From Flavobacteriales bacterium (lineage in GTDB: Bacteria; Bacteroidota; Bacteroidia; UBA10329), in contig JAIPBM010000008.1 of the NCBI GenBank assembly GCA_021739695.1, positions 37,013 to 101,012 of the forward strand: a stretch of DNA of 64,000 nucleotides, given 5' to 3'. Of the stretch, positions 1 to 64,000 are shown in pieces. Position 1 is the first letter of the stretch. Every line of letters begins with the position of its first letter. Under the pieces are notes generated by a model. It saw nothing but the letters and a program-made list of their open reading frames with translations, did no database searches and was not told the DNA's origin. The translations under genes and the position numbers were made by a program.

Positions 1-2133
1 AACCAGCATGGAATCTCCCGTGCTTTCCAATCGGTATGAGGTTCCATTTTGAAGAAACTCAAGTAATTCGACATTGAAAAACAACCTGATTGCGGTTTCA
101 TCTTCTCCTTTCAATCTGAACTTATTCGAGAATTTCCTGAAGTCCTTGAAGTCAATGTCGTCATAGCCGGCCAATGCAGCAACGCGATCGAAAATGTGCT
201 CTTTTTCGAGTGTGAAAAGTGGCATTTTCCTGTTTACCGAAATCACAGCCACAGTTGCTTGTCTATCCACCTTCACTTGAAATTCTCCTTCGTGAAAATC
301 GACATCTTGAACTACAATGTCATAATCGGTAGCTGTTCCAATAAGCCGATTGTAAACCCTGTCGACCGTTCGGAACCTGAAGAGGTGAAATTTTTCGAAG
401 GACAATACGTAGCGAATTACTGCAAGCTCAAATTTCCAGTTAAGTGTGTTTGCGAGTGCCTGTAATTTTTTCTGCCTAGAAGTAAGCGTCACATTTGCAG
501 GCCTTGGCACTTTTGAATCACCTTTGAACCGCACCGAAAGCGGATGAGCTGTTGACGTTCGGTGATTATCCATCCCAATTATCTCAAAATGACCTCCTCT
601 TCTGATGTGACTTTCCTCAAACTCGGCCAAATGCTCGAGAACAGTATGGTCAATGAACTCGGTAAGTGAAAGATCAAGGTTGATGGTAGAATCACTTGGT
701 ATCACGTCAAGTGCCTTTTTCAATCTCGAATAATTGAGGAAGTTGCTGTAGCCGCGAACACTGACGTGAAACGTGTTTTCATCGCCTTCTTCGTATGCTA
801 CCACATTTGGTCTAAAAAGAATGGTGAACAACTTCATTACAGACCGCAGCCTGATGATATGAATGACGATTGTAATGGCAACTCCAGCGGCAATTCCAAT
901 AATGAGGTCGAAGGTGAGCGTGATCAATAATGTGGTAAAGAATATCAGTACTTGATCCCAACCTATGCGATACACATTTCTGATCTCTGACGGATTGAGG
1001 AGCTTGTATCCGGTCTGAATCAATATTCCTGCAAGCGCTGCCAACGGGATGTGTTTCAATTGAGAACCGAGCAACACAACCAATAATAGAATGAGGATTG
1101 CTTGAAACACATCCACCAATTGCGTTTTTCCGTTGTGTGTTACAGCAACGGAACTGGGAACGATACCAGGAATAACGGGCATGCCTCCAAGCATTCCACT
1201 GATGGATGTGCCAATTCCAACTGCCCGAAGTTCCTTGTTCACATTGGTTTTCCGCTTCAACGGATCCAATCTATCGATGGCCCGTGCGCTTAAGATCCCC
1301 TCAATACTCGTTACCAGCACAATGGCCAAAACAATGTTCCAAAAGTGAGCGGTTTGCCATAAACCGAAGTCGGGCATCACTATAGATTCGGACAATTCTG
1401 ATGGAAGTGCAATGAGTTGCTTGCTTCCAAATTCGTAAGTGTGCTGGAAAATGGTGTATTGGCCGCCTTCTGCAAATTCAAGCGCGTATGAATAAGCAAT
1501 GGATATCAGAATGACCCAAACAGCCGCTGGCAAGGCCTTGATAACTGGAGATTCAATCTTAGGATGTACGAACATTATGAGCACAGAGATGATACCGATG
1601 AACATGACAATCGGGTTCACTCCTCCGATCAGGCCTTTCATTTCCTGTACGAGTTGAATCAAGCTTGCGGCATGGGTTTCGGCTCCAAGCAATGCTGGTA
1701 TCTGTTTAACAATAATGATAACACCAACAGATGCCAACAGACTTTTGATGACGGTGGCAGGAATCAGGTCTCCGATCACGCCCATTCGAAGTATTCCTAA
1801 AATGAACTGAATGAGCCCAGCAACAACCACAGCCGACAGAAAGAAGCGATATCCAAGAAAAACATCATCTCCACCAAAAGATAATACAGCGGCAGCCGTT
1901 ACCCCGATCAGCATTTTTGGCGTGCTATGCAGCGCTATGCTTCCGCCACTGAACCACGAAATGAACAGCCCTCCAACAACACTAGGAATAACCGCTGACA
2001 AAGGAGGAACACCTGATGCCAAGCCGATCCCCAACCCTAAGGGAATAGCAATGAACGCTACGCTGATGGACGCACGCAGGTCACCTTTCCACGACTGTTT
2101 CCAGCCTTTGAAGCCGTTGGAGAACAGTTTCAT
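1..2133 (-). CDS. SulP-family anion transporter with C-terminal STAS domain, partial. The C-terminus runs off the window start. It carries an extra ~165-aa region after STAS of unknown function.
   Basis: Minus-strand frame is open from ATG at 2133-2131 to position 1 (hand-translated for 1-900). N-terminus reads MKLFSNGFKGWKQSWKGDLRASISVAFIAIP, then hydrophobic helices (e.g. FLGYRFFLSAVVVAGLIQFI). STAS-like segment LFRPNVVAYEEGD...HFEIIGMDNH follows. It is absent from the ORF track because it is edge-truncated. The start codon overlaps the Usp stop (ATGA). Confidence 0.6.
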   Translation of the reverse strand, partial: MKLFSNGFKGWKQSWKGDLRASISVAFIAIPLGLGIGLASGVPPLSAVIPSVVGGLFISWFSGGSIALHSTPKMLIGVTAAAVLSFGGDDVFLGYRFFLSAVVVAGLIQFILGILRMGVIGDLIPATVIKSLLASVGVIIIVKQIPALLGAETHAASLIQLVQEMKGLIGGVNPIVMFIGIISVLIMFVHPKIESPVIKALPAAVWVILISIAYSYALEFAEGGQYTIFQHTYEFGSKQLIALPSELSESIVMPDFGLWQTAHFWNIVLAIVLVTSIEGILSARAIDRLDPLKRKTNVNKELRAVGIGTSISGMLGGMPVIPGIVPSSVAVTHNGKTQLVDVFQAILILLLVVLLGSQLKHIPLAALAGILIQTGYKLLNPSEIRNVYRIGWDQVLIFFTTLLITLTFDLIIGIAAGVAITIVIHIIRLRSVMKLFTILFRPNVVAYEEGDENTFHVSVRGYSNFLNYSRLKKALDVIPSDSTINLDLSLTEFIDHTVLEHLAEFEESHIRRGGHFEIIGMDNHRTSTAHPLSVRFKGDSKVPRPANVTLTSRQKKLQALANTLNWKFELAVIRYVLSFEKFHLFRFRTVDRVYNRLIGTATDYDIVVQDVDFHEGEFQVKVDRQATVAVISVNRKMPLFTLEKEHIFDRVAALAGYDDIDFKDFRKFSNKFRLKGEDETAIRLFFNVELLEFLQNGTSYRLESTGDSMLV

Positions 2134-2999
2134 GCAACCGAATTGGCAGTCTGGTTAACGATCATGAGACAGCAAGGCAGATCAGACAAAACAAATTCGA
2201 GATCGTGCGGAAACACACGGTCCATGATTCCCAATTTGGAATCAGGCGAATTCATTACCAAAAGGTCAGCACGATTTGCCGCAGCAAAATGACCAATGGT
2301 GTAACCCGCTTTTCCAAAAATGCACTTATGATCTACCGGAACCGCTCCTTCTGCACTCAACTGCTTCTCCAGATCAGCCATTCGCTCATCTTCGCGTTGC
2401 TTCAGTTCTTTTCGTTTCAAGGCTGTTTCAGCCAATTCAAGATCATCGTCTACTGCCTCCCCTCCCATTTTCGGGTCAATCTGATCAATGATGGTGATGT
2501 GCTCAGCCCCCAAAGTCTTCCCAATATAATTGGCCGTGCGAATGGTAGCTTCCGTCTTACTGTGATTATCGCCAGAAACAACAATTTCTCTGCATTTGTT
2601 TCTGATCACAGATCTATCAGTAAGAAGAAGAATGGAGCATTGTGCCTTGCGGCAAAGCTTGCGCGCAATGGAGCCTGTGTAGAACTTGAGCAAGTTCTCT
2701 CTTTTCATGGCACCTGCAATCAAGAGGTCAACCGAATTATCTGTGCACGAAGCAAGAATATTTGCTGCCGGATCACCCTCACGAAACTCCACTTTCACCC
2801 TACTTCTATCAATTTCCGCCTGCGAGATCAGCAATTCCAAACGCTCAACTTTTTCATCCGTCTTTCTGCCTACATGAATAAGCACAAGGTTTGCATCGAG
2901 CATTTTTGCGATCCGTGCACTCTCATGCAAATTTGCTTCGGCATATGGCGAAAAGGCAATGGCGGTGGCGATGGTCTTAAACGGAAACGGTACGGACAT
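2130..2999 (-). CDS. Universal stress protein, tandem UspA domains
   Basis: 289 aa with two Usp-like halves (LVLIHVG... and ...LLVMNS...). Sits directly upstream of the SulP gene with a 4-nt ATGA overlap. Confidence 0.7.
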   Translation of the reverse strand: MSVPFPFKTIATAIAFSPYAEANLHESARIAKMLDANLVLIHVGRKTDEKVERLELLISQAEIDRSRVKVEFREGDPAANILASCTDNSVDLLIAGAMKRENLLKFYTGSIARKLCRKAQCSILLLTDRSVIRNKCREIVVSGDNHSKTEATIRTANYIGKTLGAEHITIIDQIDPKMGGEAVDDDLELAETALKRKELKQREDERMADLEKQLSAEGAVPVDHKCIFGKAGYTIGHFAAANRADLLVMNSPDSKLGIMDRVFPHDLEFVLSDLPCCLMIVNQTANSVA

Positions 3000-3084
3000 T
3001 TGAATGTTTTTTGATGCTTACAATATACAATGTCGAGGGGAAGAAGTCTAGAACCTTCAGCCACAACATGATCGTGATCAAAAA

Positions 3085-3120
3085 AAAAGAGAGCCAAAGC
3101 TCTCTTTTTGTCATTGTGCT
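3085..3120. terminator. Bidirectional rho-independent terminator
   Basis: A-run, then GAGAGC-caaa-GCTCTC hairpin, then T-run (aaaaaaaaagagagccaaagctctcttttt). It lies just downstream of the MORN gene stop (minus strand). Confidence 0.5.
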
Positions 3121-3556
3121 ATTTATTCATTGGCGGCTCAGCCGGTTCGCCCGTTGGAGCAAAATCAATGTGTTGAGGCTGTCCATCCTTAAAGTATCCT
3201 TCATACACCGCATTGGTCATAAGGTCGCCAGGCAGGCTCCAATGGAAATGCCCACGGCCATTCATCTTGCCAGCTTTCCATTCGCCAATGTATTTGTCTC
3301 CGTTGTTGTAGGTGTATGTTCCTCTTCCTTCCATTTGCCCATCTTTCCAAGCACCCTTGTACACATCTCCGCTGGTAAATTCATAAACGCCATAACCAAA
3401 TGGGAGTCCTTTTTTCCACTGACCTTTGTATTGGTCACCATTTTCAAACAGGTAAGTTCCATTGCCTTCATAGCAATTCCCTTCTGTACACTGGGCATTT
3501 ACGGTAGAAACGAATCCGATTCCAACAAATAAGAACAACGCGATTTTCTTGAGCAT
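3119..3556 (-). CDS. Secreted MORN-repeat protein
   Basis: Signal peptide MLKKIALFLFVGIGFVSTVNA, then repeated YxGxWKxGxxxGxG units (YKGQWKKGLPFGYG, YKGAWKDGQMEGRG, YIGEWKAGKMNGRG). Confidence 0.75.
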   Translation of the reverse strand: MLKKIALFLFVGIGFVSTVNAQCTEGNCYEGNGTYLFENGDQYKGQWKKGLPFGYGVYEFTSGDVYKGAWKDGQMEGRGTYTYNNGDKYIGEWKAGKMNGRGHFHWSLPGDLMTNAVYEGYFKDGQPQHIDFAPTGEPAEPPMNK

Positions 3557-3693
3557 TTGGGCAAGTGTTAGCTTAGTTTTTCATCCTCCTAAGAAGATGG
3601 TTACAAGATTAAGGATTTTTTGAGATTAGAACATCCTAGCCCTATTCATCTTTTACCTCAGTTACGAAAAGTAATACATTTGCGACAATCGTT

Positions 3694-3768
3694 CGGGGTG
3701 TAGCTTAGCCCGGTTAAAGTGCGCGTCTGGGGGGCGCGAGAGCGGTGGTTCGAATCCACTCACCCCGA
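3694..3768 (+). tRNA. tRNA-Pro (anticodon GGG)
   Basis: Cloverleaf read by hand. Acceptor CGGGGTG/CACCCCG with discriminator A. Anticodon stem CGCGT/GCGCG with loop CTGGGGG (U33, anticodon GGG at 3729-3731). T-arm GGTGG-TTCGAAT-CCACT. The 5' end resembles bacterial tRNA-Pro (CGGGGTGTAGC...). Confidence 0.85.
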
Positions 3769-3771
3769 CAC

Positions 3772-3800
3772 AAAAAAAGGCAGCCAACGGCTGCCTTTCT
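3772..3800. terminator. Bidirectional rho-independent terminator (serves tRNA-Pro on + and the DsrE-like operon on -)
   Basis: aaaaaaaGGCAGCCaacgGGCTGCCtttct. A-run upstream and T-run downstream give a terminator in either direction. Confidence 0.55.
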
Positions 3801-3820
3801 ACTTTATCGTTTTTGATAGA

Positions 3821-4306
3821 TCAGATAAACATGAGATGCGAACCTTTGCCTGCGGCTCGTTCATAGAATCCGCCAACGGTAAGCACGCCATCTATATCAT
3901 CATACAGGTCTTTCTTCTCAAGATGGAACATATCCATGGCCAATTTACAGGCCCACATTTTACAACCTGAGGCAGAAAGAAGCTCTAAGAATTCGTCAAC
4001 TGGAGGAATGTCGAGTTTTTCCATTTCCTTCTTCATCATGTTGGTGGCCAAGGCTTCCATTCCTGGCATTCCGCCTAAGATGGTAGGAATGTGCATGGCC
4101 GGATTACCGACCGTTGCCACATGCAGGTCATTGAGCTTCTTCTTGTTTATGGCTTCCAACCCGAAGAAGGTGAAGAAAATCTCCGCTTCAATTCCTTCCA
4201 TTCTTGCTCCATTTGCAAGAATGAAACATGCATAAACATTCTCTATGGTTGCTTTGGAAAGTATGAGAAGCAGTTTCCTTACCGGGGCATCTGTTGTTTC
4301 AGTCAT
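3821..4306 (-). CDS. DsrE/DsrF-like sulfur-relay family protein
   Basis: 161 aa. Sequence resembles the DsrE/DsrF/DsrH-like fold (conserved Cys in ...SASGCKMWACKLAMD...). It is the last gene of the SQR operon. Confidence 0.55.
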   Translation of the reverse strand: MTETTDAPVRKLLLILSKATIENVYACFILANGARMEGIEAEIFFTFFGLEAINKKKLNDLHVATVGNPAMHIPTILGGMPGMEALATNMMKKEMEKLDIPPVDEFLELLSASGCKMWACKLAMDMFHLEKKDLYDDIDGVLTVGGFYERAAGKGSHLMFI

Positions 4307-4323
4307 TAGTTCTTGAGTTTAGA

Positions 4324-4629
4324 TTAAATACATCCGACCGGTTTCGGAATGCCTGCTATTTTAGCTGCCTTCTTCAACGGTCCATTTGGAAACAATTCAT
4401 AGAATTCCTTGATGTCTGTGATACCACTTTTGCCAACTTTCCTGATTGTCAGAGGATTTTCATTTCTGTATTGTTCTTGAAGCCATGAAATGACCTCCCA
4501 ACTTTTATCGTTGAGGTTCACTTCCTCATTCTTTGCAATTTCCAAAGCAATTTCTTTGGTCCACTGATTCAGGTCGGTCAAATACCCTTCCTGGTTTACG
4601 TTTACTTCTACTCCTGCAATTGTTGCCAT
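4324..4629 (-). CDS. TusE/DsrC-family sulfur relay protein
   Basis: 101 aa ending ...IAGIPKPVGCI. TusE/DsrC proteins characteristically have a Cys near the C-terminus. The gap to the flanking genes is 17-21 nt. Confidence 0.65.
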   Translation of the reverse strand: MATIAGVEVNVNQEGYLTDLNQWTKEIALEIAKNEEVNLNDKSWEVISWLQEQYRNENPLTIRKVGKSGITDIKEFYELFPNGPLKKAAKIAGIPKPVGCI

Positions 4630-4650
4630 GCTGATGGTGTTTTTGAATGT

Positions 4651-5934
4651 TTATCCGTGATTGATCATTTCTAAATGTTTACCTGCTTCGCTCATGGTTG
4701 CTGGTACAAATGGAATAGGCGTTCCTTTAAGCAGCATGTTCCAATAAACCCATCGAAAAGCGAGTTTACCCATGTGATTCATGCGTGTTTCCTTCAGAAG
4801 CTTCAGCGGTCCAAGATTGCCTAAGGGAAAAGAACCTTCCACTGGTTCATGCGTGTAGTTGAAATCAATCAGCAACGCCTTTCCATGTCCTGTTTCAATA
4901 AAGCAGTTTGCATGTCCATCAAATTCTTCTCTCATCTCTTCGCCATTTATGTAACGAACGATGTTTTCCACAAGAACTTCGGATTCGAAATGCGCTACGG
5001 AACCAGCCTTTGAAGCGGGTAGGTCGGTAGCATCCCCAATAACGAATATGTTCTCAGCAAACTTGCTTTGCAGCGTAGCTCTATCGGTTGGTATAAAATT
5101 CAGATCATCTCCAAAACCAGAGCGTTCAACCATTTCATCGCCCATGTTTGTTGGAATGGTGACCAACAGATCGTAAGCTACTTCCTTTCCTCCGAAATCG
5201 TAGATTTTTCGCTCGCCTCCTTCAACACGTTCAATGGCAAAATCGGCTACTATGTTGATGTTCTTTTCGTTCAAAAGGTAGCTGAGTTTATCAGAAGCTA
5301 CCTGTTTTGTGAATGCTCCGCTAAGTGGAGTGACAAATGTGATATCCACCTTATCCCGCATCCCTTTTTCTTCGAAGAATGCATCTGCCAAAAAGGTAAA
5401 TTCAAGGGGAGCAACTGGACACTTTATCGGCATTTCGCATATGTGAATAACCAGCTTTCCGCCTTCCCAATTCATGAATTTCTCGCGCAATGCGCACGCT
5501 CCTTTGAAAGTGTAGAAATCGAATATTTCGTTTTGCCACGTATCACACAACATCCCTTCAATTTCCTGCGGAGCAATGTGTGATCCTGTGGCAATTACGA
5601 GTATATCGTAGTTCAACACTTCGCCATTCTGAAGCAAAACCTGGTTGGATTCAGGCATTACCTTATTAATCTTTTCCACCACGTGTTTTGCCTTTTTGGG
5701 AAGAAAATCATCCATTGGCTTAATCACATCATTAGGCTGATAAATATCAAAGGGTAGAAAAAGAAATCCTGGTTGATAATAGTGGGTCAACTCCTGATCG
5801 ACCACTGTCAATTCCCATTCGGCAGGAAGCTTTTTGGCCAAATGATTGGCCATCATCGTTCCCGCTGTTCCTCCACCAAGTATTACTGCCTGCTTCATTC
5901 TTTCCTGATTGTAAATCCGAGTCAAAAAAAGCAC
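4651..5934 (-). CDS. Sulfide:quinone oxidoreductase-like FAD-dependent pyridine nucleotide-disulfide oxidoreductase. The true start is probably the internal Met at 5898.
   Basis: Rossmann motif AVILGGGTAGTMMA, active-site region IKCPVAPLEF and C-terminal FIETGHG, typical of the SQR/flavocytochrome c family. 427-aa ORF. Confidence 0.7.
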   Translation of the reverse strand: MLFLTRIYNQERMKQAVILGGGTAGTMMANHLAKKLPAEWELTVVDQELTHYYQPGFLFLPFDIYQPNDVIKPMDDFLPKKAKHVVEKINKVMPESNQVLLQNGEVLNYDILVIATGSHIAPQEIEGMLCDTWQNEIFDFYTFKGACALREKFMNWEGGKLVIHICEMPIKCPVAPLEFTFLADAFFEEKGMRDKVDITFVTPLSGAFTKQVASDKLSYLLNEKNINIVADFAIERVEGGERKIYDFGGKEVAYDLLVTIPTNMGDEMVERSGFGDDLNFIPTDRATLQSKFAENIFVIGDATDLPASKAGSVAHFESEVLVENIVRYINGEEMREEFDGHANCFIETGHGKALLIDFNYTHEPVEGSFPLGNLGPLKLLKETRMNHMGKLAFRWVYWNMLLKGTPIPFVPATMSEAGKHLEMINHG

Positions 5935-6069
5935 CGCATGTCGCTTTCATTCCTGATTTCGATTACCTAAAGACCTGAGTATTGTCAGATTTAACCAACT
6001 CAGTAGTATCATGATGTTGATATGCCATTTTTATAGTTAAAAACAACAACATTTCTACTCTTAGTGGGT

Positions 6070-6077
6070 TACATTTG
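6070..6077 (+). promoter_or_regulatory. Bacteroidetes sigma-A -7 motif (TAcaTTTG) upstream of the TonB-dependent receptor
   Basis: Perfect match to TAnnTTTG, 46 nt upstream of the probable start at 6124. No clear -33 TTG found. Confidence 0.3.
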
Positions 6078-6123
6078 CACCGCCAAAATCAATATTGACA
6101 TTACTTCCATTCCTTCAACGACA

Positions 6124-8520
6124 ATGAGCTTGAAAATCAAGCATTTCACAGCCCTTTTAACCCTTATTTTTCAGTTCGGATTCCTTCAGGCCCAGCAGAA
6201 ATACACGATCAGTGGAACCATAACTGACGCAAACAATGGCGAGACAATGATCGCCACCAATGTGTTTGTAGAACCGCTGATGAAAGGTGCTACCACCAAT
6301 CTTTACGGTTTTTATTCGCTGACCGTACCCGAAGGGAATTACACCTTGAAGGTTTCGTTTCTGGGCTACGAAACGTTTTCGCAGGAAATCAAACTTGATA
6401 AAGATCTCGAGTTCAACATCGAGATGAAGGAGTCTAGCTACACCAAGGAAGAAGTTGTTGTTACTGGCGAAAAGAAGGACGAGAACACGAAGAGCAGCAA
6501 AATGAGCACGGTGGAAATCCCTATCCAACAGGTAAAGGAACTGCCAGCGCTCTTGGGCGAAGTTGATATCATTAAAGTCATCCAACTAATGCCAGGCGTT
6601 CAGTCTGGTTCTGAAGGAAACGCTGGACTTTACGTGCGTGGCGGTGGCCCAGACCAGAATTTGGTTCTGTTAGATGAAGCAGTGGTTTACAATGCTTCTC
6701 ACCTATTCGGTTTCCTATCCGTTTTCAACGCAGATGCCATCAAAGGAATTGAGCTCATTAAAGGTGGCATGCCAGCAAAATATGGCGGTCGTTTGGCTTC
6801 AGTGCTTGACATAAGCATGAAGGACGGGAACAACAAGAAATTTGAAGTGGATGGTGGAATCGGCATCATCAACTCAAGACTTACACTTCAGGGACCGATT
6901 GTAAAAGACAAAGGCTCGTTCATTGTTTCTGGCCGTTTTGCCTATGCCGGACTTCTAGGTGGTGCGATTGCCAATGCTGCAACGAAGGATAATACCAACG
7001 GAGGAGGTTTCTTTGCTGGTGCTTCGTACTACTTTTTCGACCTCAACGGAAAGATGAGTTATAACCTTGGGTCAAAAGACCGCTTATTTCTTAGCGGTTA
7101 TTTCGGTCGCGATGTTTTTGGATTTAAGAGTCAGGATGGTTTTAGCGCCAACATAGGTTGGGGAAATGGAACAGCTTCGTTACGATGGAATCACATTTTC
7201 ACCCCTAAGCTTTTCATGAACAGTTCGTTGATCTTCAGCGACTACAAATTTGAGTTTGGTGCAGGGCAGCAGGAATTCAATCTTACGTTGCAATCTGGCA
7301 TTCGCGATTATAACCTGAAGCTCGATCTGAGTTGGTTACCAGATGTTCGACACAACGTCCAATTTGGTGGAAACTATATTTACCACACCTTCACGCCCAG
7401 CAGCGTTTCTGCCAGAACCGGAGATACTGAACTCGACCTTGGTGGAATTATCAGATACCATGCACACGAAGCGGCCATTTACATCCAGGACGATTGGGAT
7501 ATTTCGGATCGGTTTAAAGTAAATGTGGGAATCCGCGGTTCGCTATTTGCACACACTGGCCCATTTGACCGCTACATCCTGAACGAAGTTGGCCAGGTGG
7601 TAGATACAGTGAAATACAAAGTAGGTCAGAACATCAAAACCTATGCTTTTGCAGAACCACGCGTTTCTGGCAGAGTGATGTTGGGGAAGCATAATTCCAT
7701 CAAGGCATCCTACACAATGAATTACCAATACATTCACCTGGCAAGTTTGGCCTCCATTAGCTTTCCTACCGATCTTTGGATGCCTAGCACAGATAGGGTA
7801 AAGCCCCAAGAAGGCCATCAATGGGCCCTCGGTTATTTTCACAATTTCTTAGACAACAAACTAGAAGTGAGTGTTGAGGGCTACTATAAAACCATGAAAA
7901 ACCTTATTGAGTATAAGGATGGATTCAGTCCTGATCAGAATATCAACAATAACCCAGACAACAACTTCGTATTCGGCAAAGGAAACTCTTACGGAGCTGA
8001 GTTCTTTATCAGAAAAAATGGCAAGAAATTCAATGGCTGGATAGGTTACACGCTTGCTTGGACAAATCGGAAATTCGAAGCATTGAATAACGGAAACTGG
8101 TTTCCAGCCACATACGATAGGCGACACGACCTATCTATTGTGGGTTCTTACAGGATCAATGAAAGATGGTCGGTCTCCGCTGTCTTCGTGTATGGAACAG
8201 GGAGTGCCATTACTGTACCCTCTTCGCGCTATTTCATCAATGGAAACATAGTGACCGAATATGGTGACCGCAACTCTTATCGGATGCCTGATTATCACCG
8301 ATTGGACATTGGTGCTACACTTCATCCGAATCCTAAAAAGAACAAGCGCTTCAAATCCACTTGGAATTTTGGAATTTACAACGTCTACAGCAGACAGAAT
8401 CCGTATTTCATCTACTTCGCCACAAAGGTGAATGAAGAAGACCAAACAGTAAAAATTGAAGCGAGGCAAGTGTCCATATTCCCGATTCTTCCGAGTGTAA
8501 CCTGGAACTTCAAATTCTAA
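6124..8520 (+). CDS. TonB-dependent outer-membrane receptor with N-terminal carboxypeptidase-regulatory-like domain
   Basis: Signal peptide at MSLKIKHFTALLTLIFQFGFLQA. The ORF track starts at 6064 but Met21 is the likely start. CarbopepD_reg-like segment YTISGTITDANNGETM...LKVSFLGYE. Plug domain with DxxxVxxxPG-like motifs (IKVIQLMPGVQS, GLYVRGGGPDQNLVLLDEA). Long beta-barrel ending in aromatic ...WNFKF. Confidence 0.85.
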   Translation: MSLKIKHFTALLTLIFQFGFLQAQQKYTISGTITDANNGETMIATNVFVEPLMKGATTNLYGFYSLTVPEGNYTLKVSFLGYETFSQEIKLDKDLEFNIEMKESSYTKEEVVVTGEKKDENTKSSKMSTVEIPIQQVKELPALLGEVDIIKVIQLMPGVQSGSEGNAGLYVRGGGPDQNLVLLDEAVVYNASHLFGFLSVFNADAIKGIELIKGGMPAKYGGRLASVLDISMKDGNNKKFEVDGGIGIINSRLTLQGPIVKDKGSFIVSGRFAYAGLLGGAIANAATKDNTNGGGFFAGASYYFFDLNGKMSYNLGSKDRLFLSGYFGRDVFGFKSQDGFSANIGWGNGTASLRWNHIFTPKLFMNSSLIFSDYKFEFGAGQQEFNLTLQSGIRDYNLKLDLSWLPDVRHNVQFGGNYIYHTFTPSSVSARTGDTELDLGGIIRYHAHEAAIYIQDDWDISDRFKVNVGIRGSLFAHTGPFDRYILNEVGQVVDTVKYKVGQNIKTYAFAEPRVSGRVMLGKHNSIKASYTMNYQYIHLASLASISFPTDLWMPSTDRVKPQEGHQWALGYFHNFLDNKLEVSVEGYYKTMKNLIEYKDGFSPDQNINNNPDNNFVFGKGNSYGAEFFIRKNGKKFNGWIGYTLAWTNRKFEALNNGNWFPATYDRRHDLSIVGSYRINERWSVSAVFVYGTGSAITVPSSRYFINGNIVTEYGDRNSYRMPDYHRLDIGATLHPNPKKNKRFKSTWNFGIYNVYSRQNPYFIYFATKVNEEDQTVKIEARQVSIFPILPSVTWNFKF

Positions 8521-8524
8521 AGAA

Positions 8525-9457
8525 ATGCTTAGATATTCAGCTTCCGTAATAATTGTGCTTCTAACTATCGTGGGTTTCTCTTCCTGTGAAAAAGTGTTGG
8601 ATATTGAACTTCCAAATGGCGTGAATGGAATCGTATTTGAGGGATATATCGAAAACGGAACCTTTCCTTATGTGATTGTGAGCCGTAGCGAGAATTACTT
8701 CAGCGAGATCAACACAGCCGCAGAAGCCATTATCAATTCATTGGTTCAAGCAGATAGCATCTTCATCACTGCAGATGGCGTGCGATATGCAATGGATTAT
8801 ACCTGCCTTTCTGATCTGACTCCAGAACAACAACAATTGGCGTTGGATTTTCTGGGTTTCCCAGCACTTCCTGAAGGCCTTGATCTTTGTATTTATCTAA
8901 AATTCAGCCTAATCGGTGAGTTTGGTAAAACTTACAAAATGACTGCCTATGTGGAGGGAAAAGAATACAATGCCGAAACAACCATCGGTCAACCAGTTCA
9001 CTTGGATAGCCTTTGGTACAAGGATGAATTACCGATTGATAGTTTCGGTTCAATCTGGTGCAGGCTTGCAGACCCTGCGGCCACAACAGATTTCTACTAC
9101 ATGTGGACCGAAAACCTCACACAAAAAAGACCAATGACCGCCATTGATGGACCAAGTTTTGCCGATCGATTGTTCAATGGTGAATCCATCGATTTTAACT
9201 TTTACCAAGGTTCCAACTTGGCCAACGACAATGGTTCTGAGGAAGAATATTGGTGGTTTAGAGAAGGAGACACCGTGGTAATAAAATTAGGTACCATTGA
9301 TAGAGGCGTGTATAATTTTTGGGAATCTGTGGATGCGGCATCCAACCTGAATCCGTTCAGCAGTCCAACTCCTGTGTTCTCCAACTTCGATAATGGTGGA
9401 CGAGGCGTTTGGGCAGGTTATGCCACAGCAGTAGACACATTCATTTGCGTTAAATAG
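8525..9457 (+). CDS. DUF4249-family lipoprotein (typical partner of Bacteroidetes TonB receptors)
   Basis: Lipobox VGFSSC. 310 aa. It follows the TBDT stop by 4 nt. Family assignment is from recall of the gene-order pattern, not a search. Confidence 0.5.
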   Translation: MLRYSASVIIVLLTIVGFSSCEKVLDIELPNGVNGIVFEGYIENGTFPYVIVSRSENYFSEINTAAEAIINSLVQADSIFITADGVRYAMDYTCLSDLTPEQQQLALDFLGFPALPEGLDLCIYLKFSLIGEFGKTYKMTAYVEGKEYNAETTIGQPVHLDSLWYKDELPIDSFGSIWCRLADPAATTDFYYMWTENLTQKRPMTAIDGPSFADRLFNGESIDFNFYQGSNLANDNGSEEEYWWFREGDTVVIKLGTIDRGVYNFWESVDAASNLNPFSSPTPVFSNFDNGGRGVWAGYATAVDTFICVK

Positions 9458-9497
9458 AAGTAAAACATCGACAAGTGTCGAGATAAATAAAATAGAA

Positions 9498-10439
9498 ATG
9501 TCAGAAGAATTAGAGAGAAGGAAATGCGTCATTATCGGTTCTGGGCCAGCGGGTTATACTGCGGCCATCTATGCTGCAAGAGCAGACATGAAACCGCTTA
9601 TGTACACTGGTCTTCAACCTGGCGGTCAGTTGACCATCACCACCGAGGTTGACAATTATCCAGGATATCCTGAAGGTGTGGAAGGCCCACAAATGATGGA
9701 AGATCTGCGTAAACAAGCAGAAAGATTTGGCACAGAGATCCGATATGAATTGGTTACTGAAGTTGATTTTACTGGCCCAGTTCATAAGGTGATGATCAAC
9801 GATAAAACCATTTTGGCCGACTCAGTGATCATTGCAACCGGAGCATCAGCTAAATGGCTCGGATTGGAATCTGAGCAAAAATTCAATGGTTTCGGAGTTT
9901 CTGCCTGTGCGGTTTGCGATGGTTTCTTTTACAAAGGACAGGAAGTTGTGATTGTTGGTGCTGGAGATACGGCTGCAGAAGAAGCATCGTACTTGGCTAA
10001 ACTTTGCTCCAAGGTCACCATGCTTATCCGAAGGGATGAAATGCGCGCATCTAAAGCCATGCAGCATCGCGTAGCGAACACACCGAACATCGAAATGCTG
10101 TTCAATCACGAGACGGTTGAAATTGTTGGAGGCAAAGGCGTTGAAGGAGTGAGAGTGAAAAACAACAAAACCAACGAGGAATACACCATTCCGTGTACTG
10201 GATTTTTTGTGGCCATTGGCCATACTCCGAACACAGATATTTTCAAAGGTTGGTTGGATATGGATGAAACAGGTTATTTGATTGTAAAACCAGGCACATC
10301 TAAAACAAAGATTCCTGGGGTGTTTGCAAGTGGAGATGCTGCAGATAAAGTTTACCGACAAGCAGTTACTGCTGCAGGAACCGGATGCATGGCCGCTTTG
10401 GATGCAGAACGCTATTTAACGGAAGAAGGAATTCATTGA
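9498..10439 (+). CDS. trxB: Thioredoxin-disulfide reductase
   Basis: GSGPAGYTAAIYAA FAD motif, redox-active CAVCDG, NADPH motif VVIVGAGDTAAEEA. 313 aa. Confidence 0.95.
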   Translation: MSEELERRKCVIIGSGPAGYTAAIYAARADMKPLMYTGLQPGGQLTITTEVDNYPGYPEGVEGPQMMEDLRKQAERFGTEIRYELVTEVDFTGPVHKVMINDKTILADSVIIATGASAKWLGLESEQKFNGFGVSACAVCDGFFYKGQEVVIVGAGDTAAEEASYLAKLCSKVTMLIRRDEMRASKAMQHRVANTPNIEMLFNHETVEIVGGKGVEGVRVKNNKTNEEYTIPCTGFFVAIGHTPNTDIFKGWLDMDETGYLIVKPGTSKTKIPGVFASGDAADKVYRQAVTAAGTGCMAALDAERYLTEEGIH

Positions 10440-10463
10440 AAACCTCTTAATAACTCAGAAGAA

Positions 10464-10492
10464 AGGTGTTCTTAACAGGAACACCTTTTTTG
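10464..10492 (+). terminator. Rho-independent terminator after trxB
   Basis: AGGTGTTCttaacagGAACACCT followed by TTTTTTG. Confidence 0.55.
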
Positions 10493-10520
10493 TTTCTTGA
10501 ACTTGGAAAACGAGCGAAGG

Positions 10521-10955
10521 ATGAAGTTCAGATCAGAAGTAGACATTGCAAAGCCGATGGATGAGTTGATAGTGCTCATCCAAGACCCAGAAAACACCTT
10601 AAAGTGGTTGGATGGTCTGCGGTCCGTGAAACACATTTCCGGAGAAATGCGACAGGCTGGTGCAGTCAGTAAGGTTGTTTTTGATTCTCCTGCGGGTAGA
10701 CTACTGATTACTGAAACGGTGATCAGCAACGACCTGCCGCACGAATACATCATGCGATACGAAGGTCCGGGATACATAAGTTACTCGAACTATACTTTCG
10801 AGCAGTTGTCGAAGAATTCAACTCGTTTTATCATGCAGCAGCAAGTGGAACTTAAAGGTGCCCTCAAACTTGCTGGAGGTCTTGTTAAGAGTAAAATGAG
10901 CAGCCAACTTAGTATCAGTGCTCAAAGCTTTAAGCGCTTTGCGGAAAATCAATAG
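10521..10955 (+). CDS. SRPBCC (polyketide cyclase/AHSA1-like) family protein
   Basis: About 145 aa with the alpha/beta grip pattern seen in SRPBCC proteins. Start taken at the second Met (MKFRSEV). Weak call. Confidence 0.45.
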   Translation: MKFRSEVDIAKPMDELIVLIQDPENTLKWLDGLRSVKHISGEMRQAGAVSKVVFDSPAGRLLITETVISNDLPHEYIMRYEGPGYISYSNYTFEQLSKNSTRFIMQQQVELKGALKLAGGLVKSKMSSQLSISAQSFKRFAENQ

Positions 10956-11527
10956 TAATCGGGCTCATTACCCGCTTTCCACTTGATATTGCAACCTAGG
11001 CTTGGTTTCTGGTCAGCAGTTACCGTTTCGCCCTTTAGCAGTTTATCCAGCACATTTCTGATATCCATTCCATTTACTGGCTCCGAGTTTCCCGGTCGGC
11101 TATTGTCTAGTTGTCCTCGATAGACACAAACATCTTCTGAATTGAAAATGCTGAAATCGGGTGTACAGGCCGCAAAGTATGACTTGGCCACCTCCTGAGT
11201 TTCATCATACAAATAAGGAAATGGGAACTGTTTCTGAATCGCAAGCTCCTTCATGTTCGCAGGTGCATCTTGCGGATAGTTGACCACATCGTTTGAACTG
11301 ATGGCAACAAAACCAATTCCTTTATCCCTGTAGTCATTTCCAATACGGATAAGCTCATCAATAACATGCACAACAAATGGGCAATGATTACAGATGAACA
11401 TGACCAACGTTCCATGTTGTCCTTTAATGCCACCGAAGGAAACAGTTTTGCCCGTGACCACATCCTGAAGTTGAAATTCTGGAGCCTTGTATCCTAATTC
11501 GATTTGTACTGTTGGTGTTCTTGCCAT
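10949..11527 (-). CDS. Thioredoxin-fold (redoxin/AhpC-TSA-like) protein
   Basis: CxxC motif in FICNHCPFV. About 190 aa, typical of thioredoxin-family redoxins. Confidence 0.75.
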   Translation of the reverse strand: MARTPTVQIELGYKAPEFQLQDVVTGKTVSFGGIKGQHGTLVMFICNHCPFVVHVIDELIRIGNDYRDKGIGFVAISSNDVVNYPQDAPANMKELAIQKQFPFPYLYDETQEVAKSYFAACTPDFSIFNSEDVCVYRGQLDNSRPGNSEPVNGMDIRNVLDKLLKGETVTADQKPSLGCNIKWKAGNEPDYY

Positions 11528-11532
11528 GCCAT

Positions 11533-11560
11533 AAAAATAAAAAGGGTGGCAAAATTTGCC
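11533..11560. terminator. Bidirectional rho-independent terminator downstream of the giant T9SS cargo gene
   Basis: aaaaAGGGTGGCAAAaTTTGCCACCCTTTTaaaa. 10-bp GC-rich stem flanked by A and T runs. Confidence 0.6.
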
Positions 11561-11588
11561 ACCCTTTTAAAATCATTCAATTGGAAGA

Positions 11589-14500
11589 TTATTCCTTGAT
11601 CAACTTCTTAGTAGTTGATGCTGAACCGTCATCCAACTTCAAGAAATACATACCGCTGGCCAAACCTGATAGGTCAACGGTTTTTCTCAATCCACTTGAA
11701 ATTGAACCTGTGTTAGCAGCATAAACCAACTTACCGTTCATATCCAAGATCTGAAGCGTCAGTCCATTGCTGTTGCCAGTGATGTCAAGCACAATCTCTC
11801 CTCGAGTTGGGTTTGGATAAACTTCAACACTTAGGTTTTCAAATTCTGCCACTCCTGCACATGCATCAACAGTCAGAACAAAAGAATTACTTACCCCTGT
11901 GCAACCATCCTGATCGACAGTTACATAAATCTCGTGCGTACCTAGACCTAGTACATTACCATATAGGTCAATGCTCTGTGTATTGTTTCCTGTACTCCAC
12001 AGATAAGAATCGTAAGTAGACGCGCTAACTGTAAGAACTTGTGTAATACAAATACTAGTATCTGAAAATGCCAGCTCGGGAGTTGGACTATAATCCACAA
12101 AGGTCATAGACCAGCTCATCAAGGTGCCCTCATCACCTCCAGTATCGTCTCTGACAAATAGAGTCCAAGCTCCATTTGGATCTTGACCATTGTAAAGACC
12201 AGCAAATCCTAATGAATCTTCGGTGTGATACACTCCAGGCATGATATCATCTGTCTGCAACGTAATGTCATTAGAAGATGTGTCCGAGAACACAACGTTT
12301 GACATATCATTCAAAGACCCACCGTTATCTGTTGAAAGCTCTACAGTATCTCCGGCAGGAGAAATCAAATATATATCAAGGTCAGAAAGCCAAGTATGCT
12401 GAATCGAATCAATACTTAAGCTTTCAATCTGCAAACATCCATTCAATGAAGCTGGAAGGCCACAGAAGAATATCTCAGAAGACGTTCCTTGCGGAATGTT
12501 GCTACTGATCGGCAATCCAGGCATCTCAGTTTGACTCAATGGAGTAGATTCTCCGAAATTGACCACTTCATTTGCGAATAGCGTATCAGAAGCCAGGTTT
12601 TCATCTCCCGCAAGGGCAGTAAAAACATCAATTTGGTAGGTTCCCTCAGTACTAAGATCTGCAAGTTCCGTACTGAATGTATAGGTAACAGTATCGCCAG
12701 TGGCTACTGAACCTGTATAGGTTTCTGTCTGAGCACTTCCTACTAGAGGAATTGACCCACTATTAACAATGAATCCAACTTCAAAGTTTGAAACCGTTTG
12801 TAGTCCCTTGTTCCAGAATGTGAAACTCACTGATTCCTCGCCCAAAGAACATCCATCTTGAGGTCCTTCAAAAGAAAGAGCAACCAGATCCAATTGAGCC
12901 TGCGGACGAATATTGATATCATCTACTGCAAAACCTTCGAAGAAGCTGGCAAAATCATCAGCACTGAATACGAATCGAACACTCACTTCAGAACTTCCAG
13001 CAACTCCTTCAAGAATGTGTTCAGCAGTAATCCAATCACCATTTCCACCTGACTGACCATCCCAACCTTGGGTAACGAACGCATTATAGAATACATCCTG
13101 TGTATACCAGTTTTCTCCTTCTCCTACGTTTCCAAGGATGTTCCAAGTTGTTCCACCATCTGCAGATACTTCCATCCATGCGGCATCGAATTGCTGTTCA
13201 GCATCAAACTGAATAGCAAAACTGATAACAGGATCATCGTTGATTCCACTGAAATCGAAACACGGAGATGTGAGGACAGAAAATTGAAGATCAGAATAAT
13301 TCAAGGTATTCAGATTGGTTGCCCATGCATTCACACCACTAAATGCAGTATCAATGATGATTCCTTCTGGATCACCAAGTTCCCATGCATTTGGCACTCC
13401 AACCGATCTCCAACCTCCTGTACCAGATTCAAAATCTTGAGTATATGGCAAGGAACTGATAGTAGGAACACTTGTTACAACTACAGAAGATGTGTCGTTT
13501 GATGTGTCACCATCACCAACTGTCGATACCCAAACTGCAAAATCATAATCGGCATTCACACTCAGATCAAGTGTAGTTGAAAGTGTAAGATTCACACTTC
13601 CTCCAACTGCCAATGTCTGATTGAAAACCTCTGTCACTACTGGACCATTATCGAATGAATACGAAACCACCACAGAATCCATATCGATAGATCCAAGGTT
13701 TGAAACCGTCACAGAAATTGCTTCGGTTGCAGTCAATCCGCAACTTGAAACTGGGCTGTTGATAGCAAAAAGCGATCCGTTGATAGGCGGTTGCTCTGAT
13801 ATGCTGATATCATCGACTCCAAAACCATCATAATTCAGGGAAATGTCAGAACTGAACGCAAATCTGATTTTAACAGACCCTTGTCCTGCAGCACCATCCA
13901 ACAAATGCTTGGCATTTCTCCAAACTGTTGGTGCTCCTGATGTTCCATTCCATTCATTGTTGTCGCCATCATTGTACCAGTTCTCACCTTCACCAGCAAC
14001 GCCTAAGAGAGTCCATGTGGTTCCTCCATCGAATGAAATTTCTACATATCCTTGATCGCAACATTCTTCTGTCTCATAAATATGAGCAAACTCTAAAATA
14101 GGATCGATTGTCAACGCAGAGAAGTCGAAACATGGGGATTCTAAATATGAGTCTTCATTGATGACATAAGCACCTGCAAGATTGGTTACCCATGCATTTA
14201 CACCACTGTTAGCTGTGTCAACAAAAGCTCCCTGAGGATCACCAAGCTCCCAAGTGCTTGCAGTACCTCCAGTGGTCCATCCACCAGCACCTGATTCAAA
14301 ATCTTCAGTGTAAGGCAACGCGCTTACAACCGGAACACTTGTTACTAAGACAAAAAGTGAATCGTTCAACAAATCTCCATCTCCAGCGACCACTGTCCAA
14401 GCTCCGAAATCATATCCAGCAGCTACAGCAAGATCAACTGGAACACTGAACGTGAATGTATCAACTGTAGCAGAGAATAGTGTGTCAGTTATCATCTCGC

Positions 14501-16067
14501 TCACTACACCACTACCAGCATCATATTCAACTGAAAAATCTACAAGGTCAGCGTCTCCAAAATTCTGGATGACAACGGTTACGTTCTCAACTCCCAAACC
14601 ACAACCTGTTGTTGGCGAAATAATTTCTACAACACCTGCATTTACTGAAGGTTGCTCAAATATTTCCACATCATCAAACGCAAATCCATCATCCGCTCCT
14701 GAAATATCTGAATGAAAGAACACTCTCACTTTAACAGAAGATGAACCTGCAGCGCCATCTAGCAAATGTGTAGCTGTAGTCCATTCATCAGCACCTCCAA
14801 ACGGAGCATCCCACCAATCAAGGTCAAAATTGGCTCCGTGTTCATCAGCATTGTTGTACCAATTTGTTCCTTCGCCCAAGCTTCCAACTGTAGTCCAAGT
14901 GGCTCCAGCATCCGTAGAAAGTTCTATCCAAGTTCCATCCCAACCAAGTTCTGAACGGCCAATGAAAGCAAAACGGAAAACCGGATCAACAGACAATGAT
15001 GAAAAGTCCATACAAGGTGATTCAACATATTGATCAGAGCTGTTCTGGTATTGTCCTGTTAAATTCGTAACCCAAGCGTTCACGCCAGAATTGGCTGTAC
15101 TGATAAAAGCTGTTGCAGGAGTTCCTAGTTGCCAATCGTTCAATATTCCTCCAGATACCCAGCCACCTGAACCATTTTCAAAATCTTCTGAATAAGGAAG
15201 CGAAGCAATGACAGGAATGTTATCAAATGAGAAATGAACCGTATCGTTGTTCGGCTCCAAATCATCGGTCAGCGTTACCCATGCCGTAAAATCATACGTT
15301 CCAACCACAGAAACGTCAGCAGGAACTGAAAAAGTCAAAGTATCAGTTTGACCTGGAGCAATTTCCACTGTAAACGACTCAGTTTCGGTTGTTGCTCCAA
15401 CCATATACGAACCGTCAATGGCAAAAATGGTATCCAAACCATTGTTGTAAACTGAAACTGCAACTGATTCGCTACCGAGCCCACATCCCGTTACAGGACC
15501 AACTGCACTTGTAAGTTCTGCATCGTCAACTGGTGGCAGAAATACATTTACGGCATCCAAACCTATTGCGTAACCATAGCTTATGTATCCATCAAATCTA
15601 AGCTTCGAATTGGCAGTTGTCGATGCAAAATCATTCAAGTTGTACTCAACTTCTTGGTATGCACCAACATTAGCATACAAACTATCAATCAGCGTCCACG
15701 TTGCGCCATTATCTACCGACAATCGAACCGCAAGTGTATTCTGATCTCCTAACCAGTTTGGATGGACATGTGCAAATGACAGTTTATAGCCTCCTGCGCT
15801 GAGGTCTAAAGTAGGTGAAACGAGCGAAGTGCGATCTCCAGAATAGTCAGCATAATAAAAGTGAGCAGCAGAATCACCTTCGAAGCTGGCTGCACTTGGC
15901 CCAAGCGTAATATTGGTCGGGTCGTTGACCCAATCAAGGGTTCCAACTATGTATTCCTGAGTGAATTGATCTGCGACACCGTTTTCAAAATCTTCAAAGA
16001 AGACGCTCTGCGCAAAGGACTGTGCCGTGATCAAGAGCAAACATGCGATCGTAAATATGTGTTTCAT
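11589..16067 (-). CDS. Large secreted multi-repeat surface protein with a T9SS type-A C-terminal sorting domain. It has four choice-of-anchor-J/MAM-like modules and a proprotein-convertase P-domain-like segment.
   Basis: Signal peptide MKHIFTIACLLLITAQSFAQ (start moved to 16067 from the ORF-track 16127). Four paralogous ~250-aa modules contain (S/A)LPY(S/T)EDFE(N/S)G.GGW...GVNAWVTNL...SPC.DFS. P-domain-like SLSIDSIQHTWLSDLDIYLISPAGDTVEL. C-terminal ~80 aa VEVYPNPTRGEIVLDI...GMYFLKLDDGSASTTKKLIKE is a canonical T9SS CTD. Confidence 0.8.
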   Translation of the reverse strand: MKHIFTIACLLLITAQSFAQSVFFEDFENGVADQFTQEYIVGTLDWVNDPTNITLGPSAASFEGDSAAHFYYADYSGDRTSLVSPTLDLSAGGYKLSFAHVHPNWLGDQNTLAVRLSVDNGATWTLIDSLYANVGAYQEVEYNLNDFASTTANSKLRFDGYISYGYAIGLDAVNVFLPPVDDAELTSAVGPVTGCGLGSESVAVSVYNNGLDTIFAIDGSYMVGATTETESFTVEIAPGQTDTLTFSVPADVSVVGTYDFTAWVTLTDDLEPNNDTVHFSFDNIPVIASLPYSEDFENGSGGWVSGGILNDWQLGTPATAFISTANSGVNAWVTNLTGQYQNSSDQYVESPCMDFSSLSVDPVFRFAFIGRSELGWDGTWIELSTDAGATWTTVGSLGEGTNWYNNADEHGANFDLDWWDAPFGGADEWTTATHLLDGAAGSSSVKVRVFFHSDISGADDGFAFDDVEIFEQPSVNAGVVEIISPTTGCGLGVENVTVVIQNFGDADLVDFSVEYDAGSGVVSEMITDTLFSATVDTFTFSVPVDLAVAAGYDFGAWTVVAGDGDLLNDSLFVLVTSVPVVSALPYTEDFESGAGGWTTGGTASTWELGDPQGAFVDTANSGVNAWVTNLAGAYVINEDSYLESPCFDFSALTIDPILEFAHIYETEECCDQGYVEISFDGGTTWTLLGVAGEGENWYNDGDNNEWNGTSGAPTVWRNAKHLLDGAAGQGSVKIRFAFSSDISLNYDGFGVDDISISEQPPINGSLFAINSPVSSCGLTATEAISVTVSNLGSIDMDSVVVSYSFDNGPVVTEVFNQTLAVGGSVNLTLSTTLDLSVNADYDFAVWVSTVGDGDTSNDTSSVVVTSVPTISSLPYTQDFESGTGGWRSVGVPNAWELGDPEGIIIDTAFSGVNAWATNLNTLNYSDLQFSVLTSPCFDFSGINDDPVISFAIQFDAEQQFDAAWMEVSADGGTTWNILGNVGEGENWYTQDVFYNAFVTQGWDGQSGGNGDWITAEHILEGVAGSSEVSVRFVFSADDFASFFEGFAVDDINIRPQAQLDLVALSFEGPQDGCSLGEESVSFTFWNKGLQTVSNFEVGFIVNSGSIPLVGSAQTETYTGSVATGDTVTYTFSTELADLSTEGTYQIDVFTALAGDENLASDTLFANEVVNFGESTPLSQTEMPGLPISSNIPQGTSSEIFFCGLPASLNGCLQIESLSIDSIQHTWLSDLDIYLISPAGDTVELSTDNGGSLNDMSNVVFSDTSSNDITLQTDDIMPGVYHTEDSLGFAGLYNGQDPNGAWTLFVRDDTGGDEGTLMSWSMTFVDYSPTPELAFSDTSICITQVLTVSASTYDSYLWSTGNNTQSIDLYGNVLGLGTHEIYVTVDQDGCTGVSNSFVLTVDACAGVAEFENLSVEVYPNPTRGEIVLDITGNSNGLTLQILDMNGKLVYAANTGSISSGLRKTVDLSGLASGMYFLKLDDGSASTTKKLIKE

Positions 16068-16180
16068 GCGATTATGGGTTATGGTAATAATTAGAATCAA
16101 CGAAGGTAGGCAAAGGCAGCTACGCAAATCACATAGAACAACAGATTATTATCAACTTTGGTCAGAATTCAGACCAACGG

Positions 16181-17032
16181 TCAGTCTTCCGCCTGCTTCT
16201 CTTTTCCTGACTTCTTTTTCGACTTCCGATCCTTCTTAACTAGCGGTTGCGAATTGAAAAAGTATCGAACATCAAAGGTGAGGTAACTTCCATTGAGGGC
16301 AATTCCCTGAACTGAAGAAGCGTAATTGATACTCTCGTCCAAATACTGGAACTTACTTTGATAAATATTTGCAAACGGAACGTGATACGTAGCTCCCAAA
16401 TAAAAATAGCCTGCCTTTTTAGTCCGATACTCAGCACCCAGATTAGCAATGGCACCTCCGTGAATGAATCCATCAGGGCCTGGTTTACCATCAAACCCTA
16501 ACCGAAGTGATGAGTGCTTGAAATATTGATCGCTCGGATTGTTTTCTCGATCAGAAGTGAAAATATCTGATGGGAAAAAAGTCAACTGAAAACCTCCTGC
16601 AGCGTTCATAAATACGCGTTCTGCCAATCGCACAAAAACAAGAAGCTTTATAGGGTGTTCGTAACCTACAATAGTAAAGTCGGTTTTGCTTTTGAACTCA
16701 GGGCTTCCTGGGTTTATTCCATCGCCTGATGTTGCATCGCGATGAATTGTCAGATTGTAGTTACGTTGCACAAAATTTATTCCTGTTTCCAAGGCCAGTC
16801 GCTTACTGAAACCATAGCGGATGGTCATGCCCGCAGAGAAACTGAATTTAGGAGCAACCAGCACGCTGAAATCGGCATTGGAAGTAGATTGACTGCCCGT
16901 TTTCAGGAAATCTACCGGAAAAATGGGACGGAACTCGAAACCGGCCGTGAGCGTTTGTGGAAACTTTTCATCCTGCGCTTGGCTGTTCAGAACACCTACA
17001 AGCAAACAAATAAAGACCAGCACTTTTCGCAT
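16181..17032 (-). CDS. Outer-membrane beta-barrel protein (OMP_b-brl/PorT-like), with an unusual Lys-rich tail after the terminal aromatic residues
   Basis: Signal peptide MRKVLVFICLLVGVLNSQAQ, then alternating hydrophobic beta-strand pattern ending ...LTFDVRYFF, then NSQPLVKKDRKSKKKSGKEKQAED. The ORF track starts earlier (17062); Met11 is chosen as the start. Confidence 0.45.
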   Translation of the reverse strand: MRKVLVFICLLVGVLNSQAQDEKFPQTLTAGFEFRPIFPVDFLKTGSQSTSNADFSVLVAPKFSFSAGMTIRYGFSKRLALETGINFVQRNYNLTIHRDATSGDGINPGSPEFKSKTDFTIVGYEHPIKLLVFVRLAERVFMNAAGGFQLTFFPSDIFTSDRENNPSDQYFKHSSLRLGFDGKPGPDGFIHGGAIANLGAEYRTKKAGYFYLGATYHVPFANIYQSKFQYLDESINYASSVQGIALNGSYLTFDVRYFFNSQPLVKKDRKSKKKSGKEKQAED

Positions 17033-17131
17033 GCCCAAAGTTACTACGACCGTTTGATTCAACCCTTACCTAACGCGGAGATGTGATAAAACTTACATTT
17101 CGTGGTATAAACATCGTTTATTTCGCAGCGC

Positions 17132-17290
17132 ATGAATTGGGGATTATTCGCATTTGTTGTTGCTTTTTTGGCCTGGATATCAGCCAACTACCATAGACGC
17201 AGAGGGTATTTCTTTTGGAGAACATTCATTATGGCGTGCATGGGTTTTGCTGGTCTCGGCCTCATGCTTTATGGTCTATACACCAAATAA
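17132..17290 (+). CDS. Unannotated small membrane protein, 52 aa, two predicted TM helices
   Basis: ATG at 17132 and TAA at 17288-17290. Translates to MNWGLFAFVVAFLAWISANYHRRRGYFFWRTFIMACMGFAGLGLMLYGLYTK. It is below the 60-aa cutoff of the ORF track. It lies in the divergent intergenic region between the OM barrel and ASST-like genes. Confidence 0.3.
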   Translation: MNWGLFAFVVAFLAWISANYHRRRGYFFWRTFIMACMGFAGLGLMLYGLYTK

Positions 17291-17387
17291 AATATTGTTT
17301 ATAAACCTGTTGATACCGAATCTTCACTTTTCGAATCGGCATGACATCGAGTTATATTTTGGCCAATTCTAACCAACAAGATACTTT

Positions 17388-19067
17388 ATGCTAAAATCAA
17401 TCAAACTATTTATCCTAATTACTTTGCCTTTTGGTCTTTTCGGTCAACAGACAACAGGCCTTTTTGAGTACGACTGGCATGCAGAAGAAGGCTTCATTTT
17501 ATGGGGCCCAATTTTTTCGAGAAGTCAGTATTTAATGAACAACTGTGGCGAAATAGTCCACACTTGGGAGGATGACACCGTTTCATTAGGCAACTCCATC
17601 TACTTGCTTGAAAACGGGACGCTTCTCAGATGCGCGAAGGCTGACACTGCTATTAGCTGTCCTATTGGTGCCGGAGGTGGCAGCGAACGAATTCAGAAAG
17701 TAGATTGGGATGGCAATGTAACTTGGGATTTCATCTATTATGACATGCAAAAGCGGCTCCATCATGATATCGAACTGCTTCCAAACGGCAACATATTAGC
17801 TATTGCGTGGGTACGAAAAGACATGCCTACATGCATACAGGCAGGCAGAAATCCTGGCACGTTGAGTTATGGCGAACTCTACAACGAACGCATCATAGAA
17901 ATTGAACCAACCGGGCCACACACAGGAAATGTTGTCTGGCAATGGGACCTTTGGGATCATCTGGTGCAAGACTTTGATAACACCAAGGATAATTTCGGTG
18001 TCATTGCAGATCATCCAGAGCTTCTCAACGTCAATTGGCTTAACGAGAATGAAGCCGTGCCTGGCCAAAGTGATTTCATCCACCTAAATGCTATCGACTA
18101 TAATGCAGAGCTTGACCAGATAGTGCTTAGCTCACAGATTCTAAGCGAAATCTGGATCATTGACCATAGTACAACAACTCAAGAAGCCGCTAGTCATGCT
18201 GGAGGAACGTATGGGAAAGGAGGAGACTTTCTGTACCGATACGGAAACCCTCAAGTATACAACAGAGGAGATGCTACAGACCAGAAACTTTGGAGACAAC
18301 ACGATGCTCATTGGATAGAATCTGGATTGGCAGATGAAGGTGGAATTATGATATTTAACAATGGACTAGACAGGCCTGTTTCATTTTCAGAAATTGATGT
18401 GGTCATGCCTCCTCAGACCTCGCCAGGAGTTTACGAGCTTGCCGCTGGCGAATCTTATGGTCCGACTGAAACGGTTTGGAATTATCACGCTTCTGATTCC
18501 GTTAGTTTCTATTCTTATTTTATTTCTGGGGCAGGTAGATTACCAAACGGAAATACGCTCATCTGTGAAGGGAACAAAGGAAAATTGTTTGAAGTTACAT
18601 ATGATGGACAGAAAGTTTGGGAATACGTAAACCCTGTCACTGTGAACGGAATCATAAGTTCCACTGATCCAATTCCAATGGCTGGAGGAGGCGCCTTTCA
18701 GGGAAACATCGTTTTCCGAGCTGAAAAGTATGCCGTTGATTTTCCTGGATTTGCAGGGCACGATCTGAGTACCGGTATTCAACTTGAAGCAAATCCTATT
18801 ATTTCAAACTGCTTTGTAGGATTAGAAGATTTCGATGCTAGCAAAGAATTCAGCATTTACCCGAACCCGACCACAGACCAATTAACGCTTGAGAACATGA
18901 ATGGAGCAAACATTAGTATCTATAATGTCTCTGGACAACTAGTAATGACAGAGCGCGTAACGTCTGAACAATTCCAATTCGAATTGCTTGATAAAACTGC
19001 TGGCATATACGCTGTTCGAATTGAATTGAACGGCAAAACGATCGTCAAGAAATTGATGGTGCAATAA
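17388..19067 (+). CDS. Arylsulfotransferase (ASST)-like beta-propeller protein with T9SS type-A CTD
   Basis: Signal peptide. Body resembles the ASST family (LLPNGNIL, PNGNTL, WDxxG repeats). C-terminal FSIYPNPTTDQLTLENMNGANISIYNVSGQLV...IYAVRIELNGKTIVKKLMVQ is a T9SS CTD. Confidence 0.55.
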   Translation: MLKSIKLFILITLPFGLFGQQTTGLFEYDWHAEEGFILWGPIFSRSQYLMNNCGEIVHTWEDDTVSLGNSIYLLENGTLLRCAKADTAISCPIGAGGGSERIQKVDWDGNVTWDFIYYDMQKRLHHDIELLPNGNILAIAWVRKDMPTCIQAGRNPGTLSYGELYNERIIEIEPTGPHTGNVVWQWDLWDHLVQDFDNTKDNFGVIADHPELLNVNWLNENEAVPGQSDFIHLNAIDYNAELDQIVLSSQILSEIWIIDHSTTTQEAASHAGGTYGKGGDFLYRYGNPQVYNRGDATDQKLWRQHDAHWIESGLADEGGIMIFNNGLDRPVSFSEIDVVMPPQTSPGVYELAAGESYGPTETVWNYHASDSVSFYSYFISGAGRLPNGNTLICEGNKGKLFEVTYDGQKVWEYVNPVTVNGIISSTDPIPMAGGGAFQGNIVFRAEKYAVDFPGFAGHDLSTGIQLEANPIISNCFVGLEDFDASKEFSIYPNPTTDQLTLENMNGANISIYNVSGQLVMTERVTSEQFQFELLDKTAGIYAVRIELNGKTIVKKLMVQ

Positions 19068-19087
19068 CCCTTTTCGAACAATCTGGC

Positions 19088-19126
19088 AAAGGCCCATCGC
19101 AGCTGCGATGGGCCTTTCTTTTTGGT
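19088..19126 (+). terminator. Rho-independent terminator after the ASST-like gene
   Basis: AAAGGCCCATCGCagcTGCGATGGGCCTTTcttttt. Confidence 0.6.
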
Positions 19127-19166
19127 TCAGTAAAATTTACGTATTTCGTAGCGCAACAACCCCAAC

Positions 19167-22100
19167 ATGATGAGAACACTTTTATTGACCTTCAGTCTTT
19201 TCCTTTCAAGCAACCTAATCTTCGCCCAAAGCAACATTAACTGGGTCAGTTCGCTTTCCAATGATCAGGGGTTCATAGAGAACAAAGGTCAATTCGATGG
19301 CTTCGCGGAATCAAACTCATCAGAAATACGCTACGCGTTAGACGGTGGAAATTCGATGATTCTATTTACCAACGAAGGATTTACGTTCCGTTTTACCAAA
19401 AAAATAAAGAACAAGAATCGGACAAAAGGAGACGAGACCAAACCAAAATATCTTGAAGAGAAGGAGATTGTTTCTGTCAAGTGGATCGGCATAAACAAGC
19501 AGGCAGCCATTGTTTCTGAGGAAATCCTAAATGATAAACACTTCTATGCTTCAGGTAATATGGAAGTGGGTAGCACGATTGAAAATGTGAATGGTTTTGC
19601 CAAGCTCGTTTACAAGAACGCATACCCAAAGATTGACATTGAATTCACTGTTCATCCTATATCCGGAATCAAGTACGATATAATTCTACATCCAGGAGCG
19701 GATCCATCTCGGATCAAAATGACATACACATCCAAAAGCCAACCTGTAATTGACACTGAAGGAAATGTGATCATCTCTACCGAATTCGGTGACATAATCG
19801 ACCACGCACCTTCGACCTCATACTCTAAGTCTGGCAACAAGATCAACTCGAAATTCAAGTTGGATGGGAACACGGTACGTTTTGAACTTGGCGGTTACAG
19901 TGCCGACCAAGAAGTAGTTATCGATCCATGGGTTCAAACTCCTGCATTTCCGAATTCTGGTGGCATTTGGGACATCGATGTGGACGACCTAGGAAACGTT
20001 TACGTCTATGGAGGCGACACTCCAATGAGACTTCGCAAATATGATGCGCTTGGCAACATTCTTTGGACCTACAACACGCCTTGGGATTCGGCCAATTATT
20101 GGATCGGAACGATGATCACTGAACCGACAACGGGAGACTGCTTCATTACCGCTGGTACTGACCCACGTATTTCACGCATCAGCACTGCTGGTAATTTACT
20201 TTGGACGGCAAGTGGTGGCGCTTTCGATGAGTATTGGAAATTCTCGTTCAACTGCGATTTTACCCGATTGATGCTCGGAGGTACTCGTCTATCGCTTGGC
20301 GGTGGAGTTGGTTTGATTGATGGTTATGGCTACGTGTTTGAAATAAATATGAGCAATGGTGCTCAGATAGGAAACCTCGAAGTTGCAAGTGTCACGCCTG
20401 GCCCTTTAGGGCTGGCCAGCAATCCGAATGAAGTTCGCGCCATGTGTCCTTCTCCTAACGGGAAATACTATTTCATGACCCTTGATTCCATTGGAAGTTT
20501 TGATGATAACCTTGTGTTAGGCTATAAAGACAACCACGGCTACGGATTCTCATATCAAGTGGCAGGTTATGGTGTCACCAATCAAAGCATAAACGCTATG
20601 GTGGCCACCACCGATTATCTGTATACTCAAAATGGTGCTATACTTCACAAAAGAAATATTGTTGATGGGTCCATCATTTCTTCCGTTCCAATTCCAAGCG
20701 GCACAACCAGTTCCCAACTGGGTTTCGCCTCGGCAGAAAATGGCGGATTGGCCATTGATAGCTGTGGAAACCTCTATGCAGGTTCGGGAAACGGTGTTTA
20801 TAAATTCGATGAGAATTTGAATCCATTAGGTTCTCAAACAACTTCGAACCGAGTTTATGACGTTGCAGTAAATCGCGCAGGCGAAGTAGTTGCTTGCGGA
20901 CAAGGATTTGTTGCTTCACTCAACCTTACGCCTTGCGCTCCAGCAAAAGCAATTTGTCTTAATTGTCTTGAACTCTCTCCTTTAGGTCCATATTGCCAAA
21001 CGGATGGACAAGACACCTTGGTTGCTTCAGCACCAGGAATCTGGACTGGCCCAGGCATTATCGATCAAGCACTAGGAATCTTTGATCCTGCGGTTGCAGA
21101 TACAGGGACGCACGTGATTCACTTTGCGCCTGAAATTCCATTTGAATGTGGCATTGATTCTTTGGTGATCGAAGTAAACTATTGTGTCGATCTTCTAGCT
21201 TGCGTCAACCTTGCTGGTGATATTACGGTCTCCGAAGGAACGGCACCTTACACATGGTCTCAGTTGATTGACACTGTGGATTGCAGCACATGTATTGCCT
21301 TTCCAGGTTTTGGACCATGCGATTTCCCTCCTGGTTGTTCGGTTGCTAGTACCATGTGGGTAGAATTCGCCACTGACACAACCATAACTCCAACTGGAAA
21401 CTGGCCGATAATGGTGGAAGATGCAGAAGGAAATGCGTTGGAGATAAACTCGGTTTCAGAACTTCCAGCGTGTGAAAGCGGTTGCTTCCTTTCTGTGAAT
21501 TTGCCACCTCAAGTAATTGCTTGCACCGGTGATAGTGCGATTGCCACCGCTGCTCCCACGGGTGTTATCGGAACTGCACTATTCTCTTGGAATACCGTTC
21601 CAGTGCAAACAACCGCTACTGCGGTTGGCCTTGTTCCAGGAAACTACTACACAGTAACCGTTACTGACGATAGTTCTTGTGTGGCCATCGATTCTGTTTT
21701 CGTTGTAGAACAGGAATGCATTGGCCCAGTGGTCTGTGTCAATCCGTTCAATGATCTGATGGCTGAAGGAATCGCCCCATTTACATGGTTCCAGTTTGTA
21801 AGCTCCACCGATTGTAGCGGATGTTTTGAAGTACCCGGATTCCCACCGTGTTCATTCCCTCCCGGATGTGCAGTGACCATTAACGAATGGCAGCAGTTTG
21901 CAACCGGGGAAATGGCAACGCCAACCGGAAACTGGCCAATAGCAGTTTTGGATGGCGTTGGAGATACCTTATTTATCAATTCACTTTCGGAATTACCTGC
22001 TTGTGCGCAGATATGCTACATTTCGGTTGATGTGCCAGCGCAGGCTTTTGTTTGCAATGGTCAATCCAATGGAGAAGTTACCGCTAACGTTTCGGGCGCG

Positions 22101-23444
22101 TTTGGAACCGTGTCTTATTCATGGAATACTGCACCCGTCCAAACCACAGCCACGGCAACCGGACTTGCTGTCGGCACTTATATAGTAACTGTCACCGATG
22201 ACAACAGTTGTTTAGATAGCGATACAGTAGAAGTTGAAATGTTACCGCAAATTCTGTTGCAATCGTCTGGAACTGATTCTCTTTGCTTAGGCGTAACTGT
22301 TGGCAGCGCTTCTGTAATAGCAACAGGTGGGGCAGGTTCTTATCAGTACTCTTGGAACACTTCGCCTGTTCAAACATCAGCTACGGCCACTGGGCTTGGC
22401 GTTGGTTCTTACACCGTTACAGTGACAGATCTTACTGGTTGCACCTCTATGGAAACATGGTCAATCGAAGAGCGAATTTCCGTTTTAGTTCAAGTGGGTG
22501 CAACAGATGATATTTGCGTTGGATCAACGGATGGAACTGCGACTGCATCTGCTTCAAATGGATCTGGCAACTACACTTATTCATGGAACACAACCCCTGT
22601 TCAAAATGGAGCAACGGCAAGCGGTTTATCTTCAGGAACCTATCAGGTAACTGCAACAGATGTAGATGGTTGTCAAGGAGTTGCTTCTGTTACCATTGGA
22701 ACGCTTCTTGCGGTTGCAGTGGATGCAGGACCAACCACATCAATTTGCTTAGGACAACAGACTGATCTTTTGGCGACTGGTGGCATTTCATATTTATGGA
22801 ATACTGGTGAAACGACCGCATCTATAACCGTGATGCCAACTGAAACCACGCTATACGAGGTTACTGCAACCGACAACAATAATTGCGAAGCAAGTGACAC
22901 GGTTACTGTATTTGTCGTAGCTATTCCGCAAGTAACGATTGTTGAACCCGATTCTCTTGTTTGTGATGTTGAACAGCCATTCCAGCTTGTGGGAAATCCA
23001 ACCGGTGGAACGTTCTCAGGAACTGGAGTGAATTCAGACGGTATGTTTGACCCGATGGCTGCAGGAAACGGAGCACATGTTGTCACTTACACCTTCGGTT
23101 CTGTAGCGAATTGCGATGTAGACACGTCTGTAGTAATTGTAGTTGATGAACATTTGTGCGATGTAATCGCTCCGAATGTTTTCAACCCGAATTCCGATTT
23201 TAGTGGTCAAGCAGATTTCTGTGGGAATGTTCCGCAGAATAACGTTTTCAGCCTTCCTTGTTTAGAATGGTATCCAGGTAATCGTGTCCGGATTTTTGAC
23301 CGTTGGGGAATTAAGCAATATGATCAAATTGACTATCATTTGAAGCCTTGGACAGGCGACAATCAAAGCGATGGCATTTACTACTACATCTTAGAAATAC
23401 AGAACGAAGAAACGATAAAAGGATTCTTCCATTTGATCAGATAG
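19167..23444 (+). CDS. SprB-repeat cell-surface adhesin with T9SS type-B (gliding-motility-associated) C-terminal domain
   Basis: Signal peptide. More than 8 copies of SxNT.PVQT.ATA.GL..G.Y.VTVTD..GC (SprB repeat pattern). C-terminus ...APNVFNPNSDFSG...RIFDRWGIKQY...DGIYYYILE...GFFHLIR matches the CHU_C/type-B CTD pattern. Confidence 0.75.
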   Translation: MMRTLLLTFSLFLSSNLIFAQSNINWVSSLSNDQGFIENKGQFDGFAESNSSEIRYALDGGNSMILFTNEGFTFRFTKKIKNKNRTKGDETKPKYLEEKEIVSVKWIGINKQAAIVSEEILNDKHFYASGNMEVGSTIENVNGFAKLVYKNAYPKIDIEFTVHPISGIKYDIILHPGADPSRIKMTYTSKSQPVIDTEGNVIISTEFGDIIDHAPSTSYSKSGNKINSKFKLDGNTVRFELGGYSADQEVVIDPWVQTPAFPNSGGIWDIDVDDLGNVYVYGGDTPMRLRKYDALGNILWTYNTPWDSANYWIGTMITEPTTGDCFITAGTDPRISRISTAGNLLWTASGGAFDEYWKFSFNCDFTRLMLGGTRLSLGGGVGLIDGYGYVFEINMSNGAQIGNLEVASVTPGPLGLASNPNEVRAMCPSPNGKYYFMTLDSIGSFDDNLVLGYKDNHGYGFSYQVAGYGVTNQSINAMVATTDYLYTQNGAILHKRNIVDGSIISSVPIPSGTTSSQLGFASAENGGLAIDSCGNLYAGSGNGVYKFDENLNPLGSQTTSNRVYDVAVNRAGEVVACGQGFVASLNLTPCAPAKAICLNCLELSPLGPYCQTDGQDTLVASAPGIWTGPGIIDQALGIFDPAVADTGTHVIHFAPEIPFECGIDSLVIEVNYCVDLLACVNLAGDITVSEGTAPYTWSQLIDTVDCSTCIAFPGFGPCDFPPGCSVASTMWVEFATDTTITPTGNWPIMVEDAEGNALEINSVSELPACESGCFLSVNLPPQVIACTGDSAIATAAPTGVIGTALFSWNTVPVQTTATAVGLVPGNYYTVTVTDDSSCVAIDSVFVVEQECIGPVVCVNPFNDLMAEGIAPFTWFQFVSSTDCSGCFEVPGFPPCSFPPGCAVTINEWQQFATGEMATPTGNWPIAVLDGVGDTLFINSLSELPACAQICYISVDVPAQAFVCNGQSNGEVTANVSGAFGTVSYSWNTAPVQTTATATGLAVGTYIVTVTDDNSCLDSDTVEVEMLPQILLQSSGTDSLCLGVTVGSASVIATGGAGSYQYSWNTSPVQTSATATGLGVGSYTVTVTDLTGCTSMETWSIEERISVLVQVGATDDICVGSTDGTATASASNGSGNYTYSWNTTPVQNGATASGLSSGTYQVTATDVDGCQGVASVTIGTLLAVAVDAGPTTSICLGQQTDLLATGGISYLWNTGETTASITVMPTETTLYEVTATDNNNCEASDTVTVFVVAIPQVTIVEPDSLVCDVEQPFQLVGNPTGGTFSGTGVNSDGMFDPMAAGNGAHVVTYTFGSVANCDVDTSVVIVVDEHLCDVIAPNVFNPNSDFSGQADFCGNVPQNNVFSLPCLEWYPGNRVRIFDRWGIKQYDQIDYHLKPWTGDNQSDGIYYYILEIQNEETIKGFFHLIR

Positions 23445-23470
23445 ACCATTTGCGTGGTAATTGAGAAGTC

Positions 23471-23506
23471 CCGTTCCTGCGAAGGAGCGGGACTTTTATG
23501 TTCCTA
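23471..23506 (+). terminator. Rho-independent terminator after the SprB-like gene
   Basis: AGTCCCGTTCCtgcgaaGGAGCGGGACT followed by TTTTATGTT. 11-bp stem with one G-U pair. Confidence 0.5.
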
Positions 23507-23566
23507 TACAAAAACAGAAAAGCCGCAGCTTTCGCCACGGCCTTCCCCTCTCGCCAACCATAAAAC

Positions 23567-24460
23567 TTACCTCAGCTTGATCTGAACCCTTCCCAAACTC
23601 TTCGCCCCATTGCTCACCTCAAGTGTGTAAGTTCCCTTTTTCAATTTCGATTTCGGCACAAACTCCATTTTCATTCGCTTAGCACTTACCAATTCGCCTT
23701 CAACCATTGTAAGAGATGCAGTAAGTCCTTCATCATTCAGCACTTCCGAAATGCTTGCAATTCCGTCTTTGTCTGTCAATTCCGTTCCTTGTGGATCGAT
23801 CACTTTCAGTTTTAGATTGTTTGTCATGCTAATTGGAAGATCCACTTCCATTTTCAACTCTTTTGTGCGATTGGCCACAACTGTAAGTCGTTGTTTCTTT
23901 TTGCCTTGAACTGCCTCAACCAAAGCATTATTAATGGCTATTTCCTGAAGTGCACTTACATGATTATTCAGCCTTGAATTGACGATGGCAAGATCACTAT
24001 TTTCAATTCTGATCTTACTGTTTTCAGCAGTTAGCTCGTCCAAAGATTTGTTCATCCTGTTCATGTCCTTTTCCATGTCTTTGAGCATTGCTTCCAATTC
24101 GCCCTTTTGTTTTTTCAAAGCATCGACCTGAGAAGCTGTTGACCGAAATCGCTTGTTTTCCCTTTCAACCTTTTCAATTTGCGCCAATTGCACTACAATT
24201 TTTGAGCTGAGACCTTTGTTCTCTTCCCCCATTTTTGCCAAATCTGACTTGAACTGAGCAACCGATTTTTCCAATTGCAACTTTTCACTCACCAATCTTT
24301 CTTGCTGAATGCGGGTGTCTTGAAGCACTTGGTCCAAATCCCAGTTTTTGTTTTGCAAAACGAGCAATCCGCTCAATGCGGCAAAAAACAAAACTGTGGT
24401 TATCAAGGCAACTTTACGAGCGGTTATTCTGCTCTTTGATTTTTGAATTGTGGTTTCCAT
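23567..24460 (-). CDS. Membrane-anchored coiled-coil protein, hypothetical
   Basis: N-terminal TM helix (LITTVLFFAALSGLLVL), then a long heptad-rich, charged region (QQERLVSEKLQLEKSVAQFKSDLAK...). Confidence 0.4.
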   Translation of the reverse strand: METTIQKSKSRITARKVALITTVLFFAALSGLLVLQNKNWDLDQVLQDTRIQQERLVSEKLQLEKSVAQFKSDLAKMGEENKGLSSKIVVQLAQIEKVERENKRFRSTASQVDALKKQKGELEAMLKDMEKDMNRMNKSLDELTAENSKIRIENSDLAIVNSRLNNHVSALQEIAINNALVEAVQGKKKQRLTVVANRTKELKMEVDLPISMTNNLKLKVIDPQGTELTDKDGIASISEVLNDEGLTASLTMVEGELVSAKRMKMEFVPKSKLKKGTYTLEVSNGAKSLGRVQIKLR

Positions 24461-24560
24461 TAGTTCTAATTAATTGAGGTTTGTTTTATGTCTCTTTGTT
24501 TGTTGAACCAAAGTTGACACTACCGAATTAGAAGCGAATGAAAGCGGAATTAAATTGCGA

Positions 24561-25934
24561 TTAAAGCTGTTTGAGTGGAATACTCACAGTAAAAACAGAG
24601 CCTTTTTCAAGTTCACTCAATACGCTGATTGAACCTTTATGAAGATCTGTAATGCGCTTAACCAGCGACAGTCCGATGCCATGACCATCTCGATTCCGAA
24701 TAGCGTTCGATCGAAAGAATGGTTCAAAAATGTGTTTCAGATCAGATTCAGAAATTCCAATTCCATTGTCTGCAAAGGAAAGCTCGATGAATTCGCCACG
24801 GATACCCAACGAAACTTTAACGATATGATCATCCGAATACTTGCAACCGTTTTCCATCATGTTCAACACAAGTGTTTTAAGAAGAATATCACTTCCCGAA
24901 ACTTGAAGCTCTTCGAGGTCGGTAATTGTTTCATCCAATTCCACTTCAACGGAATAAACCGGTTTCATCTTAATAAGGTCTGCACGCGCTTCCCACAGAA
25001 TGTCATCTACACGTACCGATTTGAAATTGGCTTCAGGCGCATCCGTTCCTGTCTGTGCCAACAGCAACAATCGGTTGGCTAGTTTATTGAGTTTATGAAT
25101 GTCTTGTAGCACCGATTCAACAGCCACTTTATATTCATCCTCTGTGCGGTCTTTTAAGAGAATAACTTCAAGCTGCCCCGAAATAGCCGTGAGTGGAGTG
25201 CGCATTTCGTGACTCGCATTTGCAATGAAATTGCGCTGCGAAATGAAGGCAGATTCTAATCTGGCAAGCATGGCATTGAACGAAATGGCGAGTTGTGCAA
25301 TCTCGTCCGAGCCATTTCCTTCATTGGCCCGTTTATCCAAATTACTGATGGAAATGCCTGCAATTTCGGCCACCAACTGTTTGATCGGATTCAGCGCCCG
25401 CTCGGCATAAATTCTTCCAAGAAGAAAAAAGGCGATCATTCCCGAGCCCAGCACGATAGCCAAAACCTGTCCGAGGTTTTGAATTTTCCTCCTTCCATAA
25501 ATATCGATGGCCGAAACGATGACCACAAATCGATCGTAGCGATCGGTAAATAAGAACGCCTCGGTTTCGCGCTTGTCTTTGTTTAGCTGAATGCCGTTTC
25601 CTAACCGAACCTGATTCAGGAAATCCTTTGAAGGCAATTCGATATCCAAACCTTCAGAACTATAGATGAGGCTATCTTTAAAGTTAAAAATCAGAATTTC
25701 CTCCTCGGGTAAGCGAACCGGATTATTGCGTTCAATGATATTCAGAAGATTCTCATCCACTTCTTCTACCTGAATAAGCAGCTTGGCCATGTTCACGCCT
25801 CGACTGATCAGCCGTTGCGAAAATTCATCCTTCCTATAATCAGCAGAAAGGAAATAAATAGCGATGGAAGCGATGCCAAGTACCAGCGATGCTAGTAGTC
25901 CGAATTGAAGCGTAAGCCGATTGCGAAGGCTCAT
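24561..25934 (-). CDS. Sensor histidine kinase (HAMP-HisKA-HATPase_c)
   Basis: Two TM helices. H-box ASHEMRTPLTAISG. G-box motifs near the C-terminus (DNGIGISESDLKHIFEPFFR, GHGIGLSLVK). Confidence 0.9.
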   Translation of the reverse strand: MSLRNRLTLQFGLLASLVLGIASIAIYFLSADYRKDEFSQRLISRGVNMAKLLIQVEEVDENLLNIIERNNPVRLPEEEILIFNFKDSLIYSSEGLDIELPSKDFLNQVRLGNGIQLNKDKRETEAFLFTDRYDRFVVIVSAIDIYGRRKIQNLGQVLAIVLGSGMIAFFLLGRIYAERALNPIKQLVAEIAGISISNLDKRANEGNGSDEIAQLAISFNAMLARLESAFISQRNFIANASHEMRTPLTAISGQLEVILLKDRTEDEYKVAVESVLQDIHKLNKLANRLLLLAQTGTDAPEANFKSVRVDDILWEARADLIKMKPVYSVEVELDETITDLEELQVSGSDILLKTLVLNMMENGCKYSDDHIVKVSLGIRGEFIELSFADNGIGISESDLKHIFEPFFRSNAIRNRDGHGIGLSLVKRITDLHKGSISVLSELEKGSVFTVSIPLKQL

Positions 25935-25937
25935 TTG

Positions 25938-26612
25938 CTATGCTTGCAACACGTATCCGTGACCAATACGTGTTTGAATGAGTTTGGTGTCAAAATCCTT
26001 ATCCACTTTCTTGCGAAGCAAGTTCATATACACATCCACCACGTTCGTTCCTGTATCGAAATGAATGTCCCAAACATTGTCTGAAATCTGCACGCGCGAA
26101 ACGACCCGTTCCCGATTCCGCATAAGGTATTCGAGCAACGAGAATTCCTTGGCTGTCAGCGAAATTGATTTCCCACTTCGCACAGCCTGTTTCTTCTCAA
26201 GATCCAATTCAAGATCGTGGTAAACTAGTTTGTGATTCACCTCTGTAGCGCCAGAATTCCTTCTACTCAATGAACGAATTCGAGCAAGCAGTTCTTTAAA
26301 CTCAAATGGCTTGACGAGATAGTCGTCTGCGCCAGCATCCAAGCCATTTACTTTATCTTCAGTTGTTCCTAAGGCAGTGAGCATTAGAATTGGAACCGTG
26401 ATACCTTGCTTGCGTACTTCCTTGCAAAGTTCCATTCCGTTCATTCCAGGAATGATCACATCAAAGATCATCAGGTCGAACAATTCTTTGGTTGCAAACC
26501 GAAGTCCAAGTTGCCCATCGTAGGCCAATTTCACTTCATGGCCACTTTCTTCAAGTCCTTGAACAATGAATGCAGCAACCTTCGGTTCGTCTTCTACAAC
26601 AAGAATTCTCAT
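25938..26612 (-). CDS. OmpR-family response regulator (receiver plus winged-helix)
   Basis: MRILVVEDEPK...DLMIFDVIIPGMNG. C-terminal trans_reg_C-like motifs (LTAKEFSLLEYLMRN, RIGHGYVL). 3-nt gap to the kinase. Confidence 0.9.
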   Translation of the reverse strand: MRILVVEDEPKVAAFIVQGLEESGHEVKLAYDGQLGLRFATKELFDLMIFDVIIPGMNGMELCKEVRKQGITVPILMLTALGTTEDKVNGLDAGADDYLVKPFEFKELLARIRSLSRRNSGATEVNHKLVYHDLELDLEKKQAVRSGKSISLTAKEFSLLEYLMRNRERVVSRVQISDNVWDIHFDTGTNVVDVYMNLLRKKVDKDFDTKLIQTRIGHGYVLQA

Positions 26613-26697
26613 AGTGTAATATAAGACTGCAAAATTACTTTCTCAGATTTTGGCCGAATGAAATTTCCATTAAGATCGGGTTTACAGCCAGTAAGAC

Positions 26698-26735
26698 AAA
26701 AAAAGCCCCGCCATTTCAGGCGGGGCTCGGTTTTC
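26698..26735 (-). terminator. Rho-independent terminator downstream of the PadR-associated membrane protein gene
   Basis: On the minus strand: GCCCCGCCtgaaatgGCGGGGC followed by TTTTTTT. Confidence 0.55.
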
Positions 26736-26741
26736 CCAGCC

Positions 26742-28019
26742 TCAACTTGGCGGGTTTGAGGCCTCGGGCCGACTTATCTTTGATAGCAATACTTGGTTTT
26801 CCATCTGTCGGATCTCCAATTGCCAGTTCGTAATGTTTGTAATGACAGTGAATAGCGGAGTGTATTCGAATTGATGCAGCCCCCAACTCTGTGGTTGACC
26901 TTGTGCATCTGAAAAACTTCCGTCTGTCCGCAGTCCCAGATTATCGTCCATCAACGAGCGAAGTTCTGGTGGATATTGATGAAGTACCGCAGTGCGATAA
27001 TGGGCGAACATATCTTCAAGCTCGCTGGCGCTGAACCGTCCGTTGTTCGGAGCATCATCTGGCCCCAACAATAGATCGTGAGATATGGCCATGTCGTGTT
27101 TCTTGTCCATTTGATAGATATCAGAAATCTTCAGTTGCAAGGGATCGGCTTGAGCAGCCCAAGCAATCAGTTCCTTCTTCATTCCTTCGAGATGATTGAC
27201 CAATTGGTCAGATTCATCTTTTAAGTTGGCAAGATCAGCTGGAGACGTTTTGGTATAGAGTTGCGCGTTCAGAGCGGTCAATTGCTGCGTTTGCTCCGTC
27301 AGATTTTCATTCGACACCATCACTCCATGTTCATAATAGATGCTGTTTCCTGTTTTCATCAGAGCTAGGATCAGAATAAGGCATGCGACTGCTATCATGG
27401 ATGATGAAAGCGTAACAGGCCTGTTGGCTGATGTCTGGTAGCGCTTAAAGAAATACACCGGCACGTAGCCAAAGGCAAGCACGCACATTCCACTAAGCAG
27501 TATTACAGCAGCACCCGGCCAATGCAGTATTTTAAATAGCACACCAACGGTTGTTATTGCCAATCCGAGGAATCCAAGAATGTGGAGCAATGCCTCATCC
27601 TTTGGTGATTCTTTCAGCTTGTGGGTCAATATCAATGGAAGATAGACCAGCGCGAGAAAAGCCGCACCGAGCAATACCATGATGTTGGCCCCAGGCCAAT
27701 GCATCAGTTTAAAAATCGTCCCCGCCAAGAGAAGAAATGTAGAAGTCAGCCCGAAACCAAACGTTACTTTTTTCATGATTGCGTTCATTTCGGTTAATAA
27801 TTTGAATGTTTCGGTTTGGACCTGTTTTAAACCTCCAGGCCCGAAAAGGTTGATTGTATATTGAAAGGCTTCCTCAAACGATTTGCCTTGTTGTAGTTGG
27901 GTTTCAATACTTGTGCAGAGATGATCCAAGAGGTTTTCCTGCAATTCGCTCTGCGCAACACCATTTTCTTTGATGTACGCATCTATCAGTTCCACCTGAA
28001 GTTCCGTTAGCTCAACCAT
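26742..28019 (-). CDS. PadR-associated membrane protein. It has a DUF1700-like cytoplasmic N-domain, a polytopic core with duplicated LMHWPGA motifs and a ~230-aa C-terminal soluble domain.
   Basis: N-terminal ...LIDAYIKENGVAQSELQENLLDHL...GKSFEEAFQYTINLFGPGGL resembles DUF1700 proteins that pair with PadR. Two TM segments each begin with F K (L/I) (M/L) HWPGA. Overlaps the PadR stop by 13 nt. Confidence 0.5.
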   Translation of the reverse strand: MVELTELQVELIDAYIKENGVAQSELQENLLDHLCTSIETQLQQGKSFEEAFQYTINLFGPGGLKQVQTETFKLLTEMNAIMKKVTFGFGLTSTFLLLAGTIFKLMHWPGANIMVLLGAAFLALVYLPLILTHKLKESPKDEALLHILGFLGLAITTVGVLFKILHWPGAAVILLSGMCVLAFGYVPVYFFKRYQTSANRPVTLSSSMIAVACLILILALMKTGNSIYYEHGVMVSNENLTEQTQQLTALNAQLYTKTSPADLANLKDESDQLVNHLEGMKKELIAWAAQADPLQLKISDIYQMDKKHDMAISHDLLLGPDDAPNNGRFSASELEDMFAHYRTAVLHQYPPELRSLMDDNLGLRTDGSFSDAQGQPQSWGLHQFEYTPLFTVITNITNWQLEIRQMENQVLLSKISRPEASNPPS

Positions 28020-28378
28020 TGCAGTTCAGGATTTGGGTTGAAACTGTTCAGCAACGAATTCATCGTTTCGGAGAATTTGCGGAATTCCTCCACTTTATCG
28101 TTTGCTTGCTTGTTACCGTTCTCTGTAAGCCGATAATATTTTCGCACACGTTTACCGATGCTCACCTTCTCAGTAGTAAGAAAACCTTCCGCCTCCAATT
28201 TATGAAGCGTAGGATACAAGGCTCCTTCTGTGAGTTGGATTTCGCCAGCGGTTTTATCCTTGACGTGTTGCGTAATCTCGTACCCATACATCCTTTCGTT
28301 CTCGGCCAATAGGCTCAGAACGATGGTCTGCAGGGTTCCTTTTAATAGCTCTTGCGAATACATAGGACAATGATACAT
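28007..28378 (-). CDS. PadR-family transcriptional regulator
   Basis: LKGTLQTIVLSLLAENERMYGYEITQHV...GALYPTLHKLEAEGFL is the PadR winged-helix signature. Confidence 0.8.
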   Translation of the reverse strand: MYHCPMYSQELLKGTLQTIVLSLLAENERMYGYEITQHVKDKTAGEIQLTEGALYPTLHKLEAEGFLTTEKVSIGKRVRKYYRLTENGNKQANDKVEEFRKFSETMNSLLNSFNPNPELQWLS

Positions 28379-28549
28379 AATTTTCTTAGGTATAAGCGTC
28401 TTATGTATTAACTTTTTTCAACAAGAATTATTGCATGAACAGTTATTTGAGTTCAAAATCAGGATGAAACCAGCTGAATAAACTCAGAAGATTTCTTCAA
28501 CAATTGTCAAAACGTGAATATGAGTTGGGTTATTCTCCCTCTAAACTAC

Positions 28550-29164
28550 CTATTTCTTAGATGGAATATTCCACTTAATGGAAGTACCATTGAATTCGAG
28601 TTGCTCCCATATTTTCTGCTCGTTCTTCTTCCAATGGCTTTTATGTACACCGAGCATCACTGCATCAAAAATCAGAAGAAAACCACCCTGCAAAATGAGC
28701 GAATATCCCATTCCCTTAAAGGAATCGCGTACTTGATTGTTAGCATATCGATTGCCAAACTCCTGAAGGAAAACACCCGAACCAACATATAACACATCGG
28801 CAGCCATGTTTATAGCGTACAGCGTTTCTTGTTGTCGTTGGAGTTTAAACGTACCGGGAATGTCGTATTCCTTGCCTATTCGCTTGCGGGCACTGAAGTA
28901 CGCTGGCAGCGCAATTCCCAAATTCACCACATTCCATGAAGCATTCATCAAATGAAAACTGAACATCATAGAACCTTTTTCGGTGGTCAAAGCGCCAGCG
29001 GTTCCTGCAATGATGTTCCCAACTCCCCAACTTCCCAAAGCGATCATTCCGTTGCGCGAATGCGTGTTAAGCTCTCGATTGTACTGATGGAACACTAGCA
29101 TTTCCTGGGCATTGGAACCGACTGCCAACAGCAAACAAAAGCCTACAATAGATAAATGTTTCAT
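28550..29164 (-). CDS. Hypothetical secreted/membrane protein
   Basis: Signal peptide MKHLSIVGFCLLLAVGSNAQ. Gly-rich hydrophobic segments. No recognisable family. Confidence 0.4.
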   Translation of the reverse strand: MKHLSIVGFCLLLAVGSNAQEMLVFHQYNRELNTHSRNGMIALGSWGVGNIIAGTAGALTTEKGSMMFSFHLMNASWNVVNLGIALPAYFSARKRIGKEYDIPGTFKLQRQQETLYAINMAADVLYVGSGVFLQEFGNRYANNQVRDSFKGMGYSLILQGGFLLIFDAVMLGVHKSHWKKNEQKIWEQLEFNGTSIKWNIPSKK

Positions 29165-29251
29165 AGTCGTTCAAAATTAAGCTTGGTTCGCACTTGTTGA
29201 TAATGATAGAAGTTATCTTCGAAAATCAACAACTCACCAAACCACTAAATC

Positions 29252-29629
29252 ATGAAAACGAATACACTTTCCTTTTGTTTGGCAACCATTGCAATCATTA
29301 TGTTTTCTAACCCAAAACAAGCAACTGCTCAAGCTAATTGTGATTATCCTACTAGATTTTGTTGCGATTTTTACATTGATCTTCCTGCTGGCTTCACTGG
29401 CGAAAAAACACAAAGCATATATCCTAAGAAGAAAGCTACAATAACGGCCGAAAAGTGTGAAGGTCCGTTTAAGGTTGTGATTACAAACCAAGACGGAAGC
29501 ACCGAGGCAGTTAAAATTTACGAAAGATCTACCGCAACTTCCGACACAATGTACATAGAACAACCTGAGCCGCCATACGATTTACAGATGTTTGTGCAAA
29601 TGGTTTACGGTGCTACGGAAATTAAGTAG
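29252..29629 (+). CDS. Small secreted hypothetical protein
   Basis: Signal peptide MKTNTLSFCLATIAIIMFSNPKQATAQA. 125 aa. Preferred over the overlapping antisense ORF 29234-29563. Confidence 0.35.
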   Translation: MKTNTLSFCLATIAIIMFSNPKQATAQANCDYPTRFCCDFYIDLPAGFTGEKTQSIYPKKKATITAEKCEGPFKVVITNQDGSTEAVKIYERSTATSDTMYIEQPEPPYDLQMFVQMVYGATEIK

Positions 29630-29668
29630 CATCGCTTTAGACAGGTAATTTAATCGCCATTTTTCGCG

Positions 29669-29699
29669 TTGATGCGTCTTACCTGAACCGTTAACTTCG
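29669..29699 (+). promoter_or_regulatory. Candidate sigma-A promoter for gldF (TTG, 20 nt spacer, TAacTTcG)
   Basis: TTG at 29669-29671. Near-consensus TAnnTTTG (one mismatch) at 29692-29699. ATG at 29706. Confidence 0.25.
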
Positions 29700-29705
29700 C
29701 GCCCA

Positions 29706-30437
29706 ATGTGGGCACTGCTTAAAAAAGAGATCAACAGTTTTCTGAATTCACTCATCGGATACATCGTTATCTGTGTGTTCCTATTATTTGTGGGGCTTTT
29801 TATGTGGGTACTTCCTACCGAAGCCAACGTGATTGATAACGGCTATGCCGATCTGAACACGCTTTTCACAGTAGCACCTTGGGTATTCCTCTTCCTCATT
29901 CCGGCCATTACCATGCGCAGTTTTGCGGATGAAAAAAGCAGCGGAACAATTGAATTGCTTCATACGCGACCGTTGAGTGATCTAAGCATCATTCTCGCCA
30001 AATATTTTGGTGGACTCGTGTTAGTGATGTTTGCACTGCTACCGACTTTGGTTTATTTCCTTTCTGTTTATCAACTCGGAAACCCGGCAGGAAACATTGA
30101 TACGGGCAGCGTTTGGGGTTCATACATCGGACTATTGCTGTTGGGAGCAACTTTCGTGAGCATAGGGATTTTCAGTTCCACCATCACCAATAATCAAATT
30201 GTGAGCTTCATTTTGGCCGTATTCCTTAGTTGGAGTCTTTGGATCGGCCTCGAAACAATCGCTTCCTTCCAGTTTCTTGGAACTTGGGATCACATCCTTT
30301 TAGGCATCGGCATCAATAGCCATTACAGCAGTTTGAGCCGAGGCGTAATTGACACACGTGATGTTGTTTATCTGGTGAGTCTCATCGCCATTTTCATTGC
30401 ACTTACACGAACCGTTTTAGAAAGTAGAAAATGGTGA
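29706..30437 (+). CDS. gldF: Gliding-motility ABC transporter permease GldF
   Basis: 243-aa ABC-2 type permease with 6 TM helices. Immediately followed and overlapped (7 nt) by the gldG-like gene. Confidence 0.8.
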   Translation: MWALLKKEINSFLNSLIGYIVICVFLLFVGLFMWVLPTEANVIDNGYADLNTLFTVAPWVFLFLIPAITMRSFADEKSSGTIELLHTRPLSDLSIILAKYFGGLVLVMFALLPTLVYFLSVYQLGNPAGNIDTGSVWGSYIGLLLLGATFVSIGIFSSTITNNQIVSFILAVFLSWSLWIGLETIASFQFLGTWDHILLGIGINSHYSSLSRGVIDTRDVVYLVSLIAIFIALTRTVLESRKW

Positions 30438-32152
30438 AAAAGGCAATGTTCCGCGATATGGTACAGCTGATGACGGTGGTCGGAATCGTCATTATTCTTA
30501 ATGTTCTTAGTGGCTTCTTCTTCACACGATTCGACCTCACTTCTGAGAAACGATACACGCTTTCAGAGACATCAAAAGACCTGCTCGAAAACCTAGATGA
30601 TGTCATCTATTTGAAGGTGTATTTGGACGGTGAACTTCCGGCAGGCTTCCGAAGATTACGCGACAGAACGCGCGAAATGCTGGATGAATTCCGTGCTTAT
30701 TCGAACAACAATATTGAGTACGAATTCATCAATCCAAGCAATCAGCCAGACGAAACAAGCAGAAACGATCTTTATCGTCAATTGGCCAACCAAGGATTGA
30801 TGCCTACCAATATCCAGATCAAAACGGAAGATGGAGCGGAGCAAAAACTGATCTTTCCTGGTGCCATCATGACCTATCGTGGCGAAGAAACAGCTTTGCA
30901 ATTGCTGAAGAGTCAAATGGGAGCTGCGCCTGAAGAGATGCTGAATAGCTCTACCGAAGATCTTGAATACGAGATTACGAACGCCATCCGCAAGCTGACG
31001 ACAGTTCGTGCAGAAGTTGTGGCTTTTATCGAAGGTCATGGAGAATTGACCGATCGGCAGGTTATTGACATGAGTAAATCTCTGTCTGAATACTACCGAT
31101 TGGAAAGGGTAACGATCAATGGTAAACTGAACAGCCTGGTTTCGCGTGCCGAAGGCGATAGCGGATCGGTGATCATTCCAAAGTTCAAGGCGATCATCAT
31201 TGCAAAACCTGATTCTGCTTTTTCGGAAGAAGACAAATTCATGATCGATCAGTACATCATGTACGGTGGTCGTGTACTATGGCTTTTAGATCCTGTTTTC
31301 TGCGACATGGACAGCTTACGCTATTCACCTTCTACATTGGCTATTCCAACTTCAGAGAATCTTGAAGATATGCTGTTCAAGTATGGAGTGCGTGTGAATA
31401 CCGACCTTCTTCAAGATGCGCGCTGTGCATCTATTCCTGGACCTGCAGGATACGTTGGCAATCAGTTGCAATGGGCGCTACAACCATGGATCTTCTTCCC
31501 TATCGTCATTCCTAAAACGGAACACCCGATTGTAAGGAATCTGAATGGCATTAAACTCGAATTCGCTTCCAGCTTGGATACGGTCGGAAATTCCAAGATC
31601 AAGAAAACGGTCCTGCTTTCAACCTCAGAAGCCACGCGCGCACTACGAACACCAACTCAAGTGAGTTTGGACGTGATGGTGGAAGAGCCAAAACCAGAGC
31701 AGTTCAACAAGAAAAATGTGCCAGTTGCTGTTCTGCTTGAAGGCAAGTTTGAAAGTGTTTTCAAGAACCGCCTCACCACCATGATCAAGGAAAGTAAGGA
31801 CATACAGTTCCGAGAAGATGGACGAGCATCTAAAATGATCGTGGTTTCTGATGGCGATATCATCCGAAATCATATCAACCCAGACGGAACGTATCTGCCT
31901 TGCGGATTTGACAAATACACCAGTCAGCAATTTGGCAACAAGACCTTTTTGCTGAACGCTATAAACTACTTGTGTGATGATATGAGTTTGACATCCATTC
32001 GCTCACGAGCGTTGGAAATTCGTCTGCTTGATAGGAAAAAGGCCGAAGCTGAACGCACAAAATGGCAACTGCTGAATGTTGCTCTTCCGATATTGCTCGT
32101 AATCCTTTTCGGATTCATCAACGCTTACCTCCGCAAAAAAAGATACGCCTGA
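30431..32152 (+). CDS. gldG: Gliding-motility-associated ABC transporter substrate-binding/auxiliary protein GldG
   Basis: 573 aa. N- and C-terminal TM anchors with a large periplasmic domain. Conserved position after gldF. Confidence 0.8.
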   Translation: MVKKAMFRDMVQLMTVVGIVIILNVLSGFFFTRFDLTSEKRYTLSETSKDLLENLDDVIYLKVYLDGELPAGFRRLRDRTREMLDEFRAYSNNNIEYEFINPSNQPDETSRNDLYRQLANQGLMPTNIQIKTEDGAEQKLIFPGAIMTYRGEETALQLLKSQMGAAPEEMLNSSTEDLEYEITNAIRKLTTVRAEVVAFIEGHGELTDRQVIDMSKSLSEYYRLERVTINGKLNSLVSRAEGDSGSVIIPKFKAIIIAKPDSAFSEEDKFMIDQYIMYGGRVLWLLDPVFCDMDSLRYSPSTLAIPTSENLEDMLFKYGVRVNTDLLQDARCASIPGPAGYVGNQLQWALQPWIFFPIVIPKTEHPIVRNLNGIKLEFASSLDTVGNSKIKKTVLLSTSEATRALRTPTQVSLDVMVEEPKPEQFNKKNVPVAVLLEGKFESVFKNRLTTMIKESKDIQFREDGRASKMIVVSDGDIIRNHINPDGTYLPCGFDKYTSQQFGNKTFLLNAINYLCDDMSLTSIRSRALEIRLLDRKKAEAERTKWQLLNVALPILLVILFGFINAYLRKKRYA

Positions 32153-32154
32153 CC

Positions 32155-33186
32155 ATGAAGAAAAACCTGATAGGACTGCTTATTCTTTTAGCGCTTGGCG
32201 CTATTGCAATGTACGTTTACCAGCAACGCGGCTCAGGAACCATCAAACCGGATCTGTATGATTTCGCGGAGAAGGATACGGCTGAGATCACCAAAATTTT
32301 CTTGGCAGATAAAATGGGTCAGACTGTTCTCCTAGAACGCGTTGGCCCGAAGGAATGGACCGTGAACACGAACCACAAAGCACGAAAAGATGCGATTGAT
32401 GTTCTGCTAAAAACCATTAATCGGGTAGAAATGAAGGCTCCGGTTGCCAATTCTGCTCACGACAATATTGTGAAACTGCTGGCAGGAAAGTCTACCAAAG
32501 TAGAAATCTACAAGGGAGATGATAAGGTGAAAACCTATTACGTTGGCGATGCTACGAAAGACAATCAGGGCACGTACATGCTGCTTGAAGGTTCGCGAAC
32601 TCCATTCATCTGTCACATTCCAGGATTCATTGGATATTTAACTGGCCGGTACATGGTACGCCCGTTGGAATGGCGCGACAGTGAAATTTTCAATTATTCG
32701 CTTCCCGAGATTTCAGAAATAAAGGTGGAATTCCATCAAGAACCAGAGCGATCATTCAAGATCACACACTCAAAAGATCGAGTGGTTCAACTCTACAGGC
32801 TTTTCCCTAAAGAAGAATTGGTGGAGAAAATGGATACGGTCTTTGTAAAACGCTACATGCTCAATTATCGAAACGTGCGTTTTGAAGGCATCCAACCTTA
32901 TGATGCAGCTAGAGTGGACAGCATTGTCAATTCTCCCGCATATTTCACCATTTCAGTAACCGATCCTTCAGGAGAAACGGAGACGGTTACTGCTTACAGA
33001 CTTCCTGCAAATCCAGGTGATGTAGACACAGACGGGGTTCAATTAGAATGGGATGGTGATAGGATGCATGGCGTCATCAACGGAAATGAAGACGAAATTG
33101 CGTTGATTCAATACTTTACTTTTGATCGATTGACTGTTCCAATCCAATCATTACAGGTCGACCCTACGCTTAGAAGAGACAACTAA
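32155..33186 (+). CDS. DUF4340-family protein (conserved partner downstream of gldG)
   Basis: Start MKKNLIGLLILLALGAIAMYVY, 3 nt after the gldG stop. The ORF track lists a longer overlapping version starting at 32062. Confidence 0.55.
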   Translation: MKKNLIGLLILLALGAIAMYVYQQRGSGTIKPDLYDFAEKDTAEITKIFLADKMGQTVLLERVGPKEWTVNTNHKARKDAIDVLLKTINRVEMKAPVANSAHDNIVKLLAGKSTKVEIYKGDDKVKTYYVGDATKDNQGTYMLLEGSRTPFICHIPGFIGYLTGRYMVRPLEWRDSEIFNYSLPEISEIKVEFHQEPERSFKITHSKDRVVQLYRLFPKEELVEKMDTVFVKRYMLNYRNVRFEGIQPYDAARVDSIVNSPAYFTISVTDPSGETETVTAYRLPANPGDVDTDGVQLEWDGDRMHGVINGNEDEIALIQYFTFDRLTVPIQSLQVDPTLRRDN

Positions 33187-33229
33187 TTCAGATTTATCAA
33201 CAGTATCGGGCGTAAGAACCGCATTCGTC

Positions 33230-33237
33230 TATATTTG
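33230..33237 (+). promoter_or_regulatory. Sigma-A -7 motif TAtaTTTG upstream of dnaN
   Basis: Perfect TAnnTTTG, 23 nt upstream of the dnaN ATG. Confidence 0.3.
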
Positions 33238-33260
33238 TACCCCATTCGAAAAAAGCACAG

Positions 33261-34382
33261 ATGAAATTCATTGTTTCCAGTCAGTTATTGCTAAAGAATT
33301 TGCAGGCCATCAGTGGTGTTGTAAGCACAAATAATACGCTTCCAATACTCGATAATTTCCTGTTCGACATTGGCGAAAACCAACTGACAGTTTCAGGTTC
33401 TGACCTTGAAACCACCATGACCACTTCGTTTGAAGTGACTTCGAAGGAAAAAGGCCAAGTGGCCATTCCTGCCCGTATCCTACTCGATCTTCTAAAGAGC
33501 TTTCCTGACACTCCGATAACGTTTTCTATCAACAAGGAAACACACGCTGTGCGCTTTACTTCAGAATATGGAGAATACAACGTGGCCGGATTGAACGGAG
33601 AAGAGTTTCCGAAATCTCCTGAATTAGAAGTTGCCGCCTCTGTAACGGTTGCTTCAGACCTACTTGCACGCGCCATTGGCAAAACCATTTTTGCTGCAGG
33701 AAATGATGAACTCAGACCAGTGATGTCGGGCGTTTATTTCGAATTGGCTTCGGACAACGTTACGTTTGTTTCTACCGATGCTCACAAATTGGTAAAATAT
33801 ACGCGTACAGATGCAAAAGCAGATGCAGGCGCAAGCTTCATCATGCCTAAAAAACCTCTTAATCTGTTGAAGAATGTTCTTGCAACGGAAGAAGCGGAAG
33901 TGACAATTGAATACAACGATACGAATGCTAAATTCTCTTTCGGAGAGGTTACACTTGTTTGCCGACTCATTGATGGTCGCTATCCGAACTATGAAGCAGT
34001 GATTCCGAAAGAAAATCCAAACGTATTAACCGTTAACAGAAGTCAATTTCTGAACTCTGTAAAGCGTGTTTCATACTTCTCGAACAAAACCACGCACCAA
34101 GTACGATTGAAAATTGCTGGTAGCGAGTTGCATGTTTCTGCAGAAGACCCAGACTTCTCGAATAACGCAGACGAAAGACTTACTTGTAGCTACAAGGGCG
34201 ATGACATGTCTATCGGATTCAACTCACGTTTCTTGATGGAGATGCTGAATAACGTGGAAACCGAAGATGTGATCCTAGAAATGTCTGAGCCAAACCGAGC
34301 TGGAATTCTTCATCCTGGAGAAACAGTGGTAGAAGGCGAGCAACTGCTCATGTTGGTTATGCCAGTTATGCTGAATAACTGA
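33261..34382 (+). CDS. dnaN: DNA polymerase III beta subunit (sliding clamp)
   Basis: 373 aa. N-terminal MKFIVSSQLLLKNLQAISGVVSTNNTLPILDNFLF is typical of the beta clamp. Three-domain length. Confidence 0.9.
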   Translation: MKFIVSSQLLLKNLQAISGVVSTNNTLPILDNFLFDIGENQLTVSGSDLETTMTTSFEVTSKEKGQVAIPARILLDLLKSFPDTPITFSINKETHAVRFTSEYGEYNVAGLNGEEFPKSPELEVAASVTVASDLLARAIGKTIFAAGNDELRPVMSGVYFELASDNVTFVSTDAHKLVKYTRTDAKADAGASFIMPKKPLNLLKNVLATEEAEVTIEYNDTNAKFSFGEVTLVCRLIDGRYPNYEAVIPKENPNVLTVNRSQFLNSVKRVSYFSNKTTHQVRLKIAGSELHVSAEDPDFSNNADERLTCSYKGDDMSIGFNSRFLMEMLNNVETEDVILEMSEPNRAGILHPGETVVEGEQLLMLVMPVMLNN

Positions 34383-34407
34383 TCAGTGTAAACTTTTCGA
34401 TACGATG

Positions 34408-34436
34408 AAAAGCGAGCTTCGGCTCGCTTTTTTATT
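34408..34436 (+). terminator. Rho-independent terminator after dnaN
   Basis: AAAAGCGAGCttcgGCTCGCTTTT followed by TTATT. Confidence 0.6.
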
Positions 34437-34881
34437 GCACCAAACCGATGCGCTTATTGAAATGATGGAATTCTTCTATCAGCGCTCCGAACAGCATCCA
34501 CAGTGGCAAATAATCAAACCGAATGTAACCTCCGAAATGCCAACCAGTCTGATACTCCCACGGACAGCGACCAGTAAATTGCTCTAGTAAAAATCCTGTT
34601 ATCAATTCAACCAGGAGAATCCCAGCGCCATAGATGATGTAGCGCAGCATTCGATTCCACTTTTTCAAAACGCTAAAAGCAAGTGGAAACAGTATGGCCG
34701 CCAAGCCATAGATCGGGAACATCCAAATGTAGCTTTGGCCCTTGAGCGATAGGTCGTCAAAGTTTCCGCTGTTGATCAGGTCGCTGATGGCTGTGAAGAA
34801 AACCTCTGTTGTAATTCCCAATCCACCATACAGTGCAAACGAAATGAAGCGTTCACTTATCCCGACTTTGTGTGTTTTCAT
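34432..34881 (-). CDS. Small polytopic membrane protein (putative ABC-transporter type IV / DUF1113-like)
   Basis: 4 TM helices and a GRCPWEY motif reminiscent of PF06541 proteins. Family recalled, not searched. Confidence 0.4.
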   Translation of the reverse strand: MKTHKVGISERFISFALYGGLGITTEVFFTAISDLINSGNFDDLSLKGQSYIWMFPIYGLAAILFPLAFSVLKKWNRMLRYIIYGAGILLVELITGFLLEQFTGRCPWEYQTGWHFGGYIRFDYLPLWMLFGALIEEFHHFNKRIGLVQ

Positions 34882-35626
34882 TCTTCTTGTAAACGTAATT
34901 GATATTTATTGTAGCTGCATTTTGCTGTTCGCGCAGCCTTTGCTCGTCTTGAAGCTGCCGTTCAGCCTGTTCGCGTCTTTCTCGTTCTGCATCAGGAAAC
35001 CATGCTGGTACTTCTTCTTCAACTACATAATCCCAAGAATATTTTGGCCGTTGCGGACCTTGCTTCCGATAAACGAAGGCAACTACGATTCCGGCAAGAA
35101 GGCCGAAAAAATGACCTTCGTAAGAAACATGAACATCAATTGGAAGTACACCCCAAACCAGACTTCCGTACATAAAAACCACCAAGAGCGACAAAGCCAT
35201 CAGTTTGAGATGCTTTCGGAGTAATCCGCTCACGAATAGAAAGCCAAAAAGTGCATACACAATTCCGCTGGCACCAATGTGAAAATTGGCCCTCCCTCCT
35301 ATCCAAAGCCAAACACCGCTAAGCAAATAGACCCAAAGCAATGTCTTTGATGCTACTTCACGATAGAAGTAGAACAACATGCTTCCAAGAATGAATAAGG
35401 CAGTTGAATTATTGAACAGATGCTTCCAATCTGCATGAATGAACGGATAGGAAAGGATTCCTAAAAGACCAGAAACCTGGCGAGGCAAAACTCCATACTG
35501 AACCAGATTAACGTCAAAAGCAATCTCTCCTAGCTTCACGAGAACGAGAATGATCACTAATGTTCCAGGAATAATGGTGCTAGAAAACAGTTCCTTTTTC
35601 ACCTGATAAAAGTAAGGCCTCTCCAA
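34853..35626 (-). CDS. Rhomboid-family intramembrane serine protease
   Basis: Catalytic GASG in HIGASGIVYALFG and His in GHFFGLLAG. 6-7 TM helices. Charged Gln/Arg-rich C-terminal tail. Confidence 0.75.
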   Translation of the reverse strand: MERPYFYQVKKELFSSTIIPGTLVIILVLVKLGEIAFDVNLVQYGVLPRQVSGLLGILSYPFIHADWKHLFNNSTALFILGSMLFYFYREVASKTLLWVYLLSGVWLWIGGRANFHIGASGIVYALFGFLFVSGLLRKHLKLMALSLLVVFMYGSLVWGVLPIDVHVSYEGHFFGLLAGIVVAFVYRKQGPQRPKYSWDYVVEEEVPAWFPDAERERREQAERQLQDEQRLREQQNAATININYVYKKNENTQSRDK

Positions 35627-35680
35627 TTACTGAAGAGGCCTTAAATAGAGGTTGGATAATACTTGTAATCCGAGCTATGG

Positions 35681-37867
35681 CTAGCTTTTGATGTAGCGCA
35701 CAGTGGTCATACTTCCTGCAGCTTGAATTCGAATAAAATAGACACCGTTAGCAAACTGGCTAATGTCCATTCGTTGGGTAAAGTCGTTCGTGCCATTGAT
35801 AACTACGGCAGGCAAAAGAGCTTGTCCAAGCATGTTCGTCAATTCAATTGAAACGTTTTCAGAACTTGGCAATTGTCCGCGGATCGTGAATTCTCCTTTT
35901 CCTGGATTAGGATAGACATCAAGCACATCAAATATGCTGTACTCTTCTACCCCAACATTGAAGGTGAACTCATAAATGTAAGTTTCTGTAGGGCAACCAT
36001 TAGGTCCAATGTACTCCACATGATAGTTTCCACTCTGGATTGCATCGAACGTAAGACCTGTTGCTCCTGGAATCGGGTCTCCATTGATGAACCATTGGTA
36101 TCCAGATCCAGGTGGATCTACTGTGAGATTATTATTTCCATTATCAACGATTATGGCTTCATCCATCGGTGTCACATCAACTGTAATCGTATTCGAAATG
36201 CCTTCGCATCCGTACTGGTTCGTAACTGTTACAAAGTAATCGCCAGATTCAGTAACAACCGTTGAAGCATTTGTTCCGTTAGTAATTTCCCAATCATATG
36301 CACCTTGATTGAGCGCTGTAGAAAGCGTCACTGTTTCTCCTTCGCAAAATAACAATGGACCATTAGCAGTAATAACAGGAGCGGGAACTGGCTGAACCGT
36401 TACGTTAGCAATCGTTGATGTTCCCTCACATCCGTCAGCGTCCGTTACAGTAACCGAATACTGACCGCTGGCACTTACCGTAATTGATTCGGTTTGATCT
36501 GCTGTATTCCATTCGTAGCTCGCAAAACCAGGCGTTGCTGTCAAATCTAAGGTTTGCCCAGCGCAAAGTTCCAAAGCACCATTATTGCTCGAAGTAATTG
36601 TAACAGAAGGTCCGGCACCTACTTCAATGTCAATTGAAGCAATATTGGTACAGCCCAAGTTGTTTGTGTAGGTGTAAGATATAGTGTGCATTCCGCCACC
36701 AACAGCGCTCGGATTGAATACTCCGTTGCTTACTCCAGCACCTGCGAACGAACCTCCAGCAGGAGATGCCGAAAGGGTTACTGGTGTGCTTGATTCGCAA
36801 AGTGGTGCTACTGCTGTAATGCTAACATCTGGAAGCGTATTTGCAAGCGCGAACGCAGGTTGATTGAAGTCTGTCCAGCCTGAGTTGGTAACAGTATTAT
36901 ATCCGCCTACTGTTCCTATAGCTTCATTGGTCATATCTTCCCACTGAGGTGTTCCTTGCCAGTGAGATCCTGAAGACCAATCGCCATCATTTGCAGAGAC
37001 ATAGTATTGTGTGATATCAGCAGCGTCAGAACCAGCCGTATGATCGATAAGATTATAGAACTGATCGTTCACGATACATAATTCTGAACCGATCTGATTA
37101 ACGTCAAAACCTTCAGAAGTAGCATTCACATTGGCCATTCTTAGGGCAAACGTATTTGCTGAACTAGCGTTAGGAGTAATTGCCACAGGTCGAATTCTTG
37201 CTGTTCCAACACTGCTTCCTACAGGAAAAACGTAGGTATCAGTACTATTCATATCCCATGAGAACCGACCGTTTCCAAGACTACTTACAAAACCACCATT
37301 TTCAGTTACGGCAGATGAAGCAGTATTCAAAACCCGAAGTGTGTTAACATCGGTAGCTAACTGCAAATTTCCAAGAGCTAAAACGCCTGCAACTTCAGCA
37401 TCAAGACCCAAAGTTTTAATGCCAGAACCAAGTAAGTTCAAATTGTAAAAGGTAGAAACTGCTGTTCCCGTAACGATCTGATTTGCTCCGGTCAGATTCA
37501 CAATGCTCTGGTCAGATGTGAAAACTGAATTATTCTCCCAATTTCCTTCCACATTGAAAATACCAGTGTTTCCACCACCACCGGTCAGAAGATCGCCATT
37601 TGTCAAGTCACCTTCAATCGTGATACGCCCAGCATTTTCAATCGAACCTAGATCATTGTTAAGATCACCTGTTTTAATAGAAACGATACATCCTGAACTT
37701 ACCGTCACCTCAGCTCCATTGTTCTGAACAATAAACTGAGCGAAAACATTGGACGACCCAAACAAACCTATTGCAGTAAACATCGCAAGAAACACTCGAA
37801 AATTTGCCATTGTTTTGTATTCAAATTTCTTCATAATAGAGTCTTTAGATAAAGATTTCCTAAACAA
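35681..37867 (-). CDS. T9SS type-A CTD surface protein with Ig-like/SprB-like repeats
   Basis: Signal peptide at MANFRVFLAMFTAIGLFGSSNVFAQ (likely start 37810 or 37834). Repeats with Y.W..G......TV..SG.Y.VTVTD..GCEG. C-terminal VYPNPGKGEFTIRG...GVYFIRIQAAGSMTTVRYIKS is a T9SS CTD. Confidence 0.7.
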   Translation of the reverse strand: MFRKSLSKDSIMKKFEYKTMANFRVFLAMFTAIGLFGSSNVFAQFIVQNNGAEVTVSSGCIVSIKTGDLNNDLGSIENAGRITIEGDLTNGDLLTGGGGNTGIFNVEGNWENNSVFTSDQSIVNLTGANQIVTGTAVSTFYNLNLLGSGIKTLGLDAEVAGVLALGNLQLATDVNTLRVLNTASSAVTENGGFVSSLGNGRFSWDMNSTDTYVFPVGSSVGTARIRPVAITPNASSANTFALRMANVNATSEGFDVNQIGSELCIVNDQFYNLIDHTAGSDAADITQYYVSANDGDWSSGSHWQGTPQWEDMTNEAIGTVGGYNTVTNSGWTDFNQPAFALANTLPDVSITAVAPLCESSTPVTLSASPAGGSFAGAGVSNGVFNPSAVGGGMHTISYTYTNNLGCTNIASIDIEVGAGPSVTITSSNNGALELCAGQTLDLTATPGFASYEWNTADQTESITVSASGQYSVTVTDADGCEGTSTIANVTVQPVPAPVITANGPLLFCEGETVTLSTALNQGAYDWEITNGTNASTVVTESGDYFVTVTNQYGCEGISNTITVDVTPMDEAIIVDNGNNNLTVDPPGSGYQWFINGDPIPGATGLTFDAIQSGNYHVEYIGPNGCPTETYIYEFTFNVGVEEYSIFDVLDVYPNPGKGEFTIRGQLPSSENVSIELTNMLGQALLPAVVINGTNDFTQRMDISQFANGVYFIRIQAAGSMTTVRYIKS

Positions 37868-37872
37868 CCAAA

Positions 37873-39078
37873 TTAATTGTACACTTCCACAATAGTCGTG
37901 GTAAAACTACCATGTCTAAGCATCACGATCTTGTAGGTAGGGTAAGCGTTGGAATCTTCCTTAGAGAGGTAGAAAATAATACCTGGCCCGTAACTATCAG
38001 ATGTTAAAAACATATCCGTATTTATTGTGACCCAACTTCCTGAAGTGAAATTAATATCATCCGCACCTGAGTGTGGGGTTTGAGTGACCGAATTCCCATG
38101 CCATTCACCAATAAAGAACACGTCCCACCAACCATCATGGCCTGTGTTAAAGTTTAACTCAAGGTCGTCATCCGCTGAGTTCCATCTAAAACTCACGTTG
38201 GCGTCGCTATAGAAAGTTGTCGTAACAGCTTCAGAAAACGTTGTTTTAGTACCAGCTCCGCCTCCTGCAGGACCAGTGGGCCCTGTAGCTCCTGCAGGAC
38301 CAGTTGCCCCATCCTGACCATCAGTGCCATCGGCTCCGTCTTGGCCATCAACTCCGTCCTGTCCGTCTGCTCCGTCCAGTCCGTCCAATCCTGCAAGACC
38401 TTGAGGACCAGGCAACCCTTGAACGCCTTGAGGTCCTGCTGGTCCTTGGGGACCAATCAATCCATCTGCCCCAGCTGGTCCTTGTGGGCCTGTTGCCCCA
38501 TCCTGACCATCAACTCCATCTTGTCCGTCTGCTCCGTCCTGTCCATCCAATCCTGCTGGGCCTTGTGGTCCCTGTGGTCCTGCCGGGCCTGTTGCTCCAT
38601 CCTGTCCATCAGCACCATCTTGACCGTTTGCTCCGTCTTGTCCATCGGCTCCATTCTGCCCATCCAATCCCGCTGGCCCTTGTGGTCCTGCTGGGCCTGT
38701 GGCTCCATCCTGCCCATCGGCACCATCTTGACCGTTTGCTCCGTCTTGTCCATCGGCTCCATCTTGTCCGTCCAATCCTGATAGGCCTTGAGGGCCTGGA
38801 TTGCCCATTGGGCCAATGGCCTGAACCCATTGAGTTCCATCAAAGTACCAGAATTGGTTATCATCGGTGTCAAAAACCAATAAACCGGTTGCAGGAGAGA
38901 GGATGAGCGTCCGTTGCTGAGTCGACATCCTTGGAGTCAGGAAACCTTTATCTGATGACGTCAAGTCCAACACAGCACTGGCATCAGGAGATATGGTGCC
39001 AATCCCCATGTTGTCCTGTGCAATCAAAGAAGCACTCGAACCAAATAGAATACATACTACGTAAAGTATTTTTTTCAT
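37873..39078 (-). CDS. Collagen-like (G-X-Y triple-helix repeat) surface protein 1, with a conserved N-terminal module and a beta-rich C-terminal domain
   Basis: Signal peptide, then N-module DNMGIGTISPDASAVLDLTSSDKGFLTPRMSTQQRTLILSPATGLLVFDTDDNQFWYFDGTQWVQ. About 180 aa of uninterrupted GXY ([20 protein letters not shown]...). 130-aa C-terminal globular domain. Confidence 0.75.
   Translation of the reverse strand: MKKILYVVCILFGSSASLIAQDNMGIGTISPDASAVLDLTSSDKGFLTPRMSTQQRTLILSPATGLLVFDTDDNQFWYFDGTQWVQAIGPMGNPGPQGLSGLDGQDGADGQDGANGQDGADGQDGATGPAGPQGPAGLDGQNGADGQDGANGQDGADGQDGATGPAGPQGPQGPAGLDGQDGADGQDGVDGQDGATGPQGPAGADGLIGPQGPAGPQGVQGLPGPQGLAGLDGLDGADGQDGVDGQDGADGTDGQDGATGPAGATGPTGPAGGGAGTKTTFSEAVTTTFYSDANVSFRWNSADDDLELNFNTGHDGWWDVFFIGEWHGNSVTQTPHSGADDINFTSGSWVTINTDMFLTSDSYGPGIIFYLSKEDSNAYPTYKIVMLRHGSFTTTIVEVYN
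38274..38811. repeat. Collagen-like coding tandem repeat, gene 1 (GXY codon repeats, near-identical DNA units)
   Basis: Reiterated units such as ggtcctgccgggcctgttgctccatcctgtccatcagcaccatcttgaccgtttgctccgtcttgtccatcggctcc. Mirror-frame ORFs appear on the + strand as an artefact. Confidence 0.7.
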
Positions 39079-39129
39079 TATCTTTTTTCAGATAAACGAC
39101 TTTATTTCAATCCACCAATCAATTGGCTG

Positions 39130-42054
39130 CTATTTGTTTAGGCTATCTGATTTGGTAATTCCTTTTCGTTGATTCGAATCAGATTCATAATCTAGCGCAC
39201 TTTGAGAACGATCTGCCCCATACAACTCGGGTCTGATATACTTACCAGCAATCTTACCTGTTTTCTCTATCTCTACCTCCAGTTTTTCAGGGTTTTGCTT
39301 CATATACTCATCATTTCGAGCGCCCGTTAGCATCCAACTAATCTTCACACCAGGAGATCCTCCAGCAACAGAGAATGAATTTCCATCAAACTCCTTCGAT
39401 ACGTATATCTGCGTTGTTGGTCCCATAGGAGTGACGTTGTACGTGAAATCCCTGTTGATCGCAGCCACATACTCAGGCAAAGCTATTACAGCCTCACCGT
39501 TCTCGTCCAAATTTACTTTTCCACGATAGAATAATAGTGGCTCATTCGATTCAGTATTAAAGTGGCGAAGAATCTTGTTCTGCGGATCCAAAGGGTGGTC
39601 AATTACAAAATATTTAGCACCTGAGCCTCCAAAGTCACCATTAGAGTAAACGCCATATAACGCAGCTCCTGAATTGTCCGAACCATAAACACCGGCCCAT
39701 CCATCGATAGATTCTCCTCGGACTCCGTACCACCCTCCTCTGCCTTCAACACCGATACCCCAAAGGGAAGACGGGTACGAGAATCCTTCTACCCCAGGAT
39801 AGTCATTCACAGTTGAACCACTAAAAGCTCCATATACTCCAACCTCAGCACCAATGCCATAGGTTCCAATCCAACCTGTACTGTTACCATATGAACCTAC
39901 TGCATCAACAGCGTAACCTGACACTGCAAGATTAACCCCTGTAGCGTGTGAACTGAAGATATTGTCAGAAGGTGGCGTTGTACTTGCAACCGCAACTCGA
40001 ATCCCGTCATCAAATATCTGGGAGCAAACTGCCGAACTTCCGTTAGACTTAACAACAATGTTTGCTGTTGAGCATCCTACAGGTCCTGCTGGACCTTGCT
40101 GTCCTTGTGGTCCAGCTGGCCCCTGTGCCCCGGCTACTCCCGCTGGGCCTTGGGTTCCTTGCGGCCCAGGCAATCCTTGAACTCCTTGTGGACCTGCTGG
40201 ACCCTGTGGTCCTATCAGTCCATCAGCTCCTGTCGGGCCTTGTGGGCCTACGGGTCCTGTTGCTCCATCCTGTCCATCAGCACCATCTTGGCCATCTGCT
40301 CCGTCCTGTCCATCGACTCCATCTTGTCCATCAACTCCTGCTGGGCCTTGTGGGCCAGGCAATCCTTGAACTCCTTGTGGACCTGCTGGACCCTGTGGCC
40401 CTATCAGTCCATCAGCTCCTGTCGGGCCTTGTGGGCCTACAGGTCCTGTTGCTCCATCCTGTCCATCAGCACCATCTGCTCCGTCCTGTCCATCGGCTCC
40501 ATCTTGTCCATCAACTCCTGCTGGGCCTTGTGGGCCTACGGGTCCTGTTGCTCCATCCTGTCCATCAGCACCATCTTGGCCATCTGCTCCGTCCTGTCCA
40601 TCAACTCCTGCTGGACCTTGTGGGCCAGGCAATCCTTGAACTCCTTGTGGACCTGCTGGACCCTGTGGTCCTATCAGTCCATCAGCTCCTGTCGGGCCTT
40701 GTGGGCCTACAGGTCCTGTTGCTCCATCCTGTCCATCAGCACCATCTGCTCCGTCCTGTCCATCGACTCCGTCCTGTCCATCAACTCCTGCTGGGCCTTG
40801 TGGGCCAGGCAATCCTTGAACTCCTTGTGGACCTGCTGGACCCTGTGGTCCTATAAGTCCATCAGCTCCTGTCGGGCCTTGTGGGCCTACAGGTCCTGTT
40901 GCTCCATCCTGTCCATCAGCACCATCTGCTCCGTCCTGTCCATCGACTCCATCTTGTCCATCAACTCCTGCTGGGCCTTGTGGGCCAAGCAATCCTTGAA
41001 CTCCTTGTGGACCTGCTGGACCCTGTGGCCCTATCAGTCCATCAGCTCCTGTCGGGCCTTGTGGGCCTGCTGGGCCTGTGGCTCCATCCTGTCCATCCAA
41101 TCCTGCTGGGCCTTGCGGTCCCTGTGGTCCTGCCGGGCCAGTTGCGCCATCCTGTCCATCAGCACCATCTTGACCGTCTGCTCCGTCCTGTCCATCGACC
41201 CCATTCAATCCCGCTGGGCCTTGTGGTCCCTGTGGTCCTGCCGGGCCAGTTGCGCCATCCTGTCCATCAGCGCCTGTCGGACCTTGTGGTCCCTGTGGGC
41301 CTGCTGGGCCTGTTGCTCCATCCTGTCCATCAGCACCATCTTGACCGTCTGCTCCATCCTGTCCATCTGCGCCATCTTGACCGTCTGCTCCGTCTTGTCC
41401 ATCGGCTCCATCCTGTCCGTCCAATCCTGCTGGGCCTTGTGGTCCTGCCGGGCCAGTTGCGCCATCCTGTCCATCAGCGCCTGTCGGACCTTGTGGTCCC
41501 TGTGGGCCTGCTGGGCCTGTGGCTCCATCCTGTCCATCAGCACCATCTTGACCGTCTGCTCCATCCTGTCCATCCAATCCAGCTGGGCCTTGTGGTCCTG
41601 CTGGGCCTGTAACACCATCCTGTCCATCGGCACCATCTTGACCGTCTTGTCCATCGGCTCCATTCAATCCCGCTGGACCTTGTGGTCCCTGTGGGCCTGC
41701 TGGGCCTTGAGGACCTACAGCTCCTGTTGCTCCTTGAAGCCCAGGCGTTCCGTTAGTACCCGCTGGACCTGCAGGCCCTTGCGGCCCAACAGATTGAACC
41801 CAGATAGTTCCATCGAAATACCAGAATTTATTATCGTTAGTGTCATATACCATCAGACCCGTTGCAGGGGAAGCAATGGCGGTTCTTTGAATTGTGCTAA
41901 GCCTAGGGACGAGTAAACCTTTATCCGTGGCAGATAGGTCTAAGACCGCTGAAGGATTTGGCGTTGATGTTCCAATACCCATGTTATCCTGAGCCAAAGA
42001 CTCAAATGTGATAAGGCTGGTAAGAACTGAAAATACGAGTAGGACTTTTTTCAT
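39130..42054 (-). CDS. Collagen-like (G-X-Y triple-helix repeat) surface protein 2. It has the same N-module, about 570 aa of GXY and a Gly/Tyr-rich tail-fibre-like C-terminal domain.
   Basis: N-module [68 protein letters not shown] run from about aa 88 to 660. C-terminal ...GVYGAFSG...[17 protein letters not shown]...[65 protein letters not shown].... Confidence 0.8.
40075..41795. repeat. Collagen-like coding tandem repeat, gene 2. Units of 180-270 nt are repeated with near-perfect identity.
   Basis: The marker string caatccttgaactccttgtggacctgctgg recurs at 40171, 40360, 40630, 40810 and 40990 (spacings 189, 270, 180, 180 nt). The flanking sequence is nearly identical between copies. Confidence 0.75.
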
Positions 42055-42279
42055 GTTACAATTGGATTTTAACTAAATGTCGCTCAATAAGTCGTTACAA
42101 TAGACGTATTGATAATTTTAATCGATGAAACAAAAGTAACAGCTAGTGAGACACATTACCAAACTCATCAGACCTGAATTAGACAAACGACCAACCGTTT
42201 TTGGTAAAATCAAAGACATTTGTTCTTAAATATCGCTTAAGAAAAACTTAAAATATTTTTTGCTGTTAGTAATCACCAC

Positions 42280-43521
42280 ATGACCAAAATGCTCAGACTA
42301 CTCATTCCAATTGCCCTACTGATATTAATTGACCTTTACTTTTTTCAACTGGTAAAAACATCGGTTCAGGATCTCAGTCAAAACTGGCGTACTGCAATTC
42401 AATTCGGATATTGGTCCGCAACCATTTGCGTGATGGTCATTCTATTTTTCACTGCCAACCGGAACGGCCTTCCAAACCATGTTAGATACTACCTCTTCAG
42501 TCTAATGTTGGTGTTGCTGATTCCAAAATTGATGGGCATCCTCGTTCTGTTGAGTGAAGACATTTTTCGATTTGGGAAAGGCGTTATGGGATTGTTTGGA
42601 TCAACTACGGATCCATTTCTTGCTAATCGAAGAAAGTTTGTTTCGCAGGTCGGCCTCGTAGTGGCAGCTATTCCTTTCAGCACTATGCTGTATGGTATGG
42701 TGAGGACAGCTTTCAACCTCCGAGTCAATAAACAGACAGTCATTTACAACGATCTACCAATTGCTTTTGACGGATTGAAAATTGCTCAAATCTCAGATCT
42801 TCATTCAGGTAGCTTTTCTTCTTCAGCATTTATAGCAGAAGCCGTTGATCGGATTCTTGAATTGAAACCTGATATCATTTTCTTCACAGGCGACCTCGTG
42901 AACAATGAGGCCGTGGAAGCGGAGCCTTACGTGCAAGAATTCAAACGGTTGAACGCAAAATTTGGGGTTCATTCCATTTTAGGCAACCATGACTATGGTG
43001 ATTATGGTCCTTGGCCCTCTCAATCTGCAAAAGCAGAAAACCTCGAAAGACTAAAACAAATTCACAGAGAATCTGGATGGAATCTACTACTGAATGATAA
43101 CCACACGCTGGAATCCAGTGGAGAAAAATTGGCCATTGTGGGTGTAGAAAACTGGGGAGCTTCCAGACATTTTCCGAAATACGGTGACTTGGATGCTGCT
43201 GTCAAAGGCGTGGAAGACGTTTCATTCAAAATCCTGCTTTCGCACGACCCAAGCCATTGGGATGCTAAAATCAAGGATCATCCACAAAAATTCCAATTGA
43301 CTCTTTCGGGACATACGCATGGGGCTCAATTTGGGATTGAAATCCCTGGATTCAAATGGAGTCCGGTTCAATATCTATACAAGCAATGGGCGGGATTGTA
43401 CGAATCTGCCGGTCAAAATATCTATGTAAACCGTGGTTTGGGATTTATCGGGTACATGGGTAGAATTGGAATTGCTCCGGAAATCACCTTATTGGAACTC
43501 AGATCAAATAAGAATGCCTAA
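42280..43521 (+). CDS. Membrane-anchored metallophosphoesterase (calcineurin-like, YkuE-type)
   Basis: 4 N-terminal TM helices. Phosphoesterase motifs IAQISDLH, FFTGDLV, ILGNHD, GHTHG. Confidence 0.8.
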   Translation: MTKMLRLLIPIALLILIDLYFFQLVKTSVQDLSQNWRTAIQFGYWSATICVMVILFFTANRNGLPNHVRYYLFSLMLVLLIPKLMGILVLLSEDIFRFGKGVMGLFGSTTDPFLANRRKFVSQVGLVVAAIPFSTMLYGMVRTAFNLRVNKQTVIYNDLPIAFDGLKIAQISDLHSGSFSSSAFIAEAVDRILELKPDIIFFTGDLVNNEAVEAEPYVQEFKRLNAKFGVHSILGNHDYGDYGPWPSQSAKAENLERLKQIHRESGWNLLLNDNHTLESSGEKLAIVGVENWGASRHFPKYGDLDAAVKGVEDVSFKILLSHDPSHWDAKIKDHPQKFQLTLSGHTHGAQFGIEIPGFKWSPVQYLYKQWAGLYESAGQNIYVNRGLGFIGYMGRIGIAPEITLLELRSNKNA

Positions 43522-43561
43522 CTTGGTTGGCAAGTTCAATTCCTCTGATTTCTAATAGCTT

Positions 43562-45673
43562 ATGAAGAAAATTATTGCTTGCCTAGCTGTGATGGCCGGG
43601 CTTTCTGCATCCGTATTGGCAGAAGACAACGGTTACGAATACTCGATCACGGTAAATCCCGAAGACATTACCATTGTGAGAGACAAATGGGGTGTTCCTC
43701 ATATTTTCGGAAAAACAGACGCAGACGTTGCGTATGGATTGGCTTGGGCCAATGCAGAGGATGATTTTTATACCATGCAGGAACTCGTTATTACTGCAAA
43801 AGGCCTTGCTGGGAAAATGCTCGGGGTTGAAGGGGCTGAACGTGATTTCTTTTCGCACGCTTTAGGATATCGGGAACGCGTTGAAAAGGACTTCAGTCAA
43901 CTTTCTGCTGATTATGTGAAGTACATAGAAGGTTATTGCCAAGGAGTTAATGCTTACGCCAAATTGCATAAGAAAGAAGTGCGGGTAAAAGGTACTTTCC
44001 CTATCAACCCAAAAGATGTGGTTGGTGGATACATGTTTGCGCTGAGTGCGCTTATTGGAACTCCAGGTGCTGTTGGTAAGATCATGGATGGTACATATGA
44101 TAAAGACCAACCTTCTGACCTTCCTTATGGATCTAACGCATTTGCTTTCAACAGCAATAAAACTTCAGATGGCAGTTCCATGCTTTGCATCAATCCTCAT
44201 CAACCAGTTACAGGTCCATTTTCTTGGTATGAAGCGCATTTGTGCAGCGAAGAAGGTTTGAATATTCACGGTGCAATGTTCCCAGGTAGCTCAACAGTAT
44301 TTTTAGGGAATAACGAACATTTGGGATGGGCGCACACGTTCAATCACTTAGATCTTGTGGATGTATTTCAGTTAGAAATGCATCCGAGCAAAAAGCATCT
44401 GTACAAATTCAATGGTGAGTGGAAAAAGATTGAGAAACGACCTGTTTGGTTGAAGGTGAAATTGGCAAAAGGCATCGTTTTTCCTGTAAGAAGAATGACA
44501 TATTGGAGCGAATTCGGAACTACTTTAAAATCTCCGGACGGAAATTATTACGCGGTCAAACTTCCAGGAAACGAACGAATCCGCGTTGGAGAACAGTGGT
44601 ATAGAATGGATAAGGCCAAAAACTATTCAGAATTCTACGATGCGCTCAGAATGGAATCAATCTCCATGTTCAATATTATTTATGCGGATGAAAACGATAC
44701 GGTGATGTACCTGAACAATGCCGTTGTTCCAAAACGGAATCCAGAAGTTGATTACTCTGGCGTTGTAAAAAGCAATTCCGATAAAACCATGTGGACTGAA
44801 TTTCATCATGTGGAAGACCTTATCCAGACCCTGAACCCGAAATGTGGTTGGGTTTTTAACACAAACAATAATCCAGTGCATGCAACGGCTAAAAATGAGT
44901 GGCAAAGTCTTGATGACTATCCAGCATCATTTGGCATAAGTGATAATGGCGAGAATAATAGAGCTGAACGATTTTTAGAACTGATGCGCGAAAAAGCTTC
45001 AGACCAAGTTTCATTCGAGCGGATGAAAAAAATGAAATTCGATTATGAATTTCCCGCTTGTGGCGCATACCAGAATTCCATCGAAAATCTCTTTCATGTA
45101 AACCCTAGCGATTACCCGGAATTGGCTCCACTTATCACAACTATAAACGCTTGGGATAAAAGAGGAGACAAAGAGAATAGAGGTGCCGGAGCATATCTTA
45201 TCACCTTTCAAAAAGTGTTTTCCATGATGGGATTTTCTGATGGCGAATTCAAACGCTCCGTAAGTATTCCAGACACGACTTACGTAAAAGCACTTCGTTG
45301 GGCGAAGAATCAAATAGATACGCATTACGATGGTAAAATTCCAGCGCTAGGCGAAGTGCAGCGTCATGTTCGTGGAGATGTTAATCTTCCGCTCAGCGGA
45401 TTTCCTGATGCGCTCGCTGCCAATTACAACGAAGAATGGAAAGATGGAAGGTACAAGCCTTGGGTTGCCGATTCGTATGTTCATTTTGTCCAATGGAAAG
45501 ACAAGAAAATAGTCCGAATGGAAACTTTGCACCCTTTTGGTGCATCTACCCGACCAAACTCTCCACATTACACTGATCAGATGCAATTATATGCCGATCA
45601 GCAGACCAAAACCATGACTTTGGACAAGGAGAAGATCTTTGCAGAGGCAGAATCGATCTATCACCCAAAATGA
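43562..45673 (+). CDS. Secreted penicillin-acylase-family Ntn hydrolase (possible N-acyl-homoserine-lactone or beta-lactam acylase), paralog 1
   Basis: Signal peptide MKKIIACLAVMAGLSASVLA. Alpha-subunit motif IVRDKWGVPHIFGKTDADVAYGLAWANAEDDFYTMQ. Predicted autoproteolytic site/nucleophile in YGSNAFAF. 703 aa. Confidence 0.85.
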   Translation: MKKIIACLAVMAGLSASVLAEDNGYEYSITVNPEDITIVRDKWGVPHIFGKTDADVAYGLAWANAEDDFYTMQELVITAKGLAGKMLGVEGAERDFFSHALGYRERVEKDFSQLSADYVKYIEGYCQGVNAYAKLHKKEVRVKGTFPINPKDVVGGYMFALSALIGTPGAVGKIMDGTYDKDQPSDLPYGSNAFAFNSNKTSDGSSMLCINPHQPVTGPFSWYEAHLCSEEGLNIHGAMFPGSSTVFLGNNEHLGWAHTFNHLDLVDVFQLEMHPSKKHLYKFNGEWKKIEKRPVWLKVKLAKGIVFPVRRMTYWSEFGTTLKSPDGNYYAVKLPGNERIRVGEQWYRMDKAKNYSEFYDALRMESISMFNIIYADENDTVMYLNNAVVPKRNPEVDYSGVVKSNSDKTMWTEFHHVEDLIQTLNPKCGWVFNTNNNPVHATAKNEWQSLDDYPASFGISDNGENNRAERFLELMREKASDQVSFERMKKMKFDYEFPACGAYQNSIENLFHVNPSDYPELAPLITTINAWDKRGDKENRGAGAYLITFQKVFSMMGFSDGEFKRSVSIPDTTYVKALRWAKNQIDTHYDGKIPALGEVQRHVRGDVNLPLSGFPDALAANYNEEWKDGRYKPWVADSYVHFVQWKDKKIVRMETLHPFGASTRPNSPHYTDQMQLYADQQTKTMTLDKEKIFAEAESIYHPK

Positions 45674-45768
45674 TATCGTAAACACTTGATACATAGTTAA
45701 TAGGCATTGAATTGGGGCAGACGTACCTTTACGTTTGTGAGTTCAACCCCTAAATATTTCTACACTTA

Positions 45769-47892
45769 ATGCCCCAAAAACCATTGATGCTGGTTGCCAT
45801 CCTTTTTGCAACTACTAGCCTTTTCGCTGGCAAACCGAAAATCTCTGAAAACGAGCCAAACAGCACTGGTTCTCAATTTGAGAAGATTGATATCGCTAAG
45901 ATTCAAATAGTCCGCGACCAGTGGGGCGTGCCTCACATTTTTGCCGATCAAGATCACGAAGTTGCCTATGGCTTGGCTTGGGCCAATGCTGAAGACGATT
46001 TCGGAACCATGCAAGAACTTCTTATTGCAGGTCAAGGTCGATCTGGACAACTGATGGGAAAAGATGGCGCCAAGCGCGATTTTCTACTTCACGCATTTGG
46101 AGTGAAAGATGTGGTTGATGCGAAATTTGATTCCGCTTTCAGCGAAGAATACAAGCAGTACTTAGACGGTTATGCGCAAGGAATCAATGCGTATGCGAGT
46201 TCGTATCCAGACGAGGTGCTCCTGCACGGACTCTTTCCAATATCTGGGAAAGACCTCGTTTACGGGAACGTGTTTGCAGCGTGCATCGTTTCTGGCGGGC
46301 ACTTAGAAGTGGCCAACATACTTAACGGAGAATACGATGGCGGCACAACTTGGCTTGGTTCCAATGCCATGGCTTTCAATCAGAATAAGACTGAAGACGA
46401 AAGCACGATACTGGTTGTCAATCCACACCAACCAATGGAAGGTCCATTTTCTTGGTACGAAGCGCATCTCTGCAGCAACGAAGGATTGAATATCCTTGGT
46501 GGGCTTTTTCCCGGAGGACCATCGGTTTTCTTGGGGACCAACGAAAATCTTGGTTGGGCACACACGGTCAATAAACTTGATCTGGTAGATGTGTTCAAAC
46601 TGAAAATGAATGAAGAAAAAAAACACTCGTATCAGCTTGATGGAGAATGGTTTGAATTGGATAAACGACTCACCTTCCTAAAGGTGAAATTGAGCAACAT
46701 TCTTACCGTGCCAATTCCTAAAATGACATATTGGAGTAAGTACGGAGCCACCATCAAATCAAAAGATGGTGATTACTACTCGGTTCGATTAGCAGCAAAC
46801 CAAAAGATCAATACGATTGAGGAAATCTATCGAATGAACAAGGCCAAGAATTTTGATGAATTCTACGAAGCCTTGAGCATGGAAGCGCATCCGCGATATA
46901 ACGTGATCTATGCCGACCGCGAAGGAAATATCATGTACCTGAACAACGGACTTATTCCAAAACGGAATGAGGATTACAACTGGGCTTCCGTGCTGCCTGG
47001 TGACACGAGCGCCACGTTGTGGACAGAATTCCACCCAATTCAGGAACGGCCTCAGATCGTTAATCCTGCTTGTGGTTATGTTTTCAATACGAACAACACT
47101 CCTTTTAACGCAACATGCGAAAGTGAGAACATGAATCCGATGGATTATCCACCATACTTCGGATTTGAGCATGGAGACAACAATAGAAGTACACGCTTGA
47201 TGCAATTACTGGAAGAACAAGAAACCGTAAATCTAGAAGAGGTTAAGCGAATGAAATTCGATTGTCAACTGCCTGATTCAAGCACGTTCTTCAATTCGGT
47301 TGACAATTTCATGCAACTTGACCCGAACAGTTTTCCAGATGTAGCGGAAAGTATTGTGAAGATGCAGAATTGGGACAGGCGTGCCGACAAGGAAAGTGAA
47401 GCGGCTGGAATGTACCTTCTCACCTATCATTACATTTTCGATAAGTTGAAGCTTGGAACGGAAGCTTTCATTGATGGAATGGATGTGGACGATAACCTAT
47501 TTATTGAAGCGGTTACTTACGCCAACGAGCATTTGATGGAATACTTTAAAACACTGGACGTCACACTTGGCGAATTGCAAGTACATGTTCGTGGAGAGAA
47601 AGAATATGGTGTAAACGGTTTTGCAGATGCATTGGCTGCCAACTACAATATGCCTTATACCAATGGTCGGTTCAAGACCTTTGTGGCTGATTCATACGTG
47701 CAATTTGCACAATGGAAAACAGGCGAGGAAGTTTCGTTGCAAACGCTGCATCCGTATGGCGCTTCCAACAGAGAATGGTCTGCGCACTACAATGATCAAA
47801 TGGAATTATATGCCAATCAGCAGACCAAGAAGATGACATTGAACAAGGAAGAGATCTTTGCAAACGCAGAGAAAATCTATCATCCAAAGTAA
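45769..47892 (+). CDS. Secreted penicillin-acylase-family Ntn hydrolase, paralog 2 (tandem duplicate)
   Basis: Signal peptide MPQKPLMLVAILFATTSLFAG. IVRDQWGVPHIFADQDHEVAYGLAWANAEDDFGTMQ. LGSNAMAF. 707 aa. Alignable to paralog 1 over its whole length. Confidence 0.85.
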   Translation: MPQKPLMLVAILFATTSLFAGKPKISENEPNSTGSQFEKIDIAKIQIVRDQWGVPHIFADQDHEVAYGLAWANAEDDFGTMQELLIAGQGRSGQLMGKDGAKRDFLLHAFGVKDVVDAKFDSAFSEEYKQYLDGYAQGINAYASSYPDEVLLHGLFPISGKDLVYGNVFAACIVSGGHLEVANILNGEYDGGTTWLGSNAMAFNQNKTEDESTILVVNPHQPMEGPFSWYEAHLCSNEGLNILGGLFPGGPSVFLGTNENLGWAHTVNKLDLVDVFKLKMNEEKKHSYQLDGEWFELDKRLTFLKVKLSNILTVPIPKMTYWSKYGATIKSKDGDYYSVRLAANQKINTIEEIYRMNKAKNFDEFYEALSMEAHPRYNVIYADREGNIMYLNNGLIPKRNEDYNWASVLPGDTSATLWTEFHPIQERPQIVNPACGYVFNTNNTPFNATCESENMNPMDYPPYFGFEHGDNNRSTRLMQLLEEQETVNLEEVKRMKFDCQLPDSSTFFNSVDNFMQLDPNSFPDVAESIVKMQNWDRRADKESEAAGMYLLTYHYIFDKLKLGTEAFIDGMDVDDNLFIEAVTYANEHLMEYFKTLDVTLGELQVHVRGEKEYGVNGFADALAANYNMPYTNGRFKTFVADSYVQFAQWKTGEEVSLQTLHPYGASNREWSAHYNDQMELYANQQTKKMTLNKEEIFANAEKIYHPK

Positions 47893-47914
47893 TTCTGTAC
47901 TAGAAGTCTACGTA

Positions 47915-47942
47915 TTAAAAAAGGCCCTTACGGGCCTTTTTA
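47915..47942. terminator. Bidirectional rho-independent terminator between acylase 2 (+) and the S41 protease gene (-)
   Basis: aaaaaaGGCCCttacGGGCCttttt. Confidence 0.6.
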
Positions 47943-47947
47943 ATTTA

Positions 47948-49624
47948 TCAGTTAACCGACAGCTTCAGTCGCTTAAAGGTTTTGTCATCAATGGATTCGA
48001 GCGCTTTCAATACCGCATCATCTTCTGCGTTAAAGACGCGGTAGAACGCTTCAGTTTGCCAAAGTGTTCGAGCCAAAAGCGCTTTCAACCTTGTTCGGAT
48101 GATCTTGCCAGAAGCCTCCATTCCTTCCGCCTTTCTTGTAGCGAAATCCTTCTCTTCAGCATCATCTGTAGGCTTTTCAACCGCAGCAACTGCGTCCGTT
48201 GTGTCTTTGGCCTTTGGCTTTAGCTCCTTCTCTGCAAAGGCAAAAAAGTCATCTAGGAATTTGCCATCAAGATCAAATTTGGCTTCAAATGTTTCAAAAT
48301 CCGGATACGTTTTTGCAAGCTCATCCCTATGCGTATCTACATATTCGTTTATGTACTGATAGAACAGTCCTCGGCTAAGCAGGTCTCGCAAGAAGTCTGA
48401 ATTTTCTGAAGTATCAAGCGGAATGAAAATATCTGGCAGAATACCTCCGCCTCCGTATACTTTACGCTTGTTGTCCGTAAGAAACTCCTGATGATCATCC
48501 ACATGGATACTGTCCATACTGAACAACTCTCCGTTGTCTCTTCTGCGCTGCCCTTCCTTTCTGTATTCCTCGTTTCCTTCTTCGTAAGGACGCTGAATAC
48601 ATCTTCCTGCTGGAGTGTAATATCGAGCCGTGGTGAGTTTAAGTGTCGATCCATCACGCAGTTTAAATGGCCGTTGAACCAAGCCTTTTCCGAATGATCT
48701 GCGACCGATGATGAGACCTCTATCATGATCTTGAATCGCTCCTGAAACAATCTCGCTTGCCGATGCGGAACCTTCATCTATCAACACCACTAGTTTTCCT
48801 TTCTCAAATCGTCCTTGACTAGTGGCAAAATAGTCTCGCTTAGGGTTCGATACGCCTTCCGTGTAGACGATCAACTTCTTGTCGTCAAGAAACTCGTCAG
48901 ACAATTCGATAGCTGTATTCAAATATCCTCCAGAATTGCCCCTCAGGTCAAGCACCAAGTGTTTCATTCCCAATGGAATCAACTCGTTCATTGCTTCAGC
49001 AAACTCATCCATGGTGGTTTGAGCAAAACGATTCAGTTTAATGTATCCAACTTCTGGAGTGAGCATGTACGATGCATCCAGACTGAAAATTGGAATCTTA
49101 TCGCGAACGATCGTGTATTCTACAAGTTCGCTTACTCCTCTTCGGTAGATCTTAACACGAACTTTCGTTCCCTTATCGCCCCTCAGTTTTGCGATCACAT
49201 CTCCATTAGTAATTCCGATGCCGGCCACCACGGTGTCTTCAATTTCAACGATCTTATCGCCAGATCTTATTCCTAGTTTCTCGGAAGGTCCGCCAGAAAT
49301 TGGAGATACAACGGCAATCGTATCGTGAAGAATATTGAATTGAACTCCGATTCCTTCAAAATTGCCTGAAAGCGGCTCATTCATCTTCTCGTATTCTTCG
49401 GCCGTCATGTACTCGCTGTGAGGATCGAGTTCTTTGACCATTCCGACAATGGCCTCATCAACCAACATTTCGTAGTCTGGATGATCGACATACTTGGTTT
49501 CAATCAGGTTGAGTACGTCATCAAACTTGAGTTTGTATTCTTCCTTAATGGTTCGCTGTGCAAGGGCGCTGGTAGCAACAAGTGCCAATCCAAGCACCAA
49601 TCCCGACAATCTTCTCATATCCAT
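47948..49624 (-). CDS. S41-family C-terminal processing (tail-specific) protease with PDZ domain
   Basis: Signal peptide. PDZ-like segment GIRSGDKIVEIED. S41 catalytic region LVLDLRGNSGGYL ... GSASASEIVSGA ... GKGLVQ. Confidence 0.9.
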   Translation of the reverse strand: MDMRRLSGLVLGLALVATSALAQRTIKEEYKLKFDDVLNLIETKYVDHPDYEMLVDEAIVGMVKELDPHSEYMTAEEYEKMNEPLSGNFEGIGVQFNILHDTIAVVSPISGGPSEKLGIRSGDKIVEIEDTVVAGIGITNGDVIAKLRGDKGTKVRVKIYRRGVSELVEYTIVRDKIPIFSLDASYMLTPEVGYIKLNRFAQTTMDEFAEAMNELIPLGMKHLVLDLRGNSGGYLNTAIELSDEFLDDKKLIVYTEGVSNPKRDYFATSQGRFEKGKLVVLIDEGSASASEIVSGAIQDHDRGLIIGRRSFGKGLVQRPFKLRDGSTLKLTTARYYTPAGRCIQRPYEEGNEEYRKEGQRRRDNGELFSMDSIHVDDHQEFLTDNKRKVYGGGGILPDIFIPLDTSENSDFLRDLLSRGLFYQYINEYVDTHRDELAKTYPDFETFEAKFDLDGKFLDDFFAFAEKELKPKAKDTTDAVAAVEKPTDDAEEKDFATRKAEGMEASGKIIRTRLKALLARTLWQTEAFYRVFNAEDDAVLKALESIDDKTFKRLKLSVN

Positions 49625-49772
49625 GTGAATCTCTTTCTACGAAACGCTAAAATCGCCAAAATGGTGCCACCAATTGGTCTGTAAATCACAAAACTTGTGA
49701 ACGGGTTTCCAAGACCGCATGATTCTGACCTTCTGCAATGGTTAATTTCGCATCGAATCAAAACACGAAGTC

Positions 49773-50462
49773 ATGTCAAAAGTTCTATTGCTTGCTCTTA
49801 TTACCGTTTCGCTTATGTTCTCATCCTGTGATAATACAGGGAAAATGGTTGAGCGAGAATGGGTGGTTTACAATTCAGTTATGGATCAAGGTGATATTAT
49901 TACGGCAATCACTTGTTTGAACCGCATCGTTGCATTCGAAAAATACAATCCAGATGCCTTGGATACATTGGCAATACTTTATCTGAAAAGTGGATCGAAC
50001 GAAGCAGCGGCCAAAATTGCTACTCGTGCTCTCAATGTCAGAGAAAGTGATGTGTTGACGAAAGTTCTGGCAAAGGCAAATAAAGGATTGGGGAAATATG
50101 ATATCGCATTGGAAAACTATTCCAAGCTACTTGTAAAAACCCCTGAAGACCTGGAATTGATGTACGAAGTTGCTTACGCATACATCAACTTAAGTCGATT
50201 GAATGATGCGCTTCCTTTCGTTCAGAAGATCATTTCGCATCCTGAATCGGGAAGCGCTGTCATGCAAGAATTCATAAAAGAAGGAAGTCAGCTTTTACCA
50301 TATCGCGCTGTTGCTTTCAACATGCTTGGCTTTATCCAAACTCAAGCCAATGAACCAGAAGCTGCTATAAAGAGCTACGAAACGGCACTGCAAATATTCC
50401 CGAACTATTATTTGGCCAACAACAACTTGAAGCTACTTTCAGCCAAATTGGAGAAGAAATGA
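49773..50462 (+). CDS. TPR-repeat lipoprotein
   Basis: Lipobox MFSSC. Tetratricopeptide-like helical repeats (ALDTLAILYLKSGSNEAAAKIATRAL, AIKSYETALQIFPNYYLANNNL). Confidence 0.55.
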   Translation: MSKVLLLALITVSLMFSSCDNTGKMVEREWVVYNSVMDQGDIITAITCLNRIVAFEKYNPDALDTLAILYLKSGSNEAAAKIATRALNVRESDVLTKVLAKANKGLGKYDIALENYSKLLVKTPEDLELMYEVAYAYINLSRLNDALPFVQKIISHPESGSAVMQEFIKEGSQLLPYRAVAFNMLGFIQTQANEPEAAIKSYETALQIFPNYYLANNNLKLLSAKLEKK

Positions 50463-51587
50463 TCAGTGGATCAAATTGAATATCCGCGACCAACGGATCT
50501 TCTCTGCCAATTTCGTTGCATCCTTATCGATGGATAGCCAAATGAACACTGCTTTTCCAACGATGTGGTCTTCAGGTACAAATCCCCAAAAACGACTATC
50601 GGCAGAATTGTGACGATTGTCTCCCATCATGAAATAGTAGTCCATTTGAAAAGTGTATGAATCCACTTGCATTCCGTTGATGTAGATCTGAGATTCTTCG
50701 ATCTTCAGATCATTGTGCTCGTAAAAGCTGATAAGACGCTCGTAAATCGGTAAGTTCTCAACCGTCAATTGTACGGTTTCACCTTTCTTTGGAATAGTGA
50801 TCGGACCGAAATTATCCACATTCCAATAGAACTTCTGCTTCTCATTTGACTTCAATTCTGGGTCAGAATTCGGAAATATATATTCAGCATATGTTCCTGG
50901 CTTGGCAATTTCCGCTTCTACAGACTGAACGTTATTCAACTCAGCGATCTTCTCCTTTGCCGCCTTGGTCATTGTCAAACTGAAATCCCCTTTCACAGAT
51001 GTACGTCCACCTTCGGTAATGTCTAATTTCCTAAGCACCAATTGATTGAAGCCCGTTCCATTGGTTTCAACATCATAAGAAGTTTGCATTCCTTCGGCCT
51101 GATAGGCTTCTTCACCGTTTATGTAAAGCACACCTTCTTTCACTTCAAGCACATCGTTCGGAATAGCCACGCATCGCTTAATGTAATTTTCGCGCTTATC
51201 CACCGGACGATAACCTTCCATCGGATAGTTGAAAACAACTACATCGTTATTCTTGATCTTGCTGAAACCAGGCAGACGATAGTATGGCAGTTTGATCCAC
51301 TCCAAATACGATTTGGTGCTAAGCGTACCGGGCATAGTATGATGTGCAAACGGAAACGCGATAGGCGTGTTGGGAATCCGTGGGCCATAGCTGACCTTGC
51401 TTACAAACAGAAAATCGCCAATAAGCAACGACTTCTCCATAGACGATGTAGGAATCGTATATGCCTCTATCAAGAATAAGCGAATAATGGTTGCCGCGAT
51501 GACCGCAAAAACGATGGCATCAACCCATTCTCGAACGAAACCTTTCTTTTGGGCAGGTTTTTCTTTCTTCCAAAATTTCCAATTCAT
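50463..51587 (-). CDS. lepB: Signal peptidase I
   Basis: S26 motifs: catalytic Ser in IPTSSMEKSLLIGDFLFV, Lys box, and GDNRHNSADSRFWGFVPEDHIVGKA. Confidence 0.9.
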   Translation of the reverse strand: MNWKFWKKEKPAQKKGFVREWVDAIVFAVIAATIIRLFLIEAYTIPTSSMEKSLLIGDFLFVSKVSYGPRIPNTPIAFPFAHHTMPGTLSTKSYLEWIKLPYYRLPGFSKIKNNDVVVFNYPMEGYRPVDKRENYIKRCVAIPNDVLEVKEGVLYINGEEAYQAEGMQTSYDVETNGTGFNQLVLRKLDITEGGRTSVKGDFSLTMTKAAKEKIAELNNVQSVEAEIAKPGTYAEYIFPNSDPELKSNEKQKFYWNVDNFGPITIPKKGETVQLTVENLPIYERLISFYEHNDLKIEESQIYINGMQVDSYTFQMDYYFMMGDNRHNSADSRFWGFVPEDHIVGKAVFIWLSIDKDATKLAEKIRWSRIFNLIH

Positions 51588-51614
51588 GGCCGAAGTAACT
51601 GATCTATTGATGAT

Positions 51615-52355
51615 TTATTTAGCGAAGCCCTCAAACTTAACATCCTTTATGAGGTCGCTCATGGTGTATACACCCTTTTTCTTTACCAGCCATTCTGCGG
51701 CAAGTACTGCACCTTTTGCAAATCCCACGCGGCTTTTTGCCGTATGAATGAGTTGTATCTCATCAATCTCAGATTCGTAGGTGACCACATGCGTTCCAGG
51801 AACATCGCTTTCTCGATGAGAAATGATCTCAAGTTCATAGTCTTTATCAGATGCGTGGTTCACCCAAACATCTTTACGATCTAAGGCATCAATGATATCG
51901 TTTCCCAATTTAATGGCTGTGCCACTTGGCGAATCAACCTTACCTGTATGGTGCGTCTCATCTACAACCACTCGGTAACCTTCATGCTCGTTCATCAATT
52001 TGGCAAGCACCTTATTTGCTTCGAAAAACAAATTGACCCCAACACTGAAGTTAGAAGCATAGAGCAGTGCCTGATTATGTCGGTGACAGACCTCTTTCAC
52101 ATGATCCAGCTGACCGAACCAGCCAGTGGTTCCAACCACTACGGGCGTATTGGCATCAAAGCATTTGAATATATTGCTGACCACGCTATGTGGCATCGAG
52201 AATTCGATGGCCACATCTGCGGCAGCCAACTCTTCCTCTTTACCGATCCAATCATCGGCATCGTTGAATTTCACTACAATTTCGTGTCCACGCTGCAAGG
52301 CGACCTTTTCAATCTCCTTGCCCATTTTCCCGTATCCTGAAAGTGCGATTTTCAT
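51615..52355 (-). CDS. dapB: 4-hydroxy-tetrahydrodipicolinate reductase
   Basis: MKIALSGYGKMGKEI NAD(P) motif. ...EAHHxxKxDxPSGTA-like motif ETHHTGKVDSPSGTAIKL. Start placed at the internal Met; the ORF track extends to 52418. Confidence 0.85.
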   Translation of the reverse strand: MKIALSGYGKMGKEIEKVALQRGHEIVVKFNDADDWIGKEEELAAADVAIEFSMPHSVVSNIFKCFDANTPVVVGTTGWFGQLDHVKEVCHRHNQALLYASNFSVGVNLFFEANKVLAKLMNEHEGYRVVVDETHHTGKVDSPSGTAIKLGNDIIDALDRKDVWVNHASDKDYELEIISHRESDVPGTHVVTYESEIDEIQLIHTAKSRVGFAKGAVLAAEWLVKKKGVYTMSDLIKDVKFEGFAK

Positions 52356-52392
52356 ACTTGACAAATAGCGTGATTCACGCAAAAGTAGAGTT

Positions 52393-52989
52393 TTATTTAA
52401 GGTGGAGCGTGAGCGCAAAGGTTGGGGTCGGAGTGAACTCCGGTCCGATCAGCTGCATGGCTGGTCTCACTTTTAGCGTTAGGTCATCACTTACGTCAAA
52501 ACCTTTCAGGTGCGCATCAACCGTGGCATCTATGATATTCAATGCATAGATAACACCCGTAAAAATCAGTGAAAGGTCTCTGTTGCGTTTATAAAAGTCT
52601 ACAAGTTCGCGCAAATTGGCATCGGAATAAACGCCTACAAACTCATCCTTCGTGTTCGGGTCACCATCAACTCTAATTAGGTATGCAGTCCTGTAGGTTC
52701 TACACTTCATATCGTTGAACACAGAACTATAGATAAGACCACCAAAAGCACCATAGATGATCGGTACTTTCCACCATTTACCATTATACACTTGACCCAA
52801 ACCGGGCAATGCTGTGCTCATGATAGATGCACGAACGGGTGAATGTTTCTTTACGATTACCGAATCAGCTTGCTCTACCTGAGCAATTGTGTCATTTTCT
52901 TGAGCACGGACTTTCGTTGCCGAAATGATCAGAACCAGAAATAATGGTATGAGATACCGATTCAAAAAGTGCTTTTTGGTTATGGCCAA
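52393..52989 (-). CDS. DUF5683-family protein (conserved between parB and dapB in Bacteroidota)
   Basis: Signal peptide plus LPGLGQVYNGKWWKVPIIYG motif. Conserved gene-order position. Family recalled, not searched. Confidence 0.5.
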   Translation of the reverse strand: MAITKKHFLNRYLIPLFLVLIISATKVRAQENDTIAQVEQADSVIVKKHSPVRASIMSTALPGLGQVYNGKWWKVPIIYGAFGGLIYSSVFNDMKCRTYRTAYLIRVDGDPNTKDEFVGVYSDANLRELVDFYKRNRDLSLIFTGVIYALNIIDATVDAHLKGFDVSDDLTLKVRPAMQLIGPEFTPTPTFALTLHLK

Positions 52990-53867
52990 AGATCCAAGAT
53001 GGATAGCACACGTTTCAGTTCCTTCTCATTGTCAAATGCAATGGAGATGGTGCCTTTTCCTTTTGCGTTCACTTTCAAACCAACCTCCGCATCGAGCTGA
53101 CGCTTCACATTATCCTGTATGCGCTTGTATTCTATCGGAAGTTCCTTTTTAAGACCTGTCTTTGCTGATTCTTTGGCCGTTTTAGATGCTTGCTCCGTTG
53201 CACGTACGGAAAGCCCACCTTTCACAATTTCTTGAAACAAACGCAATTGTTCGTTCTCATCTTCCATATTGATGATGGCACGGGCATGTCCCATCGTCAG
53301 CACCTTATCAATAAGCGCTTTCTGAATCTGTGGAGGAAGCTTCAACAGCCTCAAATAATTTGTCACTGTGGAACGCTTCATTCCAACGCGTTCACCTAGC
53401 GCTTCCTGCGTCAGTTTGCATTCATCAATCAATCGCTGATAAGACAATGCTACTTCTATCGCGTCAAGGTCATCTCGCTGAATGTTCTCCACCAAAGCCA
53501 TTTCCAACATGGCTTGATCGTTGGCCACACGCACATAAGCGGGAACTTCGGTCAAACCAGCTAACTGCGAAGCTCTGAACCTACGTTCTCCGGAAATGAG
53601 TTGGTAGTGATTCGGGCGAACCATCCGAACGGTAAGCGGTTGTATGATTCCCAGTTGGGCAATGGATGCGGACAGTTCATCCAACTTCTCCTGATCAAAT
53701 CGTGTCCGTGGTTGAAACGGATTTGCCTCAATTTGAGAAACGGGAATACCGCTAATCATTCCTGATGCCGATTCACTTGAATTTAAATTTGATTGGGATG
53801 TCAGACCAGAGTCTGAGTTGTCGAGCAATGCTCCAAGCCCTCTACCTAACGCACTTTTCTTGCTCAT
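52980..53867 (-). CDS. parB: Chromosome partitioning protein ParB (Spo0J)
   Basis: ParB box GERRFRAS. HTH region. C-terminal dimerisation domain. Confidence 0.9.
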   Translation of the reverse strand: MSKKSALGRGLGALLDNSDSGLTSQSNLNSSESASGMISGIPVSQIEANPFQPRTRFDQEKLDELSASIAQLGIIQPLTVRMVRPNHYQLISGERRFRASQLAGLTEVPAYVRVANDQAMLEMALVENIQRDDLDAIEVALSYQRLIDECKLTQEALGERVGMKRSTVTNYLRLLKLPPQIQKALIDKVLTMGHARAIINMEDENEQLRLFQEIVKGGLSVRATEQASKTAKESAKTGLKKELPIEYKRIQDNVKRQLDAEVGLKVNAKGKGTISIAFDNEKELKRVLSILDLWP

Positions 53868-54667
53868 CAGCTCAATATTTTCTCACTCTCCTTTAATCGT
53901 GTCATTCCATTCTTCTGAAGGATCTCGCGCGCAAGATTCAGATAATTGGTTGCTCCTTTCGAAGCCGAATCATGCATGATGATGCTCTTACCATAACTTG
54001 GAGCTTCGCCCAACTTCGTGTTTCGGGCAATGACAGTATCGAACACCAATTGCTGAAAGTGCATTTTCACTTCTTCCACTACTTGATTTGCCAAACGCAG
54101 GCGCTGATCGTACATGGTCAGCAACAGTCCTTCCATTTCCAGATCGGGGTTTAAGCGTGCCTGAATGATCTTTATTGTGTTCAGCAATTTCCCAAGTCCT
54201 TCCAAGGCAAAGTATTCGCACTGAATTGGAATAAGCACGCTATCAGCGGCAGTAAGGCAATTTACCGTGATCAATCCCAATGAAGGAGAACAATCGACCA
54301 CAATGAAATCATAATCGTTCTTGATCTTGTTCAAAACCAACTTCACCATCATTTCCCTGTTCGGCAGATTGATCATTTCAATTTCCGCCCCAACCAGATC
54401 GATATGTGCCGGCAAGACATCCAAATTGGGTGTTTCCGTGTGAAGGATGATATCATTTGGCTCAGCTTCGCCAATAATGCATTCGTAAATGCTGGTCTTA
54501 ATGTTCCTAGGATCGAAACCGACTCCTGAAGTGGAATTGGCCTGTGGATCTGCATCTACCAACAGCACTTTGTATTCCAACACCGCCAAACTGGCCGCCA
54601 AATTGATGGCCGTTGTGGTCTTTCCAACTCCCCCCTTCTGATTTGCAATGGCTATGATCTTACTCAT
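53867..54667 (-). CDS. parA: Chromosome partitioning ATPase ParA (Soj)
   Basis: Deviant Walker A KGGVGKTT. 266 aa. 1-nt overlap with parB. Confidence 0.9.
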   Translation of the reverse strand: MSKIIAIANQKGGVGKTTTAINLAASLAVLEYKVLLVDADPQANSTSGVGFDPRNIKTSIYECIIGEAEPNDIILHTETPNLDVLPAHIDLVGAEIEMINLPNREMMVKLVLNKIKNDYDFIVVDCSPSLGLITVNCLTAADSVLIPIQCEYFALEGLGKLLNTIKIIQARLNPDLEMEGLLLTMYDQRLRLANQVVEEVKMHFQQLVFDTVIARNTKLGEAPSYGKSIIMHDSASKGATNYLNLAREILQKNGMTRLKESEKILS

Positions 54668-54767
54668 CTTTCTCCTCTAATTTCTGCATGCAAAGTTAGC
54701 CTATCTACTTACCGCATAAACTGCATGTTTTTAACAAAACAGCACGCTTACTAACAGTTTCAACTGT

Positions 54768-55190
54768 TCATAAAGTCAGTTTCCGAAGCCTGAACCATCG
54801 TACAAGTAAATACGAAAGCAGACCAACTGGACCTACAAAAAGCGTGAGCAAAAGGCAAGGGAAAACAGCTAAATGCTTGAGTTTATTGTGTACCGCATCT
54901 CGCACGATCCATGAACCGATGAATAGATCGAAAACCAAATAATGCACCCAACCTAGCACTAAGATCTCATCTCTAGTAAACGATAATTTTAAATGTTCTA
55001 AGGAATCCATTCCTCCTTCTCCACCAAATGACGTGACCAACAAAACGATGTAAAGAGTACCAAGAACAATTGGATACAGATAAGATTGAACGACCGCCTG
55101 CGTGACCCTGTGCTTAGGAAAAAACACCAGAAGAAACCAACCAGGCAATACAGAAAGGTTAGCAATCTTAAACAGCAGCGCGTAACTCAT
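54768..55190 (-). CDS. DUF4281 (ABA4-like) membrane protein
   Basis: 140 aa, 4 TM helices. Pattern resembles ABA4-like/DUF4281. Overlaps the upstream PCD gene by 4 nt. Confidence 0.45.
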
Positions 55191-55423
55191 CCGAGGTGAA
55201 TCTTTTCAATGATGTCTGCCAATTTTCTGTCTTTGGCTGTAATAACATTTCCTTCATCGTGTGTGGTTAAACAGACCTCCACCTTATTGTAACTATTGGA
55301 CCAATTAGGGTGATGGTTCATTTTTTCTGCTTCGACAGCAACTTTGGTCATAAAGGCAAATGCCTCTACAAAATCATTGAACTCGAACTTGGCAATAAGT
55401 TGACCTTCCTTCTCTTTCCACAT
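55187..55423 (-). CDS. Pterin-4a-carbinolamine dehydratase (PCD/DCoH)
   Basis: 78 aa with conserved [11 protein letters not shown] ... V.LTTHD motif of PCD. Confidence 0.8.
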
Positions 55424-55490
55424 GGCGAATGAATGTACAAAAAAAGGCGAACCGTACGGCTCGCCTTTAAAGTTCTCTGATTCAAAACGA

Positions 55491-57791
55491 TTAGCTTGAA
55501 ATACGATACCATTTTGACCCCATGAACATAATTATTGCTCCTTCTCCATGTTCGACATTGAAGTCCTCGATGAATTGCTGGGTTCCTTGGTTTTTCTTGA
55601 ATTCAACTTTATCGTTACTAGCTGTATTTACAACATAGATAATCTGACCATCTACACCACCGGATAGCCCTCTGATGTCCTTATCATTACTGTAAGTTAC
55701 TTCAAGAATGGATACTCCTGACACATCTTGACTGGTTACATTACTTGAAAGAGAAAGACTAAGTGTCGTACCCGAACTACCGCCAGATGGAATAGTTTGT
55801 GTAGAAAGGGTTCCGTTTGAAGAAGCAACCACCATTCTTGTTCCGCTTCCCGCAAGATCCGAGATTCGTGCATCGCCACTAACATGCAAAGATGTGCTCG
55901 GAGAGGATGTTCCAATGCCTACCTTACCTGATGAGCGATAAACGTTGGAACCACTTTGACTCCAAACACTGCTTCCACCGCTTGGAATTGCTTGAGTAGA
56001 AAGGTCTCCATTCGCATCGGCCACCACCATTCTTGTTCCACTACCACCCAGATCTGTGATACGTGCATCACCGCTTACATGAAGGGTAGCCTGTGGATTA
56101 TTATTGCCGAAACCGATATTACCTGACGAACCGCTGATAAAAATGCTGTTCTCGGTACTATTTCGAGTGAGAACAAAATCATGATCATAACTATTCATGT
56201 AAGCTCTGTTCGTGAAAATACCCGATGTGCTGGAATTGGCAAACCCGAATGTTGCTGACAATGACCCTGACTGATCCATGAAATCAACACTGCTCCAACC
56301 ATTACTTGCACTGCTTTGTAGCGTCATCACATTGGCATTGGAAGTGCTGCTAATAACATGCAAAGCTGTGCTTGGAGAAGATGTTCCAATTCCCACCTTA
56401 CCTGATGAGCGATAAACGTTTGAACCACTTTGACTCCAAAGGCTGCTTCCACCGCCTGGAATTGCCTGAGTAGAAAGGTCTCCATTCGCATCGGCCACCA
56501 CCATTCTTGTTCCACTTCCAGCCAGATCAGAGATTCGTGCATCGCCACTGACATGCAACTTAGCAACCGGATTACTTGTGCCAACTCCGATATTCCCTGT
56601 ATTGATTATTGTCAGTGCCTGAACAACATCACTTGGAAAGTTATCTGCAAACGTTCCTCCTGCCCCATTTGCAACCCCTCGCTTAACCAAGAACGCCAAA
56701 CCTGCAGAGTAGCTGTCATAATCTATCATCTGAATCGCTGCTCCAGGGTTTGAAAAACCGCCTCTTCCAAAACCAATTTCAGGACCTTCTGCAGGGTTTG
56801 GAACTGCTGTTGTTCCACCAAGAGATACGCCACTGGTTCCATTTCCATAAATATGTAAGCGTGTGTCAGGATTAGTAGTTCCCATACCGATACTTCCTGT
56901 CGGCAAAATGGTCATTCGAGAATCAGTTAGTGATAAGGACTGATTGTCTTGAGTCCCAGATACCATGAAGTGAAGTTTACCATAACCGTAGTTACCAATT
57001 CGTTCATGGAAAATACCTGCTTTCATCCAATCTCCTGCTCCTTCACTGTTGAAACCAATACCTACTCCATTACCTCCTGTTTGCGTTCCGTTTGTATTTC
57101 GTATAAACAATGGCATATTCATTCCATTGTTATTTACTTGCAAATGAAGTAATTGATTCGGAGTAGCTGTACCAATCCCCACGTTTCCACTCTCACTTAT
57201 TCGCATCAATTCTGTCGGTGACGTCATGCTGTTCTTACCGAAACGGATAGCGCGGGTATCACTGTCATTATTATTATAATCCATGGTGATGTAAACATCA
57301 TCTTCACCACTCATTCGAATGTTTCCGTTGTCATCATAGATATCATCATTGACGATGATCTTACCTCCAACGTGCAGCTTTTCGAGCGGAACAGCTACCC
57401 CAATGCCCACATTACCATCATCAGCAATTCGGATTCCCTCGCTGCCTCCATCATTGGAAAGCCAATGGTCGTCCATTTGAATATTCGCAGCAGCAATATG
57501 ATCACCGAAGTTATCTGCTCCTCCTCCGAATTCTGTCCAAACGGTTCCATTATAATACTTGAATCCTTTGGTTGCATTCGTCTGATACACAATCAACCCT
57601 TCAGTTGGACCGCTGATGGCGTTCATCTGAGCCTGTGTCATCTTTGGCAGAAGAAACCCGGATGTTGTCGATCTCAATTCGAGTAATGCGTCAGTATTAG
57701 GAGTAAAGCTGGTATTGCCAATTCCTACATTCTGCGCAAAGGCAACGGCACTTGAAAAGGTGCAAATTAGGGTGAGTACTTGTCTGTTCAT
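55491..57791 (-). CDS. Repeat-rich secreted surface protein. It shares the N-terminal module of the collagen-like proteins and has internal ~65-aa repeats rich in GIGT.
   Basis: Signal peptide. N-module [67 protein letters not shown]. At least 3 copies of HVSGDARI(S/T)DL(A/G)[56 protein letters not shown] repeats about 90% identical. Confidence 0.7.
55720..56560. repeat. Intragenic DNA repeats (about 170-nt units, ~92% identity, 474 nt apart)
   Basis: Compare 55905-56073 with 56379-56550 (gatgttccaat...ccttacctgatgagcgataaacgtt...ccattcttgttcc...). Confidence 0.6.
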
Positions 57792-57937
57792 CAGTTCCTG
57801 TTTCTAGTATTCTGGCTTGTCTAACGAAAGCAAGAAGGAATGGTTAGCTTATTTGGAGATTTATCGATAAACGGCTTTTTCGATTCCGACATTTCTTCGT
57901 TTAACTTCGACCGATCGTTATTTCCCCCCGATAAACA

Positions 57938-59365
57938 TTGAATACGTCAAAGACCGCATACGACCGACTGATTGCTGAACTCCCTTTCAAGCCCACATTG
58001 GGGCAAGAAGGGTTTGTTTATCGGCTTTCTGAATTCCTGACCGAGCAGAACGTTGGAAAAGTGTTCCTGCTGCGCGGATATGCCGGAACTGGTAAGACTT
58101 CGATGGTAATAAGTGTGGTTAAAACCCTGAAGGCGATGAACCGCAAGTTTGCGTTGCTAGCTCCAACAGGCCGGGCAGCCAAAGTATTGGCAGCATACAC
58201 CAAACAGCGAGCGTTCACCATCCACAAGTTTATTTATCAGATCACTACAGATGAGTTCGGGAATATCCGTTTTGCGTTGCGACATAATAGAGGTAAGAAT
58301 GCGGTGATCATTGTGGATGAAGCATCGATGATATCCTTGTCTAGAGATGCAGGTTCAGGGAGAATTCAATCTAAGAATCTCCTTTCCGACCTCATGAAAT
58401 TCTTAGAGGAGGGCAAGGATTGTAAGCTGATCCTTATTGGCGATACGGCTCAGTTGCCCCCCATTGGATCGGCCGATAGCCCCGCGCTTGACGGAAAAGT
58501 TCTACAGACGAATTTCAGTTTTGAACCAGAAATGCAGCACGAACTGCGCGAGGTGGTCCGTCAGGAAGCCGATTCGGGCATTCTGACCAACGCCACCGAG
58601 CTTCGGAATCTGTTGCAATCTGGAAAATCAGACATCTTACTAAAGGTGAACTTTCCAGACATTAAGGTAATAGACATGCTTGAGCTGGAAGATGAACTGA
58701 ATTCGGCTTACGGTCTTTATGGCGAAGATAACGCCATGGTCATTACACGTTCGAACAAGAGCGCCAACCAGTTCAATCAGCAGATCCGCTTACGCATTAA
58801 GTACATGGATGATGAAATTGCTTCCACCGATAAACTGATGGTAGTGAAGAACAATTATCATTGGCTACCCAAGGGTTCGGGTGCTGGTTTTATTGCCAAT
58901 GGCGATATGATTGAGATCATGCGGCTTGGCGCATTGGAAGAAATGCACGGGTTCCGTTTTGCCAATGCTACGGTCCGTTTGATGGATTATCCGAGCGAAG
59001 ATTCGTTGGATGTAAAATTGCTGCTGAATGCGCTGCATGTGGAAGCGCCTTCACTTCCAGACTCGGATTACGAGCAACTGTACAACTCGGTCTGTTTGAG
59101 CTACGCGGATATTCCAACACCATCCGAACAGGCCAAAAAAGTTGCTGAGGATCCGTACCTGCATGCGCTTCAGGTAAAGTTCGGTTATGCCATAACCTGC
59201 CATAAGGCACAGGGCGGGCAATGGCCTGCCGTGTTTGTCGACCAAGGTTACCTAACGGCCGAAATGTTGGGCGTTGAATACGTGCGATGGCTCTATACTG
59301 CTATTACCCGTGCTTCAGAGAAACTGTATCTGGTCAATTTCAACGAGCAGTTTATTGAGCAATAG
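57938..59365 (+). CDS. RecD-like SF1 DNA helicase / AAA-domain ATPase
   Basis: Walker A GYAGTGKTS. DEAS box IIVDEASMIS. C-terminal UvrD_C_2-like CHKAQGGQWPAVFV ... YTAITRA. Confidence 0.75.
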   Translation: MNTSKTAYDRLIAELPFKPTLGQEGFVYRLSEFLTEQNVGKVFLLRGYAGTGKTSMVISVVKTLKAMNRKFALLAPTGRAAKVLAAYTKQRAFTIHKFIYQITTDEFGNIRFALRHNRGKNAVIIVDEASMISLSRDAGSGRIQSKNLLSDLMKFLEEGKDCKLILIGDTAQLPPIGSADSPALDGKVLQTNFSFEPEMQHELREVVRQEADSGILTNATELRNLLQSGKSDILLKVNFPDIKVIDMLELEDELNSAYGLYGEDNAMVITRSNKSANQFNQQIRLRIKYMDDEIASTDKLMVVKNNYHWLPKGSGAGFIANGDMIEIMRLGALEEMHGFRFANATVRLMDYPSEDSLDVKLLLNALHVEAPSLPDSDYEQLYNSVCLSYADIPTPSEQAKKVAEDPYLHALQVKFGYAITCHKAQGGQWPAVFVDQGYLTAEMLGVEYVRWLYTAITRASEKLYLVNFNEQFIEQ

Positions 59366-60296
59366 CTTGTAGAACAGGCTTCCCATCCCAACATTCGGGC
59401 GCTTTAATTCCAAGAAGATAAGCCAACGTGGCGGCTGTATCGTAGGTTTTCACCTCTACTTGCAATTCGCCATTTACCACTCCTGTTCCGGTGAGAATCC
59501 AAGGCACGAAGCGTTCTTCGGGTGTATCGCCACCATGTCCGTGGCCAATGCCTCCGTGGTCGGCAGTGATGAGGATGACGGTGCTTTCCAATTCGCCAGA
59601 AGCTTTTACGGCATTCACCATTTTCTTGATCATTCTATCCGTTTCAGAAACTGCAGCATAATACTGTGGTGTTCCGTGCCCATCGTGGTGGCCTGCGTGA
59701 TCTACCAGGTCCAAATGCACGAACATGAAATCGGGTTTCTGCTTTTTGAAATAGTTGGAAGCCATGCGGGTAATTCCCTTGTAGCCGTGATGAGATGCGG
59801 CCTGCAGCAGAATGGCATCTCGCTGACGGTTGACCACGCCTTTCTCGAACAGGCGATTGAAGGCCAACCAATCGTTGAAGCAGGCAATTTTGGAATCTGG
59901 TTTCTGTCTTCTGAGCTCTCCGAAAACAGTAGGCCAGATACCGCTTGGCTTGCCATTGCCTTTTGTGCCTTGGCATTCCAATTCGATGGTCTGTTTGTGC
60001 GGTTGCCACGCGTTGGAGGTAATGCCATGTTTTTCTGGCCCAGCCCCCATGATCATGCTTGCCCAGTTGGGGCTACTGCTAGTTGGCAACACGGCTTCGC
60101 ACTTCCACGTGTAAGCAGCCACTTTAAGGATGCTATCGATGGTGGGTGTTTCGGCCTTGTGTATCCCGTCAGGACTCATACCATCCACCCCAATGACTAT
60201 GACGTGTTTGATGGCAGGCGCTTGGGCCTGGGAGAAAAAGGGGAAAAGGAGGCTGATACGAATTACGAATGAAAAACGAATATACGAATGGCGCAT
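59352..60296 (-). CDS. Alkaline-phosphatase-superfamily nucleotide pyrophosphatase/phosphodiesterase, secreted
   Basis: Signal peptide. Metal-ligand motifs VIVIGVDGMSPDG ... TxSSPNWAS ... HLDLVDHAGHH ... ITADHGG. Confidence 0.75.
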   Translation of the reverse strand: MRHSYIRFSFVIRISLLFPFFSQAQAPAIKHVIVIGVDGMSPDGIHKAETPTIDSILKVAAYTWKCEAVLPTSSSPNWASMIMGAGPEKHGITSNAWQPHKQTIELECQGTKGNGKPSGIWPTVFGELRRQKPDSKIACFNDWLAFNRLFEKGVVNRQRDAILLQAASHHGYKGITRMASNYFKKQKPDFMFVHLDLVDHAGHHDGHGTPQYYAAVSETDRMIKKMVNAVKASGELESTVILITADHGGIGHGHGGDTPEERFVPWILTGTGVVNGELQVEVKTYDTAATLAYLLGIKAPECWDGKPVLQAIAQ

Positions 60297-60338
60297 TCTC
60301 AGGGTAATCGGTTTTTAGTGAACAATTGACATCATAAA

Positions 60339-60420
60339 GCCACAGATGCACAGATTTGCACAGATTCTTTCACAGAGAAAACCAATCCACGAAATCAGTG
60401 AAAATCTGTGCATCTGTGGC
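60339..60420. promoter_or_regulatory. 19-bp perfect inverted repeat with 44-nt spacer and reiterated CACAGAT/CTGTG motifs, in the 5' region of the phosphodiesterase gene
   Basis: gccacagatgcacagattt ...44 nt... aaatctgtgcatctgtggc. Inner direct repeats gcacagattt-gcacagattc. In gene orientation: CTGTGaaagaatCTGTGcaaatCTGTGcatCTGTGg, 42-125 nt upstream of the ATG at 60296. Confidence 0.4.
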
Positions 60421-60507
60421 TAAAAACATGTTTTTCAATATGCTTGAAAATAACACCTGATTGCCCTAGTGGCATACTGCTACGTTTGGCGGAATTCGTA
60501 ATTCGTA

Positions 60508-61920
60508 TCAACGCAGGAGCCACTTGGCCGCCATCTTAATGAAGTTGATTTTGGCTTTGCTGTATGGAGGATATTTCTGCGCTACATCGCCCAAGAATGA
60601 ACGCGTCATCACTGGTTTCATGTGCGAGAAAGTATCGAAACCGAGTTTTCCGTTATATGCTCCAATACCGCTATTCCCCACTCCACCAAATGGAAGATTT
60701 GGCTGACCCGCGTGTACCATGGTTTCATTTACACAGATAGCTCCCGAAGATGTTTCGTTCATTAGACGTTTCTTCAATTTAGAATCGTTGCTGAACAGAT
60801 ACATCGCCAATGGGCGCTCGCCTGCATTGATGTGATTGATCACCTCATCGAAATTGTCGTAGCCAATGATCGGCATTACAGGTCCAAAGATCTCTTCCTG
60901 CATGGCTGGATGATCGTTGGTCACATTATCAATGATGGTTGGCGAAATGTATCTGGTAGCTGCATCAGTTACACCACCAACGATAATATCTCCCGTTAGC
61001 ATTTTGCTTACACGCTGAAAATGTCGGTCGCTGATCAATCGTCCAAGATCATCTGAAGGCTTATCGGCTGGGCCGAAGAATTCTCCAATATATTGCTTCA
61101 GTTTCTCAAGGAATTTAGCTTTGATCTTGTTGTTGACGTAGATGTAATCTGGCGCAATACACGTTTGTCCTGCATTTTGGAATTTACCCCAAACCAATCG
61201 CTTAGCAGCCACATTCAGATTAATGTCTGTATCAATGATACATGGGCTCTTGCCGCCCAATTCCAAGGTGACAGGCGTAAGGTGTTTTGCGGCTGCTTGA
61301 TAAATGATCCGTCCGATCTCGGTTCCACCAGTGAACAACAGATAATCAAATCGCTCATTGAGCAACTCTGTAGTTTCTGGAACGCCACCTTCAATGCTTA
61401 CAATGTATTCAGGGTCGAAGGTGTCTTTGATCAGATCGGCAATGGCCTTGCTGCAATTCGGAGAAATCTCTGAAGGCTTTACCACAGCTGTATTTCCAGC
61501 GGCAATAGCACCTAAAAGCGGTCCGAAAAGGTTCTTTACAGGATAGTTCCATGGGGCGATGATCAATACAACTCCGTAAGGTTCAGGCACGATCATCGAT
61601 GAACCTGGTTGAAAGAACAAAGGCGTTGGAACACGCTCTGGTTCCATCCAATCATCGAGATGGCGCAGGTAGTGATCGATCTCTGCAACAGTTACTTCAA
61701 TTTCCGTTGCAAGTGCTTCTTGTTTCGGTTTATTGAGGTCTTGCTTTAAGGCTGCAAGAAGATTTTCCTCATGCTTACGAAACGCAGCTTTCAATTTATT
61801 CAACTGCTTTTTTCGGAAAGCAGCTGGTTTGGTGGCATGCGACCAGAAATAATCGCGTTGCTTTTGAACTACTGCTGAATATGCTGTGCCGGTTGCCGGC
61901 TTTTCGAGAACTGCTTCCAT
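60508..61920 (-). CDS. NAD(P)-dependent aldehyde dehydrogenase (ALDH3/fatty-aldehyde dehydrogenase-like)
   Basis: Catalytic Cys region GQTCIAPDY. Glu in ELGGKSP. N-terminus resembles the ALDH3 family. Start set at MEAVLEK (61920), 2 nt after the upstream DUF962 stop. Confidence 0.9.
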   Translation of the reverse strand: MEAVLEKPATGTAYSAVVQKQRDYFWSHATKPAAFRKKQLNKLKAAFRKHEENLLAALKQDLNKPKQEALATEIEVTVAEIDHYLRHLDDWMEPERVPTPLFFQPGSSMIVPEPYGVVLIIAPWNYPVKNLFGPLLGAIAAGNTAVVKPSEISPNCSKAIADLIKDTFDPEYIVSIEGGVPETTELLNERFDYLLFTGGTEIGRIIYQAAAKHLTPVTLELGGKSPCIIDTDINLNVAAKRLVWGKFQNAGQTCIAPDYIYVNNKIKAKFLEKLKQYIGEFFGPADKPSDDLGRLISDRHFQRVSKMLTGDIIVGGVTDAATRYISPTIIDNVTNDHPAMQEEIFGPVMPIIGYDNFDEVINHINAGERPLAMYLFSNDSKLKKRLMNETSSGAICVNETMVHAGQPNLPFGGVGNSGIGAYNGKLGFDTFSHMKPVMTRSFLGDVAQKYPPYSKAKINFIKMAAKWLLR

Positions 61921-61921
61921 A

Positions 61922-62389
61922 TCAATATTTGATTCCGAGTTTATTGTAAAGTTTTGTGAGGACCCACATTGGCCCAACTAAGAAAAATTCGAGGTCTTTG
62001 AAGAATGATGGCTTCTTGCCTTCCACCTTGTGGCCTACGAACTGCATGGCCCATGAAAGAACAAAGATCACCAAGGAAATTAGCCAAATGCTGACCGGTC
62101 CGTTGTAGAAATAGCATGCAGCCATACCCGTCAACGTTACTGCAAGAATTCCGACCGAAACGGCAAACGAAAGTGAGAGGTAATATGCAAACACGAAAAT
62201 TGCGAGAATCATTGAAACATTAAGTGGTTCGCCACCAAGAAACCCCAACTCAACCGGTAGTTTCACATCCCAAAGCATGCCAATGGCACTCAAGAAGATA
62301 AGTGGAACAAAAATGTTGTGAATGAACTGATTGGTCTCGTTCTGATGACTCTCTTTGTATTCGCCCAAGAGGCGGTCTATCTTACTCAT
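61922..62389 (-). CDS. DUF962 (Mpo1-like) membrane protein
   Basis: About 155 aa, 3-4 TM helices with conserved His. Pattern resembles DUF962/Mpo1-like proteins. Start at MSKIDRLL. Confidence 0.5.
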   Translation of the reverse strand: MSKIDRLLGEYKESHQNETNQFIHNIFVPLIFLSAIGMLWDVKLPVELGFLGGEPLNVSMILAIFVFAYYLSLSFAVSVGILAVTLTGMAACYFYNGPVSIWLISLVIFVLSWAMQFVGHKVEGKKPSFFKDLEFFLVGPMWVLTKLYNKLGIKY

Positions 62390-62474
62390 AATTTGATTTG
62401 GATTAAATCGAGGAACACGTAAAGTTAGCCACTTCATTGATTTTATGAGGGCAACAAAGACTATTTTTCGGACG

Positions 62475-63620
62475 ATGGAATCACTTTCAGTTCAATTCAA
62501 TTCGCTTTTCGGCCATTTACAGGAGCCGAAACGATTTTTCTGCCCAGGTAGGGTTAACCTAATTGGCGAACATATCGACTACTTAGGAGGTTCGGTCATG
62601 CCTGCTGCCATCTCTTTGGGAATCACCGCGCTTTGCAGTAAGAACGATTCCAACATACTGCGGATACACTCAACAGATTTTCCCGAAACAATTGCATTCG
62701 ACCTTGCTGCCCTGCCCGTTTCAAAACAAGGTAATTGGGGTGATTTTATACTTGGAGTTGTGTTGGATTTGAAAGACAAAGGAATTGAACCAAGCGGATG
62801 CGACATTCTCTTTGAAAGCAACTTACCGAAAGGTTCGGGGCTGTCTTCTTCTGCAGCGTTGGAGGTCTTGTGCTATCATATGTTTCACGTTATAGCAACT
62901 GGAACCGAGCCAGACAGGACTAAAATGGCGTTGTATTGTCAGAAAATCGAGAATCAATTCATTGGCGTGAATTGCGGCATTATGGATCAGTTTGCCGTTG
63001 CCAACGGAAAAGCCCAGCACGCACTACTGCTTAACTGTGAATCGTTGGCTTACAAACTTGTGCCTTTGCAATTAGGAACGCATGAACTGCTGATCATCAA
63101 TTCGAATAAACCGCGAACATTGGCCGAAAGTGCCTACAACCAACGCAGACAGGAATGTGATGATGCCTTGCGGATTATTCAAAAAGAAAGACCAATAGGG
63201 AACTTGGTGGATGCTCACGAATCAGAGCTCGAATTACTGTGCAACCCGATCTTGAAGAAACGAACACGACATGCGATTGGCGAGCAGATTCGTGTGATGC
63301 AATCCGCTGTTGCGCTGCGTGCTGGAAACCTCGAAGAATTTGGAAGACTGATGACGGAATCGCATAACTCGTTGAAAGATGATTACGAGGTTTCCTGCTC
63401 AGAGCTCGACTTTATCGTAGAGCAATTGCTCGCTTCTGATGCCTGTTTGGGCGCACGTATGACCGGTGCTGGTTTTGGTGGCTGCTGCGTGGCTTTGGTA
63501 GACAAATCTGCGGTTGCTTCACTTTCAGAACAACTCGGAAATGGTTATCAGAAACGCTTTGGATTCGAGCCGTCATTTTATAGCTGTTTAACGTCAGATG
63601 GAGTACATACCATTACTTAA
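62475..63620 (+). CDS. galK: Galactokinase
   Basis: GHMP-kinase motifs PGRVNLIGEHIDY and PKGSGLSSSAALEV. Start set at MESLSV. Confidence 0.9.
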   Translation: MESLSVQFNSLFGHLQEPKRFFCPGRVNLIGEHIDYLGGSVMPAAISLGITALCSKNDSNILRIHSTDFPETIAFDLAALPVSKQGNWGDFILGVVLDLKDKGIEPSGCDILFESNLPKGSGLSSSAALEVLCYHMFHVIATGTEPDRTKMALYCQKIENQFIGVNCGIMDQFAVANGKAQHALLLNCESLAYKLVPLQLGTHELLIINSNKPRTLAESAYNQRRQECDDALRIIQKERPIGNLVDAHESELELLCNPILKKRTRHAIGEQIRVMQSAVALRAGNLEEFGRLMTESHNSLKDDYEVSCSELDFIVEQLLASDACLGARMTGAGFGGCCVALVDKSAVASLSEQLGNGYQKRFGFEPSFYSCLTSDGVHTIT

Positions 63621-63671
63621 TGATTAAATTATCTTTAACGCCTCTTAACGAAACACACATATCAGAACAAC

Positions 63672-64000
63672 ATGAAAAAACTTTTTACTCTAAGTCTATT
63701 ATCCCTTTTTGCGATAAGCGAGACAGTTGCACAACCAGACTGTTCCAATGGAAGATATACAACATTCGATCTATTCTCTTCTGTTGACGTAACAAGTGCC
63801 GTGACATTTGGAAACAATACTGCCTTAAATGGTAGTGATGTAGACCTGAAAATGGATGTATATCAACCTTCAGGAGATACAGAAACAGATCGCCCCGTGG
63901 TCATCATGGCTTTCGGAGGTTCTTTTATTGGCGGAGCTCGAGCGGATGTAGCTTTCATGTGTAACATCCTTGCCAAAATGGGCTATGTGGCTGTAGCTCC
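63672..64000 (+). CDS. Secreted alpha/beta-hydrolase-fold esterase/lipase, partial (3' end beyond window)
   Basis: Signal peptide MKKLFTLSLLSLFAISETVAQ. ...PVVIMAFGGSFIGG is an oxyanion-hole region typical of esterases. Open to the window end. Confidence 0.5.
   Translation, partial: MKKLFTLSLLSLFAISETVAQPDCSNGRYTTFDLFSSVDVTSAVTFGNNTALNGSDVDLKMDVYQPSGDTETDRPVVIMAFGGSFIGGARADVAFMCNILAKMGYVAVA

Follow-up and report, generated by a model that had tools for sequence, protein, structure and literature searches.

Collagen-stalk fibre genes linked to a T9SS cargo gene in a Flavobacteriales bacterium, with a stalk that appears constrained in length

Gene organization of the locus

The stretch of DNA analysed here (the window) covers 64 kb of a Flavobacteriales contig, and all positions refer to it. 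Two adjacent open reading frames on the minus strand encode collagen-stalk fibre proteins, g2 (39130-42054, 974 aa) and g1 (37873-39078, 401 aa). All the features given with coordinates below lie on the same strand. Both proteins begin with a putative signal peptide that ends in alanine followed by glutamine. In g2 it spans aa 1-21 (41992..42054). Read from the sequence, it consists of a basic N-terminus, a hydrophobic core and a small residue, with the glutamine at +1. It is followed by a small beta-rich domain of the PF26696 type, here called the N-module (g2 aa 22-89, 41788..41991; g1 aa 21-88, 38815..39018). The two modules share 72% identity. Then comes the collagen region, with 191 triplets in g2 (573 aa, aa 90-662, 40069..41787) and 62 in g1 (186 aa, aa 89-274, 38257..38814).

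The C-termini of the two proteins are unrelated. That of g1 is a near-orphan domain of 127 aa (37876..38256). The C-terminal part of g2 measures 312 aa. Its features are a Cys-bracketed junction (aa 661-684, 40003..40074), a Gly/Tyr-rich "GVYG" repeat region with the family consensus G.GV.G (aa ~700-812, 39619..39957) and a tip domain with a predicted beta-sandwich fold (aa ~813-955, 39190..39618). A preliminary description had proposed the order of signal peptide, N-module of about 70 aa, GXY run and distinct C-terminus for both genes. The reading frames and domains confirm it, with an N-module of about 68 aa.

A third gene with the same direction, missing from that description, follows g1 (35681..37834, with the start codon at 37834 or 37810). 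It encodes a protein with a T9SS type-A C-terminal domain, or CTD (Por_Secre_tail, E 3e-13; TIGR04183). The CTD scores are 50.3 bits against a cut-off of 27, and 45 against 23 (TIGR04183/PF18962, type A). We call it the partner gene. The intergenic gaps are 51 nt between g2 and g1 and about 38 nt between g1 and the partner gene. A terminator-like hairpin with a 14-bp stem lies 3' of the partner gene (35613..35643), at the presumed end of the operon. Inside g2, g1 and the partner gene, no hairpin stem exceeds 7 bp. A scan for sigma-70 promoters gave 8 sites where 8.2 are expected, and Bacteroidota promoters differ from the sigma-70 pattern. The three genes are probably co-transcribed as an operon.

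Composition of the collagen stalk

The Gly-X-Y runs of g1 and g2 have no interruption. The Pfam Collagen profile (PF01391, cut-off 27.2 bits) matches g1 with 99.4 bits (E 9e-29) and g2 with 287.6 bits (E 1.7e-87). The dominant triplets are GPQ, GQD, GAD, GPA and GAT, in agreement with the composition reported before. The g2 stalk contains 75 Asp, 14% Pro and 14% Gln, and neither Lys nor Arg.

This composition could also be that of an acidic low-complexity spacer, or of a polyanion, periplasmic or secreted, that for example binds cations, instead of a stable triple helix. The collagen match would then mirror composition only. Without Lys and Arg, the charge pairs that stabilise some bacterial collagens are impossible. 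Likewise, Pro amounts to just 11-14% of the stalks, and Asp occupies the Y position in 39-47% of the triplets. However, glycine occurs at every third residue over 573 residues with zero breaks, and the same happens in relatives that evolve independently. This periodicity is hard to account for without a triple-helix constraint. Moreover, Pro fills 40% of the X positions in g2, and putative trimeric domains lie on both sides of the stalk. We consider the spacer or polyanion quite unlikely. The g1 and g2 fibres are probably homotrimers. Given a full triple helix, their stalks would measure about 53 nm (g1) and 164 nm (g2).

DNA repeats of the stalk and their turnover

Tandem Repeats Finder detects periods from 18 to 450 nt in the stalk DNA. 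Every one is a multiple of 9, as the preliminary description had stated for the repeat units. The youngest array of g2 lies at 40236..41136, with copies 95-98.9% identical at offsets of 180, 270 and 450 nt. More precisely, the 180-nt windows at nt ~960-1620 of g2 have partners with this identity when offset by 180 or 450 nt. Exact repeats reach at most 96 nt. An older pair of copies, at an offset of 207 nt, is about 90% identical. The earlier claim of almost perfect tandem copies thus holds for about 700 nt of g2. It does not hold for the remaining array, with copies 60-90% similar.

One 20-residue block occurs five times in g2, with spacings of 180, 180, 270 and 189 nt, and once in g1. These spacings match exactly those of the sequence marker reported earlier. 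The collagen units of g1 and g2 reach an identity of 95.6% across 90 nt and of 85.6% across 180 nt. The presence of the same unit family in g1 had been noted. At codons for identical amino acids, the codon identity is 0.85 within g2, where 0.47 is expected at random. Between the g1 and g2 stalks it is 0.63, with a maximum of 0.90. Between their N-modules it is 0.42. These values support recent duplication of the stalk repeats and some exchange between g1 and g2, also proposed before. The stalk DNA probably evolves by in-frame duplication and deletion of units, together with gene conversion and the replacement of whole blocks.

Conservation of stalk length

We compared the collagen gene proximal to the T9SS partner among related loci (named L plus a number). 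In 8 of them, from at least 5 lineages, this gene has 88-91 triplets. The stalks of these loci are just 55-82% identical and their tips are unrelated. L013 and L014 are about 99.7% identical around the gene and differ in a stalk block of about 500 nt; both have 91 triplets. The relatives are metagenome assemblies, in which repeat assembly can err, but one stalk allele is present in two assemblies. The comparison covers the T9SS-proximal gene, as the distal gene of the g2 type is cut by the contig end in all the related loci showing it. Other stalks fall outside this range: g1 (62 triplets), L019 (67), g2 (191), L016 (at least 222) and L002 (more than 400).

The preliminary description considered the locus length-variable. 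In its strongest form, this would be a contingency locus, where RecA-dependent or slipped-strand changes of the repeats are frequent within populations and fibre length is an adaptive, fast-switching trait. The stalk of BclA, a collagen-like protein of Bacillus, is indeed polymorphic in length. The near-identical copies of g2 (identity up to 98.9% across 180 nt, and exact repeats as long as 96 nt) and the periods in multiples of 9 nt fit with this idea. The lengths also vary between lineages, and work cited in PMC11162425 reports length polymorphism in the collagen-like region of the Legionella protein Lcl. Nevertheless, the 88-91 triplets are kept despite the divergence of stalks and tips, and L013 and L014 differ in sequence with equal length. 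Both facts point to a selected length. We regard a contingency locus as unlikely. From the sequence comparison, the stalk of the T9SS-proximal gene appears to be under selection for its length, and not to be a free-running length switch. The values of g1 and L019 indicate that this length can change over evolutionary time.

The N-module

The N-module is one member of a huge domain family whose copies are found repeatedly along fibre-like proteins, a fact that the preliminary description had not considered. An exhaustive search recovered 43,054 representative proteins at E<=1e-3. A word-indexed search gave nine N-module fragments only, so the exhaustive search was needed for the true family size. 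The label PF26696 is precomputed on proteins P0041-P0049, P0003 and P0005, which are 48-85% identical to the g2 module. With the Pfam profiles searched, PF26696 gave no match in g1 or g2, and it was not recovered in Pfam scans of nine C-domain homologues. Literature searches for this family returned nothing relevant.

The AlphaFold2 model of the g2 N-module has a pLDDT of 95.5. Its predicted fold bears a weak resemblance to trimerisation domains from two sources, phage tailspikes and collagens XV/XVIII (multiplexins). A profile of 71 N-modules had no match among PDB sequences. The N-module is probably a trimerisation or registration node and the conserved cell-proximal end of the fibre. The C-domain had been proposed earlier as the site where the triple helix nucleates; the predicted fold makes the N-module at least as good a candidate.

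The window also holds a third N-module gene, not reported before, with no T9SS partner adjoining it. Fibres with an N-module thus do not depend on the partner as a rule.

Tips and junction

The junction contains the sole two Cys of mature g2, C661 and C677. It is conserved in L002-L006, L016, L017, L020 and L022, and its Cys pair might form an inter-chain disulphide knot. The GVYG region has low pLDDT in the monomer model.

The g2 tip belongs to a family with the core F-x-I-D-H-P-x-D-P ... H ... W ... R-x-D ... K at the protein C-terminus, and every invariant column is present in g2. Its invariant D159, H160 and H171 might bind an axial metal ion, as happens in pyocin and T4 fibres. We found 39 cellular and 80 viral relatives. 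This "FxIDHPxDP" domain is in none of the Pfam, PHROG and NCBIfam libraries searched. Likewise, sequence searches of Pfam, PHROGs and PDB gave nothing significant for the g2 C-region and the g1 C-domain. No orthologous genome emerged when genome contigs were scanned with the g2 C-region; of the five matches, four consist of the junction motif only. For the g1 C-domain, the word-indexed search found one homologue (P0040). The related loci swap tips: L016 and L019 carry Peptidase_S74 (E 2e-14 and 3e-14), while the tips of g1, g2, L006, L013 and L024 are of other types.

The predicted fold of the g2 tip resembles the fibre tips of R-pyocin, AP22 and Pam1. Since the same beta-sandwich family caps phage and giant-virus fibre proteins, the g2 tip, by analogy, most likely binds a ligand and caps the trimer.

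Chromosomal context

The neighbours of the locus are dnaN, an ABC transporter, a rhomboid protease, a metallophosphoesterase, penicillin amidases and an S41 peptidase. The chromosomal context also includes parAB and a signal peptidase. No phage genes were found flanking g1 and g2.

The preliminary description had raised the case of ordinary phage tail fibres within a prophage. Viral contigs often carry the tip domain, the tip and N-module folds are like phage receptor-binding and tailspike domains, and the N-module has weak PHROG and DUF2793 matches. Hence, g1 and g2 could be tail-fibre genes of a prophage, a tailocin or another phage-like particle, instead of cellular fibres. However, the locus is chromosomal, with housekeeping flanks, and lies outside any phage or tailocin cluster. 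For this reason, a prophage or tailocin tail fibre was rejected. In addition, both proteins have Sec signal peptides, for which virion proteins put together in the cytoplasm would have no use. The operon that joins such genes to a T9SS cargo gene is kept across lineages, and no N-module was found in the 6-kb flanks (shorter at contig ends) of 80 viral loci. A phage-derived origin is, in our view, highly improbable, and we treat g1 and g2 as cellular fibres.

The T9SS partner and the export of the fibres

The partner protein has an N-terminal domain of about 380 aa, plus Ig/PKD-like domains. The N-terminal domain matches no Pfam or NCBIfam family. A likeness to All3314 (PDB 7b5h) covers the Ig-like stretch only and was not taken as meaningful.

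Orthologues of the partner adjoin N-module/collagen genes in L002 and L006. The linkage between partner and fibre genes is present in 15 of 18 metagenome loci, and two of the other three are too short to judge. In g1 and g2, no T9SS CTD of type A or type B, LPXTG motif, lipobox or beta-barrel was found. We infer that both fibres are exported beyond the periplasm and displayed on the surface. The partner protein could be their surface partner, either as a dock or as an export helper.

Discussion

Our favoured reading, which we hold to be rather probable, is that g1 and g2, two old paralogues, encode fibres of three parts that are Sec-exported and probably homotrimeric, in a T9SS-linked operon and with a length-constrained stalk. 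The beta-rich N-module of about 68 aa would be the node at the cell-proximal end. A strongly acidic collagen triple helix would form the stalk, of about 53 nm in g1 and 164 nm in g2. The third part would be an exchangeable distal tip. In g2, it would comprise the two-Cys junction, the Gly/Tyr-rich region and a beta-sandwich of about 145 aa. The co-transcribed, T9SS-secreted partner would dock the fibres or help their export.

A more specific proposal joins three elements, and their joint occurrence is doubtful. First, the CTD protein would take the tag-less collagen fibres through the T9SS, or they would dock onto it via the N-module, as a two-component system. Second, the proximal stalk of about 90 triplets would be a calibrated spacer, whose sequence, and not its length, is replaced between strains, for example as an escape from phages, grazers or antibodies. 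Third, the tips would be traded with the fibre-tip pool of phages and giant viruses.

By analogy, the closest known systems are BclA and the MAT fibres of Bdellovibrio. BclA is an exosporium collagen-like glycoprotein of Bacillus and a Gram-positive spore protein. Its repeats are glycosylated and rich in GPT, and its tip is C1q/TNF-like. The number of its stalk repeats sets the filament length, as it would in g1 and g2, and the BclA length is polymorphic between strains. Its layout matches the one proposed for g1 and g2, with an N-terminal attachment end that is conserved, a stalk of collagen type encoded by DNA repeats, and a globular trimeric tip at the C-terminus. In contrast to its polymorphic length, 88-91 triplets are kept in the relatives of our locus.

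The MAT (mosaic adhesive trimer) fibres of Bdellovibrio bacteriovorus have a beta-helix stalk and a conserved N-terminal domain of about 130 aa (PMC10769870). Their mosaic C-terminal tips, some with an S74 chaperone and others lacking it, have a counterpart in the g1/g2 family. However, the stalk of g1 and g2 is collagen GXY and not a beta-helix. Their N-module belongs to another family, and, as it has just 68 aa, membership in the MAT superfamily is unlikely. The resemblance is architectural. The host is also different: a Bacteroidota with T9SS, where a T9SS cargo gene is linked to the fibres and surface display is what we infer.

Lcl and the streptococcal Scl1/Scl2 adhesins likewise carry GXY collagen-like repeats between globular domains. 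In Scl proteins, the variable domain is N-terminal and the anchor C-terminal, a polarity opposite to that of g1 and g2. The assignment to Scl1/Scl2 (NF038329/NF038330) was rejected; g1 and g2 have no LPXTG, and the matches are confined to the Gly-rich part. The SclB-type scores are 105 for g1 and 337 for g2 (cut-off 325), the latter via repeat length only. The Lcl adhesin (NF046116) was also rejected, as g1 scores 74.9 bits and g2 206.9 (cut-off 500), with matches at profile positions 52-260 only. Lcl itself contains variable tandem repeats, and Bacteroidota have homologues of it (PMC11162425).

Phage and giant-virus fibres share the C-terminal "FxIDHPxDP" tip, and L041 and L048 pair it with 48 and 115 GXY triplets. 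Nevertheless, the viral proteins have neither signal peptide nor N-module, whereas g1 and g2 are chromosomal and share their probable operon with the T9SS cargo gene.

Firmicutes and Legionella are the main known sources of bacterial collagen-like fibres. Our searches of the open-access literature, empty or off-target, found no description of a Bacteroidota collagen-fibre family of the g1/g2 type. The locus is a testable case of a bacterial collagen stalk with conserved length and a sequence that turns over. The tip domain occurs in bacteria, phages and giant viruses alike and is a candidate for receptor binding. The combination of trimerising node, collagen stalk and exchangeable tip offers a natural modular scaffold for recombinant collagen design. 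Finally, the conserved link of tag-less fibres with a T9SS cargo protein might show how proteins without a CTD come to be displayed by Bacteroidota.

Architecture of g1 and g2

The genes g1 (37873-39078, minus strand, 401 aa) and g2 (39130-42054, minus strand, 974 aa) encode collagen-like proteins (Pfam Collagen, E = 9e-29 and 2e-87). By inspection, both N-termini are typical Sec signal peptides that end at an A/Q junction. A ~68-aa N-module follows, with 72% identity between both copies. Then comes a Gly-X-Y run with zero interruptions, of 62 triplets in g1 (aa 89-274) and 191 in g2 (aa 90-662). The commonest triplets are GPQ, GQD, GAD, GPA, and GAT. The C-termini (127 aa in g1 and 312 aa in g2) are unrelated, and just one homologue was found for the near-orphan g1 tip. 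The tandem architecture given in the preliminary description was therefore recovered. Long antisense or off-frame ORFs (up to 606 aa) cross the repeats, among them 40096-41916, 40062-40856, and 38304-38906 on the plus strand. These ORFs are not genes but arise because the GXY codon pattern is poor in stops.

Both stalks lack Lys and Arg and carry 29 (g1) and 75 (g2) Asp, with a calculated pI near 4, 11-14% Pro, and 12-14% Gln. Their calculated extended length is about 53 nm (g1) and about 164 nm (g2) if the helix forms. The main argument that it does form is the strict Gly periodicity over 573 residues, which is kept in all relatives. The periplasm is much shorter than 53-164 nm. Given a helix, this length argues for an extracellular location. 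We infer that the g1 and g2 fibres form trimers and are displayed on the surface.

The N-module belongs to a large family. An exhaustive phmmer search retrieved 43,054 representative proteins at E≤1e-3, of which 12,424 still matched at E≤1e-10. The module occurs at any position, in up to 15 copies per protein, and elsewhere accompanies YadA-head-like or other fibre repeats. The precomputed label of close homologues is PF26696, which the Pfam scan did not report for them. A third N-module gene of the window lies beside parA/parB (55491-57791, minus strand, 766 aa). After its signal peptide and N-module, the stalk is not collagen but a series of 'NVGIGT..P...LHV' segments, with internal ~100-aa duplications. 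No T9SS partner is found among its neighbours.

Stalk turnover and conserved length

Tandem Repeats Finder gave periods of 18-450 nt, every one a multiple of 9. The block [20 protein letters not shown] occurs once in g1 and five times in g2, at spacings of 180/180/270/189 nt. This reproduces the marker spacing reported before, but the copies are near-perfect over about 700 nt only. Between g2 gene positions ~960 and ~1620, 180-nt windows are 95-98.9% identical to partners at 180- and 450-nt offsets. Exact repeats in g2 reach 96 nt at most. An older copy pair, at a 207-nt offset, has ~90% identity.

Codons were compared at positions with the same amino acid in both sequences. The N-modules of g1 and g2 share 42% of codons, against 47% for random synonymous choice, so these paralogues are old. 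The stalks share 63% on average and locally up to 90%. Between copies inside g2 the figure is 85%, with 23% of the pairs at or above 95%. These values bear out the earlier proposal of recent intragenic duplication with some exchange between g1 and g2.

The same description called the locus length-variable. Related loci speak against this. Eight proximal genes (the collagen genes next to the T9SS partner on its upstream side) have 88 (L017, L022, L024), 89 (L015), 90 (L006, L020), or 91 (L013, L014) triplets. Their stalks are just 55-82% identical, and their tips come from three unrelated groups. Two metagenome strains, L013 (933-2534) and L014 (273-1874), are ~99.7% identical over 4.2 kb outside ~500 nt of stalk. 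Within this block, ungapped identity falls to 48-78%. One allele is built of GADGADGATG units and the other of GTDGTDGLDGA units, yet both genes have 91 triplets. A third assembly, L012 (3-809), has the L014 allele too, which makes an assembly artefact unlikely for that allele. Thus, the stalk changes in sequence at a conserved length. Over longer times the length, too, can shift, as in g1 (62 triplets) and L019 (67). Every distal g2-type gene seen in relatives is truncated by a contig end; minimum counts are 95, 108, and 222 triplets, and L002 exceeds 400.

Junction and tip of g2

Right after the last triplet of g2 lies the junction [24 protein letters not shown] (40003-40074, minus strand). 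It holds both Cys of the mature protein, in the motif C-x15-C, ...[16 protein letters not shown]. A conserved two-Cys junction directly follows collagen in several Bacteroidota lineages (L002, L003, L004, L005, L006, L016, L017, L020, and L022). A non-collagen S74/T9SS-CTD protein of Flavobacterium sedimenticola carries the motif as well. The junction may reasonably be read as an inter-chain disulphide knot. For the Gly/Tyr-rich 'GVYG' region that follows, the monomer model gave no resolved structure.

The pattern FxIDHPxDP marks the tip domain. It was confirmed in at least 80 IMG/VR loci, always at the C-terminal end, which agrees with the 'tail-fibre-type' label proposed for it. On two of these viral contigs, L041 (3403-6486) and L048 (2644-6375 and 6501-9359), collagen runs and YadA-head-like repeats precede a g2-type tip, which sits after 48 and 115 GXY triplets. 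These contigs are giant-virus-like, with PCNA-like, RNA polymerase subunit 2-like, and AAA ATPase neighbours. A Candidatus Kapaibacterium MAG contig (L001, 2-6043) has three tandem genes, each ending in this domain.

Six Asp/His/Arg/Lys residues of the tip (D159, H160, H171, R253, D255, and K271 in C-region numbering; window ~39260-39600) are invariant across 39 homologues from several phyla. One possible role, by analogy with some phage and pyocin fibres, is a metal site on the trimer axis. A catalytic or ligand site is another.

Genomic context and the T9SS partner

Directly downstream of g1 on the minus strand is a gene that the preliminary description overlooked (35681-37834). Its product has a type-A T9SS CTD, Ig/PKD-like domains, and a ~380-aa N-terminal domain with zero family matches in Pfam and NCBIfam. 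The gaps are short: 51 nt from g2 to g1 and about 38 nt from g1 to this partner. The region's only long-stem terminator-like hairpin (35613-35643, minus strand, 14-bp stem) lies 3' of the partner. One other minus-strand terminator-like site, with a 7-bp stem, falls within the partner gene. Because of the short gaps and the lone long-stem hairpin, g2, g1, and the partner are probably one operon.

The association recurs in relatives. In L002 (Bacteroidia MAG), a partner homologue (42% identity) is flanked on both sides by N-module collagen genes. In L006, an orthologue (63% identity) comes after two collagen genes. In the latter locus, an extra gene for a 159-aa signal-peptide protein (2836-3315) separates the partner from the proximal collagen gene; the window lacks this gene. 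A metagenome scan by alignment of the partner N-terminal domain found a directly adjacent N-module and/or collagen gene in 15 of 18 loci, nearly always upstream and co-oriented. Of the other three, one had no adjacent fibre gene, and the remaining two did not extend far enough for a call. Sequence and family searches found no CTD, LPXTG, lipobox, or barrel in g1 or g2. The conserved partner hints at docking or co-export as the way in which these CTD-less fibres might cross the outer membrane, a speculative role of low probability.

The surroundings are chromosomal: dnaN, an ABC-2 transporter with auxiliary proteins, a rhomboid protease, a metallophosphoesterase, two penicillin amidases, and an S41 peptidase. 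Since they hold no phage-like gene, a prophage location was rejected. The penicillin amidases (Ntn-hydrolases) are tandem paralogues (43562-45673 and 45769-47892, plus strand) just past the divergent metallophosphoesterase gene. Farther off are parA/parB, signal peptidase I, and several T9SS cargo genes, including one for an SprB-repeat/CHU_C protein. So many cargo genes speak for a Bacteroidota origin. A cluster of large cargo genes (11589-23444) encodes a 1512-aa MAM/P-domain protein, a CTD-bearing arylsulfotransferase, and a 1425-aa DUF7948/SprB-repeat/CHU_C protein. The last one weakly matches the partner N-terminal-region profile at aa ~1211-1335, probably due to its Ig-like part.

Likeness to known fibres

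Relatives with 67-86% identical N-modules have C-termini from at least five unrelated groups. Two of these groups end in a Peptidase_S74 intramolecular chaperone (L016, E = 2e-14; L019, E = 3e-14); the match in L017 is weak. In the Bdellovibrio mosaic adhesive trimer (MAT) fibres, a conserved N-terminal domain, preceded by a signal peptide, is joined to a trimeric stalk and to exchangeable tips with or without S74. Their surface display is proven, and the N-domain is held by some element of the cell surface (PMC10769870). The mosaic logic is the same here, with tips swapped behind a conserved N-terminal module. The locus would work like MAT fibres and BclA. Membership in the Scl, Lcl, or T9SS-cargo families was rejected.

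We place the locus in a large class of tail-fibre-like mosaic fibres, as a member with a collagen stalk. Against the literature searched, three features are new: the probable operon that unites collagen-stalked fibre genes and a T9SS cargo gene, a stalk length that is conserved even as allelic blocks are replaced, and the widespread g2-type tip domain, described in no domain library searched.
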